Of a DNA stretch of 64,000 bases, positions 1 to 64,000 are shown piece after piece. Where the stretch lies: NCBI GenBank assembly GCA_040285745.1, contig JAUFOR010000004.1, positions 310,001 to 374,000 of the forward strand, written 5' to 3'. The stretch comes from Barthelona sp. PCE. Its lineage: Eukaryota. The notes under the pieces are model-generated. The model searched no databases. It had not been told where the DNA came from and was given only the letters and a program-made list of their open reading frames with translations. Position numbers and translations under genes: made by a program. How positions within the stretch are numbered: the stretch's first letter is position 1; each line of letters begins with the position of its first letter.

Positions 1-1223
1 AATCCCTCTGCCCTGGTCCGCGCAAAGGCATCGGCGCGTGCTTTTATGTCAGAAAGAGCTGAATTCATTTCTCTTGCCACATCCAAGAAATGTGCCTTCA
101 ATCGTTCATCTCTGTATCTGGCTGCCAGGAGGGCGTGTTTCCTGCGAAGCACCACCTGTTGCAGTAGAATATGCCATTCATGCATCAACATTTCTTCAAG
201 TGACTGCTGCCTCAGCTCAACAGATCTCTCTCTCATTTCCCGACTATATCTGCTAAAACTATTGAGGAAAGCGCACGTATTTGCCAGGAGTGTGTCGTGG
301 TAATGCCGCAGAGCCCGGGCTTCGTCATACTCTGAATCTCTCTTTGAACAAAGTTTATCCATCCAAAGAAACAGGAATTTCTTCTTCGTCTTACGTGCTT
401 TCTGGTCTAGTGCACGCGCCTTCCACTCATTTATGGTGTTTTTCACAAGGGTCGATAGTGATTTTCGCGCGAAAATTATGAATGAATTGCTTAACTTCTT
501 GCGTTTCAGCGCCAGCACACTCCACTTCTCTAATGTACGCTTCTTTGCGTGCTTATTACTAAACAACACTGCTAGTTGATCCAAACGATATATACAAAGA
601 CTGAGAGCGAAGAAACGATTAAAACAATTCCGCTCATAAAACGCTGTTGCCTGACAATACAACCTCCCGATACGCATGAACGGTAGTATAGTACCCCTGA
701 GGAGCATTCGACGTCTGAAATATGTGTACTTATCCTCAAGACAAGATAGGCGGACACGAAGTCTATTCACACCTCTGTGTCTATGTATCATGGTCTGGAC
801 TGCATTTACCTTGCATTTACGCTGGTGCTCAACGAATGCTGCATGTATACGCTGCAGTTTTTCAATACGCAGAGTGATTTTTGTCAGGGCTCTTGATTTC
901 CACGTTATCATTGTCGATCTGAGAATAAATTGTTTCCTGGTGTCCATTCGCAGAGTTTTTGTGTTGCTCCTCCACCATTTAAAGATCTTATATTGAGTTT
1001 TGTACTGATAATGTGCGCCAGCAATAATACTCTTTTGCCAAAGATCTTTTGCGGTTACCCGTGCACGCTTCCACCGTTGGATCATGCGGTACTGAAGGAA
1101 AAGATGTGTTTTAAATTCATCATCGTGGATTGCAAGATTACGACGATTTTGCAATGCTCTTTGTGTATTGCGGCGCCAAACAACCGCTGCTGCCCTCGCC
1201 AACCGTAGTTTACGATTATCCAT
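1..1223 (-). CDS. Sfi1-like centrin-binding repeat protein (3' end runs off the window; missed by the ORF track)
   Basis: My translation from ATG 1223 (MDNRKLRLARAAAVVWRR...) stays open to the window edge. It is basic and helical with periodic Trp units such as AGAHYQYKTQYKIFKWWR, AVLFSNKHAKKRTLEKWS and VKNTINEWK, resembling the Sfi1 repeat A-x7-LL-x3-F/L-x2-W. Confidence 0.6.
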   Translation of the reverse strand, partial: MDNRKLRLARAAAVVWRRNTQRALQNRRNLAIHDDEFKTHLFLQYRMIQRWKRARVTAKDLWQKSIIAGAHYQYKTQYKIFKWWRSNTKTLRMDTRKQFILRSTMITWKSRALTKITLRIEKLQRIHAAFVEHQRKCKVNAVQTMIHRHRGVNRLRVRLSCLEDKYTYFRRRMLLRGTILPFMRIGRLYCQATAFYERNCFNRFFALSLCIYRLDQLAVLFSNKHAKKRTLEKWSVLALKRKKLSNSFIIFARKSLSTLVKNTINEWKARALDQKARKTKKKFLFLWMDKLCSKRDSEYDEARALRHYHDTLLANTCAFLNSFSRYSREMRERSVELRQQSLEEMLMHEWHILLQQVVLRRKHALLAARYRDERLKAHFLDVAREMNSALSDIKARADAFARTRAEG

Positions 1224-1334
1224 GTGAAGTCATGTCCAGAAATGGGTGTTTTAATGATTTACAAGATCGAAAAACTTGTTATCCAATACCTCCCCATTTT
1301 CCCTAATTTTTTTAGCTGATAATCATTGAAGAGA

Positions 1335-2315
1335 ATGTCTCGTGATATTAGCAGGTTTACAAGAGTATGAAATACACATTTGACGATTTTGAAATTTTGT
1401 TGCGCTTCAATGCATAATATAGTTCTTTAAGCGTCTGTATCGAAACAAAGTGCTAACATTAAGCTCACAAAGCTCGGTGAAGGAGCCTATGGTGTCGTTT
1501 TTAAAGCGCGCGATAATGAAACTGGTAAAATTGTTGCCCTAAAGAAGATTCGTCTAGATATGCCCGAAGAAGGAACACCTTCGACCACCATTCGTGAAAT
1601 TTCTCTGTTACGTGAACTTAGCACCCACCCCAACGTCGTTCCTTTACTTGACGTTGTTCACACTGATGATCGTTTGTATCTCGTGTTCGAATATGTTGAA
1701 CAGGATCTGCGCAAGCATATCGATTCTTTCGGAAAAACAAAGTTAGAGCTGAACCTCATAAAGAGCTACGTTAGACAAATGCTAGAAGGACTTAAGTACT
1801 GCCACAGCCGTAGAGTCATCCACCGTGACCTCAAGCCCCAAAACATTCTCGTCAATCGTGAAGGACAGTTGTGTCTCGCTGATTTTGGTCTTGCTAGAGC
1901 TTTTTCACTTCCAATTAGACAGTACACGCATGAAGTTGTTACTTTATGGTACAGAGCCCCTGAAATTTTGCTGGGTACTGCTCATTACAGTTTAGCCGTT
2001 GATTTATGGTCAGTTGGTGCAATTTTTGCTGAATTAGTTAACAAATCTCCATTATTCCCTGGTGATTCAGAGATTGATGAACTCTTTAAAATATTTAAGG
2101 TTTGTGGAACCCCCACTGAAGATACTTGGCCAAAGGTTACTGAATTACCTGATTTTAACTCTATGTTCCCTGTTTTCCAACCCACTGATCTCTCTCGTAT
2201 CTGTCCTGACTTAGATGATTTAGGTCTTGATTTGCTTGGTAAGCTTCTTGAACTGGATCCTGTTAAAAGAATTAGTGCTAAAGATGCCTTAGAGCACCCT
2301 TGGTTTTCTCAATAA
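1335..2315 (+). CDS. CDK1: Cyclin-dependent kinase, CDK1/2 (cdc2) family; exons 1335-1364 and 1464-2315
   Basis: Splicing restores [25 protein letters not shown]...VALKKIRL...PSTTIRE...HRDLKPQN...DFG...[14 protein letters not shown]...GDSEID. Confidence 0.93.
1365..1463 (+). other. Spliceosomal intron, 99 nt, phase 0 (CDK)
   Basis: GTATGA...GCTAACATTAAG; removing it joins the start ATG in frame to the kinase G-loop. Confidence 0.9.
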
Positions 2316-2720
2316 TTAGAGTGTTTCTGTTGGTGAGGTTAGTAATTCTAAGCTACCGACTGTTTGTAAACATTGAATTTTTTTTTTTTTAAGTTTGAAC
2401 ACATTCAGCCTGTTGAAGTCATAAATTGAACCATGAATTAACAATGACATAAGGCATTTATCCTTGGGTGCTCAATATCAAATTTTTGTGCTCAGTGTAA
2501 GCTTTTTCGTAAGAATAAATGTGTAAAACAAGTGCCATATACACAATATCCCCCGCCTGATAGACTGCTATTCAACTTAAATAAATATACGAAAAGAACC
2601 TTTCTTTCTTTACAGTATAACTTTACCCCACCGGCACACCATCTTGGAGAACGCAATCCACAACTTTGGCCATGTACACTCCATCATTACTGTGCATTAC
2701 TCATTTACTACTACTTCACA

Positions 2721-3770
2721 ATGGAAGGTTCGGTAGATACCGTTCTAAATGCATTTATCAAGCTCCAAGACCAAGGAAGCAGCCTTGATAACTACCAAAC
2801 AGACGATATTAAGGCATTACAACAAAAATTCGAAGAGCTGTCACGCATTAAACTTGATGGGGAAGATATACCGCCTCCCCATGATGAGGACTTTCCCGGG
2901 CTCACATCCGAAGAAGGTTCTTATGAAGAGAAACGTAAGTACAAGCTTTTAACAATGGAAGAATATTCTCAATTTCCTGTAGAAAAAGTTCCCATCGCTA
3001 GAATCACCGAAATCGTACTTGCTGAGTTCAGACTTCATCAGAAACTTACTCGTGAAGCAATTGCAAATATTACCAATTTCAAGCGCAGGCGTATTTCTAC
3101 CTGCATGACTGTTTTAGTTGCTCTTGGTCTCATTCGAGACATCGGGCACCCAAGGAAGCGTTCCCGTGAAAGTGTTTTTGATTCTCGTCAATTTTCTATG
3201 TTGAAATTTGCAACTGCTTTTCAATTACGTTATTTACTACTCAGACAGTGGGAACGCCTCTTGCGTATCTATCACAACCGTCTTGCACGTATTGCAGAGT
3301 TGTCAAGGACTGCAAAAAGAACAGGATTCAAAGGTTTCGAATATAATTGCAATCCCAGAACGGATCGGAATGGATATCTTTCTGTTAATTTTTCTGATGT
3401 CGTTGAGATTGTTCAAGATTCTGCCTCTTTGGAAATTATGTTTCCCAATACTTTTCAACCATTATATATTCCTGATGAACCTTTAACAAATCTTTATCAA
3501 TTGCTCAGTTATTTAACAACCAGTGTTCATGAAGATGAGCTTACACCAAATCCAATCATTCAGAATGTTTACATATTCCAACCTACATTATTTGTTACTC
3601 CTACTATCGATTTTTTGAAAAAGGACAAAGTTTTGCCTCCTGTGACAGAAACTATAATAACTCAAGATGATCTTGAACATGGAAAACGAGTCATGGACGA
3701 TGTGTCCTCGGTAGGTACTGTACCTTCAGAACCACCACGTAAGCAAGCCTACCAAATTGAAGAAGATTAA
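2721..3770 (+). CDS. E2F/DP-like winged-helix transcription factor (divergent)
   Basis: LTREAIANITNFKRRRISTCMTVLVALGLI aligns with the E2F/DP DNA-binding core (A-x2-L-x3-KRRIYDITNVLEGIGLI). First ATG is at 2721. Confidence 0.6.
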   Translation: MEGSVDTVLNAFIKLQDQGSSLDNYQTDDIKALQQKFEELSRIKLDGEDIPPPHDEDFPGLTSEEGSYEEKRKYKLLTMEEYSQFPVEKVPIARITEIVLAEFRLHQKLTREAIANITNFKRRRISTCMTVLVALGLIRDIGHPRKRSRESVFDSRQFSMLKFATAFQLRYLLLRQWERLLRIYHNRLARIAELSRTAKRTGFKGFEYNCNPRTDRNGYLSVNFSDVVEIVQDSASLEIMFPNTFQPLYIPDEPLTNLYQLLSYLTTSVHEDELTPNPIIQNVYIFQPTLFVTPTIDFLKKDKVLPPVTETIITQDDLEHGKRVMDDVSSVGTVPSEPPRKQAYQIEED

Positions 3771-3781
3771 TTTGATTAATT

Positions 3782-5113
3782 TTAATTATTTTTCTTTGCT
3801 CTTCTTAAAAATCTTTTAAACAAAGAGTATTCTAAACACATGCCCAATGGCAGTAAACAAAACATTAATTGTAATATGGGATGTAAATCAGTTAAGCTAT
3901 AATCTTGTGTTATCAAATAATACAGTAAAATTGGGAAATATGGAAATGAAGGCATTGTGCCAATAAAAAAAATACAGTACATCCAGTTCGTCGTCAGCAA
4001 TGTGAAAGTTATGATGGCAAGAAGCGTGTACCATAAAAACCATTGGATAGATGCTCTTAAAAGACTGAAAAGGACTAATCCTATCAGATAAAGAACCCAA
4101 CTAGCAGTTTCATTTGGTTTTAGGAGAGGGGCCAGCACAAACATGGGAACGTACATACAATTGAAATACTTGCTGTACTTTGTAGAATACAAATTAACAA
4201 AAAAAGAAAAAAGCGTTGGTGTAATTGCAAAAACCATCATTTTCCAACCAATATAGCTGTAATCATTAAATGGTACCACCTTAGACTCACTCTGGTGCAA
4301 GAATTCATCTAAATTAGAATAAGACTGAAGCAAAAGCTCAAAAAATGGCGCTATTCGATCAGTTGCACGTTGCACATCAACGCGAACATAGCTTGAACAC
4401 GTGCTGTTGTTTCTGAGTGATAGATATACTGTGTTGGGCGAGATCTCTATGAGAGGCACATGCTCGTTTTTGGCAATGTCAAACAGACTTTGAAAGAAAA
4501 AGTTTGTTGTTTTTGCAGGAATATGTAATCTAGTAGCATGTGTGGTCACCATCGCAAAGATATCCTGGTTCGGGGATGACCCAAGCCCATAGATACCTTT
4601 GTAAAAAAGATGAAAGTCATAATATCCACTGCTAATACAAAAATTATCATCGAAATCTAAAACAAATGTCGACAACACACTTCCAAACGGTAGCATTGTA
4701 GCATTGTGGTATGTTTCAAGGGCATCTTTGGCTGAAAATCCATCATTAATATTAACCCAAACAACATCTTTGGATATCGGGTAGTCCTCCAAATATCGAG
4801 CCATTGAGTTCATAAGGACATCCAATGATGCTGAGTACGTCACAAACATGACTGCAAAACTGCTCTTCAAGTACTTAGATCGAATGATTGTTTGATGACC
4901 CCAATTAAAGTCTTTTTTATCTATATAGGGTGAATCAAATGGCTCTGGTTGTGTGTATATGGAAGAATACTTCGGCCACCAATGCGACTTTGCGTTTTTC
5001 TCCTGAATTTGTTGAAGCTCACCCCAAAATTCGTATCTCGAAAGCAGAAAGATGCTTAAAAAGACCATGCACCAATGGAAGCCCAGCCGAATCTGCCTTT
5101 TTGACGGTCTCAT
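3782..5113 (-). CDS. GAA1: GPI transamidase component GAA1/GPAA1
   Basis: N-terminal TM, lumenal motifs SKDVVWV, ALETYH, GLGSSPNQDIF and NLDEFLHQS (cf. GPAA1 AKDIVFL, WLEAYH, GLNGQLPNLDL, HLLERLHQS), and a C-terminal multi-TM region. Confidence 0.8.
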   Translation of the reverse strand: MRPSKRQIRLGFHWCMVFLSIFLLSRYEFWGELQQIQEKNAKSHWWPKYSSIYTQPEPFDSPYIDKKDFNWGHQTIIRSKYLKSSFAVMFVTYSASLDVLMNSMARYLEDYPISKDVVWVNINDGFSAKDALETYHNATMLPFGSVLSTFVLDFDDNFCISSGYYDFHLFYKGIYGLGSSPNQDIFAMVTTHATRLHIPAKTTNFFFQSLFDIAKNEHVPLIEISPNTVYLSLRNNSTCSSYVRVDVQRATDRIAPFFELLLQSYSNLDEFLHQSESKVVPFNDYSYIGWKMMVFAITPTLFSFFVNLYSTKYSKYFNCMYVPMFVLAPLLKPNETASWVLYLIGLVLFSLLRASIQWFLWYTLLAIITFTLLTTNWMYCIFFIGTMPSFPYFPILLYYLITQDYSLTDLHPILQLMFCLLPLGMCLEYSLFKRFLRRAKKNN

Positions 5114-5549
5114 TGGATAGAACAGATTGGAAAGCCTTGAAAAAAAGTTATCATCTTTACCTTAATGATATACTTGACTAGAGCTTAAAATACTGTTAAT
5201 GTACGTGTTTTTGATGTCAAAATATAAAATAATGTAAAAAGTTAAACAATAGCATATAATATGGACAATATCCTATTGAACAAGTTATCCAATGTATTTT
5301 ATCGCATTATTCGGGTGTATAAAACAGTTTCACACAATTTTGTGTTCCATAAAAAATGTATAGAATAAAAGTCATACTGCAGGTTGATACAATTCAATTT
5401 TCGGTAAAAATACATGAAGTCATCAGTATATATGAGTAATATAAAACACTTGGGTTCGACAACAAAACCTTGAATGGAAAAAAACGTTGTTTTCCCATTT
5501 CATACCCATTTCACACTTTTTGTCGTTGTTAAACGTAACAAAGCACAAT

Positions 5550-8273
5550 ATGCAGCAGCGGCCAGTAATTGAGGGGATCACTCTTCTTTTGGATGAACTT
5601 TCTGAAGCATTGAAAACTACAGATGCTCAAGTGCTAAACGCAGAAGGCGTGAAGGAATCATTCGTCGATCTTCAGGCCAGATGCCTCAAGATTGTGGGTT
5701 ACTCACGATTCCTACTTGATGTAGATTTCATCGTTGGGTTGAGGGAATTTTTTGATAAAGTCTACAGTGTTTTATGGGAACAGGGAAGTTTGAAACCAAA
5801 GCCTGTGCACCTAAAGCAGCCTGTTGACATGCTTTCTTCAGTGTTGGGACTGAACTCTATCACAGAACCATCGCACTTCAACAACATAATTGCTCCACCA
5901 ATTCCTGTTGCTGGCTCCCAGCTTGCAGCCATCAATGTTCTGAAGCATGTGATTATCAACGGTCTTCTTACGGAGAAATCCAGATTTTATAAGTTCATTA
6001 AGCTTTCAAACGCTATCGGATTACGTCAATTCGTCAACGATCCGCTTCTAAGAGAATCAGGGATCAGGGCGTACGTCGATGAGGATAATCCGTTGTTGGT
6101 CCGCTTCTATAAAGAAGCTTATCTTAACGTCCGTATGTTCTTCTTTATCAGCACTATGTACTCGAATTTACACCTTCCCAACGGCGATATGTGCCTGTGG
6201 GTGCCAACTACAAGGCTTCCTGCGCCGTTCAATGGTACAATACATGATATGCTGACGATATATACCACTTTGAAGAAGAAGAAATTTTTCTACTCATCTC
6301 TAATGTATTTTAATATACTTAAGTGGGTCAACATGGTGGGAGAGGGTAACAAAGTTTTTATAAGGGTGCTCTCAATGCAGAACGCTGTGAAAAATGAACA
6401 AATTCAGTACCTTGCCGAGTTTACTGTTTATGATGATTTAACCATCGATATTTCCAAGGCACCATTTGAATTTGATTATGAACAGCTTCCTTTATCAAAT
6501 TTTTCAGATTTTTGTTATAGCATAATATCAAAACATGTCAGTTATGTTTTCCACAAGCTTCTTGAGTCTCTACACGACCAAAACCACATGCGCTACCAGT
6601 ATCATGATGAGACTTGTCGACTAGTTGCGCATTTTGGGGATGATCCAATTCATTCAATCTCATTTTTCTTTGATGGATCCTTCAAGTTCTTTTTTAAACC
6701 CTCTGAAATACACATCGACACAAGTGAGTACAGCAAGCTACTTGTGGGATTTGAATATTTAATATTAAATAATACTGAAGACTTTTTGGAACTTGCAGTA
6801 ATTCAAATGAGTCAGCAACTATTAAAACTGGAAAAGACCATTATTCAGAAGCTTGTTGCGAGAAATGTTGCTAAATACGGCATTTTTCTTCGTGAATCAC
6901 AGTTACTACTGAAAATTGGCGATGAGACTTTAATATTTGATATTATCATAGAGAAACAGCGGTTTTCTATTGTATATGAAGGGGAAGCGTTGTTTTCTGG
7001 TTGTGTAACAACTCTTTTGAATTGCAAAAACTGTGATTTCAACCACCTTGTTACGTTTGCCTACGGTATTTTATTTCATCGTATTCTAGCTACAGATATC
7101 ACAGTGAATCAGCAGTGGGCCAGTGAGCTTGTTGTCATTGATGACATTACACAGTTGCAGTTTTTATTCCTCGAAGATGTTGTTTCATTTTCATATCATA
7201 ATGAGCTAATTCGTTATTCTGTGACTGATTTCGTTAACAAGACGGAACAGATCATTGGGCAACACAAAAGAAATAGCTTTATTTCACACATTAGTGATGT
7301 GCTAGGAGATAAAGTTGTGAAGAAATCTTTTGGGAATGTCACTATTCGGTTTACTGGTATAGACATGACAATAACACAGGACGCCAACAGCGTCAACATA
7401 AGTTTTGATGGTATGATATCCCCAGAAATCTTTGATAAAAATATCAACTTAACAAGAGTGATATTATATCAAGTTAGGAGATTGTTCAAGCTTAAACAGG
7501 CCGAGTACATTGTGCCGATATTTAGTGCCGTTGAGATGGCGCTTGGTTTTGTTGGGAACCTGATCAAACTGCTTGTCAATTTAGACAATGCGCATTTTAT
7601 TTGGAATGATCTTGATAGGGTTGTTTTTGCTGTTTCTCCTGCTGTGGACATCGCATACATGGATTGTGGTGATGTGGCCCGGTTTGGACGGTATCTAAAG
7701 CAACCGAAAGTGTCAAAACAGTTATTAAAAAAGTATTCTTGCGTTAGCAGTATCTCTTTCCAGATTCTTGGGTTAAACCACATTTTAATCAGACCATTGA
7801 ACTTAGACGTTACGCTTTGGAAGAATATATGCTCTAAGGCAAGCACTACATGCGATATTCAAAAAATTGCAAGTGTTTTATTTATGTTTTATTGCCTACT
7901 GGTGCAAAACTCAATTTCTCTCTATCTGACTCTCCTCGGCGCATCGGTGTCAGCTATGACAGCCATGAAACCGGTTTTAGAAGGTATATCCAGAAACTCG
8001 TATGAAATATTACCAAAAAATTACCGCAATTTTACAGGCATATTCGTTTATGCTCAGACATGCGCTGTTGAGTGTGAAACAACTAGAGAGGAGCTGCATA
8101 CAATGATGGAAATGGAAGGTGTACGTATTGTACACGTTCATACAATAGAAGATGGAGTATATCAAGTACGTTTTAAAAAACACAATGTAGAACGTAATAT
8201 ACGTGTTGTAGAGAGCGGGTACATTGAAGACGACTTTGTTCTATTAACAGAATACTGCGAATCATGTGAATAA
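5550..8273 (+). CDS. Large hypothetical protein (~907 aa); N-terminus weakly resembles Mediator MED14
   Basis: Long clean ORF. PVDMLSS...NNIIAPPIPVAGSQLAAINVLKHVIINGLLTE resembles the MED14 N-terminal segment. The identity is tentative. Confidence 0.35.
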   Translation: MQQRPVIEGITLLLDELSEALKTTDAQVLNAEGVKESFVDLQARCLKIVGYSRFLLDVDFIVGLREFFDKVYSVLWEQGSLKPKPVHLKQPVDMLSSVLGLNSITEPSHFNNIIAPPIPVAGSQLAAINVLKHVIINGLLTEKSRFYKFIKLSNAIGLRQFVNDPLLRESGIRAYVDEDNPLLVRFYKEAYLNVRMFFFISTMYSNLHLPNGDMCLWVPTTRLPAPFNGTIHDMLTIYTTLKKKKFFYSSLMYFNILKWVNMVGEGNKVFIRVLSMQNAVKNEQIQYLAEFTVYDDLTIDISKAPFEFDYEQLPLSNFSDFCYSIISKHVSYVFHKLLESLHDQNHMRYQYHDETCRLVAHFGDDPIHSISFFFDGSFKFFFKPSEIHIDTSEYSKLLVGFEYLILNNTEDFLELAVIQMSQQLLKLEKTIIQKLVARNVAKYGIFLRESQLLLKIGDETLIFDIIIEKQRFSIVYEGEALFSGCVTTLLNCKNCDFNHLVTFAYGILFHRILATDITVNQQWASELVVIDDITQLQFLFLEDVVSFSYHNELIRYSVTDFVNKTEQIIGQHKRNSFISHISDVLGDKVVKKSFGNVTIRFTGIDMTITQDANSVNISFDGMISPEIFDKNINLTRVILYQVRRLFKLKQAEYIVPIFSAVEMALGFVGNLIKLLVNLDNAHFIWNDLDRVVFAVSPAVDIAYMDCGDVARFGRYLKQPKVSKQLLKKYSCVSSISFQILGLNHILIRPLNLDVTLWKNICSKASTTCDIQKIASVLFMFYCLLVQNSISLYLTLLGASVSAMTAMKPVLEGISRNSYEILPKNYRNFTGIFVYAQTCAVECETTREELHTMMEMEGVRIVHVHTIEDGVYQVRFKKHNVERNIRVVESGYIEDDFVLLTEYCESCE

Positions 8274-8310
8274 ATTTTTACCCATAGATGCTAATTAGAA
8301 ATACATCACA

Positions 8311-9024
8311 TTAACTTGATTTCCGGCTTGAAATCCTTGATTCGCGCTCATGAACACCGTTCTGAAGCATGTGAGCGGGTAAATAAGTGTTGGTCTTGTT
8401 ATCGAACAACTGTGGATTTTTCTTTGTGTTATGAGGACTTCCAAGTGATGTATATCCATCATCGTACAGGGAACAGTATGAGACATTGTGGTTCTTAATG
8501 TAATTCCAAATCATTTCATAGCTGAAATTAAGAATTGGACCAACACGCAATATTTTTGGCCAATTAGCCGTTGATTCACAGAATATGTCCATTGTTGAAG
8601 CACTGGGATCACCTACACGTACTCCTAACACCATACTTTCCAGAGCAAGATCATCAATAGACTGTTTGATAATATCTTTAAAACTTCCAGTATATGTTAT
8701 AATTTCGTAATCATAATCTCTTTCCGTGGCCTCAATAAACTCCTGGACCTCGGGGAACTGGTCGTGCGTGTCAAAAAAACACACAGGGAAATCCTTAAAA
8801 GTCATATCGTATAAAGGAAGCATTTTGCTGGCAATATGCAGTAAAACTGTGCAATCCTTTCCCCCGTTGAATGAAAGAGCTGATTTGAATCCCTCCTTAT
8901 TCCTAAGAAACAGACGATGGAAAGCTGAAACACATTCAACCATCTCTAAAGTATGCATATCAGGGTGGAACAGGTCCATCGCGGGCTGTATTTCACTTGG
9001 TGTAAGCTCTCTATGAAAAAACAT
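8311..9024 (-). CDS. FAD1: FAD synthetase (PAPS-reductase family, eukaryotic Fad1 type)
   Basis: SFNGGKDCTVLLH, GVRVGDP, RVGPIL, YCSLYDDGYTSLG, NPQL and ERESR motifs. Confidence 0.9.
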   Translation of the reverse strand: MFFHRELTPSEIQPAMDLFHPDMHTLEMVECVSAFHRLFLRNKEGFKSALSFNGGKDCTVLLHIASKMLPLYDMTFKDFPVCFFDTHDQFPEVQEFIEATERDYDYEIITYTGSFKDIIKQSIDDLALESMVLGVRVGDPSASTMDIFCESTANWPKILRVGPILNFSYEMIWNYIKNHNVSYCSLYDDGYTSLGSPHNTKKNPQLFDNKTNTYLPAHMLQNGVHERESRISSRKSS

Positions 9025-9377
9025 GAAAGGGGGGATAAAATGAAATTAGGCAGAAATATAGAATCTTTCTGATTTTGCAATGTTGTGTGGTGGATTCATC
9101 ACAGTGTCCCGTGGTAGTGGAATTAAGTACTGAATTAATGTCTTTCAAGCTCGTCAAGATTATTATCCTCCAGTTAAATCGAAAAATCGCATTTTACAAT
9201 TCACAGCTATGATTTTTGAGTATAATTAAAGCTTCTTAATAAGCGAATAGCTCAAATGAAAGAAATGTGCAATACTAGTTACGCAGGTTTACACTCTTTA
9301 GTTATCTAACTTAGTTATCCCTGAAACAGAAATAAACACTATTCCAACATCACTTATTTTTATTTTATGAATATTCA

Positions 9378-9710
9378 CTATGAAAAGGCAAAACGAGTAA
9401 TAATACCTTCTCCACCGACTTTTACGATCTCATCATGCCATTTGTAAAGCACAGATGCGCTCACTGGGCACTTGTTTGTTGCAATTAATTCAAAACCAAA
9501 GTATATGAATCCTACCAATATGTGTAACTTGCCCATTTCAATATCTTCAACAATCGGACTGATGCGAGAACGCCCCTGCTTGAGAATGCTGAGGATAGAG
9601 ATGGTTAGATCTGTGCATTCCTCAAGACTGTGTGGTACAACTTCAGGTAGTAAAGAAATGAGGGCTTCTGAATATTTCTCCTGTGCTATCAGACTATTTA
9701 CGGCTGCCAT
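9378..9710 (-). CDS. ARPC5: Arp2/3 complex subunit 5 (p16-Arc)
   Basis: ILVGFIYFGFE...SASVLYKWHDEIVKVGGEGIITR matches the ARPC5 C-terminal signature. Confidence 0.8.
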   Translation of the reverse strand: MAAVNSLIAQEKYSEALISLLPEVVPHSLEECTDLTISILSILKQGRSRISPIVEDIEMGKLHILVGFIYFGFELIATNKCPVSASVLYKWHDEIVKVGGEGIITRFAFS

Positions 9711-9808
9711 GGCTCAAAAAAACTGTATTAGTATGTGAAAGGGGTTGTTTTTTTATTATCACCCCTTATAATGCAAATAATACATTTATTTTAGGGCTAC
9801 ATTAGCAC

Positions 9809-12800
9809 ATGCCTCATTACACCAGGGAGATACGAAATTCACCACGTCTAAATATCACAGGACTTCAGCTTCCCGATATAAAAGCTTCATCTTTTGATGA
9901 GCTGCAGAAGAAACTCAACTTAAAGGTCAGAAAGATCGATGAGAACCTCAGTAGGCTTCCGGAAGTTAAGGGATTTATTGTACAACCTGCACCAAAAGAG
10001 GATTCTGAGAAATCAATTTCTGAACCTGAAGTAGAAGTAGTTAAATCGACTGACATCAACGACATATCCGATATAGACTTTAGTGATTCCATCACAGAGA
10101 CAGATTTCATGCATACAAGTCGCCCTAGTTCATATACTCATACCGAATATCCAGAATATGTTATGCATGTTCCAGAAGAACTAGATGCTATCCATGAGTT
10201 CTCAGAGTTCTCCACTGACATGCTTGGCGGGTCTTCAGAGCTATCCTCAGACGAATTGGTAGATGACGGCACTTTCCCGGGTTTGCCAAACAGTATGTCA
10301 CCAATGATAACCCCAGTCCCGATACATGCATATGACTCGGACCTTGAGAATGGCATCATCTTCGAGGACATCATCAATGAAGTGTCGGATCTAAGCGAAG
10401 ATGATATCAGACCAGTAGGAATACAAAGAGACTATCTGCATCATATCACACCCATGACGACCCCAGTTGTAACAAAGATCAGTGCGGCGCGCCTGTTTGA
10501 GGGGTACTGGAACACGCCAATGCAATACAAACGGATTAATAGAGAGATTGATCGTTTAAAGATTAGTTTGCAGGAGGAAGCAAAAGAGTATAAAATGGAT
10601 AACAGGATAGCATTGGGTGTGGTTGATCTGGCAAAGAGCTTCAATGCCGCGCAAAAGATTTCGAAACGAATTACCAAAGATGACCTTAGACTGAATGAAG
10701 CAAGTAAGTTTATAAAGGATTTCTTCAATAAGCGGAAGAAGGAGCGGAAGAAGCGTATTAGCCAACGGAAGAAGAGGTTTAGCGCTCCGATAAAGCAGAA
10801 CCAGCAGTTCGGTGGAGTTTCAGAGCGGAAAAGGCGGTTCTCAATAGAATCGACAACATCCCTTGCTTCAAACGCTACACAGGCTTCACAGGCACAATTT
10901 TCGGAGCTGGGCATCCCAACTATCATCCGCAATGATGGTTCTTTGATGCCTCTTTCCAACTTCACAAAATCGGGTAATACTGAAGGAGAGGGTGTTTTAG
11001 CTGATTTGGGTGTGATACCGGAACAACCACATAACCGTATATCACCTTTGCCCGGTTCAGACAGGCGGCAGAGTATGATGGTCAAGAGAGCTCACGAGCT
11101 CAAGAACGCAAACGATGAGAAATTTGAACAATTGTTAAAAAAAGTTTCAACAACTGGTTCTCAGCTTTCAGGCCTCTCTCGCTCGTCGTCGTCGACATCT
11201 GTACAAAGCAATACAACAAACACGACTGCTGATGAAGACGGGAACATATACTCTATTGGATCGATCAGAAATTTGCTCGGCGTACAAAAGAAGAAGGAAC
11301 GCCCTAAATCGACCCTCAACTATGATCTGGAAGAAGGGTCCTATGACTACACCAAAGAACTGGGTTTCTTCAGCGATAGTGATAGTGATGCACTGCGTGA
11401 ACTCCTAGAAGAGCAGGAAGCACAGCGTGAGCAGGAGGAGGAGATGCTTGAGGAGGAGGATATGGAAAGGAAGCAGGCTGAGTTGGCTAGAATTAAGGAT
11501 CTTATCGCTGCGGCCAAGGAGAAGATTGATTTCGCGAGTATTTTGCCTGAATACGACGAGGATACAGGGTATGGTGCCGAGAATATTGGATTTTTAAAGC
11601 ACTCAAAGGTTCAAATCACTCGACATGCCTTGCAAATCTTATCGACTGAGGTATCGTCATTGACCACTCCATCGGGTGATATTTTCCCGATGGTAGATGA
11701 GCGCACGTCGCTTGAGCGCGCATCCAAGCTTCCACGAATCAAGGGAGCAAAGAGAGCAGCGTGGGAACCCCCCATAAACGTCAAAAACTCGTTTAAACAG
11801 TGCATTAATCGCTCTCTCGTCGCCATGGGTCTTGAGTTTGACGACTTTGACTTCCTTGATGAGGATGGTAGCAAACATCTGGAGAGGTTATTTGAGTTGG
11901 CTGGTCGGTCAAACAGTCCCTTGCAATCGCCTTCGTCGCCACGTGGCGGGTTCACCACCTCAGACCTGTCAGATACACAGCTGGATCTTCCTCCAGTAAT
12001 GAACACTAACGATTTTCTGCAGTGGGAAGTTTTTACACACTTTATGCCTGGTGCTTTCCATGATGATATGATTGAGAGCACACTGCTCATTGCAAAACAG
12101 CAGCTTGACGATCGTATCATGAAATTTCGAAAATGTGAAATAGGGAGCAACAAAGGTAAGTCAAAACTACTTGTTCCTCTAACAACTGAAAATCACGGTA
12201 TCCTCACGGTTGCCCCCACGGTTTCCAACTCTGGTATGGCGACCCCAAGCATTTCACTGAGCCGTCATTCGTCTTTTGGTGATATTGATAGAATAGTGGA
12301 TAGATCATATAGTAGAAGCTCAAGCGGAACGCTGGAAATATCTATACCAAGTGGTAGCCGACCAACATCACCGTTTAATGGAAATGCGGGGTTGTCACAG
12401 TATTCAACAGCATTTTCAGACAATAGTAGCCGGTTGGAAGACTTTGATGACGACGATTACATTGAGTGTCTATCTGATTCGGAATACTATGAGCTGCGCA
12501 AACACGACTACTCTGTTAAGATTGATCGTATAGATGGACAAGTTAGCGTTGATTTTTCACTAAACTATAATCCTCAAATGGAGTTCTTGTATGATGACTG
12601 CGCTTTCCGCTCGCGTGTGAAAGGCATCATCATCAAGACGCTGCTTGAGGACCGTTGGACGAATAGACATTTTGCATTCATCAGTAACACGCTTGTCCAG
12701 ATCAATTTTAACGATCTTACACCTATGCAGCTTCAAATGTTCAACACGGGTGTATTCAGCCCCATCATATACCGTGCTCAGACTGGAAATGCTTTGTTCT

Positions 12801-15800
12801 TTCCACCACTAAAATTCAACGTGCTGCTACGGAGAAAAGGTATCATCCAAGCTGGAACACTTTTTGAGCACAAAGCAAAGGAGAAAACACCGTCTCGCGT
12901 TGTCTTACCACAGTTCTCTGTCCAGAAGCAGGCGTCGCTTGTTGTCATGCACTCTAATAGTGAGTTCGAAACTGACCAATCGTTTATGCAGAAGTTGAAG
13001 AGCTCAACTAACAGGCGCCTCAGCATCAGGCGCTCGTCAAATATTTTCGATACTCTCACAGACTTTTCATCTTCAGAATACTCGGGCCAGCCTCAACTAT
13101 CCAAGCTACAACGTCTCGCCCGCTCATCACGTGCCGACATAGACGATTGGGATTCCAATGAGATGGATCAGTACAGGACTGCTGCACTTAACTTTGGAAG
13201 CATTGGTTTGAAAGACCCTAAAGCATTGAACAGTGAGTATATCACACTGATTGAGCTGGGCCAATCTGCGTTTCAGTCAGGAGATTTCGTATTGGCGCTG
13301 CGGTACCTCATCCAATCTATTGGCAACGTTCCCGAACGTTGGGAGGGGTTCATGATCCGTGGTTCCTTGCTTTATTGTTTCAGTTTGCTTGACCATGCAC
13401 TCAGTGACTTCCAACTTGTTGCCGAGATGATATCACATATACTGGACGTGAAGAAGTTTGATCTGACAATGGCTGAGTCTCACAACCTCCGCATAAACCT
13501 GTCCGAGGCGTACTGGCGTATCTTCCAGATTAACAAGGAGAAACTTTCGGATAAAGAGCAAATTGACCTACTGAAATTTGTTTGCGGAACAAATATCAAA
13601 CATCATTGTGCACGAATGAACCTGATCAGGTTGTTTTCAAAAGCAGATATGATTAATAACGCCGTTGCACATGCCAAAGTAGGCATTGATAATAGCGATA
13701 ACGATCTGTTTATCAAACTTAATTATGCCATCGTGACCAGTATGTTTGTTAAATCCGACTATAACTTTTCACATCTGCTCAAGGTGTTCCGTTCGTTGTA
13801 CTATAATGTTCGAAAAGATATCAAAAAAAACTTCTTTGACAGATCAATGTATAATGGAGAATCTCTACTTCGAATCATGATGGCAATCAAGCTCATGGTC
13901 TTCCACACACAGGTGTGTCTCTCTAAAAGTATTTTTGAATTGAGTTTTGAGTTACTAAAAAGTATTTTTGATTTTATGGATTTTTTTAATTCTTTCATCA
14001 CCAAATATGAACGTGGAAAGGTTAAGTTCAAGCTGGAGGATGTCGTGTTTGAGAGCTTCAAGTGCAACTGGGAATCAATTATAGAGAAAGAAATCAAATT
14101 ATTCAATATATGTCATATTTTCTTTTCTTTCGCCAGTATCATGGCACAACAAGACGAAACAAAAACTCGCATCAAGCAGCAGGCATTCAAGGCTCACCAG
14201 GCAATGATAAACCTGAAAATTACTGACGCCCAGATGCACAAGATCATGACAGACAGTTTTTGCACACACCCTGTTCTATTTAGAAAGGATCAGCTCTGGA
14301 AGTATATATTCCAGGACCCGGACCTGGTCAGGTTCTTAGATACATTAAAGAAACCCTTGCCGCCTGCCGCGTTTGACCATCTGTTTTTAGTTGCAGACAA
14401 TAGTGTAGACCAAAGTATGGTTGCCTTGGTCAGGTCTATCATGGCTCTTTCTTCGTCCCTGATTATCTGTTATGGTGTTCGTGCATTACTGGATAGCGTC
14501 CGGTTTTTTTCAGGTTTTGCCTTCAACAAGAGCATTGCTGAAAATTTTGAATATCAACACAATATGTCAAGTATCACAGCGTCCTCTGAGGGGTCCTCTG
14601 ATTACGGCCATGGGATTTCGTTTTCGAGTCAGGCAGCGTCGGTCTCTGATTTTAACAAGTTGTTGGAAGAGACTATTGTTGAGAACTATGGTATTCCTGA
14701 TTCTCAGAATGAAGTTTTGAAGAGTACAATTTCCAATATGAACATATTTTCTATCCTTTCATGTGCTACAACACATTATCTACTGCGACAATTACGTAAG
14801 GCAAGTGCAAACTTATTTTCTATTCCCTTGAGCTCGTTTTTTGAGGACAAGGGTGCACATTTTGACCACTATCTACCTTCTTTGACACTTCCTGCTAGAA
14901 AATTCTTTCCTTCTGCTGAATTTCGAGAAATCGCTACGAAGTTGAGTAGTTCAGAAGAATACAGATTCCTTGGTAGTGTATTTTCAAGAATGCATGATCA
15001 TTTCGAACGATTTTTTAATCGTCTAATTTCATACGGTCAGCAAATCATTAATGAAGAAAGTATCCCGGATCCTTTACCCAATGAACTTCTTTTCTACCCT
15101 TATTCAATGTTGAAGCTCTCTTTACCGGACAAATTTGAATTTTATAATAACAATTTGCACATAATTCGGATGCCCTGGACATACAGTGTCTTTGCTGACT
15201 TTTACATTCGTAATCATGGTAATAACCACATTCAAAAGTGTCCAATTTCTAATGCTGAACGTCTAACTCGATTGCTCCCAGAGAATGGCATCTTATGGAT
15301 CATGCTTCTTCGACTACAAGCTCTAGATGGTCGTCAAGCTGCTCGTGAAAGTGAGGAGTCATTCACAAAATTCTTAACCAAAGTGGGATACATTCTTTTC
15401 ATTGTACTGAAGATCAAGACAACGACTGCACCTGACGAGAAGAGTGTACCAATTGAGGTGTTTAGTTATCTTCGACTGCGAACTATGGAACTCCTGCCTT
15501 ATCTTTTCACTGGGCAGCAGAAGAGGGCGCTTGATAGTGGCTCAGAAATGCTAAAATCCTTACTCAAATTCAGATCTTATTTTAAAGGAAAACAGAATGA
15601 TTTGTTCTATACGCTAATTTTTAAGATATGCAACCAGCTCGGACTGGCTGCCGCTGAGATCGGTGAATTCCAACGCGCTATCAAGTACTATGAGACCGCA
15701 TTGCGTTACTGTGGAAACCCATCTAAGTTTTTAAATATTGTCATCCGTGAATGTAGGTTGTTAATTGAAAGAAACGCCTTTGTTGAATGCCTAAACATCC

Positions 15801-18505
15801 TTCGGAAGCACCAGAAGCAGTTTTCAGGTGATATCCGATTCAAGTTCTTCAGGGCCTTGTGCTATTTCAAGCTTAAAGATTTTGAGGAGGCAAAAAAGTA
15901 TATCACATTGGTTTTGGAGCTTGCGCATGGCCCTACGCACAACCTCCTCGCAGATAACTCTGACTATGATCTTATGAAAACATGTTACAGTGTCTGCAAA
16001 TCCATCCAAGCGTACATCTACCTCATGGAGAATAAGATTGATCTAGCAAGTGTAGCAACCCTCAACTCGGTCAAGTTTGTCAATTGGACGACCCTGGACC
16101 TTCTGAGCGTCAAGTTCATGGCGCTGCAGTTTGAGATGTTCTTGAGATCACGTGCCTTTTACAAGCACTCAGCTTTGCTGCTCAAGAGCCTTTCACATGT
16201 GTACAGCAACATCAACGAGAGTAATTTCATGGAGGCGCGTCTGTTGAGACGCGTTTTGCTGTTGAGGACATCATCGTTTCTAACAACATTCAAAACGAGC
16301 TGCATGCTGAATTCATCCTATCTTAACTATTTTGACATTTTCAGTGACGGGAAGACGAAGAGCAGCAAAAGCATGGTGAAACAGGCCTCCATAACTAGCT
16401 TGAATATGATTGATCTTGCTGAAAAGATCGAGTTAGAGAATCAGCGCAACACAGTTAGTGTTAACTATTTTCAGAACAAGGATGTGATTGAGTGCATCCG
16501 CGACGAACTGTTGCAGTTGCTCCAGCTCCGTAAGAGGTTAGACTTTGAGGAGCACCATGATTGGATGATTGAGTTTAACCTAGTTTTGGTCTACGCTTTC
16601 AATAAGAATCATATACAGTCGTTTTCACACTGTATCAGGTTAATAGACCTCACTTTCTCCCCTTATGAGCGACAACGTGTTGTTGAGCTTCTGATATATC
16701 TTTGCATTTCGTTTTTCGAACACGTAAAAATGTTACCGAAGTATCAAAAGGAAATGCTGCGGGCGCTCAGGGATGTCTCTAAGCGGAGTATATACGTCCC
16801 TCACATCGATAACGGTCTTATTTCGTCTGCGTTTTTTGACATCTCGAAGTTCATTTCGACTGCCGATATACGTGTGTTACTGCGACTAGTGCAGCGGTTC
16901 TACATCATGGACCCAACAAACCCAATTGTTAACCAGCAGCTTGCTATTTTATTGCAATCCATGCAGAAGTATCAACTATCAAACACTTTTGCACGGTCGG
17001 CTGAGCTGGCACAATGTATAAGAATGGGACAATCACTCAAACAGCCCAAAAAGAAGAAGAAGAAAAGAGTGAAATCAAGCGCACCTTCTTCCGCTTCTTC
17101 ATCAAGATCAACCACCCCAAAAAGAAACGGTTTTCGTCGCAAATCACCCGGTATGGGTAACCGTCTGCCTTCTCGTCTTTTTAACGGTACACCCATCTAC
17201 AGGTTCCACTCCCCGGCTTCCATGACTTTTGGACGAAAATCTGGTGGCCGTCAACTGCAGTCTGCTGTTAAACGCGCCATCATCAAAAAAGAGGCAGAAC
17301 CTGCACGCACGAAGTTCATTAGAAGAAACAGTGCCGGCACCAAACCGAAGGCGAAGAAGAAAAGAAGTAGGCCAGCATATGTCCTTAAACCAAGTATCAC
17401 TGGATATGAGCTTATTCCATCGTTCGATATGGTCGTCAATAAGATCAGTATCAGTGCCAAGCACCTGGATCTGTTCCACTTGGCGCTATTTGCACATCGA
17501 ACTCAGAACATTTTAAGTGTTAAATTTTCTAGCGAGGCTCGTAAGGCGATCGAATTCAGCTCATTGTTGAAGTGTTATACGCTCCTCGCGTTGACGTCTG
17601 GTATCCAGCGTGGTTTCACGTCCATGCTGGGAACAACGACTGATAGCATTCACGAGTTAAAAGTGAAAAGAAGCAGGGTATTTGCATCAGCGATGGCTGC
17701 AGCCATTCAGTTCTTCCAATTTGGTGACATGAACGGGGCCATCGAGTGCTCTCTGGATTTATGGGAAAAACGGCGTACGTTTGGCGTTGATTTCCAACTC
17801 GTAGGGTACATTCTCATTGTTTTCTTCAATGCGGTCATTAGCTTACATCGTCGGCTCCACATAGCCAACAAACAGTCGTCGGAACTGACGAACAAGTTGG
17901 CATATACACATGAGTGCTTCGATAAAGGATTTCAGATGTTTGAGTTTTTCCTCATTGAATCAAGCGAACAAGCTCTCGTCATCAAACCTACATTGTTGTT
18001 GAACCTGTGGCACATGGTTGCGCTTGGAAATTTCTGCTTAGGGAATTATATTGAGGCTTATTCAGGGATGGCACAGATTGCAAAGGTAAAATTCGTCAAC
18101 CTTGGTTTTAAGCGTTTTCCATTTCACTTTTATCAGGCGGTAGCACATAACATGACCATTGTATCCACCATATTGCTAAAATCTAACTCATTAACACTGT
18201 TTAAGTACAACGTCAACCGTGGCTTCGTTGATTTGCGCGATGTCTCACTCATTCGTTTACTTGCAGGGCATGTAAGTGAGATATTGAAGGAGAATGCAAA
18301 TCGCAAGGGATTCAAAGGGGATATCGAGCGAATTATTAAAAAGGAGTACATTGAACTATTGGTGTTTTCGGATTTGCTGGATATCGAACTGGATACACAT
18401 AAAAAACCCATGGTTGTACTATCAAACCTTGGAATTAGACACAGAACATTGCAATTGTTGGAAGATTTGCATAAAAACAATGGCAAAAACAATCAAGAAA
18501 AGTAA
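9809..18505 (+). CDS. Giant 2898-aa protein with an acidic/Ser-rich disordered N-terminus and TPR-like helical repeats
   Basis: Uninterrupted 8.7-kb ORF. TPR-like units include LIELGQSAFQSGDFVLALRYL, NQLGLAAAEIGEFQRAIKYYETAL and FFRALCYFKLKDFEEAKKYI. It also has basic poly-K patches. Confidence 0.65.
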   Translation: MPHYTREIRNSPRLNITGLQLPDIKASSFDELQKKLNLKVRKIDENLSRLPEVKGFIVQPAPKEDSEKSISEPEVEVVKSTDINDISDIDFSDSITETDFMHTSRPSSYTHTEYPEYVMHVPEELDAIHEFSEFSTDMLGGSSELSSDELVDDGTFPGLPNSMSPMITPVPIHAYDSDLENGIIFEDIINEVSDLSEDDIRPVGIQRDYLHHITPMTTPVVTKISAARLFEGYWNTPMQYKRINREIDRLKISLQEEAKEYKMDNRIALGVVDLAKSFNAAQKISKRITKDDLRLNEASKFIKDFFNKRKKERKKRISQRKKRFSAPIKQNQQFGGVSERKRRFSIESTTSLASNATQASQAQFSELGIPTIIRNDGSLMPLSNFTKSGNTEGEGVLADLGVIPEQPHNRISPLPGSDRRQSMMVKRAHELKNANDEKFEQLLKKVSTTGSQLSGLSRSSSSTSVQSNTTNTTADEDGNIYSIGSIRNLLGVQKKKERPKSTLNYDLEEGSYDYTKELGFFSDSDSDALRELLEEQEAQREQEEEMLEEEDMERKQAELARIKDLIAAAKEKIDFASILPEYDEDTGYGAENIGFLKHSKVQITRHALQILSTEVSSLTTPSGDIFPMVDERTSLERASKLPRIKGAKRAAWEPPINVKNSFKQCINRSLVAMGLEFDDFDFLDEDGSKHLERLFELAGRSNSPLQSPSSPRGGFTTSDLSDTQLDLPPVMNTNDFLQWEVFTHFMPGAFHDDMIESTLLIAKQQLDDRIMKFRKCEIGSNKGKSKLLVPLTTENHGILTVAPTVSNSGMATPSISLSRHSSFGDIDRIVDRSYSRSSSGTLEISIPSGSRPTSPFNGNAGLSQYSTAFSDNSSRLEDFDDDDYIECLSDSEYYELRKHDYSVKIDRIDGQVSVDFSLNYNPQMEFLYDDCAFRSRVKGIIIKTLLEDRWTNRHFAFISNTLVQINFNDLTPMQLQMFNTGVFSPIIYRAQTGNALFFPPLKFNVLLRRKGIIQAGTLFEHKAKEKTPSRVVLPQFSVQKQASLVVMHSNSEFETDQSFMQKLKSSTNRRLSIRRSSNIFDTLTDFSSSEYSGQPQLSKLQRLARSSRADIDDWDSNEMDQYRTAALNFGSIGLKDPKALNSEYITLIELGQSAFQSGDFVLALRYLIQSIGNVPERWEGFMIRGSLLYCFSLLDHALSDFQLVAEMISHILDVKKFDLTMAESHNLRINLSEAYWRIFQINKEKLSDKEQIDLLKFVCGTNIKHHCARMNLIRLFSKADMINNAVAHAKVGIDNSDNDLFIKLNYAIVTSMFVKSDYNFSHLLKVFRSLYYNVRKDIKKNFFDRSMYNGESLLRIMMAIKLMVFHTQVCLSKSIFELSFELLKSIFDFMDFFNSFITKYERGKVKFKLEDVVFESFKCNWESIIEKEIKLFNICHIFFSFASIMAQQDETKTRIKQQAFKAHQAMINLKITDAQMHKIMTDSFCTHPVLFRKDQLWKYIFQDPDLVRFLDTLKKPLPPAAFDHLFLVADNSVDQSMVALVRSIMALSSSLIICYGVRALLDSVRFFSGFAFNKSIAENFEYQHNMSSITASSEGSSDYGHGISFSSQAASVSDFNKLLEETIVENYGIPDSQNEVLKSTISNMNIFSILSCATTHYLLRQLRKASANLFSIPLSSFFEDKGAHFDHYLPSLTLPARKFFPSAEFREIATKLSSSEEYRFLGSVFSRMHDHFERFFNRLISYGQQIINEESIPDPLPNELLFYPYSMLKLSLPDKFEFYNNNLHIIRMPWTYSVFADFYIRNHGNNHIQKCPISNAERLTRLLPENGILWIMLLRLQALDGRQAARESEESFTKFLTKVGYILFIVLKIKTTTAPDEKSVPIEVFSYLRLRTMELLPYLFTGQQKRALDSGSEMLKSLLKFRSYFKGKQNDLFYTLIFKICNQLGLAAAEIGEFQRAIKYYETALRYCGNPSKFLNIVIRECRLLIERNAFVECLNILRKHQKQFSGDIRFKFFRALCYFKLKDFEEAKKYITLVLELAHGPTHNLLADNSDYDLMKTCYSVCKSIQAYIYLMENKIDLASVATLNSVKFVNWTTLDLLSVKFMALQFEMFLRSRAFYKHSALLLKSLSHVYSNINESNFMEARLLRRVLLLRTSSFLTTFKTSCMLNSSYLNYFDIFSDGKTKSSKSMVKQASITSLNMIDLAEKIELENQRNTVSVNYFQNKDVIECIRDELLQLLQLRKRLDFEEHHDWMIEFNLVLVYAFNKNHIQSFSHCIRLIDLTFSPYERQRVVELLIYLCISFFEHVKMLPKYQKEMLRALRDVSKRSIYVPHIDNGLISSAFFDISKFISTADIRVLLRLVQRFYIMDPTNPIVNQQLAILLQSMQKYQLSNTFARSAELAQCIRMGQSLKQPKKKKKKRVKSSAPSSASSSRSTTPKRNGFRRKSPGMGNRLPSRLFNGTPIYRFHSPASMTFGRKSGGRQLQSAVKRAIIKKEAEPARTKFIRRNSAGTKPKAKKKRSRPAYVLKPSITGYELIPSFDMVVNKISISAKHLDLFHLALFAHRTQNILSVKFSSEARKAIEFSSLLKCYTLLALTSGIQRGFTSMLGTTTDSIHELKVKRSRVFASAMAAAIQFFQFGDMNGAIECSLDLWEKRRTFGVDFQLVGYILIVFFNAVISLHRRLHIANKQSSELTNKLAYTHECFDKGFQMFEFFLIESSEQALVIKPTLLLNLWHMVALGNFCLGNYIEAYSGMAQIAKVKFVNLGFKRFPFHFYQAVAHNMTIVSTILLKSNSLTLFKYNVNRGFVDLRDVSLIRLLAGHVSEILKENANRKGFKGDIERIIKKEYIELLVFSDLLDIELDTHKKPMVVLSNLGIRHRTLQLLEDLHKNNGKNNQEK

Positions 18506-18506
18506 A
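18501..18506 (+). terminator. Representative putative polyadenylation signal AGTAAA overlapping a stop codon
   Basis: WGTAAA recurs at or near the stop of about 15 genes (see findings). Confidence 0.55.
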
Positions 18507-18543
18507 CATTAGTTTTATTCCTAGTACACTGACACAGATAATC

Positions 18544-20276
18544 TTAACGGTTACCCTTGTATACCTTAGGGGCGGGACCTGATGCGGCGGCGGCTCTGGC
18601 AGCGGCGGCACGTTGTTTAGCCTCGTTGGGATCGATGTTCTGGTTGGAAGAGGGGTTCTGTACTGTTTCATCAACGGAGAGGATCAGGGATGCGGCCTCT
18701 GTGGCAGCAGCAATGGCGTGCTTCTTAGAGTTGGCAGGTTCCCAGACATTGGCTTCAAAGGTGTTACAAACACCACCGTTGTTGATATCCACGCCGCACC
18801 AGTGCTCACCACTGAAGTGCTGTTCGCGGAGCTTGTTCAAAACGTCTGTGGGGTTAAAACCAGCATTCTCACAAAGCTGACGGGGGATAACCTCGAAAGC
18901 ACGAGCGAAAGCTGAAATAAGCAACTGGTTCTTACCCTTAATGGTGAGAGCGTGGGCACGAAGGCGCTTAGCAATCTCCATCTCAATGGCACCACCACCA
19001 GCAACAACTGTAGTGTTGTTGTAAGTGTGCTTAACGACACAAATAGCATCGTGCATGGACCTCTCGACCTCAGCAATGAATGCAGAAGCACCACCACGAA
19101 GGATGAATGTGAGAGCACCACCGGGACAACCGCGCAGAATCTCGACACGCTTTGAACCAATTTGCTTCTCATGGAAATCCTCGCAAGTTCCGAGAACGCT
19201 ATCATTAAGCTCGTTGACAGAGGACTGTAACTTACAACCTGTAGCAATACAAATGCGACGCATATCATCAGCGTTAACACGACCGGCACAGAAAATATCA
19301 TGATCGGCAAAGTACTGGGTAGCCAAATCACCAATGGGCTTCTGAGACAGAACAATGTTAGCACCTGAAGCTCTGATCTTATCGAGCTTATCATAGATAA
19401 CTTGCCATTCGGCCTCAACAACCTTCTGGTATTCCTCCATCGAGTTAACACGAATTTCAGCCTCGTTGCTCTCCTCCTTAAGCTCGAGCTCGACGTTGAG
19501 ACAGGCAATGGAAGGGTTAGCAAAGTGCTTGGGTTGTTGTTCGAAACCAGCATAAGAAAAAGTACGTTCGAAAGCACAACCATCAATTAGTTCGATATCT
19601 TCAAGAGAACCACCGGGGATCATCTTGACACCAATCTTATCGAGGTCACCGCCCTCAATGCGCTCGATAGCATCGACACAAAGAGAAGCGAGAGCATCTG
19701 AGTGAGAGGCAATCAACTTGGAGTTCATGGCGGTCTTAGCACATTTGATGAGGAGCTCACGCATTCTCTCAGCGTCGTCCTGGACAGAAATTGCAACGTC
19801 CTCAACGACATCAATAGCGAGTTGAGAAGCAATACGGTAAGCCTTGATAATAAGGTGAGGATGGACGTTATCTTCAATGAACTGCTTGGCTTGCTGAAGA
19901 AGGGAGCCGGCTAATAAGGTTACAGAGGTCGTACCGTCACCAATCTGGATGTCCTGTGAGTGCGCAACTTCAACAAGAGTTCTAGCTGCCGGATGAACGA
20001 CATCAAGCAGCTTGAGGAGTGTAGCGCCATCGTTAGTAACATGGACCTGTTGCTTTGTGCCCTTCTGACCAACATAGATAAGGGTATCCATACCACGAGG
20101 TCCGAGAGTTGTTTTGACAAGATCTACAAGTGCTTGTACACTGTTAATGTTGCTGATACACTGTGCTTTTCCTTGGGAAGTATCGGTTCCTTCTTTTAAA
20201 AGGATAATTCCTGAATATTAGTGTGAAAGCTCAACAATATAATGCGCAATACGCATAACATACCTGGATTCATCAT
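18544..20276 (-). CDS. CCT7: Chaperonin CCT/TRiC subunit eta; exons 20264-20276 and 18544-20210
   Basis: Spliced N-terminus MMNPGIILLKEGTDTSQG; TTLGPRGMD, TNDGAT, GDGTTSV, TFSYAGFEQQPK and ILSVDETV motifs. Confidence 0.93.
20211..20263 (-). other. Spliceosomal intron, 53 nt, phase 1 (CCT7)
   Basis: GTATGT...ACTAATATTCAG; removal gives an in-frame conserved N-terminus. Confidence 0.9.
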
Positions 20277-20413
20277 GTGATTAGGAAGGTAACCCTGTGG
20301 TTGCATTATTTCGTAGTTGCGGAGCAAAAGAAAAGGGAGAGATTACTGGTAACAAAAAAAACTGGTCTCCGTAAGTTTCTGTAACTTTTAAGTGTTTACA
20401 CGGATTGTAAATT

Positions 20414-20520
20414 ATATGTATAGTGGATTAAAGTTTGGCGCACAGCCAAATATATCCTTTATGTAGAAATTCATATTGTACATCCCTTTTTTCATTACAT
20501 ATTGAATATAACAGGATGAA
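20414..20520 (-). ncRNA. Candidate box H/ACA snoRNA
   Basis: On the minus strand: hairpin CATCC...GGATG, H box ACAATA (20474-20479), second hairpin GGAT/ATCC plus TTTGGC/GCCAAA, then ACA (20417-20419) 14 nt from the upper stem. Confidence 0.35.
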
Positions 20521-20873
20521 CGGCTATACCATAAGGATAAAACATCAATATAGGATGTTCATGACCATGAACTTGTCGATAATACCTTAAATACGAATAG
20601 TTGCGTTTTTTAAAAGCTTATCATCTTTAAACAATCTGATACTGTGTCTCATCACTCAATGCTGCATACCATTCATGAAAAACATAACTTGTGTACACTT
20701 AGTGCAGAAAATGCCGGCATCCCAACCAAATCATGAAAGCATCAAAAAAACTTCATATTGTTCACCTAAACCTAATTCTAAAGGTTGCAGTTAAAAATTG
20801 AGTATGCAAAAATGTGGATTCTCAATTTTTTCCCCCTTTCGATCAGTTTTTTACACTCCCCCACTCACACACA

Positions 20874-21734
20874 ATGGGAAAGTCGAGACCTGAGCATCAA
20901 GCACCACCAGAAATCTACTACGGTGTAGATAATGCAGCACAATACGCAAAGAACAGCAGAAATCAGACAATTCAACGTATGATGACAGAACGATCAATAG
21001 AGCTTCTGGAACTCGATTCCTCTCCCTCTTTTCTTCTGGACATTGGCTGTGGAACTGGATTTTCAGGTCAAACAATCACAAACGAAGGACATCTTTGGGT
21101 AGGGTGCGATATTGCTCCTGAGATGCTCAGACACGCCAGACACAACTGTGTCGACGGTGATCTGATGCTATTGGATATCGGTGAGGGTTTACCATTCAGA
21201 ACAGGTGTTTTTGATGGAGCCATCTCTATTTCAGTTATTCAGTGGCTTTGCCAGGCTGATAAGTCATACCACCACCCCAGAAAACGCCTGTTACGATTCT
21301 TTACTAGCCTATATGCAAGTCTGAAACCACGTGCAAAAGCAGTACTTCAATTCTACCCAGAAAACGATGATCAAATTGCAATGATCGAGAATGCAGCGCT
21401 AAATGCAGGTTTCTGTGGAGGTATTGTGGTTGACTATCCAAACTCTACAAAGGCAAAGAAGTTTTACTTAGTACTAATGGTCAGTAAGTCAGGTGATGCT
21501 TTTGAGCTGCCAGAAGGTAAGACAGAGGTCACAGAACACGATATACTAAAGGCTAGAGTTGCACACAATGACAAACGGAGATGGATTACTCATATCGAAA
21601 AAGAAAAAGCTTCTAGAGCTAAAAAAGGGTCAAAACGATGGATTAAGCAGAAGAAAACAGCACAGAGGCGCAAGGGCGTACGTGTAACGAATGATTCAAA
21701 GTATACAGGACGTCGTCGCCGTAACAAATTCTAG
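20874..21734 (+). CDS. BUD23: 18S rRNA m7G methyltransferase Bud23/WBSCR22
   Basis: SRPEHQAPPEIYY, LLDIGCGTGFSG, FDGAISISVIQWLC, VDYPNSTKAKKFYLVL and DSKYTGRRR motifs. Confidence 0.95.
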   Translation: MGKSRPEHQAPPEIYYGVDNAAQYAKNSRNQTIQRMMTERSIELLELDSSPSFLLDIGCGTGFSGQTITNEGHLWVGCDIAPEMLRHARHNCVDGDLMLLDIGEGLPFRTGVFDGAISISVIQWLCQADKSYHHPRKRLLRFFTSLYASLKPRAKAVLQFYPENDDQIAMIENAALNAGFCGGIVVDYPNSTKAKKFYLVLMVSKSGDAFELPEGKTEVTEHDILKARVAHNDKRRWITHIEKEKASRAKKGSKRWIKQKKTAQRRKGVRVTNDSKYTGRRRRNKF

Positions 21735-21755
21735 TTTATTCCTTATTTAAATAAA

Positions 21756-22409
21756 TCACATGAAGTTGTCCTCATAATCAGAAACTGTCTGATTTTCATT
21801 ACTGTAAGTCATATCTAAGTCATTCTCGAAGAAACCTTCATAGCTCCTCTCCCTACGTTCTTCCTCTCGCTTCTGTTCAGCCTCTCGCTCCCTACGTAGC
21901 TGTTCCTTCCGCCTCTGCTTCTTCATATGTGCAATTTGTCGCAGACGACGATTTTTGAGCTGTTCAAAGTCTACCGTCTGGTCTTCACTCTTCAGCTGAT
22001 TCAGAACACGTAAACGATCCCTATCCTTCGTACACATCACGTCTGTGACTTGGTTAGTGCGTCTAAAGGAAACGGTACCGACATTAAAGTGAGCGTGCTT
22101 AACCAAATTTTCCCATGGTGTAATATGAATATTTACCGAGTTTTTCTTGCGTCCCTCGATGCTGTTGTCCTTGGTGAGCTGTGCTACATCCTGAATAATT
22201 GATTGTGGAACATCAGCCATGGTTTCTTCTGGATCTAGCACTATGTACAGATGTGCACTTGAATAGTTGTCAACATGGAACCAAATGAGTCCCTCAAAGC
22301 CATATGCAATGAGCTCATCATTCTCAAACTTGTCACGACCCATCATAACACGGTATTCTCGACGAGGTGTATTTTCGTCTTCGTATGGAATAAGAAAGAA
22401 AAAGACCAT
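21756..22409 (-). CDS. CCDC25: CCDC25/Jlp2-like NFACT-R domain protein
   Basis: MGRDKFENDELI, WFHVDNYSSAHLY, QLTKDNSIEGRK and C-terminal DYEDNFM. Confidence 0.9.
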   Translation of the reverse strand: MVFFFLIPYEDENTPRREYRVMMGRDKFENDELIAYGFEGLIWFHVDNYSSAHLYIVLDPEETMADVPQSIIQDVAQLTKDNSIEGRKKNSVNIHITPWENLVKHAHFNVGTVSFRRTNQVTDVMCTKDRDRLRVLNQLKSEDQTVDFEQLKNRRLRQIAHMKKQRRKEQLRREREAEQKREEERRERSYEGFFENDLDMTYSNENQTVSDYEDNFM

Positions 22410-22868
22410 TACTCTGTATCGTTTGTAATGCGATTTATGCTTAGTATTGAAAGGGTGATGAAATATTCAACAACATTTTTTGTCGTAGCAGAGTATTAAG
22501 TCAATTATTGAAGACATAATGGGTTTATTTCATGCAAATAATCGGTAGGTAGGAGTGTTCAGTCCACAAAAAAGAACATAAACAGTCTAAGTACATGCTT
22601 GAGTAAATAGATTCTCGAAATATACTTATTTATTATTCATTTGCAGATTATAATATATTTTAAACACAGTGATATTGTTAAAGGGCTGTAAATGTATATT
22701 TGATATTCCTGTACAAAATTGTGGATAAACAATAATTTAAAACCATATATGTTGTGAAAAAGAGCATAATGAAACACCAAAAAACCGACAACCATGATGT
22801 ACAATGCAGAAGGACTGATAAACAATTTTGTTTTCAATTTTCTCTACTTTTTCAACAAATTGAACCAA

Positions 22869-23774
22869 ATGCTGAATACATTTGGAGTCACAGAGGACGA
22901 GTTCGCCATCTCACAGGGGAAAACAAAGCTTTACGCAACAGCATCACAGAGAGAAAAACTTAGTGTTCGTTCTGGCGCTAGGGCAAGAATCTTTCTCAAC
23001 CCATCTGCAAAGAACACATCCAAAAACGAGAAAAAGGAGTCATATTCGGGTGAATGGCTTAACAATGCCATGCACGGTTATGGAGAGTACGGTTACAGAG
23101 ATGGATCTGTTTATGTAGGTTCTTTCCATCAGAACTGTCGCTCAGGCATCGGCAGTTTGTATATTCCAGACGAGCACGGAAAATTAATGCTTGTATATGA
23201 GGGTCATTGGGAAAAGGATCATTTTGACGGAGCTGGAACTCTTTACACACATAACGAAGACGGCACGACAGACGTGTACAAGGGGGAGTTCTCTGAAGAT
23301 TTGAGGAATGGTGAAGGGTACCTTGCCACGGAAGAATACGTTTATATTGGAAATTTCAGAGATGATATGAAAAGTGGATATGGTGTTGTCATATATAAGA
23401 ATGGTAATAGGTTTGTAGGTGAGTTTGAGATGGATATGAAGCATGGTGAAGGAACTTATTATTTTTATTCAACGCAGCGGAAATTAATTGGGTTATACGT
23501 GGAAGATATTTGCAAAGTTTCTAGTTTTGAGGACTGGTCAGAAGATGATAAAGAGGAGTTCACACGTTATTTAGAGTATGTAGATGTCGATAACTTACCT
23601 GAATTAGTTCCACAAGAAGATTTCAGACCTCTACCCGCTCTTGGTCTGCTCGATCCAAATGCAGTGTTGATGGCTGCCGCTGAGAAATACCTGAATGAGG
23701 AGGATAACGAACCGGTGGAAGAGGAAGAGTATGTGGACATACACGAAGAGGATGATGATGATGAAGATATGTAA
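22869..23774 (+). CDS. MORN3: MORN-repeat protein, MORN3-like (alternative start 22794)
   Basis: About 7 MORN repeats (YSGEW..AMHGYG, YEGHW..FDGAG, KNGNRFVGEF..MKHGEG), the MORN3-like tail PLPALGLLDPNAVL, and an acidic end. Confidence 0.75.
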   Translation: MLNTFGVTEDEFAISQGKTKLYATASQREKLSVRSGARARIFLNPSAKNTSKNEKKESYSGEWLNNAMHGYGEYGYRDGSVYVGSFHQNCRSGIGSLYIPDEHGKLMLVYEGHWEKDHFDGAGTLYTHNEDGTTDVYKGEFSEDLRNGEGYLATEEYVYIGNFRDDMKSGYGVVIYKNGNRFVGEFEMDMKHGEGTYYFYSTQRKLIGLYVEDICKVSSFEDWSEDDKEEFTRYLEYVDVDNLPELVPQEDFRPLPALGLLDPNAVLMAAAEKYLNEEDNEPVEEEEYVDIHEEDDDDEDM

Positions 23775-23776
23775 AA

Positions 23777-24136
23777 TCAAGTTTTTTCTTTTTTTTTGGT
23801 TACATTTAAAAATTCTGACATTGATTTGTTGATTAATTTTTGGTTGTGCTGCATGAATCTTGCTCTCTGACGAAGTAAATATTCATTAAAAGCTTGAACA
23901 TCAGATTTTTTCAACTGAGTTTTGTTTTGCACATACTTTTCTTTTGTAGGTGCTTCTTCAACCTCAGAAGGGAATAAAAAGTTGTACACATCATCTATCA
24001 CAGTACATAATGCTGTGGAAGCATCACATGGTACGTTAAAAATCAATGAATGAAGTGCTCGAAAGTCAGACCCAATATATGGTACATGGAAGAAAGAACC
24101 CTTGATAGCTGCGCGTATTTGCCCTTGTTTGTCCAT
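23777..24136 (-). CDS. Small hypothetical protein (119 aa)
   Basis: The ATG-initiated ORF fills the gap between two genes; no motif recognised. Confidence 0.55.
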   Translation of the reverse strand: MDKQGQIRAAIKGSFFHVPYIGSDFRALHSLIFNVPCDASTALCTVIDDVYNFLFPSEVEEAPTKEKYVQNKTQLKKSDVQAFNEYLLRQRARFMQHNQKLINKSMSEFLNVTKKKEKT

Positions 24137-24195
24137 GAATTAGTTAAATAACACAATTACAGCAAAATATTAGTTTTTAAGTTCCTTTTCACCAT

Positions 24196-24780
24196 ATGGA
24201 ATCAAGAGATTCCAGTGTTTCCACTCTTTTAGAGCAGGAAAGGAGCAGTAATCTTGGCATATTTAGTTTAAGGCGTTCAATACGTCAGTTCTCCGATGAT
24301 CCAGTAGATTTACATGAGTTAAATGAGCTCCTTGAGTATATAATTAAAGTTACCTGCTCTGCGGGTAATTTAAGAGCTTTTCACCTGCATATTGTGACTA
24401 ATCCGGATTTGAGGAACTATATCTTTCACAAGTGCCACAAACAACGCGTTGTGGGACAAGCTCCAGTGATCATTGTCGTGGCTGCCGATACAGATCGGAA
24501 TGAACACAAATATAAAACCCGCAGTTCCTTCTATGCTACATGTGACGCAACAATCATTGCGAACAATATACTTCTCGCACTACCCGCCCTTGGTCTTGGT
24601 GGCACTTATGTTGGGGCGTTCTCTGATGATTTATTGGCAAATCTAGGTATCAACCAACGTACAATAGCAGTACTTCCCATTGGTTACCCTGATCCTAATA
24701 GAAGACAGCGCCAGAGACGAGAAATTGACCCTAGCGAATACATAAGTGAATTAACAATGCCAGAAATCGAAGAAAAATAA
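24196..24780 (+). CDS. FMN-dependent nitroreductase family protein
   Basis: RRSIRQF, SAGN, DATIIANNILLALPALGLGGTYVGAF and LPIGYP motifs. Confidence 0.88.
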   Translation: MESRDSSVSTLLEQERSSNLGIFSLRRSIRQFSDDPVDLHELNELLEYIIKVTCSAGNLRAFHLHIVTNPDLRNYIFHKCHKQRVVGQAPVIIVVAADTDRNEHKYKTRSSFYATCDATIIANNILLALPALGLGGTYVGAFSDDLLANLGINQRTIAVLPIGYPDPNRRQRQRREIDPSEYISELTMPEIEEK

Positions 24781-24807
24781 TTCATTGCTCTTTTATTTTT
24801 CATACAA

Positions 24808-25998
24808 TTATTCTACATGAGCCATTTCTGAAAAATTTCTTGCTAAATTAAGTATGCTGTTCCTTCTCTTCTCTTGTGCTGTGATCACAGGACTCAAGCT
24901 CTCAATCGTACGATTCACTTCATCGTTATAAACATACAACATCATGATCTGCTTCTTCTTCGACTCTAATTGCTTAGTCAGCTCCTCCAGCTTGCTTGCA
25001 AGAACTTGGTCTGGATTTTCCTTCAACATATTCGAATAAACCAGATAGGTCTTCATTAATTCATCATATTCTCTTTGGAGTGCGATTTTTAAATCTGCAT
25101 CCAATTTTTGACTGTGACCTGCTGAGACTTCATGCTTTGCCCTATAGCTTGCCTTTGGTGTTGTTGGGATGTTCTCATCCTCACTTGAAAGTGAATATTT
25201 TGGAATAGTTGGGATTATGACATTGGACGTTCTCTTCTTCTTCTTATGCTCAACAACGTCGGTCTTGACGTGGCCCAGTGCCCTCTGTACATTCACAGGA
25301 ACTGAAAAACTCTTTGCTGTTGATGTTCCTGTCTGAAAAGGTAATGCTAACGAACTTCTTGATCTTTTCTTCTTTTTTTTCACAACCTTCTTCTTCTTCT
25401 TCTTCTTCTTAGGTTTGGTTGACAGTCGTTGCACGAGGTCTTCGTTAGCCTGAAGTACATGCTGCAGTGTTTCTTCTATATTCCTCCTATCTTTCTTTGC
25501 ATCATCACTTATCTTAACTAGCTGCATTATCTCATGCTTTGTTTCATCAAGCTCTGATTCAAGCATGTTGACGTGCTTGGATAAAAATGCATTTTGGTTC
25601 GTTAAAGTTGTCTTCTCTGTTACAGCACACTTTTCAACTTCAGCAATCTCATTTGCAACTTGTAAACGAGATACTTGGCTTTCTTCAAGCTTATCATACA
25701 GCCCCTTGTTGATAGATTCAAGATCTGTTATGCGCTCCAACAAATGTGAACGTTCCAATCGCATACTTTGAATCTCCTGTTCTAACAATGTTTTGTTATC
25801 TTCATTATTCTTTTTAAGGGCAGCAATGTCGCTCTCAGAGCGCTCCCGTAACTTCTCAAGATCTTCTAAAGCCTTCTTATAAGATTCTGACAAGAACCGG
25901 TTCTCCGATTCCAAATTTCGAACCTTATCCTGTAAGGAATGCATCGCACCAAGGACAGCGCGTGAATCTGTGCAACCCATGCCTAAAATATTTGACAT
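24808..25998 (-). CDS. CEP57: Centrosomal protein CEP57/translokin-like
   Basis: SRAVLGAMHSLQDKVRNLE, coiled coil, poly-K, LPFQTGTSTAKSFSVPVNVQ (PINC-like motif) and C-terminal LEELTKQLESKKKQI. Confidence 0.78.
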   Translation of the reverse strand: MSNILGMGCTDSRAVLGAMHSLQDKVRNLESENRFLSESYKKALEDLEKLRERSESDIAALKKNNEDNKTLLEQEIQSMRLERSHLLERITDLESINKGLYDKLEESQVSRLQVANEIAEVEKCAVTEKTTLTNQNAFLSKHVNMLESELDETKHEIMQLVKISDDAKKDRRNIEETLQHVLQANEDLVQRLSTKPKKKKKKKKVVKKKKKRSRSSLALPFQTGTSTAKSFSVPVNVQRALGHVKTDVVEHKKKKRTSNVIIPTIPKYSLSSEDENIPTTPKASYRAKHEVSAGHSQKLDADLKIALQREYDELMKTYLVYSNMLKENPDQVLASKLEELTKQLESKKKQIMMLYVYNDEVNRTIESLSPVITAQEKRRNSILNLARNFSEMAHVE

Positions 25999-26197
25999 TG
26001 TAGCTGTGCAAAAGGAAGTAAAAATTCAAACGTATAGAACATGAAGTTAAACAATATGTAGATGCCTGATCTGGTAGAATGTACACTGATTACTGGCTTA
26101 AACTCAAGTAAATGTATGCCGCACAAAAATATGAAGAGAAGCTCTGTTCGATTCTTAATAACTTCCTTTTTTATTTCTAACCTCTTTCATTTTATAA

Positions 26198-26278
26198 GTA
26201 TGTATTCCACCTATATAGTGTTCCCCGTAATGTAGGAGCGCCATATGATAGTACAAAATAAGGATATCTAACTTTAAG
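26198..26278 (+). other. 5'-UTR spliceosomal intron of the eS7 gene, 81 nt
   Basis: GTATGT...TCTAACTTTAAG fits the consensus of the six coding introns. It ends 2 nt before the ATG and follows a pyrimidine-rich leader. Confidence 0.75.
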
Positions 26279-26280
26279 AA

Positions 26281-26841
26281 ATGTCTTTCACTGCTCAATC
26301 CCTCATTGTCAAGGAAGGTGTCATCACCGAACTTGAGAACAATGTCGCCGAGATTCTCTTCGAGCTCAAGGAGTCCTCTGACTTCGCTGATATCACCAAG
26401 ATCAGAATTTGTGCTGCTGAGCGTCACGAGACCGAGGCCGGTACCGCTGTCGTAATCACCGTCCCTTACATCTGCCACACCTTCCTCCGTGTTTTCCAGG
26501 TTGATCTGACTGATGTCCTCTCCAAGAAGCTTAACGAGACCGTTTTCTTCGTTGTCAAGAGAAGCATCCTTGCCCCCGAGTCCAAGACCACCAAGAAGGC
26601 TAGCCAGAAGCGCCCTCGTTCCAGAACCCTCACTGCTGTCCACACCGCTATTCTCGAGGATCTCATCTTCCCTGAAGAGGTCACCGCCAGAAGAGTCCGT
26701 TACTCCATGACTAAGGGTGCTGAGCGTGTCGAGAAGATTGCCATCTCTTGCAACCGTCTCACTCACGATTACTATCCCGTCCTTTCTCGTGTTTATGAGA
26801 ACATTACCGGTAGAAAGACTGTTTTCTCCAACAAGCTCTAA
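26281..26841 (+). CDS. RPS7: 40S ribosomal protein eS7
   Basis: QKRPRSRTLTAVHTAILEDLIFPEEV; strong C-ending codon bias. Confidence 0.95.
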   Translation: MSFTAQSLIVKEGVITELENNVAEILFELKESSDFADITKIRICAAERHETEAGTAVVITVPYICHTFLRVFQVDLTDVLSKKLNETVFFVVKRSILAPESKTTKKASQKRPRSRTLTAVHTAILEDLIFPEEVTARRVRYSMTKGAERVEKIAISCNRLTHDYYPVLSRVYENITGRKTVFSNKL

Positions 26842-26879
26842 GCTGTAGGAATAAAAATGAGGTATTTTACAACATAACT

Positions 26880-28742
26880 TTAGCGACCTAACATAGCTTG
26901 GAAGGATTTTTGCACCTTGAATAAAATGGATTGTTGAGTCTTATCATCCAATTCATAACCCAAAAGTGTCTCCTCTGCTTGATCTCTCTGTTCTTTTAAG
27001 CGTTGTGCTCTATTTCTGTTTTCTTTCTCTCTTCTAGTTTCTCTCTCAAACAATGATTGTAAAATGGTCTTTTCTGAACTTGAACTGTGGACAAGACTGT
27101 TACTCATATGCACAATATGAACATCACCATTCTTAACACCAACTGCAGCACGTTGACCACGACCCTGACCTGCATTCTCAATTTCAACCTTGTGAAGGCC
27201 TGCATTCGAAAGATGAAGGGAGATGACAGGTCCTGTCTGCTTATGAAGGACATCCCAGACATCCAAGTGACCATCCAGCCTTGTTGTAAGGAAGCATGAA
27301 GGACGTGTGGGAGACCACTGACCTGAAGTGAGGTAAGATGAGTGGTAGTGTGTCGTAACGATGGGGGAGCGGAGTGCCTCCTCTTCATACCAAACTTTCG
27401 CAACCCAGTCACCAACGGACAAGAAATAACGAGGAAACGCCGGGTTACGCGAGATAGAGAGAACAGGACCAAGGTGAGCGTTATCATACGCAGTTCCAAT
27501 ACGGTCCGTAACGCTCTTGACCTTTCTGTTACCGGGGAGAATGCTTCCCTGCTCTGTACCAATCAAAAACTTATTAGGTCCTGCGCTGATGTCGTAATTG
27601 AGACATACACCGCCGTGGAGCATACCCTGACCATGTGCCTGTAATGAGAGGGATTCTGTAGGTTCGGAGAGCTTACGGATATCCCAGAACAAGGCCTTTC
27701 CATCGGTAGAGACAGAGAGCAACTCACAAGCACTCTTCGATTGAAGCCACCTCAGGGCAAAAACGGGATCCTCGTGTGAGTGTTCGATAGCAGAACTGTC
27801 AAGCACTGAACCACTCTTACGAACATCCCAAACTGTAATGAGACCATTCTGACAACCACCAGCCAACAGATGCATATCACGGGGGTTGTACTGCAACGAA
27901 ACGACGGGCCATGGGGGTGTGAGAGTCATGAGAGGTGCGTTAGGGCTGTTTAGATCCCAAATATAAGAAGCACAACTGGTATCTTCCAATGAAGGCTGGA
28001 AAGTTGACTCAGAGTAAGCAACAGCGAGCTTTGATCCGTCATCAGGGTAGAATGAGATATCATAAGCTGTTCTGCGACCTGCACCATGAGGATCGTGTAG
28101 TAAGACAAGAGATCTGGCTGATGGAGGTTCAGATGCCGCCTCGTCAGCAGCCTCTTCAACAAAGTAATCCTCGTAGATATCAAACGTCTGGTTCTGGTTG
28201 AAAGGTTCCATTGCTTTTCCTGATAACTTAACAACAGCATTAATAAACTTCTCATCTTTCTCAACTTTCTTTCGATAACTGCTTGTATTCTCAGCCGAGG
28301 TGGGGTCGATCGTCTTCGGCCAGCCTCCCTCAATGTGCTGCATACCTGTGTGCATGACCTCGTGTCTTTCAGTGTTAATCTAAATGTTAATTATTGAATT
28401 TTTTCGAAACTTTTGGTATTATCGAACTTGGTTCTTCATCAGCAATAACATTCTCCTTTTTCCTTGGACCGTTGGGTATCCTGAAGAAGAAATGCCTGTG
28501 ACACTCAAACCACATCACAAATAACCAAATAAAAATATTCATACTTCGTGAACAGAGTAGTCGGCAATACAGCTCACACCGATGCTTCTACGCACCTTTT
28601 GCATGAACTGCTCCTGCTTTTGAGGTTCAGGAGGGATATCAAGCAAAGAAGCTGACATCGCTTCAAATTGAGCTGTAGGGCGTCCAAAACTCTTTCTAAG
28701 TCGCGTGTACTCGCGTACAATGTCCAATGATAATGTCGCCAT
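26880..28742 (-). CDS. DNAI2: Axonemal outer-arm dynein intermediate chain 2 (IC2/ODA6); exons 28545-28742 and 26880-28379
   Basis: Spliced ...SVHE|INTERHE...HIEGGWPK...RKKVEKDE, WD40 repeats, FLIGTEQG, FLSVGDW, WSPTRP and FERETRREK. Confidence 0.92.
28380..28544 (-). other. Spliceosomal intron, 165 nt, phase 0 (DNAI2)
   Basis: GTATGA...ATTAACATTTAG; joins two conserved DNAI2 segments in frame. Confidence 0.9.
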
Positions 28743-28757
28743 CCTGTGAGAAAACTA

Positions 28758-28767
28758 TGAAAGGGGT
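28758..28767 (-). promoter_or_regulatory. Representative core-promoter/initiator-like element ACCCCTTTCA
   Basis: The same CCCWTTCA motif lies 0-50 nt upstream of many ATGs in the window (see findings). Confidence 0.55.
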
Positions 28768-29470
28768 TTAATATCAAAAACGAGAATCGATGTTAATAGA
28801 GCATATACGCAACGTGAATTGCGGATGACTGTACCAGCACGTGCACTCCAACCCTTCGTCATTCTCAATACGAGTAAATACCCTGCCAAAAGAGTTTTTC
28901 CTTTCAAAACACAAGATTATTCGCGGTAGATGAGTGTTAAGTACTATACTACAGCGGCTGTGGGAATTAATATGTCTTATAACATACCAAGTTCAACATT
29001 CTACTTTTTTACAGTTGCCTTCACATTAAACTCACCACAAACACAATAAACTCATATTTCGTATACTTTTATACCTTAATATCCTTCCAAATTGATTTTA
29101 ATAATGAAAAAGGTTAGTTATTTTTCTTTGAGGACATAGTAACTCTTATTTGATCAATGTATCCAGTTTCTGTTTCAATGTACTGGTTCACTGCCACAAC
29201 ACTGAGTAAAACACTGTTCTCAAAGTACATGTTCTTAAACAATTTCAATTCTCAAGATGCCGGGGGGGGTGAGAAGATCATTTACAACTTTGCCAGATGA
29301 ATGAAGGAATGATCTCAAGTTTAATTCCAAGAAAATCAGATGGCAAGACAATGACAAATCTTGCTTACTCTTTCCAACCTTTTCCACATAGTTTCCTTTC
29401 AAGGAGTATCTATTATATCTACCGAAACGGGTATTTTCTTCATTTATATCTTGAATATCATTAAATAGCC

Positions 29471-31870
29471 ATGCCACTAGATATTCAAAGCACACGAACA
29501 TTTAAGTTCGTAAGAAAGCGTCGTATGGTCGATACGGGATGGGTTGCACTTCTTGCTAGCAAACGTTCAATGATTGATTTTCTTTACATGTGGGTTCCAA
29601 TAACGATAATGATTGTTGTTGGTCTATGGAGTCATTTTAACTTCAGATACGGCTCTTTCCAGAGAACATGTGTTCCCATAGAAAGCACTCTGTCTCTAGA
29701 TACCCAGTTCGATCGCGCAGGTTGGAGTTGTGCTTCAATCATGCCGCGTTTCTGTATTCCAACCCTCAACGATACGTTCCACATGACGCATTCATTCTGG
29801 GGCGTTGATTATGAACGAGCACATGATATATGCGTCAATAGCAAGAATAATAATGTTACATTTTATAGCTACTCGGTCGACCCGCATCTCTATCACCCAT
29901 ACAGTCGAGCAGAGTTAGACAGCTATGACTACACCCTGTTTGGGTTTGCTGGGCTTGTTATCCTACCAGCCATTATCCTTTGGGTAGTGTTGCTTATCTC
30001 CCGAATGATGAAACCTAAATTGACAAGGTTCAAGAGATTGAGGAAGTTGATTATGCTCGATGGGGAATCAGAAGACGACACTGCGACCATTGAAACGATG
30101 GAGTCCACAGACTTTACTGAAACAGACAGTGAATATGGGGAATATGGAGAAGAAGAATATAGACGAGAGAAAAAGAAAGAGAAAAAGAAGCATGAGGTTA
30201 TTCTTTCGCTGGATAAGGGTGTCATTTTAAATGATGCGTTGTCTTATCCTCTGAAAAAAATTGACGCATCAAATTTTGATATTGAAACTTTCGCCAAACA
30301 CATCGTTACACCCAGTGATGTTTCTATTCGTGAAAAGATGTTCGGTGGGATATTCAACAGGGTGTTCCCCAACGTAAAGCAGAAGTTTATCAGAGATGTT
30401 ACAACTATGGATGCCAAACTCCCGTATTCGCTTCCGAGAGTTGTTCTCAACCTCGTGGCCTACGGTGCATATGCCGCCATTGGAGCGTCTTTGGTCTCAC
30501 TGGGCTTTGGTATATCGAGGAATGGACGTTTATGGAGAGCTCACATCAGTCATTGGGCATCAAACATATCGACTTTTGTCTCGTCATTTGCAATGTATTA
30601 CTCATATTATATCGTCATCGTTGAGGTGCTGCAGCAGGTGTTCAAGGTTGATTTCAGAGCTGTTGCTGTCACCGCTTCCATCAAGATACTGCTCCCTGTT
30701 TTCATTTACAATTTATTCGTTTATATGTTCCAATTGTTCACGGAGAAGACGTTCATCTGGGAATTCATGGATAAATACTACATTCATATGGTCTTTGAGA
30801 TGTTGCACATCATCCTGCTTCCAGTTGTTTGTTCCATTCTCACCCGCTCATTCAGGTTTCATATTAACAAGTACGGTGATCTAATGAAGCTGCACACCAA
30901 AACTAGTGAGGATACAGATTCTCAGAAAATTAAGGAACCAGTTGTAAGACAAGAGACCAAAAAAGGTCAACGATTCAAACCAAAACACGAGCGTGATCTT
31001 GGTGCTTTCAGGCCCCGCAAGGCCGTGTACCTGGCCATCATGCAGGGCATTGTCGTCATCATTTTCTGGGTTATGATTGTTTTTTCGAGCACATGCTATG
31101 ATTGTGGGTTGCGCAAATCACTCTCACTAAAAGTGGATGAGTGTTGTGCAACAGGCGGTGCCTTCCTCCTTAAGGGATTTCCTGGTAATATGGATGGACC
31201 GTGTGTCAGCTGTAACCGTTCCGTTATGCTTTTGATTGTTTCAGTCGTTATTCCATTCTTTGTCACAACCTTATCATTCGCAGCATATGATATCTCCATT
31301 GGTATCTCTGAAAACGTTATGACGGTATCAACTGCTATCGCTATGCCTTTGTTCGGGTCCATGTTACTACACGGAGAAGTCTTATTATTAAACAGCACAT
31401 CCCTCTTTTTAAGTTCTTTATTTTTAATAGTAGAACAGTTGTTTTCGTTAGCATTTAAAATCTCATACCCTGTGTATGCTATCAAATGGCGTAAACGAAC
31501 TTTTTATCCAGAAACTTACATGACAATGAATTTCTTGTTGAGTGCGATGCATTATATGGTTCTATTCTCGTTACCCGCGCTGTATTTTTCAATTTCGTTC
31601 CAATCTAATGTGGTGTTGGTTGATGGAAGCTTTTTCAAAATTTTATTTGTTAGATTGCTTATTATCTTTGTTTCTGACGTGCTTTTTTACCTGTATGCCA
31701 GGTCCAAGATTTCAAATAATGTTTCTAAACTGCTTGTGGGTCTTCGTAAATTCTTGTTGAAGATTTTGGTTACTTGCGGTATTGGTACAATTCTGAGCGT
31801 TACAAAGTTAATGATTTTCCTCATCCAACAGCGACCTACTCTTGATGTTTCTTATGATGTTCCTTTTTAG
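29471..31870 (+). CDS. Multi-pass membrane protein of unknown function (799 aa)
   Basis: About 12-14 hydrophobic segments, two Cys-rich loops and an acidic/basic cytosolic loop. Confidence 0.7.
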   Translation: MPLDIQSTRTFKFVRKRRMVDTGWVALLASKRSMIDFLYMWVPITIMIVVGLWSHFNFRYGSFQRTCVPIESTLSLDTQFDRAGWSCASIMPRFCIPTLNDTFHMTHSFWGVDYERAHDICVNSKNNNVTFYSYSVDPHLYHPYSRAELDSYDYTLFGFAGLVILPAIILWVVLLISRMMKPKLTRFKRLRKLIMLDGESEDDTATIETMESTDFTETDSEYGEYGEEEYRREKKKEKKKHEVILSLDKGVILNDALSYPLKKIDASNFDIETFAKHIVTPSDVSIREKMFGGIFNRVFPNVKQKFIRDVTTMDAKLPYSLPRVVLNLVAYGAYAAIGASLVSLGFGISRNGRLWRAHISHWASNISTFVSSFAMYYSYYIVIVEVLQQVFKVDFRAVAVTASIKILLPVFIYNLFVYMFQLFTEKTFIWEFMDKYYIHMVFEMLHIILLPVVCSILTRSFRFHINKYGDLMKLHTKTSEDTDSQKIKEPVVRQETKKGQRFKPKHERDLGAFRPRKAVYLAIMQGIVVIIFWVMIVFSSTCYDCGLRKSLSLKVDECCATGGAFLLKGFPGNMDGPCVSCNRSVMLLIVSVVIPFFVTTLSFAAYDISIGISENVMTVSTAIAMPLFGSMLLHGEVLLLNSTSLFLSSLFLIVEQLFSLAFKISYPVYAIKWRKRTFYPETYMTMNFLLSAMHYMVLFSLPALYFSISFQSNVVLVDGSFFKILFVRLLIIFVSDVLFYLYARSKISNNVSKLLVGLRKFLLKILVTCGIGTILSVTKLMIFLIQQRPTLDVSYDVPF

Positions 31871-32201
31871 GATTTGGATGTATAATAAAAAGATTCTTTT
31901 ACATATCAATGATTTTTGTATAAAGAAAAGGCTCAAGAATTGCACATTATATGTGATTATTGCGAGCCACATGCATCAGATATGCGGTTTTTAAAGGTGA
32001 TGTGAATGTGAAAAGAGTAGTAATCGCAATTTCAATTTCTACCTCTTCTAATTCAGCAATGAATAACTCATCAATACAGCAAGGAGGCGGTACTTGCTTC
32101 ATACCATAAGCCCTGGACATTCACGTCGAAAATAGAAAGATACAAAAAGACCTGCCTTCAATCTGTTTTCCTTTTTATTACCTTTAACAGATCTTCTAAT
32201 T

Positions 32202-34358
32202 ATGCAAACGCTGGATTCGTTGTATGTCATTGAGTTTGGTGAACAAAAAAGAATTGTACTAGCTGGAATTTCCCAGATAAACAAAATTACATACATTCAT
32301 GTTGAGTTCTATAATATCAGTGATGTTGAAGAGTATCTAGAGCTGCTTTCTCATGGAATAAGTGTTTCAGAAATCTATTTACTAAAGAAATCAAGTATTA
32401 AAACCGAAGTCATAGCTACACTCTTTCCAGATGCTAACACAAACACACTAGATACAAAGAAATTTAATCGTAAGAATGGGATGCAAGTTATGCAGCACCT
32501 TAGATGGAAAACAACAAAAATATCCTTGAAAACAGTCAGTGATCATCTTTATGGCTCAAATGACATACGTTCGCTTGCCCTAAGCCTTGTCCTGCAACAT
32601 GCTGTTGCTAATCAAGCGCTTTTGGCGCAGGGAAGTACACAACTCATCTCAGGTGTTATTCCCCGGAAATATTCCTTAGTTCCCAACGCAGTATCTAACC
32701 AAATGCTCGACGATGCCTTTGCCCTCCGTCTATTCAAACCTATCACTGCTTTAGGAAGGAAGAAACTGGCGGAATGGATCTCAACACCTCTCTGTCACAT
32801 TCCAGATATCATAGTACGCCAAAATCTCTGCAAGTCATTCCACACGGCTCATGTACGAGGCAATTCGGATCAGATCAAGAGAACGCTGAAGAGAATCAAG
32901 CCAAGCATGACGCGAATCCAAAGCGATAACAGTATCAAGGTCTTTAAAGATATCATAAGCACATGTGAGGCGCTGCTGGCGCTTTCTAACATGACTGGAT
33001 GCCAGGAGCTAGGTAACTCGGTGTTTAGTCAAATGCTAACACAGCTTAGTTCCATCATTGACATCACCGAAAACACAATAAGGTCTGGAATTAACACCGA
33101 GTTGGATCTGCTGCGTGAATCTCACTCTAATTTACCTCCGTTTCTCACCAGACTAACGCAACTGGAGCTCATATGGCTACCCAGAGATGTGGGTATGGTA
33201 TCATACAACTACTTTCCACGAGTCGGATACGTGCTCAACACACCAAATGTGCCGTCACTGCTCACCAACATTCAAGATAAATACATTGAAACGCATTTCT
33301 CTATTCCAGGATTTCAACCAATCATGCTGGCAGATGTTGTAAGCTTGGTCGTTGAAACCGAAAAAGCGTACGTCTGGAAGACCCCAATTGCAAGACACGT
33401 TGACAGCGTGATAGGCGATGTGTACAGTGATATTCTAACGCTTGAAAGTGAAATTTTGAACCAGTTGCAGAGGGAAACGCAACAATATATTTCTCATTTC
33501 GAAGAAGCCTTTGACCTCGTCGCCACCATTGATCTTTCATTATCAGTGGACTCTTGGGTGTATCCATCTTTCAATAGCGAAAGAGTAATTCATGTAGAAG
33601 GTATGGTCAATCCTCGGTACTACGATCGCGTCACCTGTGTTCCTCAGGACTTCCACGGATGCATTACCTCTGTTCTGTTGACTGCTGCAAACAATGCAGG
33701 CAAGTCATTCTTTTTAAACTCTCTTCTGGATACCGTTTTTCTCGCTCATTGTGGACTCCCTGTCACCGCTGAACATGTCGATCTGCCCCCCTTTGATGCT
33801 ATTGCTGCACATTCGGGGCTAAACGGTCCAGCTGAAATACTCAGCTCCTTTGAGCGAGATTGTCTCATCGTCAACTGTTACGACAGTGTCTTATCATCTG
33901 ACAGTTTCCTTGTGCTTGATGAGTTTGGGAAGGGCACGACAATGGTGGATGCTCTTGCTGTTATGGCAACAATGATGAACAAATTCTCTGAAAAGAGGCT
34001 GACTCTTATCGCAAGTTCTCACATGCAAGAATTATCTGCATGGGATCTTCTCTCCCCGAAGGTGGTCAACTACCGCATTACTGATAGCGATGATGGTGAA
34101 AAATACCGGTTGGAACAAGGGGTTGCAGATAGCAAAGCCATTAGACTTGCAAGACAACTTCAGCTTAATATAGACATAATCACACGCGTTGAGGAGGTGT
34201 ATGATCTATTAAAACGTGGTAAAGCCCATCAAATCTACCCTAAATTTCTAAAACCCAGTGTAATAGAAAAAATTGAGCGCGTAAAACAAGCGCTGTACAA
34301 CTTTAGCCCTGTCAGGAAGGATGCCCTTGGTTCTGTGTTCAAACCTGTTCTCGAGTAA
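32202..34358 (+). CDS. MSH5: MutS homolog, MSH5-like (meiotic MutS-gamma)
   Basis: Walker A AANNAGKS, SSFERD, Walker B LVLDEFGKGT (MSH5-type), and ELDLLRESHSNLPPFLTRLTQLEL...YFPRVGY. No obvious mismatch-binding FYE domain. Confidence 0.8.
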   Translation: MQTLDSLYVIEFGEQKRIVLAGISQINKITYIHVEFYNISDVEEYLELLSHGISVSEIYLLKKSSIKTEVIATLFPDANTNTLDTKKFNRKNGMQVMQHLRWKTTKISLKTVSDHLYGSNDIRSLALSLVLQHAVANQALLAQGSTQLISGVIPRKYSLVPNAVSNQMLDDAFALRLFKPITALGRKKLAEWISTPLCHIPDIIVRQNLCKSFHTAHVRGNSDQIKRTLKRIKPSMTRIQSDNSIKVFKDIISTCEALLALSNMTGCQELGNSVFSQMLTQLSSIIDITENTIRSGINTELDLLRESHSNLPPFLTRLTQLELIWLPRDVGMVSYNYFPRVGYVLNTPNVPSLLTNIQDKYIETHFSIPGFQPIMLADVVSLVVETEKAYVWKTPIARHVDSVIGDVYSDILTLESEILNQLQRETQQYISHFEEAFDLVATIDLSLSVDSWVYPSFNSERVIHVEGMVNPRYYDRVTCVPQDFHGCITSVLLTAANNAGKSFFLNSLLDTVFLAHCGLPVTAEHVDLPPFDAIAAHSGLNGPAEILSSFERDCLIVNCYDSVLSSDSFLVLDEFGKGTTMVDALAVMATMMNKFSEKRLTLIASSHMQELSAWDLLSPKVVNYRITDSDDGEKYRLEQGVADSKAIRLARQLQLNIDIITRVEEVYDLLKRGKAHQIYPKFLKPSVIEKIERVKQALYNFSPVRKDALGSVFKPVLE

Positions 34359-34402
34359 AAAGGAATATAATGGAATGTAATGTTATCGCAATTTACACTT
34401 CA

Positions 34403-37400
34403 ATGTCAGAAGAGTCGCATGAAGAGACTCGCGTAGCGGAAGAGCCACAGAATGCGCTGCTGGATCTCGATGCTATTATGTCAGAAGCCGTTCAGAAGTT
34501 CGAGAACCTATCTAAGTCTGTCGATCCAATATTTATTGAAGACGACAATAATGAACCGACATATCTTCGGGAAACATTGCAGTCAAGGCAGAAATCAAGA
34601 GAAAGTAATCGTTCTGCACGAAGCATAAATTCTGTTCCCGCCAAGAAACCTGTACATTTAACAAAAAAGGGCAAGAAAGTGGAGAAGAAGGTGCGTCCGA
34701 CAATGTCCGAAATAGAAGAAGGCCAAAAGGTGCTAAATCGTATGAAAACACGTTGGGAAGTTTTGCGTCCAATTGAACCACCAAAATTTGATATTGTACC
34801 ATCGCGCATCGATTTCAAGGACTACCTTGTCAACAGCAACTATATATACCCAGTCACAATCACAAACACAAGTGGGCAAATGCATAGTTTGAGGATTATT
34901 CCACCAGGAAGTCCATTTTTTGGAATTCAAAACATCAAATACGCCTCAAACACAGACGGAAGGCTCGCACCTGGTATGTCTATGGAGTTTGAAGTTGTCT
35001 TGTACCGAAAGGACCGTGCTCAGGATAATGATTGGGATGTCAGCGATGTTGTAGAGATCAAGACGCTTTCAGACACTATCACAATACCCCTACGCGCGTA
35101 TCGGCCCCCGACAACGTGCTCTGTTTTGCTGCCAAAGAATCATGTGCTGAATGCTGCTGTCCACAACACATTAACAGCCAAACTCTGTTTCGAGACAGCA
35201 AGTCTTTTGGAGCAAACAATATTATTAGATGTGAGCAGTGACCACGCAACGGTTGAGTTTTCTCCCCAGGAGTTTGTTATTGATGAATCACAAGAAATTG
35301 ACGTGGAGCTAAAAATCCACTTCCACAAGATCGGAGAACATACGTTAAATTTCGCATTCCTCAACGTGGATGCCATATTCGAAACAATACAGTCATTTAA
35401 AGTACAAGCATTAATGCATCATCTTCAGTTCGAGAACAAGAAGTTGGATCTGTCTCTGTCAAAGAATATTATTGCTGGAGAGTCTTTCGACATTGATGTC
35501 CCCATCGTCGCGGGTACGGATCTGCCCCTTGTACTAAAACCAGAGATGATTATAAGAGAGTCATCCGGCTTTGCCTTCAAACCTCTGAAAGAAATTGTGT
35601 TCAATAGATCTGGAACCAAGCAGTTCTCCATAGGCGGCACGATATCTGCGCTGAGAAGCTTCGATCTTGATGTTTGTTTTCACATGACCAGCTCGGTTGG
35701 ATCGTTTTCATTGTCAAAACTCCTTGTTTTGCATATTTCATTCAATGTGACAATCCCAAAGGTTTCCTTGGTCACAAACACGCTGTATTTCAACGATATT
35801 TACACTGGAAGCATGGCACAAAAGAACATTTCCATCAGAAATGATAGCACAGTCAGCCTTACAATGAAGTGTGAGTTACAGGGCCTTTCAACCGACACAA
35901 TAGTGGGCTCTATTCGCTCCAGTGTGAAGCTGGGGCCAAGCAGGACGATACGCATTCCCGTTGAGGTCGTGCCAATGATTTGCGGGCACTCATTCGTTAA
36001 CGTCCATCTTACCACTTCAACCAACCAGGAGTTCGATGTACCAGTCATCGTATGTGCCATGGCACCGACTCTGGTCACCTCTCCAGGTGTCATTGACTTT
36101 GGGATCATCCCCGCCACTTTTTCGGAATCAGCATACGAAGCGTCGATTGATCTGGCAGCAACAACTAGCCTGGCAATTGACGACGTCGCACTGGATCCTG
36201 CTGCAAGGCTTTCTGACAGGATTTCCTTTGAATTGCACGATCACCCTGACGTAACCAGGTTAGTTACACGTCTCACCGTCGGCAGCCAGCCTGAGCACAT
36301 CGACACTTATGTGGAGGTTCCTCTCGGCGCAGGCATGGTTCCCATACGTCTTGTAGGCAGTGTTGTTCGCCCGATCGTCACGATGGATCCAATTATGAAT
36401 TCATTTGAGTTGTATGAGGGAGCCAGCGAGATGGTGAATGTGATTGTTAGCATCGAGACACCAGTTGACGTCGAATTAGAGTGGCAAATGGCTGAAATCA
36501 CAGAGGATAACTTTGACGTTGAGATTATACCCGATAAATTCATCCTTGGGCCCGACAAACTCTCCCAAAATGTATCCTTCGTCGTTAGGGGTGCTGACTC
36601 CTTCTCACACAATAACGTGCAGCAACTGCAGGCGTCCCTGTACTCACACACGTACCCGCTATTGAAGGAATGTGGAGTTTCGCTCAACGTGCACCTTGCA
36701 CCCCCTCTGGTTGCGATCCGTGAGGGTAAGCCAGAACGTGTGCCTAGCCCAGCCTCATTTGACTCTTTATCCATGTTCACGCTTGAGGGGCGCTCATCAA
36801 GCCGTCCTGTCAGTGGAGAGCCTCAGTCATTGAGGATGAAGACACGCAGTGAGCTGGGGTTAAGCATTGATACGCTCGACTTTGGCGTTGTGCGTTTATC
36901 CCAACCTGCGACTAAACATATTGCACTTCACAATTTCGGTCCTGTTGACGTCGAGTTCACCTTTGACGCCGAGTACCTGATTGCAAAGGAGGTTAAGGCA
37001 AGTAAGAGAAACCGCCGAACGATGCTCAAGTCCACACGCGTGAAGGAGGCTAAGCACAAGATGTTCAAGAAAATTGAGACACCATGGTGCGTTGAAATGA
37101 TCGATACAGTTGTTGTGCCCACATGTAAGACCATCATGGTTGAGGTTAAGTACGTTCAGTTCGTCCCTGGTGATTTCTCCGTCCCACTGCATATTTCTAA
37201 CAAAACAGGTAGCTTCAATGAGACTGTAAGTCTCAAGGCTTCTGTTGTTGAGAATGTGGTGACGCTACAGCCCAGCGCACTCGGTTTAGATGTGAAGCAC
37301 AACACATTGCTATGGAACAACGTAATGCCGAGTGTTAACACAAGCCCTGTGCGACGAACGCTGACTTTTGTGAATGCATGTAATCTGCCAGTAGCAGTCA

Positions 37401-38467
37401 AGTGGTACATTACTGAGAGTAACCAACCAATGGTAACCACTCGCCTCACCCCTAACGGGCTCTCTCTAGAGCCGTGGCACCCGTCCCATGCTGAATCCGG
37501 TAGCTCAAGTGGATTTTCGCTTGAAGCTCTTGAGCAAACATTCGTAGCGAACCAGAAAAACAAGGTTCCTGTATTATTTGACGTTACAAAAACTGATGCC
37601 AACAAGGCTGTACATGAAGCTGCGCTTATTGGTGTCACTGAGCTCGAAATAGACGGTAAAATTGTACCTCTGCGTGCAATTGAGTTAAAGTTGCGAGCTG
37701 TCGTCAAGATTCCGCGCGTCACCTTTGATGAGCGCCAAGTATTGCGCTTCACATCACTGCTGGATACTGAGTTCAAGCAAGAGGTGCGTACAATGCGCAT
37801 CGCTAACCCCTCAACGTTCCCCGTTACCTTTGATCTGGATTGTGAGGGTCCACTCAACATTCTGTCAGTAGAGAAGCCCACTGGTCTCCTAGGCCCATCA
37901 TCTATACAGCTGCAACCCCTTGAGGCGTGTATTGTCACGCTTCAACCGTGCTTGACACCACAAACGATTGGAAACTATGCTTACAAGGCTCTCCACAGAA
38001 TTGAGGCAGGATTAGTTGTTCAGTTCAACAAAACATCAGTTAAGCAACAACTACCTTGCGTGATACATGTTGTGGAACCAGAAGCCACTGTTCACAATGT
38101 TGACTTTGGAACTATGGAAGTTGGCACAATACACAAACTTCCATTAATTCCTGCTGTCCATAATGAGATAGCAGTGCATTGGCGTGTCAGCCCTGAGCCT
38201 GTTGAGTCGGATTTCATCCAATTCACGGATACAAAGGGTGTCATGAGTGGCATTGCGATAGCGGAAAAAGCAGACGTTGTAGGACTTCTCAGTATGCCAA
38301 CCAGATCGCCTAGAAGTAATTTCCATCGTTCTCTTGGTGTGACAATGATCACTTGCTCACCTGAAGAAGCAGTAGGAGATTTTTCTTATGATTTTGACTT
38401 TGTTGTTACAAATGGATTAAAGGAGCAGGTTCATAAGTTCGTTGTGAGCGGTAATGTTGTTTTGTAA
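34403..38467 (+). CDS. DLEC1: DLEC1/FAP81-like ASH (Ig-like) repeat central-apparatus protein (alternative start 34370)
   Basis: FKDY...LRIIPPGSPFF...LAPGMS...IPLRAYRPP matches the first DLEC1 ASH domain; repeated IDFG/LDFG + N-x-S/G beta domains follow. Confidence 0.72.
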   Translation: MSEESHEETRVAEEPQNALLDLDAIMSEAVQKFENLSKSVDPIFIEDDNNEPTYLRETLQSRQKSRESNRSARSINSVPAKKPVHLTKKGKKVEKKVRPTMSEIEEGQKVLNRMKTRWEVLRPIEPPKFDIVPSRIDFKDYLVNSNYIYPVTITNTSGQMHSLRIIPPGSPFFGIQNIKYASNTDGRLAPGMSMEFEVVLYRKDRAQDNDWDVSDVVEIKTLSDTITIPLRAYRPPTTCSVLLPKNHVLNAAVHNTLTAKLCFETASLLEQTILLDVSSDHATVEFSPQEFVIDESQEIDVELKIHFHKIGEHTLNFAFLNVDAIFETIQSFKVQALMHHLQFENKKLDLSLSKNIIAGESFDIDVPIVAGTDLPLVLKPEMIIRESSGFAFKPLKEIVFNRSGTKQFSIGGTISALRSFDLDVCFHMTSSVGSFSLSKLLVLHISFNVTIPKVSLVTNTLYFNDIYTGSMAQKNISIRNDSTVSLTMKCELQGLSTDTIVGSIRSSVKLGPSRTIRIPVEVVPMICGHSFVNVHLTTSTNQEFDVPVIVCAMAPTLVTSPGVIDFGIIPATFSESAYEASIDLAATTSLAIDDVALDPAARLSDRISFELHDHPDVTRLVTRLTVGSQPEHIDTYVEVPLGAGMVPIRLVGSVVRPIVTMDPIMNSFELYEGASEMVNVIVSIETPVDVELEWQMAEITEDNFDVEIIPDKFILGPDKLSQNVSFVVRGADSFSHNNVQQLQASLYSHTYPLLKECGVSLNVHLAPPLVAIREGKPERVPSPASFDSLSMFTLEGRSSSRPVSGEPQSLRMKTRSELGLSIDTLDFGVVRLSQPATKHIALHNFGPVDVEFTFDAEYLIAKEVKASKRNRRTMLKSTRVKEAKHKMFKKIETPWCVEMIDTVVVPTCKTIMVEVKYVQFVPGDFSVPLHISNKTGSFNETVSLKASVVENVVTLQPSALGLDVKHNTLLWNNVMPSVNTSPVRRTLTFVNACNLPVAVKWYITESNQPMVTTRLTPNGLSLEPWHPSHAESGSSSGFSLEALEQTFVANQKNKVPVLFDVTKTDANKAVHEAALIGVTELEIDGKIVPLRAIELKLRAVVKIPRVTFDERQVLRFTSLLDTEFKQEVRTMRIANPSTFPVTFDLDCEGPLNILSVEKPTGLLGPSSIQLQPLEACIVTLQPCLTPQTIGNYAYKALHRIEAGLVVQFNKTSVKQQLPCVIHVVEPEATVHNVDFGTMEVGTIHKLPLIPAVHNEIAVHWRVSPEPVESDFIQFTDTKGVMSGIAIAEKADVVGLLSMPTRSPRSNFHRSLGVTMITCSPEEAVGDFSYDFDFVVTNGLKEQVHKFVVSGNVVL

Positions 38468-38649
38468 ATGAATCAAGTGTTTCACAAAACGAAATTTTGA
38501 AGGTACTATTATTATGAGTAAGCTGTTCACTAATTAATTTACTTTGAAATGATTTTAAAATACAAAGAGCACCCGCGGCATAACAATAAAATTATGATTA
38601 AACTTAGTTCGGACTTGAAAAATGTTACCTAAAAATTAGACATTCAAAA

Positions 38650-38715
38650 AAATCAGACTTAGCACGTGGCTTTTCATCAGCATTTCAGACGAAAGACGGT
38701 TTGTGTCATCATAAA
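38650..38715 (-). ncRNA. Box C/D snoRNA, snR39/snR59 (SNORD32/51)-like, predicted guide for LSU Am807 (yeast numbering)
   Basis: Box C ATGATGA (38706-38712), D' CTGA (38685-38688), C' CTGATGA (38674-38680) and D CTGA (38653-38656). The D' guide ACCGTCTTTCG pairs with conserved LSU CGAAAGAUGGU (11 bp, one G-U), and the D'+5 rule hits the Am807-equivalent A. Confidence 0.85.
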
Positions 38716-38972
38716 GTTATCATACATCAAATATTCTGGAAACTAAATGCACATCTATTCTTACATCCAAAACGTGATGTAAGAATGGCTAGACCCATAT
38801 TTGTCACCATTTCAACTGCAATTTAATAATTACAAGTTGAATGGGGTAAATAAAAGGAATGCAAATTTCAGAGTGTCTAAAACATTCGATACCCAATCGA
38901 GCATTCTACATTCTTAGTGCATATCATATAACAGTGATGATGCACTTCAACAGTATTGATAAAAATGAGTTA

Positions 38973-41900
38973 CTATTTACTTACCAATTCTGTAATATTA
39001 CCGAAGCATCCGCGTGGCACCTTAGCCCCATGTGCAAGCTGGACTGGCTGACTAACATGACAAATTTCTCCAGACACTGGGTTAATCGCTAATGAAGTAT
39101 GAGCTAAGATCGAACCTTCAACACGCATCTGTGGCACAGTCAGTTCCAGTTCACAGTTGGCGCACTGTGTCTCTGCCAGGCTGAATCCGTCAATAAGCAA
39201 TCCGCTGTTTCTTAAACGCCTTACATTCCCCTCTTTTGCTTTAATATTGTTGTTAAACATAATTAGAGTGTCGCTAAACATCGAATGCATGCTTCCTGTC
39301 TCAAGAAGCATGTTGGCCAGTAGTAAAGGCAATTCAGGAAACGAGACTTCATTGGGAACCATCGATAAGAATATGGCAAACTGGTCATGTATGGCAAATC
39401 TTGGCAACATCTTCAGTACAGCGGCAATGTATGAGTGATCGCCCTGCTCCTTGTACTTGGCAAGAGTGAACTGATATAAGCTCTTATATAGGTTACCTAG
39501 ATGGTTTTTGTGAATGAAAAAGATGGCGTTGGAGATGATACACTCCACTGGATCTCCGTATATATTCTTGTCCAACTGTTTGTTTTCAAACGTAAAAGAA
39601 CGAAGGATTAGATTTAAACCTTCTTTAAAGCGGCCGCAAAAAATATAGACCCTCAAAAGAGCATTCAAATAGACTGTTATCCTCTCCTCGTCACCACTGC
39701 ACCTGTCTATCATTTCCAATAGCGGAGATTCGAGCAGCACTTGGTCGAAGTCACAGACGTTGTTAAGGAACTCGGTTATGAATGGCGCATCGTACTTGAT
39801 TATCAAACTAACAAGCAAGAAGTTCAACGGTGCGTATTGGATTGGATCCGAAGCGAAGAGCTCCCTTGTTATTCTAAAAAAGAACTTCTCCAGTAAGGGG
39901 TTGAAATTATAGTCCTCTACTGGTACTATTCTCTTCAAATTGGATTGCCTATCGTCGTGAACCATGGAATCGACGAGCAAACGACGCAAACTAACTGTTT
40001 TTCTATCCAACTGCAGCTCCATTGACAATTCCTCAATGCGTGTCACCGCATCTTTGGCAGGTGTGATCAACCCCCTCACCAGCTCCACGGCGTTGAACAT
40101 TTCAATGTGCTTTATCACCTTATTAACAGTCTCATCAATATCAATTGTGAGCAGCGTGTATAAGTGGTAATGGCTCCTTGTGATAATTGATGCGATACCC
40201 TCGTGGATTTCACCGTTGGGTGTGACCATCACTTCAAACACATCCTCGTGTTTCAACTCCACAGCTTGGTGGAAAGCCTTGGGAAGATCATCTGTAAAAC
40301 GCCAAAACTTCCACAATATCTGTGTGTATAAAAGGGAAACACGCTCATCGTGGTGGAGAACGTTCTGCAGCCTGGCCTTCTTGTGTTCCAGGCATGTTGC
40401 GAGGACAGAGACATCGAACAACTCCTCCTTCAAAATCTTGAGCATGACCTTGTGCAACAGCTCTGCATTCTCAAGTGTGTCCTCCCTGTCAATGAGGGAT
40501 CTAATCATATCTGTACGCTGATCCTTGTTTAAAACCAAAAATAGCTGCTGTCTGAGGAAACTATCATTCTCACATATCTCATCAGACTGGAAGACACAAT
40601 CAATGTTTCCATCAGTCTTGATACGCTCGATCCAACTCGCACACCCTGCCTTCATCTCCAAGCTGTAGAAGTCTATGTCGATCGACTTAAAGAACTGCAT
40701 GAATTTTGAATAAAACTCCTCAATGGGTAGTTGGGTGTATATGTAATTCAAGAATGGGCTACAGTGGGAGACGAAGTACTTTGTAATCGAAACCTGCTCT
40801 GTGTTCAGAGAGAAGTTCCAGAGCTCGCATGCCACATTGATAGAGGCATGTGCGACGTCAAGGAAGCAGTCAACCACCTCGCCCACGATCTTGCGGATAC
40901 GTTGATCTTGCGAGTTATCGTTGTAAACATCAATAGTTTTTCTCAGAAAATCCTTGAGAGATGCCAATAATAGCTGGCTGTACGCCACACAGCGGGTGTC
41001 GTCGAGGTGGTGCATGACCGCCACGTTATCACAGGAGGCCAATATTTTTCCAATGGCTGCACTGCGCTCCAACATCGATGACTTTTGAAGACCTTGTAAA
41101 ACGAGCACCGAACGATCCACAACCATTTTAATTAGCTTAATGTGGTTCTCCAGTCTGATCTCCGGGTACTTATGACGCGCAACGGAGACAAACACCATGG
41201 AGTCAATGGGATCCAGTTTTTTTATATGAGACTCAACCTGGTCTGGCAAGCTGAATGAATTCCAGAAGACTATGCGCCTCGGGCCGGTAACAAACAACAC
41301 ATCTTGTAGACCGTCAACCGCCCTGAAACATCCTCTGGCTTCCTCCGGAAAAGAAATGTCTTGTGTAGAGGTGAGCGTGTTCTTATTGACCAGCATAAGT
41401 TGTATTATGAACCCATCCTCGCCGTGCGTTCTCAGATCGATCGATCCGTCGTCTTGACGTCGGGAAATGAGCCTCTCTGCCAAGACACATTTTTCATCTT
41501 TGATGGTTTCGTCCAACGCCTTATCATCAACTCCATGACTCTTCTGCTCGATATGGTGGAGCAATTCAGCCGATGTGACATAGAGAATAAGTAGGGCGTC
41601 ATCCCTAATCCCCTTGATCTGGCCGTTCCATATACCCATGCAAATACCCGGGACATGCACATAATTAACCTTAAGCTCAGACTCGACTGTGCTGTAAGGG
41701 TTGAGGATGAAAACTCCACTACCATGACTTAGATAATACTTCCCTTCGCTTTCAAGAGCAACACTCTTAAAAACTCTATACTCCAAATTTGTTTTCGTTT
41801 TCAAACGTTGCTCTCTCCTCTCCTTCTGCTCGTTGATGAAAAAGATCTTTAGATCACTAACAAAAATTGTAAAGCGATCAAAAAAATGTATCTGACGAAC

Positions 41901-42386
41901 TGTATCTGTTTCGACCATTCTGATGAGTTCCTTCTTATTTCTGAAGAAGCCCTTCGTCACGCGGATCAGAGTCCCGTTGCCAAAGACAAGGAATTTGTAG
42001 TCTTTCTTCTCAAAAGATAAGAATATCAATTTCTCAATTTTTGACACCTCTTGAAAGACAAATGTGTCAACAAGACGTGATCCCTCGTCGCAGTATAGCA
42101 TAACGCGCCCGGAAGCATCTCCAACAAGTAAGAAATCGAATCGAGGATGCAATGACATACAGGTAATGTCATGTTGAGTTTCCAGCTGAATCTCTCTACC
42201 CCAATCGCCGTCCTCTTCGTGTGAAAAGTGGTTAAAGCACACTATAACACCGTTTGAAGAACCGTAAAAGCCCAATTTTTCGTTGCATGTAAATGAAAGG
42301 ATTGGTAGAACTCTCGGACTGCTAACACCGCAAGATAGGCGGTCTATCAGCTGAATGTCCAAAGGTTTGTGCTCTGAGCGGCTCAT
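38973..42386 (-). CDS. VPS41: HOPS subunit VPS41-like (beta-propeller + alpha-solenoid + degenerate RING)
   Basis: N-terminal WD-like GFYGSSNGVIVCF and LLVGDASGRVML; FLVFGNGTLIRVTKGFF; helical solenoid; C-terminal FPELPLLLANML...CANC. VPS8 is not excluded. Confidence 0.62.
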   Translation of the reverse strand: MSRSEHKPLDIQLIDRLSCGVSSPRVLPILSFTCNEKLGFYGSSNGVIVCFNHFSHEEDGDWGREIQLETQHDITCMSLHPRFDFLLVGDASGRVMLYCDEGSRLVDTFVFQEVSKIEKLIFLSFEKKDYKFLVFGNGTLIRVTKGFFRNKKELIRMVETDTVRQIHFFDRFTIFVSDLKIFFINEQKERREQRLKTKTNLEYRVFKSVALESEGKYYLSHGSGVFILNPYSTVESELKVNYVHVPGICMGIWNGQIKGIRDDALLILYVTSAELLHHIEQKSHGVDDKALDETIKDEKCVLAERLISRRQDDGSIDLRTHGEDGFIIQLMLVNKNTLTSTQDISFPEEARGCFRAVDGLQDVLFVTGPRRIVFWNSFSLPDQVESHIKKLDPIDSMVFVSVARHKYPEIRLENHIKLIKMVVDRSVLVLQGLQKSSMLERSAAIGKILASCDNVAVMHHLDDTRCVAYSQLLLASLKDFLRKTIDVYNDNSQDQRIRKIVGEVVDCFLDVAHASINVACELWNFSLNTEQVSITKYFVSHCSPFLNYIYTQLPIEEFYSKFMQFFKSIDIDFYSLEMKAGCASWIERIKTDGNIDCVFQSDEICENDSFLRQQLFLVLNKDQRTDMIRSLIDREDTLENAELLHKVMLKILKEELFDVSVLATCLEHKKARLQNVLHHDERVSLLYTQILWKFWRFTDDLPKAFHQAVELKHEDVFEVMVTPNGEIHEGIASIITRSHYHLYTLLTIDIDETVNKVIKHIEMFNAVELVRGLITPAKDAVTRIEELSMELQLDRKTVSLRRLLVDSMVHDDRQSNLKRIVPVEDYNFNPLLEKFFFRITRELFASDPIQYAPLNFLLVSLIIKYDAPFITEFLNNVCDFDQVLLESPLLEMIDRCSGDEERITVYLNALLRVYIFCGRFKEGLNLILRSFTFENKQLDKNIYGDPVECIISNAIFFIHKNHLGNLYKSLYQFTLAKYKEQGDHSYIAAVLKMLPRFAIHDQFAIFLSMVPNEVSFPELPLLLANMLLETGSMHSMFSDTLIMFNNNIKAKEGNVRRLRNSGLLIDGFSLAETQCANCELELTVPQMRVEGSILAHTSLAINPVSGEICHVSQPVQLAHGAKVPRGCFGNITELVSK

Positions 42387-42562
42387 AAGCCAAAAAAGAA
42401 GAATAAACAATAAACAGCCCTATACTCCTTGTTAAACGTATCAAACACGACGATATCGATCGAACAGATCATGAGATTAATTTATTGGACGGTAATATAA
42501 GAACCCAAAGAAATAAAAAACCAAACAGGCTAGTTTATCAAAGACTTTACATGTAACACCAA

Positions 42563-43547
42563 TTATTCCTCGGGATCGTTGTACTCTGCGTCGTTCATCC
42601 AAAGAGTCAGATTGTCACGCAATAACTCCATAATGAGGGTGGAATCCTTCACGGAAGCATCAGGAAGACTCTCGTAATCAGTAATGGCCTCGTCAAAGGC
42701 ACGCTTAGCAAGATCTCTAGCGCGATCAGGCAACTTCAAGATCTCATAGTAGAAGACAGAGAAGTTAAGAGCAAGACCCAAACGAATAGGGTTGGTAGGG
42801 GCTAATTCACCATCTGCAATCTCGGTGGCGCTCTCGTAGGCCTTAAGTGACTCTTGAGCAAAAGTGCTCTCGGCTTCCTTATCACAAAACTCAGCAAGAT
42901 AACGGTAGTAATCACCCTTCATCTTAAGGAAGAAAACCTTGGACTCTTGAGAAGAAGCGGCGGGAATCAAGTTCATGTCAATGACATCAAGAAGCTCCTT
43001 ACAAATATCTGCGAGTTCACCCTCAATCTTTCTCTTGTACTCAGAGAGCATCTCGACGCGGTGGCTGTTGCCCTTCTTAAGTTCACGCTGCTCGCTCTAA
43101 ATGTTAGATATCCTAAATAAAAACAAAGAATCAAAAGCTTCTTCGATTCTTTTGGTGTGTAAGTCATACCATGCTAATATATCTGCATGAAGCTCTTCTA
43201 GCAGTGATCTTGTTCTTCCAAGCGACTAAATGTAAGAGAAACCATAAAAAATACGCCCGTTACGTATAACGGAAATAACATACCAGAGAGGAGATTGCGC
43301 TCATCAACGCTCAGTTCAACACCCAACTTGGAGATCTCAGTCATATACTGAACCATTTCTTCTAAAAGTCAGTTGCTAAAAATGATATAGGTTTCTTTTA
43401 ACCTTAAACATGGTTAATTGATGCTAAAAGCATCAGCCACGCTGAAAAAAATATTAAAAGAAACCTTCAAAAGAAGATACCGTATCTCTCAGAGTTCTCA
43501 GAGACCTTGGCAAGGTAAACCAAATCTTCACGAGTGTAGTCCTTCAT
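42563..43547 (-). CDS. 14-3-3 protein; exons 43481-43547, 43284-43361, 43170-43225 and 42563-43096
   Basis: Spliced [26 protein letters not shown]...[19 protein letters not shown]...[12 protein letters not shown]...[17 protein letters not shown]...[16 protein letters not shown]. Confidence 0.95.
43097..43169 (-). other. 14-3-3 intron 3, 73 nt, phase 0
   Basis: GTATGA...TCTAACATTTAG. Confidence 0.9.
43226..43283 (-). other. 14-3-3 intron 2, 58 nt, phase 1
   Basis: GTATGT...TCTTACATTTAG; restores RNLLSVAWKN. Confidence 0.9.
43362..43480 (-). other. 14-3-3 intron 1, 119 nt, phase 1
   Basis: GTATCT...ACTGACTTTTAG; restores ERYEEM. Confidence 0.9.
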
Positions 43548-43920
43548 TAATGTGTATAAGAAGTATGAAAAGGAATAAAAAGGGTATGCAACACAATTGT
43601 CTGGATCTTTTCGTACAACGTTTCCATATGCGTCCAATCTGGTGTGTAGTGGGAGATCCACCAAATTATCCTGTATCCCGATCCTTTACAGCTGTTGGCA
43701 TACAATATAACACTTTTATTACTATGTTCAGCTGACGATCCTTATAAGTCCTTCATGTCTTTTTTAAAGCAGTTAAACTTGAAGTTGGACATGCCCAGCA
43801 ACGCGATTTGCTGAATTCTATATTTGGTGTGAGATAAATTTCATCTTCATTGCTTCGCTTTTTGTTCCTCCCAGTAAATGAGAAATGAGAATCACCATAA
43901 ACCCCCACAATTCAGTATCT

Positions 43921-46806
43921 TTACTGTAATTTAACTCGTAATGCCATCAGTTCTGTTTTAAACGTTGGAATAGCATTTACGAGTTTCTTTTGACTCAATA
44001 GAAGCTCAATTACGTCCTTTACGGCGTCTTCTTCGATCGTGCGCAGGTGCACAACAGTAGAAAACCATAGATCGGGTACTCCCATCATAATACCTGCCAT
44101 TGCCTTCAACAGTGGTGTATTCTCATGGTGTTCAATAAGGCTCTTCACAAGCACGCCGCTAACTGCGTCCATTTCAAGCAATGAGCAAATTTTAACACTG
44201 AAAGAAGGAAGCTGACTGGTTAAAATTGCCTTCAAATTCTTTAATTCTATCTTTTCTACGACAGACATAAATAGATCAAACCACACCTGTGCCTGGTCCT
44301 TATCGTTGATATCTGAATTAGATACGAACCTATGAATGAACAAAATGAGAAAATACTCCAGTAATTTGTCGTTTTCTCCAAACCTTTCGAAAACATCCTT
44401 ATAAAAATCGATATCGAAGTTGAAGATCCTCACCTCCATCCTGCAAAGATCAATCGAGAGCTCAAGTAAATCCTCTAGCAACTCAGTGTTCTCTGTATCA
44501 TGCACCATGAACTCATGCACCTTCATGTTAACGTCCCAGACGTACTCTTCCATCGTATCGAATGTCTCTTTATCGCCTTTATCACCATGACAAAGTAAAT
44601 AAAAAACTAAAAATTTCATAACAATATAAATGCCTGTAGATTCCCCCTTTTCAATGTTCTCCTCAAATTTCTCGAACAGGTCCTCGATACAGTTCGTTAT
44701 CTCACTACTCTTGAAAAATAAAGTCTTGATATCATCATCGTAAGCAAGGATTAAATCGAAAGAATCTATGGCAGAATTCCAGTCATTCTTCATGATCTCC
44801 TGGAGGTGTTCTGTTAAGATATCAAAGCGCTGCGAACGCAACAAGAAGTCGTAACATCTGTAATCAACCTCGAGCTCAGCAATGAACTCCTTTTGGTATG
44901 AATCTGGCATTCTTTCCAATAAAATTAGAGATGCTGAGTCCAATTCCACATTATCTAGTTCAAAAACCCATTCTTGGAGGACACCAAACGTTTCTTCATT
45001 CAAAAACTGAGATGTGCTTTCATCTCTGCCCAGATTCTCCATCATTGCTGCGCACAAAATAATGAGAGAAATTCCCTGCGAAACGTACCTCTCCTTGTCC
45101 TCTTTTCTCTTTTGCTTACTTTTCTCAAATCTATGAAGCGCAAATTCAAAGACAAGCCTGGAAAACATAAGCGATCTTTTGTGGGTTTCGATGAGAGGAA
45201 TCATCCTAAATAATTCGGCAGTACCAACCACGGAGCGAGAACACATTGTCATGATTCGCTGCAAAAGCTTCTCCGGCGTACTATCCTTCGACAACGTCGT
45301 TTCAATAATGATTGCCGCAATCTTCTTCTTCAGCTTCTCATCGGACTCAACCAAAAGCAAAAACATAAGCTCCTCGAGTTGTAAGAACTCTAAAAGACCA
45401 ATATTGCGCAAATGGGCAATTGCAACAACAACCTTGAGCGCACTGCGACGGACTTTGGCTGACTTATCATACAGAAGGCGTAAGAGCTTTCCGAGATGCT
45501 CCCTCACAAACGGGTGCGTGAACTCATTTTCCAGCACCGCACACGTTCCCTCAAGAACTGCACAACGGACATCAGGAGACTTTGCGTCAAATGCAAGATT
45601 CGACAACAAAATGTCCAGAAAAGCACGGCATGTCGCCTCGTTAAGTCGGTTTGGAAGCCAGAACTCTCGGAGAATAACGCAAATGCCCTTCACTGCCAGA
45701 GCACGAACAACGTCGCTCTCATCATCTAGCATGTTCGAGTATGTCTGGAGTATCTCTTGTTGCTTGCTCTTCTGCTGCTTCTTGTTCAGATCCGGAGATA
45801 TCGGCAGCAGGAACATGACCAAAAGACGGGCGGCGTTCGCTCTCACGAAATTGTTTGCACACATCAAATATCGGAACATGAGCACCTCTGTCAAACGCAG
45901 AACAACTGTCTCCACATCCTTCTTTCGTCTCTTATCCCACCAATGGAAAATAAACGCACGACAGTTCTCAGTGATCTTCTTGTTCTCGCATAGCATACTG
46001 TACTTCACAATTTGACCGAATATGTTCTCAACTTGTTTACGGATGACAAAGCTGCTCTCAGTGTTAGAATATGCGCTTAGGCACACCTTGCTGTAGAAAT
46101 TAACGGTATTTACCGAACAAAAACGAAACTCTCGAACGACTGCTATTTCTAAAAACTCACTCAACTTTCCCTCCATTGCCAAAAGAATATATACATAAAG
46201 GGTCACGTTTGCGTCGGTTAACAGCGACTTCTTAAGAAATAACTTCTTTAAAATATCAACCATTGGGTCTTCAGAAGATTCAGTGAATGAGAAATTAACC
46301 TGATTCAAATATTTGGCAAGAAATTTAGCTTTCCTCACGTCCTTTGCTGCTGCAGCGCTCGTCATACTACTTATTTTTTCGAAATAAAAGTATAGAGGAA
46401 TGGTGCAATATGGTTTAAATGATTTCTCATCCGTCTTTAAATAATTATACAAAGCTTCACATATTATCTCTTGAGTGGTGGGTGAAATAGTTGTAAATAC
46501 TTCAGGAAGGATGCTACAAAATTCGTAAACTCCATTGGATATACGTAATGACTTATCCTCACTAAGACTCAACAGTAAATCACAAAAAACATAAAGCCAC
46601 TCCGCATCCACAAGCTCATCGCTTCCAGTACGGCGCATCAGACCAATACAAATGTTAAACATGAGGTCTATGTTAGGTAACGTCTTCATATCAATGTTCT
46701 TGCTTTTAAATTCCCTTGAAGCCCTTCTAATGTGATTTATGAGCTCGGGGATCCCGAAGCTGTCGTTGAGCTCTCGAATATTCTTAACCTTAAACTTGCG
46801 CACCAT
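43921..46806 (-). CDS. NCAPG2: Condensin II HEAT subunit CAP-G2
   Basis: VETVVLRL...LMFRYLMCANNFVRANAA, MLDDESDVVRALAVKGIC...FW, LAFDAKSPDVRCAV and LLYDKSAKVR motifs. Confidence 0.85.
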   Translation of the reverse strand: MVRKFKVKNIRELNDSFGIPELINHIRRASREFKSKNIDMKTLPNIDLMFNICIGLMRRTGSDELVDAEWLYVFCDLLLSLSEDKSLRISNGVYEFCSILPEVFTTISPTTQEIICEALYNYLKTDEKSFKPYCTIPLYFYFEKISSMTSAAAAKDVRKAKFLAKYLNQVNFSFTESSEDPMVDILKKLFLKKSLLTDANVTLYVYILLAMEGKLSEFLEIAVVREFRFCSVNTVNFYSKVCLSAYSNTESSFVIRKQVENIFGQIVKYSMLCENKKITENCRAFIFHWWDKRRKKDVETVVLRLTEVLMFRYLMCANNFVRANAARLLVMFLLPISPDLNKKQQKSKQQEILQTYSNMLDDESDVVRALAVKGICVILREFWLPNRLNEATCRAFLDILLSNLAFDAKSPDVRCAVLEGTCAVLENEFTHPFVREHLGKLLRLLYDKSAKVRRSALKVVVAIAHLRNIGLLEFLQLEELMFLLLVESDEKLKKKIAAIIIETTLSKDSTPEKLLQRIMTMCSRSVVGTAELFRMIPLIETHKRSLMFSRLVFEFALHRFEKSKQKRKEDKERYVSQGISLIILCAAMMENLGRDESTSQFLNEETFGVLQEWVFELDNVELDSASLILLERMPDSYQKEFIAELEVDYRCYDFLLRSQRFDILTEHLQEIMKNDWNSAIDSFDLILAYDDDIKTLFFKSSEITNCIEDLFEKFEENIEKGESTGIYIVMKFLVFYLLCHGDKGDKETFDTMEEYVWDVNMKVHEFMVHDTENTELLEDLLELSIDLCRMEVRIFNFDIDFYKDVFERFGENDKLLEYFLILFIHRFVSNSDINDKDQAQVWFDLFMSVVEKIELKNLKAILTSQLPSFSVKICSLLEMDAVSGVLVKSLIEHHENTPLLKAMAGIMMGVPDLWFSTVVHLRTIEEDAVKDVIELLLSQKKLVNAIPTFKTELMALRVKLQ

Positions 46807-46945
46807 TGCGTTTCTATATGAAATGGGTTAATAATCGATAAACATTTTTCTACAGGCTAGAACGGGCTGATGTGCTATATGAGATGCTGGCTGTATCAAA
46901 CAAAAAGGTATGGGCCATGCAAATTACTTCTTCACTTATTTCGTA

Positions 46946-49174
46946 ATGAGAGTTCTTTTGTTCGTACTTGTACTCACAACCGCCTGCCTAGTACAGGGCA
47001 GTATCCTTTCGCTGGATATTGGAGATTCTACAGTGCGTTCAGCAGTTTTAAAAAGGGGTTCAGCACCTACAATATTGCTTACCAAATCAGGCAAGCGCGA
47101 CTTCCTTCCATTCATCGGTATAAAGGACAGGAAGAGACACTTTGGGCGTGAAGCGCTTGGACTCATAAACAAGGGTTTTACTGTACTTCCTGTTCAATTT
47201 GATCTACTTGATCCTTGGTTACGCAAGACGTACACCCCTGTTCTCGACCGTATGGGACTTGGTGTTCGCTCTAGAACGTTTGAAAACGATGAATACGGTT
47301 ATGAAACCGAAGATGGATACTTTACGGTGGAGTCTCTGTGCTTGCAGTTCATTGACTTCATCATCACTACCGCTGAGAAGCAAGAAGTGGTCGATGTCAT
47401 TGTCGTGAGCACGCCCAAGTTTTATTCAAATGAAACGCTTGCACGAATTTCTGGTTTGTTTCATTCTCTTGACAAACAGGTTGTGTTCATCGACAGGGTC
47501 TCGGCTGCAGGTCTATCATACCTCACCGCCGGCACTAAAGCCAACAACGAGAGTTTAATCATTTTTGATATCTCGAACGGCTTTTTCGAACTTAACTCGA
47601 TCGATATCATCGTTCCCAAGCGCGACCCCAAGGCCAAGGTGTTCTCTCCTGCCCTCGGCGAGCTGAAATCACGTACGCTCATCTCTCACCCTTTGGGAGC
47701 CGCTGATGCCCTTCTTAAACCAATTAGACTACATGTTTGCGACGATTTACAGGGGTACGGCGCGTGCCACTCCGAGATCGGCGCCAGGCAGCTGGCATAC
47801 ACAATCTGGAAGGCAGTCGACAGGCTGAACGCCATCACTCCATTGAAATCCAGCTTTGTTTTTCAGAATGAAATGATTGACATATCCCTGGATAGAGGTG
47901 CTGCCCTCCGCACCGAGGAAGGGAAGGCGTTTGGTATCATGCTGGAGAACATCATCGAATATTATAAGGAAGAAATCGAAACACACGATATCACTTTCCC
48001 CATAGGACCAGGAACACGAGTCCCAGAAATCAGGCAGTTGCTGGAGGAGAGTATGGTGTTGCGTAGTGGCATCAACGCTGAGGAATCGGTTGCTCTCGGT
48101 GCTCTTTATTATGGAGCACAGTTTAACAGTAGATATCGCACGAGGAAGTTCACACTGGATTCTAATTATGTAACGGAGATTCACGAGACCCTAGCGGAGA
48201 TGCTGAACGGGACAAAATACCGCCCTTCAGAGAAAAGCGTTAACGATACTCTCTTGCTACGGAATATTGATGAGGTATTTGAGCAACTCAATGATGGTCT
48301 CAACGAAATTGAGACTATTTATTATGATATTGACGAGTTTATCAGCGCACGCAGCCTCCCCTCTCACCAACTAAGCGGAGTCCGCAAGAACATCAAAATT
48401 TTCAACAAAAAGTTTGGTTTTGGAAAGTTGGAGGCTGATATGATTGCTTGGTTCAATTTGGAGGCTGAGTTCGCAGAGCTAAAGGAGCAGAGCACTGTTC
48501 TTGAAATGTACGTTATGGATTCTAGCTTTAAACTTACACGAAAGGAAAAGGAATTAGAGTTGGAAGAGTTACTAACAGCCCTCCAATCAAAACATCAGTT
48601 TGTGGAGGAAACAACGAAAAACACCACACTCACGTATAAAGCAATCAAAAGAACGCTTAACAGTGAACTGAATCGGTTCAACCTAATTTTGAAATTTGAA
48701 ACACTCCTTAACAAAACACAAAGAATCATCACGCGTAGTGAGACCAATGTTGTCAGCGGCATCGCAATGTACAACGTTACAGAAAAGCAGGCAAAAGTTG
48801 TTCAGGATAAGCTCGATGCTGTCAATAACATGTGGAACGATTCTATGGCGTTTGTCAACGAGACCGTTGCTAGCGAAGATTCCTTTTACAATGTCAGCAG
48901 CGGCACGATTCAGCGTCGTTTCAGAGAACTCAAGGATTCTGTTAAACATATGAATACAGAAATTAAGAAGCGAGTTACGGAATGGCAGAGTTCATTCTTT
49001 AAAAAGCAGGAGAAGGCCAAGAAGCGCGCTGAAAAGAAGAAATCTAAACAAAAGAAGAAAAAGGATAAGAAGAAGAAGAATAATAAGGGAGGTGAAAATG
49101 ATATTCCTGAATCTTCAACTAATTCAACAACTGAAACAGAATCAGAGGCTCCATCTGACGTAGAAACTGAGTAA
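46946..49174 (+). CDS. Secretory HSP70-superfamily protein, GRP170/HYOU1/Lhs1-like (divergent)
   Basis: Signal peptide MRVLLFVLVLTTACLVQG, then ILSLDIG, SGKR...RHFGREA, IGPGTRVPEI, INAEESVALGA and a helical C-terminal region. Confidence 0.75.
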   Translation: MRVLLFVLVLTTACLVQGSILSLDIGDSTVRSAVLKRGSAPTILLTKSGKRDFLPFIGIKDRKRHFGREALGLINKGFTVLPVQFDLLDPWLRKTYTPVLDRMGLGVRSRTFENDEYGYETEDGYFTVESLCLQFIDFIITTAEKQEVVDVIVVSTPKFYSNETLARISGLFHSLDKQVVFIDRVSAAGLSYLTAGTKANNESLIIFDISNGFFELNSIDIIVPKRDPKAKVFSPALGELKSRTLISHPLGAADALLKPIRLHVCDDLQGYGACHSEIGARQLAYTIWKAVDRLNAITPLKSSFVFQNEMIDISLDRGAALRTEEGKAFGIMLENIIEYYKEEIETHDITFPIGPGTRVPEIRQLLEESMVLRSGINAEESVALGALYYGAQFNSRYRTRKFTLDSNYVTEIHETLAEMLNGTKYRPSEKSVNDTLLLRNIDEVFEQLNDGLNEIETIYYDIDEFISARSLPSHQLSGVRKNIKIFNKKFGFGKLEADMIAWFNLEAEFAELKEQSTVLEMYVMDSSFKLTRKEKELELEELLTALQSKHQFVEETTKNTTLTYKAIKRTLNSELNRFNLILKFETLLNKTQRIITRSETNVVSGIAMYNVTEKQAKVVQDKLDAVNNMWNDSMAFVNETVASEDSFYNVSSGTIQRRFRELKDSVKHMNTEIKKRVTEWQSSFFKKQEKAKKRAEKKKSKQKKKKDKKKKNNKGGENDIPESSTNSTTETESEAPSDVETE

Positions 49175-49469
49175 ATAGTGCACATATCTTGCTTTTTTGG
49201 CTTTTGAGCAAACCTTTTGATTCATACTTTCATTTGTAAAACTGGACCTGGAAATAGAAATACCGTGGTGATTCCAAGCTCTAGAGCAGTGTAGCTTTCC
49301 TAAATGAAAGAGTAAGATTGTGATTCTTCTGTAGTAAATGTTTGACCTACCTGCTTTTACATTCAAAGAACGTGTTTACTTTTTAGAACCACTGAGTTTG
49401 AGATAGCTAACCTGAATAGATATTGAAATACATGCTTTTCTTTTTAGAACCTTTAGAACAACTTATTCA

Positions 49470-50897
49470 ATGTTTGGTAACTTTGGTAACATGATGGGCG
49501 GATTTGGTGCCCCTCAACAACAGCCTCCTCAAGGTGGCATGATGAACGGTATGATGAACGGTATGGGTGGCTTCGGTGCCCCTCAAAATCAACAACCTCA
49601 ACAACCCCAACAAGGTATGGGTGGCATGTTTGGTATGATGAACGCCCAAATGGGCAATGCTATGGGTGCAGGTGCAGGCATGAATATTCCTGGAACATTT
49701 GGCAACGAAATGCAGGCTATGGTAACTGTTCAGCCAATGGCTGCAAAGGAACCACCACAAATGATCCCTATTATTCCTTCAGACTTCACATCCGACATCA
49801 AACTGAATCTACCCATGATCGGTCAGGTTACAGGAAAGGAGCACGTGTGTGGTGAGCTACAAGCAGAGCGCCAGGATGCGTCTATGTTTGGACAAACAGT
49901 CAGCACTGTGAAGTTCTTCTCATATGGTCTTGAGTTCAAGCAAGAGCAACCCAATGGACCATTCAACCGCGAGTCAATGGAAGAGGAGTTCCCCTACTAC
50001 AGTGTTCCCCCGTTCGCCAGATATGTTGGTTGTGCAAACGTCGAAGGAATCGAGACAATGCACTATAACTTTGACCTTGGGTTTGTCAACGGAGACATTT
50101 ATGTTTTCGAATCGATGTATGAGAACAAACCATTCTACGCCCTTAGATACATTAAGTTCGGTGGTATGATGACCGTCGAGATGCTTTTTGACAACTTCCG
50201 CCCTGGAGTAGATATGTCACTCTTTGAAGGTTTTGAACTTGTTCCTCCCCCAGTCTTTCCCTTATCCGTACAACTGCGTGATGCTTCTAACGGTAAAGCA
50301 GTCGATGGCGCTGCAGTTGACCTCAACGGTGTTTCAGGAAGTACTACAAACTCAAAGGTGACTCTTCAGCTCCAAGAGGGCAACTACCAATTAACAATCA
50401 CAAAGGATGGTTATCTGCAGCACACTGAGAACTTGCTTATTACAGCACCAATTCTAAAGACTGTCTACATGGTTCCAGTCATGCCTGAGGGAGAAGCACG
50501 TTGTTTGTTTTCATGGACGAAAGATAAGACTAATAATGGCTCTTATGATTTGGATTTCCATGCCTTTAAGAGAGACGGAAGCCATGTTTACTTCAGGAAT
50601 ATGAGGGCTAACGGAATTCGTTATGAGTTGGATTATCGCTCAGCACCCGGTTCAGAGACACTTCACCTTGATAACTCAGGAGAAGTTTCTATCATCATTT
50701 ACAACTACAGTGCGACCAAGAAGATGTCTGATTGTAACACTAAATTCACGGCCTTCAACAGTCGAGGAAAATGCTTTGAGATTGAGGCTACTGAAAACGC
50801 AAACACGTGGATCGTTGGAGTTTATGACACTAACACTGGTGCATTCCGTCCCATTAATAGATATACCAATGATTCCCCTACTGCTGTTTGGGAATGA
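49470..50897 (+). CDS. Multi-domain protein: M/G/Q-rich low-complexity N-terminus, beta-rich domain, PEGA/carboxypeptidase-regulatory-like domain, YfaP-like C-terminal domain
   Basis: GGFGAPQ and MMNG repeats; LRDASNGKAVDGAAV...GNYQLTITKDGY; LFSW...DLDFH...LDYRSAPGSET. Confidence 0.55.
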   Translation: MFGNFGNMMGGFGAPQQQPPQGGMMNGMMNGMGGFGAPQNQQPQQPQQGMGGMFGMMNAQMGNAMGAGAGMNIPGTFGNEMQAMVTVQPMAAKEPPQMIPIIPSDFTSDIKLNLPMIGQVTGKEHVCGELQAERQDASMFGQTVSTVKFFSYGLEFKQEQPNGPFNRESMEEEFPYYSVPPFARYVGCANVEGIETMHYNFDLGFVNGDIYVFESMYENKPFYALRYIKFGGMMTVEMLFDNFRPGVDMSLFEGFELVPPPVFPLSVQLRDASNGKAVDGAAVDLNGVSGSTTNSKVTLQLQEGNYQLTITKDGYLQHTENLLITAPILKTVYMVPVMPEGEARCLFSWTKDKTNNGSYDLDFHAFKRDGSHVYFRNMRANGIRYELDYRSAPGSETLHLDNSGEVSIIIYNYSATKKMSDCNTKFTAFNSRGKCFEIEATENANTWIVGVYDTNTGAFRPINRYTNDSPTAVWE

Positions 50898-50943
50898 TAC
50901 CATTAATTATGTGTAGATAGTAAATTTTTTTATTTTATTAATA

Positions 50944-51522
50944 CTACATCCGGAACAATACATCCTTCTCAGCTGTGCGCGTCTGGTGTGTGTGGTAGAT
51001 ACGTATCGAGTAGGGGCACAGTGATTCATCGTTCTTTCGCATCGGGAAATTTTTTAGAGGTAGGCGTTTAGATATTTCCATCAACAAGGCTCTAGATTCA
51101 TTGCTCAGCCTGTCAAGTGCCTCTTCGCCTTCATATCGGAGATCATCGATCATAATGTTAACAGCCCATGTCTCAAATGGATGAACCAGAGAAGATCTAA
51201 ATATTCTTGTCTTTACGATGCCAAAAACTATAGAAAATGTTACACCGAGAGGTTGTCCGGGGTTTTCCTTGAATTTTTGACCAACTTCTGTAATTTGAGT
51301 CTCAACATCATCATCAATTCGAAGCTGTAGTGATGCTTCTGGTACACGTAAGTATGAAATGGCCCTCTGGGGATTATCCCTGAAGATTGTGTCCACAAGG
51401 GGTTCAAAATCCCTTGAAATCGATCTACAAAAGACGACAGAATGAAAAATACTCTGCAATATGTCTTTCAAATGAAACAAATCGCAGCTTATCGTGGATA
51501 ACGAAACACTTAGCTCGTTCAT
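50944..51522 (-). CDS. ATG101: Autophagy HORMA protein ATG101
   Basis: ILQSIFHSVVFCRS, ISYLRV...LQLRIDD, PFETWAVNI and CPYSI align with ATG101 (LHTVLLHRS, TYVRV, PWEVWTV). Confidence 0.72.
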   Translation of the reverse strand: MNELSVSLSTISCDLFHLKDILQSIFHSVVFCRSISRDFEPLVDTIFRDNPQRAISYLRVPEASLQLRIDDDVETQITEVGQKFKENPGQPLGVTFSIVFGIVKTRIFRSSLVHPFETWAVNIMIDDLRYEGEEALDRLSNESRALLMEISKRLPLKNFPMRKNDESLCPYSIRIYHTHQTRTAEKDVLFRM

Positions 51523-51601
51523 AACATTGTTATATATATATATAAAGTGAAATGAGGCGAAAAAGATATTACACATATTTACACATCATTTCATCCTGAA
51601 A

Positions 51602-51994
51602 CTATGAGTATTCAAACATCATACGATCGAGTTCTTGCCGCCTCTGTTCAAATGCATCCATATCCTCCTGGGTCATTGGTTGTTCGGCCAATTTCTTCGA
51701 CTTTGTTATCTTTCTCTTCTGTTTAGTGACATCTGAAAGACGTGTGCGCACGTCTTCAGATAGATGGCCAAAACCAAGCTCTGTAATAGCAGAAAAAACA
51801 TGAGACCCATTTAACATTGATGACTTGCTCTCAGAACTAGTGTTGACTGAGGCAGCACCAAGAGTTAAGAAGAACTCATTCGCCAAATCAGTAAGAAGAA
51901 AGTTTGCTTCCTTAGATATCGTTATACTATCATCCAGTGTACGTTTTACAACGCGTTTTACGGCTGAGATTGGGAAATGTGATAGTTGGGACAT
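51602..51994 (-). CDS. H2B-type histone-fold protein, NC2-beta/DR1-like (DPB4/POLE3 not excluded)
   Basis: FPISAVKRVVK...ISKEA...EF...HVFSAITELGF, plus a tail resembling DR1. Confidence 0.7.
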   Translation of the reverse strand: MSQLSHFPISAVKRVVKRTLDDSITISKEANFLLTDLANEFFLTLGAASVNTSSESKSSMLNGSHVFSAITELGFGHLSEDVRTRLSDVTKQKRKITKSKKLAEQPMTQEDMDAFEQRRQELDRMMFEYS

Positions 51995-52367
51995 TGTAAA
52001 TTAAAAGAAGGTGAGAATTGCCAGTACCGAACCAATGCAATAGTAACCGTGTTCTTTGACATCGTTTCTTTGTTAGAAATCCTCATTTCGTCTCAACTAC
52101 CAGATAAAGTGTAAAACTAAAAAGAATCATACACAGGTAAACATAAAAGGCTTATTCGTTTAATTGAGCATGAGCCGCTCACTAAAGATGAATGATAGTT
52201 CAACATTTCACTTACAAAAAGGAAAGAAACTTATCATGACACAAAAAACATGATTAAACATCTGCTATAAAGAAAATCACCCTTTTTGCTGCACAACTCG
52301 CGGCATACATTTTTTCTCTCACCAAACTTTACTTTAAAAGCATAAAAGCATTTGCAACACTTTAATT

Positions 52368-53498
52368 ATGGAATCATCTGCTCTACTAAGCGAAAACGAA
52401 ATTCTACCCACCGTAGAACGCAAACCGTATATCATGACAGGTTTAAAAGTTTTTGTATTTGGATCTATATACGTATTCACACTCTTATGGATTTTTGTTC
52501 TTAATTTTGTCTTTGAAGGTCCTGTTGAGGTTGCAATCAAAGTTTTCCTGTCCTTAGTGCTTGTTCTCCCTGATATCATGGCCTTCAGAAACTTCCGCAG
52601 AGTACAGGAAGAGAACCCCGATCTTGATATTCGACTTTCAACCTCCGCACCCATCTTTACTGATTTCTTCATCATTGTGCTCTTCCTCGCAGGCTTATGG
52701 TCGGAATACCTCGTTGAAGACGATTACAACATTTCGATTCATTGGGGTGTTTTTGTGGGATTCTATGCCATCGCTCTCATCATTAACATGTGCTCAAAGA
52801 CCGCAAAATACACCTGCAACCAGGAGGAAGCCGGTGGTTCACTTGATCAGCTCGCTAGAATCGCAACTTACCCCATTGAGATTGTCTTCCATGTTCACGC
52901 CTATCACTATGAGACAAGGTGGAGAACGGTCAGTTACACAGACTCCAACGGAAACACCCAGACACGACAGGAGAGCTACCAGGAATGCGTCACAACGCTA
53001 TCGCTTGATGAAGTTTGTCCCATATTGTCGTGTAATGACGTTACCCCCGCGTCGCTGCTCAACCCCGATGTGTCACTGGAGCTGCTCAAGATAGACCTTG
53101 ATTTCACCATTAGCCCTGCCTCTGAACAGGACAACATTCATTTGCAGCAGAAGTATAACTATTTCAAGGATAAGTACTATAACTATGATGTTTTTGTTGA
53201 TTTCAACTTAAAGAAGCGCGTTATCGGTAAGTATTCAACATCATTCCTCAGTTATGCAGACCCCAACGCGCTTGACAACGCATGCATCTCTGTCCCAGTC
53301 ATGATGGCTATGACACTGACTCCCTGGTTCGCTTCATACACAATGAACATTGATTCGAACAGTGCTTTTGTGAAAATTCCTTATCAGAAGAGATTTAGTT
53401 TCTTCCATCAGCTCCTTCCTCAAACAACTTTATTAGTTGCTCCTTCAGTCATGCACGCTACAATGAACAATGTCCCGTATCAGGGCTCGGCAATCTAG
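52368..53498 (+). CDS. TMEM151-family membrane protein
   Basis: Four N-terminal TMs, then FHVHAYHYETRWRTVSY...QESYQECVTT (cf. TMEM151 AISYHYVRRTRQV...YHERVNT). Confidence 0.7.
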   Translation: MESSALLSENEILPTVERKPYIMTGLKVFVFGSIYVFTLLWIFVLNFVFEGPVEVAIKVFLSLVLVLPDIMAFRNFRRVQEENPDLDIRLSTSAPIFTDFFIIVLFLAGLWSEYLVEDDYNISIHWGVFVGFYAIALIINMCSKTAKYTCNQEEAGGSLDQLARIATYPIEIVFHVHAYHYETRWRTVSYTDSNGNTQTRQESYQECVTTLSLDEVCPILSCNDVTPASLLNPDVSLELLKIDLDFTISPASEQDNIHLQQKYNYFKDKYYNYDVFVDFNLKKRVIGKYSTSFLSYADPNALDNACISVPVMMAMTLTPWFASYTMNIDSNSAFVKIPYQKRFSFFHQLLPQTTLLVAPSVMHATMNNVPYQGSAI

Positions 53499-53563
53499 CT
53501 TCTTGTTAATAGTAAATCGATAGTTTCTTTTTTTATGTTACTTCTTTTTTCTACTCTTCCATA

Positions 53564-55033
53564 ATGAAAGAATTGGACTTTGAGCAGAAATTTGTTACAC
53601 ATCAGAAGTTTGGACGTAAAGCATGTGAAAGTGCCTTAAGAAAAGGTTTAGTGTACGTTTTTATTTCTGGATATGATTATTGGGCAAAAATCTTTAATGA
53701 TAATGTACTTCCGGATAATTTTACATTCGTGCAGATGTTCCGTGAGTGTATGCAACGTGACTGTGAATTTTACATAAATCCTACGGCTGCTACAACCGAG
53801 TTCATGAATAGTGTTGACAGTGGGTATATCGACCGCAACAAGACGCAGAAGAGTACAAAAAAGCCAAAGAAGCAGAGAAAAGAAGATACTCCAAGGAAAC
53901 CAAAAAAGCGTGCCTCAGATAATCTGTTGGATGTGCTATTTGTTGGTGGTAAGGATCAAGTGAAGAAGACAGATGAAGCGAAACAAGAAATTAAGACCCC
54001 AGCTACCGTATTAGACAAGAATATTGATGTTGATAGCGATACAGATGATGATACTGTCAGCGTTTTCTCTTATAACTCTCGTTTTACAGACCCTGGAAGA
54101 CTGGTCATCACGAATAACGCACAAAACGTTACCCAACAGCAGCAGCAAATACAACAGCAAGATGTGCCTCAGTTCTCACTAGAAGACATTTTAAACTGTT
54201 TTGGCTCACAGATCATGCAGTATGTAGAGAACCTGAACATAGCCAATGAGCGTGCTTGTGCGGATCTTAATGCTAGAATAGAGGAGAACCAGGAGCAGAT
54301 CAAAGAAATGGAGACAAGGTTAACAGAAAAAACGAACGAAGGTTATGAGAAAGGCCAACGTGATGCACAAAAGCAACTAAGCAGTCAGATGAACTCTATG
54401 AAAAGTAAGTTTACAACTGCTGAGAAGAAGAAGGATGATGAAATCTTGAAGCTACGTGAAGCCTTGGCAGCAGCAGAGAAGAAGCTTAGTGATCAGCAAA
54501 AAGCTCAATTTGTGAATGATGCCAGTCATGTGGATCAGATGCGTTCCCAGATGGAGGAAATTGACAAGCTAAAAGAACAGAATAGACAAGGTAAAGAGGA
54601 GCGTAAGAATTTGAGGAAGCAAATTCACCAAATGAGTGAAGAGCACCGAGCTGAGCTCAAAGGGATGCAGGAAGAGCTAAGTGCAACCAAGGAGGAGGCC
54701 ATTGAGGCACAGAGAAAGCCCCAAACACGGATGCAGAACAAGAAAGTCTATCGATCTGATGGATCCTCGATTTCTATCGTCCATGCTCAAGCCCCAGCGA
54801 CACGTGTGACTCATTCCACTGTGAAGAAGGTATCCGACAAGGGATTTGTTGATATTAGCACCATAACGGCAAAGAGGCCTAAACAGCAGCAGCCTCGTCA
54901 ACAGAAAGCCAAGCCGGAGCATGATGCTGTTCAAGAGGTTAAGATAGAGGAAGAAATGAAGGCCCGCGCCAAGCCCAAGCGAAACAACAACAAAAGGAGT
55001 ACAAAGAACAGAAAGAACAAAAAAAACAACTAA
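53564..55033 (+). CDS. Coiled-coil hypothetical protein (489 aa)
   Basis: Long E/K/Q-rich heptad region and a basic C-terminus. Confidence 0.7.
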   Translation: MKELDFEQKFVTHQKFGRKACESALRKGLVYVFISGYDYWAKIFNDNVLPDNFTFVQMFRECMQRDCEFYINPTAATTEFMNSVDSGYIDRNKTQKSTKKPKKQRKEDTPRKPKKRASDNLLDVLFVGGKDQVKKTDEAKQEIKTPATVLDKNIDVDSDTDDDTVSVFSYNSRFTDPGRLVITNNAQNVTQQQQQIQQQDVPQFSLEDILNCFGSQIMQYVENLNIANERACADLNARIEENQEQIKEMETRLTEKTNEGYEKGQRDAQKQLSSQMNSMKSKFTTAEKKKDDEILKLREALAAAEKKLSDQQKAQFVNDASHVDQMRSQMEEIDKLKEQNRQGKEERKNLRKQIHQMSEEHRAELKGMQEELSATKEEAIEAQRKPQTRMQNKKVYRSDGSSISIVHAQAPATRVTHSTVKKVSDKGFVDISTITAKRPKQQQPRQQKAKPEHDAVQEVKIEEEMKARAKPKRNNNKRSTKNRKNKKNN

Positions 55034-55041
55034 GTTTTTAT

Positions 55042-55701
55042 TCATGCTGCCACAGCGTTTCTAGTCTCTTTCTCAACCTCTTCAACAGCATCAACCTCCT
55101 CAACAACAACATCAGAAGGAGTATTATTGAGCGTTTGATTTTGTAAAGCTTCCTCTTCAGCAAATTCCAACTCCCAGGCGTTCATCTCATTCTCAATTTC
55201 TTCATCCATGTCAACTAGAGCATCATCCGTCAAGCTAAGAGCTGCAAAAGCCTCCTGGATATCGCGTTGCTCATCAACAGCGTCCTGTGCAGCATCAAAA
55301 ATGTCTTCAATGCGTTCAATGCTAATTTCTTCATTGAGCATATTGAGCAAAGTAGTACCTGATTCCATTGCCACAGCAACTTCTTGTGTCATGATGGCAC
55401 TCTCTGTGTTTGTGATGAGTGTTTCGACGTTCATCAAATGATTTTCAGCTTCTGAAAGTGCACGTTCTTGCATTTTCTTACGCTTAAGACACATTGTAGC
55501 CTTTCGTCGATCATTGGCCTTCAACGCCTCTCTAGCAAGGTCCATTTCGGTATCCAAAACTTTCTCAAGCTTCCTTGAATACCTCTTCAGACGATCCCTC
55601 TGACGCTTAAGATCAAGCATTGCTTTATCTTTATCTGTGACTTCAACAACCGGAGTCGTGTCCTCTTCGCCCCCAAAAATGCTTGAAATCCAGGTTCCCA
55701 T
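55042..55701 (-). CDS. VPS20: ESCRT-III VPS20/CHMP6
   Basis: Myristoylation-type start MGTWIS, VTDKDKAMLDLKRQRDRLKRY and a Snf7 fold. Confidence 0.9.
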   Translation of the reverse strand: MGTWISSIFGGEEDTTPVVEVTDKDKAMLDLKRQRDRLKRYSRKLEKVLDTEMDLAREALKANDRRKATMCLKRKKMQERALSEAENHLMNVETLITNTESAIMTQEVAVAMESGTTLLNMLNEEISIERIEDIFDAAQDAVDEQRDIQEAFAALSLTDDALVDMDEEIENEMNAWELEFAEEEALQNQTLNNTPSDVVVEEVDAVEEVEKETRNAVAA

Positions 55702-55751
55702 GAAAAGTAAGGGAAAAAAATAATACAAGAAATTCAATAATATTTACACCG

Positions 55752-57353
55752 TTATCTAACAATGTCCAGTGCTTTGCGATCAATTGTAACGTTGAAAGTC
55801 GGCTTAATAAAAGTACTACCAAGATCATATTGTCCGACAGAGGGATTTGATGAATAATCCTTCTTGAAGCGTTTATCTCGACCAAAGTTAGCATTCTTCG
55901 GTCTGAATCTGATCGTCTCGATATCCTTTGTCGGTTTAGGATCATAAGAACCTGGTGGGGGACCGTTATTCTTAAGATTACGTTCTGAAAAAATGCTAAC
56001 CTTGTCCCTTGCCGTCTGACAATTAAATGGCCGCCTCTTCTTGAGGAAACTCTTCTGTCCAGGAGACTTAGGATTGTATTTGAAACCGGGAGATGATGAC
56101 GGCCTCTTCTTCTTGAAACGCGGTACTGAGCTTCGGAATACGCTGTTACCTTGACTCTTTCTGAACACTGTGATCGCGCTGGGCTGCTCCTCGTAGGTGC
56201 CAGGCCCGGGTGTATCCGTTGAAAAATTAAAACCTCGAGAGACCTCCTCTCCAAAGGGAACATATTTGTGAGAGATATTCTTTTTCTCAACCTCAGTCGA
56301 TATATCCTTCACTGTCAAGTTATATGCACCAGGGGCTGGTGCAAGTGAGCGAGATGACCGGAAACGTCGATCTGTGTTGCCAAAAGCCGCCTTCTTAGCT
56401 GCTCGAACTGCAACCTTCCCATTATACAAGTCCTGCTGCGCCTCCTTATCTCTCTTGACGGCTAGGTATGACCCAGGACCAGGGACGCTATCTTTCTGAT
56501 CAACGAACCTGCTCGACGTCGATCCGAACGTGCCACACAGACCGCTCGGCTTCGAGACCCCTGTTGGGATGTAGTCTGTTGGTGCAGGCGTGCTGTCCTT
56601 GACGCTGAATATATTATGACTCGGTGTTTTGCTTGCAAAGACGCTTGATTGCCTTGTCTGTGAATAAAGCGTCTTATTCCTAATCTTCTCCATGTCCTTA
56701 CGCGTCTCCTCGCCATCATAGTAGCCAGGGCCGACGTTTTCTGACGTATTAGTCTTGATAGGCATGAATCTTGGTGCTCTGGAACGCCAAAAGCATCCAG
56801 TCTTCTTTGTGTCCTTACCAATCGCATTGTAGTCCTCCGAACGGTACTCGCCTGGTGCTGGAGTATCGTTCTTCAAGCCTGAATGACGTATTTCAACATT
56901 TTTTGCCGGCTTGATTTTTCCGTTCTCAGAGAGTACATAGCCACAAGAGTCCTTGTGTGGGATACTGGGTGCGTGTTTCTTCTTCCTTTTAGGCTTTGCA
57001 ATCGGTTTGGCACGCTTCGGTTGTCTTTTAAAAGTTTTAATTGATGATACAGAAGGATAGAAGCCTGGTCCCGGAACCTCAGACTTTGTGTGTGAAAATC
57101 GCTTCGAGGAAGACGCAAACGAGCTGTTTGGAATCTTTTTATATGGTAATGGATTTTTTGAATTACCGTAATCTCCCGGACCTGGTGTGACCAGATCCAC
57201 TTCGTTCCCGAGCTTCCTATCTGCTCTGTTACCGAAAGGAGCATGCCCGAACTTTCTCGTAGATTTTACGTCTACATTATAGCTTCCTGGACCGACTTTG
57301 TAGTCGTTTTGCACCAAATTAAAGTTCCTGGGTGCTCGAAACAGCGTCGACAT
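55752..57353 (-). CDS. SHIPPO-repeat (PGPGxY) ciliary microtubule-associated protein, STPG/ODF3-like
   Basis: More than 10 P[GA]PGxY repeats, each preceded by F-x-S-x3-RF. Confidence 0.85.
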   Translation of the reverse strand: MSTLFRAPRNFNLVQNDYKVGPGSYNVDVKSTRKFGHAPFGNRADRKLGNEVDLVTPGPGDYGNSKNPLPYKKIPNSSFASSSKRFSHTKSEVPGPGFYPSVSSIKTFKRQPKRAKPIAKPKRKKKHAPSIPHKDSCGYVLSENGKIKPAKNVEIRHSGLKNDTPAPGEYRSEDYNAIGKDTKKTGCFWRSRAPRFMPIKTNTSENVGPGYYDGEETRKDMEKIRNKTLYSQTRQSSVFASKTPSHNIFSVKDSTPAPTDYIPTGVSKPSGLCGTFGSTSSRFVDQKDSVPGPGSYLAVKRDKEAQQDLYNGKVAVRAAKKAAFGNTDRRFRSSRSLAPAPGAYNLTVKDISTEVEKKNISHKYVPFGEEVSRGFNFSTDTPGPGTYEEQPSAITVFRKSQGNSVFRSSVPRFKKKRPSSSPGFKYNPKSPGQKSFLKKRRPFNCQTARDKVSIFSERNLKNNGPPPGSYDPKPTKDIETIRFRPKNANFGRDKRFKKDYSSNPSVGQYDLGSTFIKPTFNVTIDRKALDIVR

Positions 57354-57534
57354 TGATTAGAAAGGTTTAACCTGACAAAAGTCGACAAAAAAGGATAACT
57401 TTGTGAAAACAAGTCTGGCTAAACAGTCTTATCTGAATCGTACGTATTCAGCGTTTATTCTCTGCTCACCCACATAAATTCCATGGTGTTACGGCAATGG
57501 TGTATTTCACATTCACACCCTTTTAACACACATA

Positions 57535-58098
57535 ATGTCACACCCCGACACACCAGATCTCGGAGATTTACTTGAGAGTTTCCGAGAGCACTACAATATG
57601 TGTGTAATGGATATTCGAAGCATATTTTCTCTTAGTTTTAACTATTTGGAACCCGAAGTAGCATCAGCAGTCTACGAACTCGTTGAAGAACTAAAGGCGC
57701 AGTCCGATGACCTGTGTGCACAATGGTCAGACTTATTGTATCATCTTGAAGCATATAATGAGTACTATTCTCGACGAAAAGCAAGCCAATTACACATTGA
57801 ACTGGATAGCTTCCTCATGGCTTTATTTGAAACGCTGACAGTAGTACTTAAACTCACACATCAAACAGATATTAAAGAAGAACATATAAAGTTGTTGGAA
57901 AAACTATTTCAAAGTTTGGAGGACGCTCGTTTTGTACGGAAACAGATTCATCACGATATCAAGGTGCAGCTTAAAGGTGCTCTCTTTTTAAAAAAAAGCA
58001 CGGGAAACTTTTTCACAATTATTACGAGTATTATAGTTCTTTTTGTATTGATTCTCTTCTTTAAAAAGATAATTCAAAAAGCAAAAATGAGCAACTAA
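57535..58098 (+). CDS. Tail-anchored helical protein, possibly SNARE-like
   Basis: Helical, with a single C-terminal TM (FFTIITSIIVLFVLILFF) followed by basic residues. Confidence 0.5.
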   Translation: MSHPDTPDLGDLLESFREHYNMCVMDIRSIFSLSFNYLEPEVASAVYELVEELKAQSDDLCAQWSDLLYHLEAYNEYYSRRKASQLHIELDSFLMALFETLTVVLKLTHQTDIKEEHIKLLEKLFQSLEDARFVRKQIHHDIKVQLKGALFLKKSTGNFFTIITSIIVLFVLILFFKKIIQKAKMSN

Positions 58099-58115
58099 TA
58101 TGAATACTCATGTCA

Positions 58116-58358
58116 TCATCGAGTCCGTTGAATTTTTCTTTGTAAACCCTCTTGATCTATAGTTACAGAACGTGATTTGCTTATAGCAAGGTTTCCCTGC
58201 TCATTTGGTGGCTCTTCTTGCTTTGTTTGAATCAAACTGCAATAACCACTGAATTCATCCGCCAAAGTTGGAACTTTCTCAATTTTGCCCAGTCTTTTGT
58301 ACTTTTGCAGGCTCCCCATAATCAATTGAACGTTTGCAGTCACAGATACGAATGACAT
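58116..58358 (-). CDS. Small hypothetical protein (80 aa)
   Basis: The ATG ORF fills the gap and has a pyrimidine-rich upstream leader like other genes; no firm homology. Confidence 0.45.
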   Translation of the reverse strand: MSFVSVTANVQLIMGSLQKYKRLGKIEKVPTLADEFSGYCSLIQTKQEEPPNEQGNLAISKSRSVTIDQEGLQRKIQRTR

Positions 58359-58442
58359 CTCAAAGAAAAGGAATGAAAAAGAAAATACTAGTCTTTACGA
58401 TGCCCAACGCATGAACCACTCCATGTTTATTATTAATGAATC

Positions 58443-60200
58443 CTAAATCGATATAGAAAAAATCTGTGCATTTTCAAGAACTTGCTTAATATCAACAATT
58501 TCTATTTCTATTTCAAAGCTGGTAAAAGAATTATCAAAAACTATTTTCTCCTGTGTTATGCAGAAGTCTTGGAGATACGGCTTGACGCGGATAAGCTCTC
58601 CAGCCTTTGAGCAAAACGAATGAAAAGTATTGTCGGGTAACTGAACTGTTATGCACCCCTCAACATCTGGTTCTCCATATATATAAACGAGGCTATCCAT
58701 AACCATTGCTCCAACACCTATAAAGCAGTAAGTTCTCGGCAACATGTCCCAGATGGGAAACTTTTTAAATTCAAATTTCCCATCAACATATCTCACAAAA
58801 TAGTGATACGGAGAAGTCCACCCCAATATCACCGCCTCATTCACCGCAAATTGGTTCACCATCATACGATCGAAACTCCCACTGAACATCATTTCATCTT
58901 TTCTCTCAACATTACTATCACAATCCAGAAAACATATAGCAAGAGTACTTACCTGATCTACGTTATGACTCAAACTCCACATACAGTTTCCACATATCTC
59001 ATACTTACAATATACTTCCTCAACACCGTTCAATATTGTATCGGGAGCCAAGCAAACATGGTTGGCGTTAAAAACGATTTCTTCATCATTAGAGTTTGCA
59101 CGGATCTCTTCAGTGTCTATTAATTCCGTGTATGTGTAATCATCGTTGTTCATGAGGTGAATAGCCATGCACCATTCGCTTATATCTGGATTGTAAAAAG
59201 AGGTCATTTTCAAACAATCGATTTTGGGCGGAAAGAAATACATCTTGCTGTAGTCCGAGTGTACATTTAAAACCAATTGATAGTTGATATGTGCGCCTAA
59301 ATTCAAGGAATCATCAAATTGCTGCAAGACACAACTCTTATGCACCACAAAGCTGCATCTGTACATTATACAGTCACATATGTTGTGGTATATGCCCTCG
59401 CTAAAGTGGTACATCTCGTTTCCAATACAAATGAACTCCGTGGGTTTATAACCCGAGACATCGTAATGAAAAGTCTGGGTCTCCTGATCATATAACTTCA
59501 GCGTACCCTCGTTACGAAGAATAAAAAACATGTGGCCTTGTAAACGTATAAAACTGGAACACTTATCATCATCAGAAGATGGGAAATCTTGATCAAAGAC
59601 ACCATCATCATGCACGATGATTTTGTTGTCACCGGGTGTGAGATCAACAAAAGAACCCTTGACGTTCATAAGAGGATGATCGGTGCTGAAAAAGGGGTTA
59701 CCTTCATCATCATAAGTAAGCTTATCTTTGATCACATCTTCTTTTTGAATAAATAAAGTGTCATTTTGGACAAAAAGACCCTGAAAATCGTCGTACAAAC
59801 GCCCTTCAACGCCATCAAAAGTGACAGCAATTCGATCAGCGTTGGAAAACTTAAAAAAATAATCTTGACCATCAACAGTTGTAAACAAACATAAATTCCT
59901 GTTGATAACGTACTCAAAGTTAGCAATATTCTCACCAACATCAAAACATCCCGTTTCAACAAACGCACCTTCATCAAAGCTAAATAAGTGCACAAAAGGC
60001 TTATGATAATAAAAGAATAAGGTTGAGTCTTCAACAGATTGAATGAGAGGTTCACCTGAGGGTGCAGATATCTTTTTATCGGAATGAGTGATGCAACACA
60101 TTTTGGTATTCAATGAATCATCATTATTGAACACTATGAGATGTTCCTGATGGATTTCGAAGTTACAAGACTTGCCAATGTGTCTTAAAAGCCTCGGCAT
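58443..60200 (-). CDS. Hypothetical beta-rich (propeller-like) protein
   Basis: ~585-aa ORF rich in aromatic and beta-strand residues. Start 60200 is preceded by CCCTTTCA. Confidence 0.65.
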   Translation of the reverse strand: MPRLLRHIGKSCNFEIHQEHLIVFNNDDSLNTKMCCITHSDKKISAPSGEPLIQSVEDSTLFFYYHKPFVHLFSFDEGAFVETGCFDVGENIANFEYVINRNLCLFTTVDGQDYFFKFSNADRIAVTFDGVEGRLYDDFQGLFVQNDTLFIQKEDVIKDKLTYDDEGNPFFSTDHPLMNVKGSFVDLTPGDNKIIVHDDGVFDQDFPSSDDDKCSSFIRLQGHMFFILRNEGTLKLYDQETQTFHYDVSGYKPTEFICIGNEMYHFSEGIYHNICDCIMYRCSFVVHKSCVLQQFDDSLNLGAHINYQLVLNVHSDYSKMYFFPPKIDCLKMTSFYNPDISEWCMAIHLMNNDDYTYTELIDTEEIRANSNDEEIVFNANHVCLAPDTILNGVEEVYCKYEICGNCMWSLSHNVDQVSTLAICFLDCDSNVERKDEMMFSGSFDRMMVNQFAVNEAVILGWTSPYHYFVRYVDGKFEFKKFPIWDMLPRTYCFIGVGAMVMDSLVYIYGEPDVEGCITVQLPDNTFHSFCSKAGELIRVKPYLQDFCITQEKIVFDNSFTSFEIEIEIVDIKQVLENAQIFSISI

Positions 60201-60260
60201 GCTCAAAAGGTTTTGAAAGGGTATATAAACAAAGAAATAGCTCACTAACTTGACTAATAT

Positions 60261-61928
60261 TTACTCCAATGCCGCTGTAAGGCCCTCCACGACCATTGCT
60301 GCTGTGAACAAAGGAGATTCATCAAAATAACGTAGAGGGATGTGAGAACCATATCCACCAAAAAGAATTTTTTTGTGGCTGAATACGAAATCATAAAGGT
60401 TAAATCGCTCCAAAACACACTTTATGTCCGCTGGATCGTGCTTTCGAATGCCAGAATACACAATGCACTCCCACAAGTTGCTAGAGCGGATCTTATCCAG
60501 CATTAGCACCTCGTAGCAGCTCTCAATGTACCCATTAGGGTCGAAAATAACCGATATGTCAACGGGTAATGCTAGGAACTCAGTAAAAAAGTGTATAATG
60601 AAGAAGGAAAAGAAAATTTCCTTCGAACTCATTGGAAAATTCAAACAGTGAAAGTTACGACGTCTTACGAACTCACAAACAAAATCCACGATCCCAGGCA
60701 CATTCTTTTTCACCTCTGCGTGCACCTCTTCACTGATGACTCTATCAGAATTGATAATACGCAAAATGCAATAGAGGCACATAACGTTATACGTGATATC
60801 AACGAAACTATGTGTGCCCACCCTCGTGAGGATGGCCCCGTTAAAGTCAAGCTGAAACACATTGAATTCTGGACGTAAACCCTCAGTTGTACTACAAAAT
60901 GAAACCATAATCTCGTCGAATGCTGTTGTGAAGCGTGATGTCCCTCCATTGCGAAGAATACTCTTGTTGAGAAGGTTTACATGATGAACAGTAAACTCAA
61001 CTGACGGGTTTAGCAGGACTAATACCAAGGAAGGAAGTAAGAGATCCTTGTCCATTTCGCAAAAACATGCAAAATCGCTGTACTGTGGAGATTTGGCTTC
61101 TGTCTCGTCATCTGAAGAGCTGGGTGTTTCGAACTCAAAGCCTTCAACGGGATCAATTTTTTTCACAAAAGTTTCTACTCTTGAGTGCATTTTAAAAACT
61201 TCAGACACAAGGTTACGCATATCGCTGAGCTCCTTCTCCTGTCCCTTCATGTCCCAACGTTCAACACTGACGTAAAGATGGAGCAAAATCATTGTATTAT
61301 AATGGGGCACACCTATTACTGAGCTTTTTTTTTTAACCTTGAACGATATTCCGTTGAAAGTCAGAAAAAGTGCTGAACAGTGCAAAAAAAGAAGGAGAAA
61401 CGCCTCTAGTCGGTTAATATAACAGGTTGAGTACTGCAAAAATCGAAAATATTGATCAACGTTTTCTGATGAAAATATGTCTGGAGACACAAAAGAAGAA
61501 CATTTAAGCACTTCTGGGTCGTTATGTGATACACCATCAAGAATGGAGTGTTGTAATGCACGGGCACGCTTAGAAAATAATTCTTTTTGTACCGTCAAGG
61601 ATGGAACAGAAAAATTAACAGCCTTTTCGTAGTCAACTGACGGTGACTGTGTCACAAAAACATCGTCTGTGCTCTGAGATACACCGATACTGTCGTAGTA
61701 TCGATCTACAAGTGCAAAAAGCTGTGTATGAGCCCAATTATCATCCATCCAGCAATGTTCAACCTCCAGAATGCATCTTTTCACCGAAAAATCATCATCT
61801 GGCCTTATGAATAACGAAAAATCTGCCTTTGTCAAAAAATTAACAGTAAATATCCCTTTAAAACGTTCAATAATGCCCACAGCCGGATGTTGCGCGACTT
61901 CGCTGACCAAATCCAACAAATTCGACAT
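60261..61928 (-). CDS. Hypothetical protein (~555 aa)
   Basis: Long ORF; no motif recognised. Confidence 0.65.
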   Translation of the reverse strand: MSNLLDLVSEVAQHPAVGIIERFKGIFTVNFLTKADFSLFIRPDDDFSVKRCILEVEHCWMDDNWAHTQLFALVDRYYDSIGVSQSTDDVFVTQSPSVDYEKAVNFSVPSLTVQKELFSKRARALQHSILDGVSHNDPEVLKCSSFVSPDIFSSENVDQYFRFLQYSTCYINRLEAFLLLFLHCSALFLTFNGISFKVKKKSSVIGVPHYNTMILLHLYVSVERWDMKGQEKELSDMRNLVSEVFKMHSRVETFVKKIDPVEGFEFETPSSSDDETEAKSPQYSDFACFCEMDKDLLLPSLVLVLLNPSVEFTVHHVNLLNKSILRNGGTSRFTTAFDEIMVSFCSTTEGLRPEFNVFQLDFNGAILTRVGTHSFVDITYNVMCLYCILRIINSDRVISEEVHAEVKKNVPGIVDFVCEFVRRRNFHCLNFPMSSKEIFFSFFIIHFFTEFLALPVDISVIFDPNGYIESCYEVLMLDKIRSSNLWECIVYSGIRKHDPADIKCVLERFNLYDFVFSHKKILFGGYGSHIPLRYFDESPLFTAAMVVEGLTAALE

Positions 61929-62005
61929 TTCGAAACCCAAATTCAGTGCAATTATCAAAAACACTTCTTCTTTCCGCTTTACGCATTAGGGTACAATTGT
62001 CTCAC

Positions 62006-62458
62006 ATGCCAAGTGTATACGTGCACCCGCCACTCACTAAGAACGAACTGGTTGATCGCCTTTTAAACACATGTGTTCATCTTATTACCTCAAATACATC
62101 CAATACTGGCCGTGTTTTGTTGTTGGCCCCTGCTCACCTCTCTTTTACAACTCCATATGATGGAATTCTACCTGATAATGAAAGAGAACTAACTGCTTTG
62201 GATCGTATTGATGTTTATTTTTACGCGAATACAATTTCTTTAACTCAAATTTGTGCTAATCTGAGCTTTTTTAGGATGGAAGAACACAAAAAAGAGATAA
62301 TTGCTGTTGTAGCATTCATACCTCTTCCAACACGAAGCTGTCTGGATATGTTGGCTCATACCATTGTTGAATGTTTGCAAAGGTCCTGCCATATGCTCAC
62401 AACGGCGACAGGAGCCGTCCCTGAACTTCCTTTCATAACAGTTAAATATTTAACTTGA
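62006..62458 (+). CDS. Small protein, weakly like RecA-fold SWSAP1/Shu-complex proteins
   Basis: GRVLLLAP...TALDRIDVYFYANTISLTQICANL resembles SWSAP1 (PVLFLT...RLQKIRFQYPPSTRELFRLL). No Walker A motif. Confidence 0.35.
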   Translation: MPSVYVHPPLTKNELVDRLLNTCVHLITSNTSNTGRVLLLAPAHLSFTTPYDGILPDNERELTALDRIDVYFYANTISLTQICANLSFFRMEEHKKEIIAVVAFIPLPTRSCLDMLAHTIVECLQRSCHMLTTATGAVPELPFITVKYLT

Positions 62459-63859
62459 TTACCTGCTGTTTTCCTCTACATTCATGTAGACATCCTTGAA
62501 TTTATGTTTTTCCTTCATGTTTCGCAACCAGCTCTTGCCGGAAAACCCAACAATGGCACGGAAATAAGGTACTAAGTCAAGGAAAACAGAAGCTATCAAG
62601 GTAAAAAGCACCGTCCAAATTGACATCACAAAGAGACTCACACCATTCGACCAATGCCCACTGCGCTGCAAATTGATGACTAAGACGAGTATAAACGGAT
62701 GGATGACGTACATTGGAAGAGATGCACGTGTGATAAATCTCTCCGTTTCTCCATGGGATCTCTGAGACAATCCCCAATAAAACATAGAGAATAGGAGTAA
62801 AGATATCAACTGCCCGAAGATGGCGTACCTCATTCGTTTATCCACGTCAAAAAATGATGCATATACACCATAAAGGAGTGTAAACGATTCATAATCCTCA
62901 TCCCATAAAGGAAAAACAATGGGGAGTAAGAAAAAAACACTCAATAGCAAAAATACCCGTACTTTATATGTAAATTTAGGCTTAATCCTCAAAATGATTG
63001 CAATTTTAACACCAAGACACAAAAGATCGCTAAAACCGAATAATAAATAAAGGATCTTCGGGAGAGCAGAGGGTGTGTCGATTGAGGTGTGGAAGAGTAT
63101 CCTTAGGAAAAGAGAACCACAAAACTGAAGAATTATCGAAAAAGAATCATGCTTTCGATTTTTGAACAAGACAAGGCCAAAAACAAGACAATATTGAAGA
63201 ATAATTGCCACTGATGCAAACACTGGCAGACCTAGCATAAACATTACACTCATAAAAATCGAGTATCCGACGAACTGAATGAAGAACGATCTTCTCAAAC
63301 TTCCTGTAACACGATCAAAAAGTACACGCCATACAAGGGCGACAAGTGGTACAAATATAAGCGTCATGATGTAGAGGATACCAAGAAACCAGAGCCAGTA
63401 GAGGGACTTACACTCTTTTGTGTACCACCATGAAAATGTGAACAAATTTTCTGGTCCATGCTCACCACCACACTCAACACGATCTCTCAATAGAAAACGT
63501 GTTGGAATAACAAAGGCGACGTAACCCCCCAAGAGAGGAACCAATAACCGTAAGAAGCGCTTGAAAAAATACGCCTTGAGGTTTACCAAACGTTTTGTAT
63601 TCATGCTCCACACTAGAGAGCAACCTGCCAAAACAAAGAAAGTGTTCATGCCTGCAGCGTGGCCGTACAGCATTACATTGTTTATGACCTTAAAACAGCC
63701 GCGACAAACCTTAAAATCATCCATTTGTAGGTCAAAGCATCTAAAAACATGCCCTATGATGACCATGAGACATAAAACAAAACGAAGAACGTCAATCCCT
63801 GGATTTCTCATCCAAATTACAACAATACAGAAATAGTGTGGGAATAAATGTGTTAGCAT
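62459..63859 (-). CDS. Acyltransferase-3 family multi-TM protein, OpgC/MdoC-like (start may be 63811)
   Basis: RNPGIDVLR...GH, MNTFFVLAG, KRFLRLLVP, LWFLGILY and ASLPMYVIHP motifs; about 10 TMs. Confidence 0.85.
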   Translation of the reverse strand: MLTHLFPHYFCIVVIWMRNPGIDVLRFVLCLMVIIGHVFRCFDLQMDDFKVCRGCFKVINNVMLYGHAAGMNTFFVLAGCSLVWSMNTKRLVNLKAYFFKRFLRLLVPLLGGYVAFVIPTRFLLRDRVECGGEHGPENLFTFSWWYTKECKSLYWLWFLGILYIMTLIFVPLVALVWRVLFDRVTGSLRRSFFIQFVGYSIFMSVMFMLGLPVFASVAIILQYCLVFGLVLFKNRKHDSFSIILQFCGSLFLRILFHTSIDTPSALPKILYLLFGFSDLLCLGVKIAIILRIKPKFTYKVRVFLLLSVFFLLPIVFPLWDEDYESFTLLYGVYASFFDVDKRMRYAIFGQLISLLLFSMFYWGLSQRSHGETERFITRASLPMYVIHPFILVLVINLQRSGHWSNGVSLFVMSIWTVLFTLIASVFLDLVPYFRAIVGFSGKSWLRNMKEKHKFKDVYMNVEENSR

Positions 63860-64000
63860 GTTTCCATCCTTTTTGCACCTGACATAACATCTTTGTCAGT
63901 TTTTGCTTGCTTGTCCAACAATTTATTATCTTGAATAGTTTACTATTTGGTCATACTTTTTTTTTCAACATTCCAACAACATTCACATTCTATGACCAGC

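What the first reader, a model, noticed from the sequence alone, without database searches (positions are those of the whole stretch)
43097..43480. All seven introns fold to a near-constant effective length of about 38-47 nt
Seen: intron lengths run from 53 to 165 nt, yet each holds an internal stem whose removal leaves a similar span. 14-3-3 i1 (119 nt) has a perfect 13-bp inverted repeat at 43389-43401/43454-43466 plus an inner 7-bp hairpin, leaving 41. i2 (58) has CCGTTA-TACG-TAACGG, leaving 42. i3 (73) has AAAGAATC/GATTCTTT, leaving 45. CCT7 (53) has a hairpin at 20242-20256, leaving 38. RPS7 (81) has a stem at 26212-26247, leaving 45. DNAI2 (165) has TTTGGT(T)ATT/AATACCAAA spanning 28412-28529, leaving 47. 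CDK (99) has an imperfect GACG/CGTC-closed stem at 1382-1435, leaving 45. Established: diplomonad (Giardia, Spironucleus) long introns use base pairing to shorten the splice-site distance. Inference: this spliceosome may measure a fixed 5'SS-to-branch-point distance and tolerate extra sequence only as RNA structure. I chose the stems by eye, so selection bias is possible.
Basis: partly seen in the sequence, partly recalled or inferred. Interest (0 to 1): 0.75.

Follow-up and report, generated by a model that had tools for sequence, protein, structure and literature searches.

The report
Intron hairpins in a tiny protist genome
Seven short introns in this protist DNA can each fold into a hairpin, but only one hairpin (perhaps two) is stronger than shuffled sequence gives, so the apparent constant folded length is mostly what any sequence of this kind would show.

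Summary
Three window products are 100% identical to NCBI proteins labelled Barthelona sp. PCE.

The constancy is not beyond chance. Shuffled introns folded the same way collapse to 28-36 nt whatever their raw length. The spread across the seven is 7.6 observed against 7.4 shuffled. No intron brings its 5' splice site nearer the branch point than its shuffles do.

Only 14-3-3 intron 1 has clear excess structure: z -5.3, a 13-bp perfect core, the most structured of 5,114 windows. Intron 3 is marginal. The longest intron (DNAI2, 165 nt) and the CDK intron (99 nt) are at chance.

Real features:
- A Giardia/Trichomonas-like branch site fused to the 3' splice site in 7 of 7 introns.
- An unpaired AT-rich zone of about 20 nt upstream of it.

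The idea is already published for diplomonads and yeast.

The parts
43362..43480 (-). 14-3-3 intron 1, 119 nt. Its 5' splice site is GTATCT, the only one of the seven with C at +5. Its branch motif is CTGAC at -11..-7.
   Evidence: Removing it joins exon 1 in frame, and the product then aligns over residues 1-75 with a yeast 14-3-3 protein. It is absent from the public model PCE1_002165, which starts at residue 25 of the conceptual product.
43383..43469 (-). 87-nt irregular hairpin inside intron 1. The perfect 13-bp core is 43389-43401 / 43454-43466. An inner 7-bp hairpin lies at 43419-43435.
   Evidence: Constrained fold -28.9 kcal/mol against -14.2 +/- 2.8 for shuffles, z -5.26, 0 of 1000 shuffles as good. 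Longest perfect inverted repeat with separate arms in the 64 kb. Rank 1 of 5,114 GC-adjusted 100-nt windows. 13-bp perfect stem reached by 0 of 300 shuffles.
43481..43547 (-). 14-3-3 exon 1 (67 nt, start codon at 43545-43547). It encodes the conserved first helix and is missing from the public protein model.
43226..43283 (-). 14-3-3 intron 2, 58 nt. GTATGT ... CTTAC at -11..-7. Hairpin at 43256-43273 (6-7 bp, 4-nt loop).
   Evidence: The splice reproduces PCE1_002165. Fold z -1.36, p 0.10. 6-bp perfect stem reached by 6% of shuffles.
43097..43169 (-). 14-3-3 intron 3, 73 nt. GTATGA ... CTAAC at -11..-7. 12-bp hairpin at 43125-43152 (8 perfect pairs, then further pairs including G-U).
   Evidence: The splice reproduces PCE1_002165. 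z -2.47, p 0.016. Beaten by 10 of 200 shuffles. 8-bp perfect stem p 0.007.
28380..28544 (-). DNAI2 (axonemal dynein intermediate chain 2) intron, 165 nt. GTATGA ... TTAAC at -11..-7. Closing stem spans 28412-28529.
   Evidence: The splice gives PCE1_001931 exactly. Fold z -0.38 and -0.37, with 68 of 200 shuffles as good. Longest perfect stem 7 bp, equal to the shuffle mean.
26198..26278 (+). Predicted 5'-UTR intron of RPS7, 81 nt, ending 2 nt before the ATG. GTATGT ... CTAAC at -11..-7. Hairpin at 26212-26247.
   Evidence: Motifs only. S7e family match on the downstream ORF. Fold z -1.24; 31 of 200 shuffles as good.
20211..20263 (-). CCT7 intron, 53 nt. GTATGT ... CTAAT at -11..-7. Hairpin at 20242-20256.
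   Evidence: The splice gives PCE1_001920 exactly. Fold z -0.04.
1365..1463 (+). CDK-like kinase intron, 99 nt. GTATGA ... CTAAC at -11..-7.
   Evidence: The Pkinase domain starts at the first residue of exon 2, and no in-frame ATG is available there. Fold z 0.00; 169 of 200 shuffles as good.
38629..38725 (-). Candidate eighth intron (97 nt, GTATGA ... CTAAT at -11..-7) in an ORF-free gap. It holds box C/D snoRNA motifs at intron positions 14-20 (C), 38-41 (D'), 47-52 (C') and 70-73 (D).
   Evidence: Weak hits to six C/D snoRNA families, E 0.64-9.6, all below gathering score. No excess fold: z +0.45 and +0.91.

Best explanation
The window most likely comes from Barthelona sp. PCE. It holds seven (probably eight) short spliceosomal introns of the intron-poor metamonad type.

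Shown from the sequence:
- The 5' splice site is extended (GTATG in 6 of 7 introns, GTATC in i1).
- A branch motif YTNAY sits at a fixed place, -11 to -7, so the branch A is 8 nt from the intron end in 7 of 7.

The near-constant 'effective length' of 38-47 nt is mostly not a measured quantity. It is the sum of three things:
- The two splice motifs, which must stay single-stranded.
- An AT-rich zone of about 16-21 nt upstream of the branch motif that pairs less than chance. This is shown here, though the test was chosen after seeing the data.
- Whatever is left after the middle folds, which shuffled sequence of this composition does just as well.

One hairpin is real: the 87-nt hairpin of 14-3-3 intron 1. 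Inference: it acts as a zipper stem. It holds this intron's weaker GTATCT 5' splice site 11-14 nt on one side and its CTGAC branch site about 13-19 nt on the other, turning a 106-nt linear gap into about 21-25 nt. The 12-bp hairpin of intron 3 may do the same.

The unpaired zone upstream of the branch site would be where U2 snRNP proteins need naked RNA. This is an inference by analogy with yeast A-complex modelling, where stems cannot form within 20 nt of the branch point.
For: Motifs and fixed spacing.

Shuffles collapse to the same lengths.
- Exterior unpaired length is 28-36 nt on average for all seven raw lengths.
- The sd across the seven is 7.55 observed against a shuffle mean of 7.4, and 55% of shuffle sets are as tight. 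The result is the same at 20 C: 4.5 against 5.5, 30% as tight.
- With helix picking and a free target, 36 of 400 shuffle sets are as tight.
- Ensemble distance from 5' splice site to branch point is 20.3-31.2 nt observed against shuffle means of 17-25. The sd is 3.6 against 5.0, and 17.5% of sets are as tight.

Unpaired zone. Summed pairing probability of the 20 nt upstream of the branch motif is 1.82, against 3.12 +/- 0.34 in shuffles (0 of 300 as low). GC there is lower than in the rest of the interior in 6 of 7 introns.

Intron 1 hairpin: z -5.26; 1 of 200 shuffles as good; top perfect inverted repeat; rank 1 of 5,114 windows.

Literature. [quoted passage not shown]
Against: - When helices are picked towards the fixed target of 43 nt, the real set is tighter than the shuffles: sd 2.86 against 7.87, with 0.2% of sets as tight, and 0 of 500 shuffle sets put all seven within 38-47. 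That target came from the data.
- With the first 7 and last 27 nt forced single-stranded, the fold reproduces 45, 38, 45, 47, 41, 40, 45 (sd 3.07 against 6.89, p 0.016). With 10 and 31 nt the effect is gone (p 0.63).
- The intron middles fold better than 25 matched native control segments per length: mean z -2.62 against -0.07 +/- 0.41, and -2.07 without i1. All seven z values are negative. The crop (7/27) was set after seeing the stems. Some general tendency to hairpins may therefore be real.
- No RNA data, no orthologous introns and no genome-wide sample were available.
Confidence: 0.6

Rival explanations
1. This reduced spliceosome needs a fixed single-stranded span of about 40 nt and tolerates extra intron sequence only when it is sequestered in a stem. 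On this view all seven stems are functional.
For: - The stems named are all helices of the lowest-energy fold.
- With a fixed target, the set is tighter than shuffles (0.2%). With 7/27 nt held open, p is 0.016.
- All seven middle z-scores are negative.
- The candidate eighth intron would leave 13 + 24 = 37 nt if its C and D boxes are brought together in a snoRNP (positions; my arithmetic).
- The same pattern is claimed for Giardia (35-45 nt), S. vortens (40-42 nt) and T. vaginalis (25-44 nt) (section 8 of PMC6679479).
Against: - With a free target, 36 of 400 shuffle sets match the observed tightness. Without picking, 55% match.
- Structural distances are not shorter than in shuffles in any of the 7 introns.
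- DNAI2 (165 nt) and CDK (99 nt) show no excess pairing.
- There is no unstructured reference class of 38-47 nt in the window.
- The effect vanishes when the open ends are set to 10/31 nt.
Confidence: 0.2
2. The intron 1 hairpin is a relic of how the sequence arose, with no role in splicing. It could come from a small element with terminal inverted repeats (an introner or MITE-like insertion) or from a palindromic duplication.
For: - The 13-bp arms are perfect, as in a young inverted repeat.
- The good stems cluster in one gene rather than tracking intron length.
Against: - There is no second copy of the arm in the 64 kb at up to 1 mismatch.
- No direct repeat flanks the arms; the flanks are themselves complementary and extend the stem (my reading of the fold).
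- The interior is itself further paired (3 + 7 + 7 bp), which a plain pair of terminal repeats would not need.
- The rest of the genome could not be searched.
Confidence: 0.1
3. The intron 1 hairpin is an intron-encoded small RNA (a precursor of a microRNA-like RNA, or another structured RNA), or a gene-specific regulatory element of 14-3-3 expression.
For: - It is a long, stable, irregular hairpin of about 87 nt.
- Another candidate intron in the window appears to host a box C/D snoRNA, so introns here can carry RNAs.
- All three 14-3-3 introns have the best perfect stems in the set.
Against: - No Rfam family matches the hairpin. The only hits in 43050-43600 have E 1.7 and 9.6 and lie outside it or over exon 1.
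- It contains no C/D or H/ACA boxes.
- No expression data are available.
Confidence: 0.07

Closest known systems
Structured 'long' introns of Giardia, Spironucleus and Trichomonas (Hudson et al. 2019, BMC Evol Biol 19:162, PMC6679479; abstract and sections 5, 8, 13 and 23 read)
   Same: - Intron-poor metamonad with an extended 5' splice site.
- Branch site fused to the 3' splice site at invariant spacing.
- A 5'-UTR intron in a ribosomal protein gene.
- Internal stem-loops that leave a 'single-stranded distance' of about 35-45 nt.
   Different: - There is no class of short, uniform, unstructured introns to set the reference length.
- The 3' motif is YTNAY-WTTNAG, not CTRACACRCAG.
- Only 1-2 of 7 stems exceed shuffled controls here.
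- That paper's main text mentions no shuffled or random control (0 occurrences of 'shuffl' or 'random'). Its supplements were not seen.
Yeast zipper stems (RPS17B; Rogic et al. 2008, PMC2536676, abstract read; the 2025 NSMB in-vivo probing study, PMC12350175, passages read)
   Same: [quoted passage not shown]
   Different: Yeast criteria ask for 42-85 nt of total linker. Intron 1 here leaves only about 33 nt (14 + 19). Yeast zipper stems are supported by probing and mutants; nothing here is.
Intron-hosted box C/D snoRNAs in non-coding host genes (general knowledge, recalled)
   Same: The candidate eighth intron holds C, D', C' and D boxes, with 17-nt guide spacers, in an ORF-free gap.
   Different: No Rfam hit reaches gathering score. 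No terminal stem was seen. The rRNA target could not be checked.

Membership tests
[quoted passage not shown] | GT-AG boundaries with an extended conserved 5' splice site (GTATGT-like) | tested here: met
   GTATGA or GTATGT in 6 of 7 introns, GTATCT in i1; AG at all 3' ends.
[quoted passage not shown] | Branch motif at an invariant distance from the 3' AG | tested here: met
   YTNAY at -11..-7 in 7 of 7 introns, and also in the candidate eighth intron. The branch A is 8 nt from the end, the same spacing as the Giardia consensus quoted in PMC6679479.
[quoted passage not shown] | Removal from mRNA shown | tested here: inconclusive
   Four introns match the public protein models exactly. i1 and the CDK intron rest on protein homology and logic. 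RPS7 rests on motifs only. No RNA reads could be obtained.
Diplomonad 'structured long intron' pattern (Hudson 2019) | A class of short, uniform, unstructured introns sets the reference length | tested here: not met
   The shortest introns are 53 and 58 nt. None falls at 38-47 nt.
Diplomonad 'structured long intron' pattern (Hudson 2019) | Long introns carry extended stems that bring the collapsed length to the reference length | tested here: inconclusive
   Stems exist in all seven. They exceed shuffles only in i1 (strongly) and i3 (marginally). The collapsed lengths are matched by shuffles.
Zipper stem (yeast definition, PMC12350175) | [quoted passage not shown] | tested here: met
   For i1, the stem starts at intron position 12 and the perfect core at position 15. 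It has 13 perfect bp within 17.
Zipper stem (yeast definition, PMC12350175) | [quoted passage not shown] | tested here: not met
   For i1, the core ends at position 92 and the branch A is at 112, leaving 19 nt. The full stem ends at 98. The total linker is about 33 nt. The threshold was derived for the yeast spliceosome.
Zipper stem (yeast definition, PMC12350175) | Forms in vivo and affects splicing | not testable with these tools
   No probing data, mutants or orthologues are available.
Box C/D snoRNA (candidate eighth intron) | C (RUGAUGA), D', C' and D (CUGA) boxes in order, with guide-length spacers | tested here: met
   Intron positions 14-20, 38-41, 47-52 and 70-73, with 17 nt between C and D' and between C' and D.
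Box C/D snoRNA (candidate eighth intron) | Match to a curated family at gathering score, or guide complementarity to rRNA | tested here: not met
   The best hits are 21.2 bits against a gathering score of 40, with E 0.64-9.6. There is no rRNA in the window, so the guide could not be tested.
Introner / MITE-like insertion (i1 hairpin) | Terminal inverted repeats plus target-site duplication plus many copies | tested here: inconclusive
   Inverted arms are present. No flanking direct repeat was seen. There is no other copy in the 64 kb. The genome could not be searched.

The most novel reading that the evidence does not exclude
In Barthelona sp. PCE, reported as the smallest known genome of a free-living eukaryote, the spliceosome allows only a fixed budget of naked RNA. 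Every extra nucleotide must be packed into a hairpin or a snoRNP. On this view intron length is free but single-stranded length is not. The 14-3-3 intron 1 hairpin and the snoRNA-bearing intron would be two solutions to the same constraint.
Probability: 0.2. Interest if true: 0.55.

Novelty: new member of a known kind. Interest (0 to 1): 0.3.

Why it matters
Barthelonids are sister to Fornicata, and their introns have not been described in the papers I could search. 'Barthelona' with 'intron' gave 8 papers, 6 listed, none about intron features. 'Barthelonid' with 'spliceosom' gave 1 unrelated paper. The genome paper uses 'intron' once, in its methods.

A branch site fused to the 3' splice site, at Giardia/Trichomonas spacing, in this lineage widens the distribution of that trait.

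The practical lesson is methodological. Collapsing introns by picked stems gives a 'constant' length in shuffled sequence too. The published diplomonad and parabasalid claims, which show no shuffled controls in the text I read, deserve the same test.

The 14-3-3 intron 1 hairpin is a clean candidate for a stem-disruption and rescue experiment. The public 14-3-3 gene model appears to lack its first exon.

Tried and rejected
- Whole genome: none is held for this window, so no genome-wide intron set could be built.
- Sequencing runs: none was listed for window 20000-29999 and no RNA holder was listed.
- Related loci: a metagenome scan with 14-3-3 exon 4 gave 206 pattern matches, none confirmed. 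An exact scan for the two intron 1 arms gave 0 matches. No covariation test was therefore possible.
- Rfam at gathering score over the whole window gave 0 hits, and no tRNAs were found.
- Rfam at E up to 10 gave only chance-level hits: around the 14-3-3 introns; in the DNAI2 intron, where one snR78 hit (E 0.48) runs across the 3' splice site into the exon; and in the CDK intron.
- A relaxed motif scan for further introns gave 104 motif pairs. Outside long ORFs only the known introns and the 38629-38725 candidate look canonical. 29159-29331 (+) and 51939-52221 (+) have poor motifs and were not pursued.
- Earlier findings of this scan: nothing on this genome or on this sequence, and one unrelated hit by words.
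- Rejected idea: that the DNAI2 stem (6 + 3 bp with a bulge) is special. Shuffles give a 7-bp perfect stem on average.

Full report
**Source and gene content**

The window is compact eukaryotic DNA of about 41% GC under the standard genetic code. Three of its products are 100% identical to NCBI proteins labelled Barthelona sp. PCE: CCT7 (PCE1_001920), 14-3-3 (PCE1_002165) and DNAI2 (PCE1_001931). The genome paper for that organism reports 10.2 Mb, 40.3% GC and 5,064 proteins. It places the organism in a clade sister to Fornicata (PMC11316075; section 6 and passages read). It says nothing about intron features. Source names confirm DNAI2.

**Are the introns real?**

| Intron | Coordinates | Length | Support |
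|---|---|---|---|
| CDK | 1365-1463 (+) | 99 | Kinase domain starts at the first residue of exon 2; no in-frame ATG there |
| CCT7 | 20211-20263 (-) | 53 | Splice gives the public protein exactly |
| RPS7 | 26198-26278 (+) | 81 | 5' UTR, ends 2 nt before the ATG; motifs only |
| DNAI2 | 28380-28544 (-) | 165 | Splice gives the public protein exactly |
| 14-3-3 i1 | 43362-43480 (-) | 119 | Homology of exon 1 |
| 14-3-3 i2 | 43226-43283 (-) | 58 | Reproduces the 220-aa public protein |
| 14-3-3 i3 | 43097-43169 (-) | 73 | Reproduces the 220-aa public protein |

The public 14-3-3 model begins at a methionine inside exon 2, so it omits exon 1 and i1. With i1 removed, the conceptual product gains 24 residues. 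It then aligns without gaps, residues 1-75, to the start of a fission-yeast 14-3-3 protein (P0163). So i1 is very probably a true intron and the public model is truncated.

All seven introns start GTATG, except i1, which starts GTATC. All carry YTNAY at -11 to -7, followed by four bases and AG. This is the branch site fused to the 3' splice site known from Giardia, Trichomonas and Spironucleus, at the Giardia spacing (PMC6679479, sections 5 and 13).

**Are the stems there?**

Yes.
- an outer 5-bp helix in the CDK intron;
- three more pairs in i1;
- a second weak hairpin in i2.

Taken as they come, the folds leave 30, 38, 45, 47, 32, 27 and 45 nt.

**Is it more than chance?**

*Fold energy against 1000 dinucleotide shuffles of each intron interior.*

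| Intron | z |
|---|---|
| i1 | -5.26 |
| i3 | -2.47 |
| i2 | -1.36 |
| RPS7 | -1.24 |
| DNAI2 | -0.38 |
| CCT7 | -0.04 |
| CDK | 0.00 |

The separate fold tool, unconstrained, agrees. Shuffles fold at least as well in 1 of 200 (i1), 10 (i3), 41 (i2), 31 (RPS7), 68 (DNAI2), 123 (CCT7) and 169 (CDK). At 20 C the picture is unchanged.

*Longest perfect stem, with the fraction of 300 shuffles that reach it.*

| Intron | Stem | Fraction of shuffles reaching it |
|---|---|---|
| i1 | 13 bp | 0 of 300 |
| i3 | 8 bp | 0.007 |
| i2 | 6 bp | 0.06 |
| CCT7 | 5 bp | 0.19 |
| DNAI2 | 7 bp | 0.64 |
| CDK | 6 bp | 0.66 |
| RPS7 | 4 bp | 1.0 |

The good stems therefore belong to the three 14-3-3 introns, not to the long introns.

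*Constancy of the collapsed length.*
- Shuffled introns collapse to means of 28-36 nt whatever their raw length.
- The sd across the seven is 7.55, against a shuffle mean of 7.4; 55% of shuffle sets are as tight.
- To imitate picking by eye, I let each helix of at least 4 bp be kept or opened and chose the value nearest a target. With the target fixed at 43, the real set looks special: sd 2.86 against 7.87, with 0.2% of sets as tight and 0 of 500 sets entirely within 38-47.
- That target came from the data. With the target left free for each shuffle set, 36 of 400 sets are as tight.

*Structural distance from 5' splice site to branch point, averaged over the ensemble.* The observed values are 20.3-31.2 nt. 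Shuffle means are 17-25 nt. No intron is shorter than its shuffles (fractions 0.43-0.94). The spread is 3.6 against 5.0, and 17.5% of sets are as tight. Collapse to a narrow range is therefore a generic property of folding sequences of this size and composition.

**What is non-random**

*The intron 1 hairpin (43383-43469).* It has 17 pairs at the base, including the 13-bp perfect core, then helices of 3, 7 and 7 bp. Its arms are the longest perfect inverted repeat with separate arms in the 64 kb. Its 100-nt window ranks first of 5,114 by GC-adjusted fold energy. Introns make up only 648 of the 64,000 nt. [quoted passage not shown]

*The zone upstream of the branch motif.* The 20 nt there pair much less than in shuffles: summed probability 1.82 against 3.12 +/- 0.34, with 0 of 300 shuffles as low. 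That zone is poorer in GC than the rest of the interior in 6 of 7 introns. I chose this test after seeing the folds.

*Intron middles against native controls.* The middles (positions 8 to L-27) fold better than 25 length-matched native control segments per intron. Mean z is -2.62 against -0.07 +/- 0.41, and -2.07 without i1. The crop was set from the observed stems, so this overstates the effect. With 7 and 27 nt held open, the folds give 45, 38, 45, 47, 41, 40, 45 (p 0.016). With 10 and 31 nt, p is 0.63. The tightness therefore depends on a parameter tuned to the data.

**Most likely reading**

The number 38-47 is the sum of fixed single-stranded ends and whatever remains after the middle folds. 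The fixed ends are the 5' splice-site region, the unpaired zone of about 16-21 nt, and the 11-nt branch and 3' motif. Shuffled sequence folds the middle equally well.

This fits modelling of the yeast A complex. There, stems cannot begin within 10 nt of the 5' splice site or end within 20 nt of the branch point (PMC12350175, passages).

The intron 1 hairpin is best read as a zipper stem of the kind studied in yeast RPS17B (PMC2536676, abstract). The intron 3 hairpin is possibly one too. This reading is an inference: no RNA data or orthologues could be obtained.

**Known or new?**

The idea itself is published. Hudson et al. 2019 state that base pairing in long introns constrains the splice-site distance to that of the short introns: 35-45 nt in Giardia, 40-42 nt in S. 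vortens and 25-44 nt in T. vaginalis. Their method picked 'convincing' structures among the three best MFOLD predictions. Their main text mentions no shuffled or random control. The 2023 Giardia re-analysis also mentions none (PMC10711314, passages). Supplements of these papers were not seen.

What is new here is only the lineage. The shuffle result applies equally as a caution to the earlier claims, which I did not re-test.

**Side findings**

- An ORF-free gap (38465-38975) holds a candidate eighth intron at 38629-38725 (-). It has canonical splice motifs and box C, D', C' and D motifs with 17-nt spacers. It gives weak hits to six C/D snoRNA families. It has no excess fold.
- Just upstream of that intron, 38751-38850 (-) is the third most structured window in the 64 kb and includes an 11-bp perfect hairpin.

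Noticed in passing
window 38629-38725 (-): Candidate 97-nt intron in an ORF-free gap, with canonical splice motifs. It carries box C, D', C' and D motifs with 17-nt spacers, so it is probably an intron-hosted box C/D snoRNA in a non-coding host gene. Rfam hits to six C/D families are all below threshold.
   Followed up: partly
window 38726-38900 (-): Strongly structured stretch just upstream of that candidate intron. Its fold energy is -45.3 kcal/mol over 175 nt, it holds the third most structured 100-nt window of 5,114, and it includes an 11-bp perfect hairpin at 38757-38786. There is a weak H/ACA-like Rfam hit (E 6.5). It may be another small RNA of the same host transcript.
   Followed up: partly
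window 43481-43547 (-): The public 14-3-3 protein model (220 aa) starts inside exon 2. An upstream 67-nt exon encoding the conserved first helix, joined by intron 1, would add 24 residues. The public annotation therefore looks truncated.
   Followed up: yes
window 54916-54949 and 55066-55099: Longest inverted repeat in the window (34 nt, 85% complementary, arms 116 nt apart). It lies across the ends of two convergent ORFs, 53516-55030 (+) and 55045-55743 (-).
   Followed up: no
all seven introns: All introns lie at the 5' end of their genes: in the 5' UTR, or within the first 67 codons. This is the position bias usual in intron-poor genomes.
   Followed up: no
window 24181-24777 (+), 8314-9045 (-), 62462-63895 (-): Nitroreductase, PAPS-reductase-domain and acyltransferase-3 genes sit among typical eukaryotic genes. 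In anaerobic protists such genes are often of bacterial origin. This was not examined.
   Followed up: no
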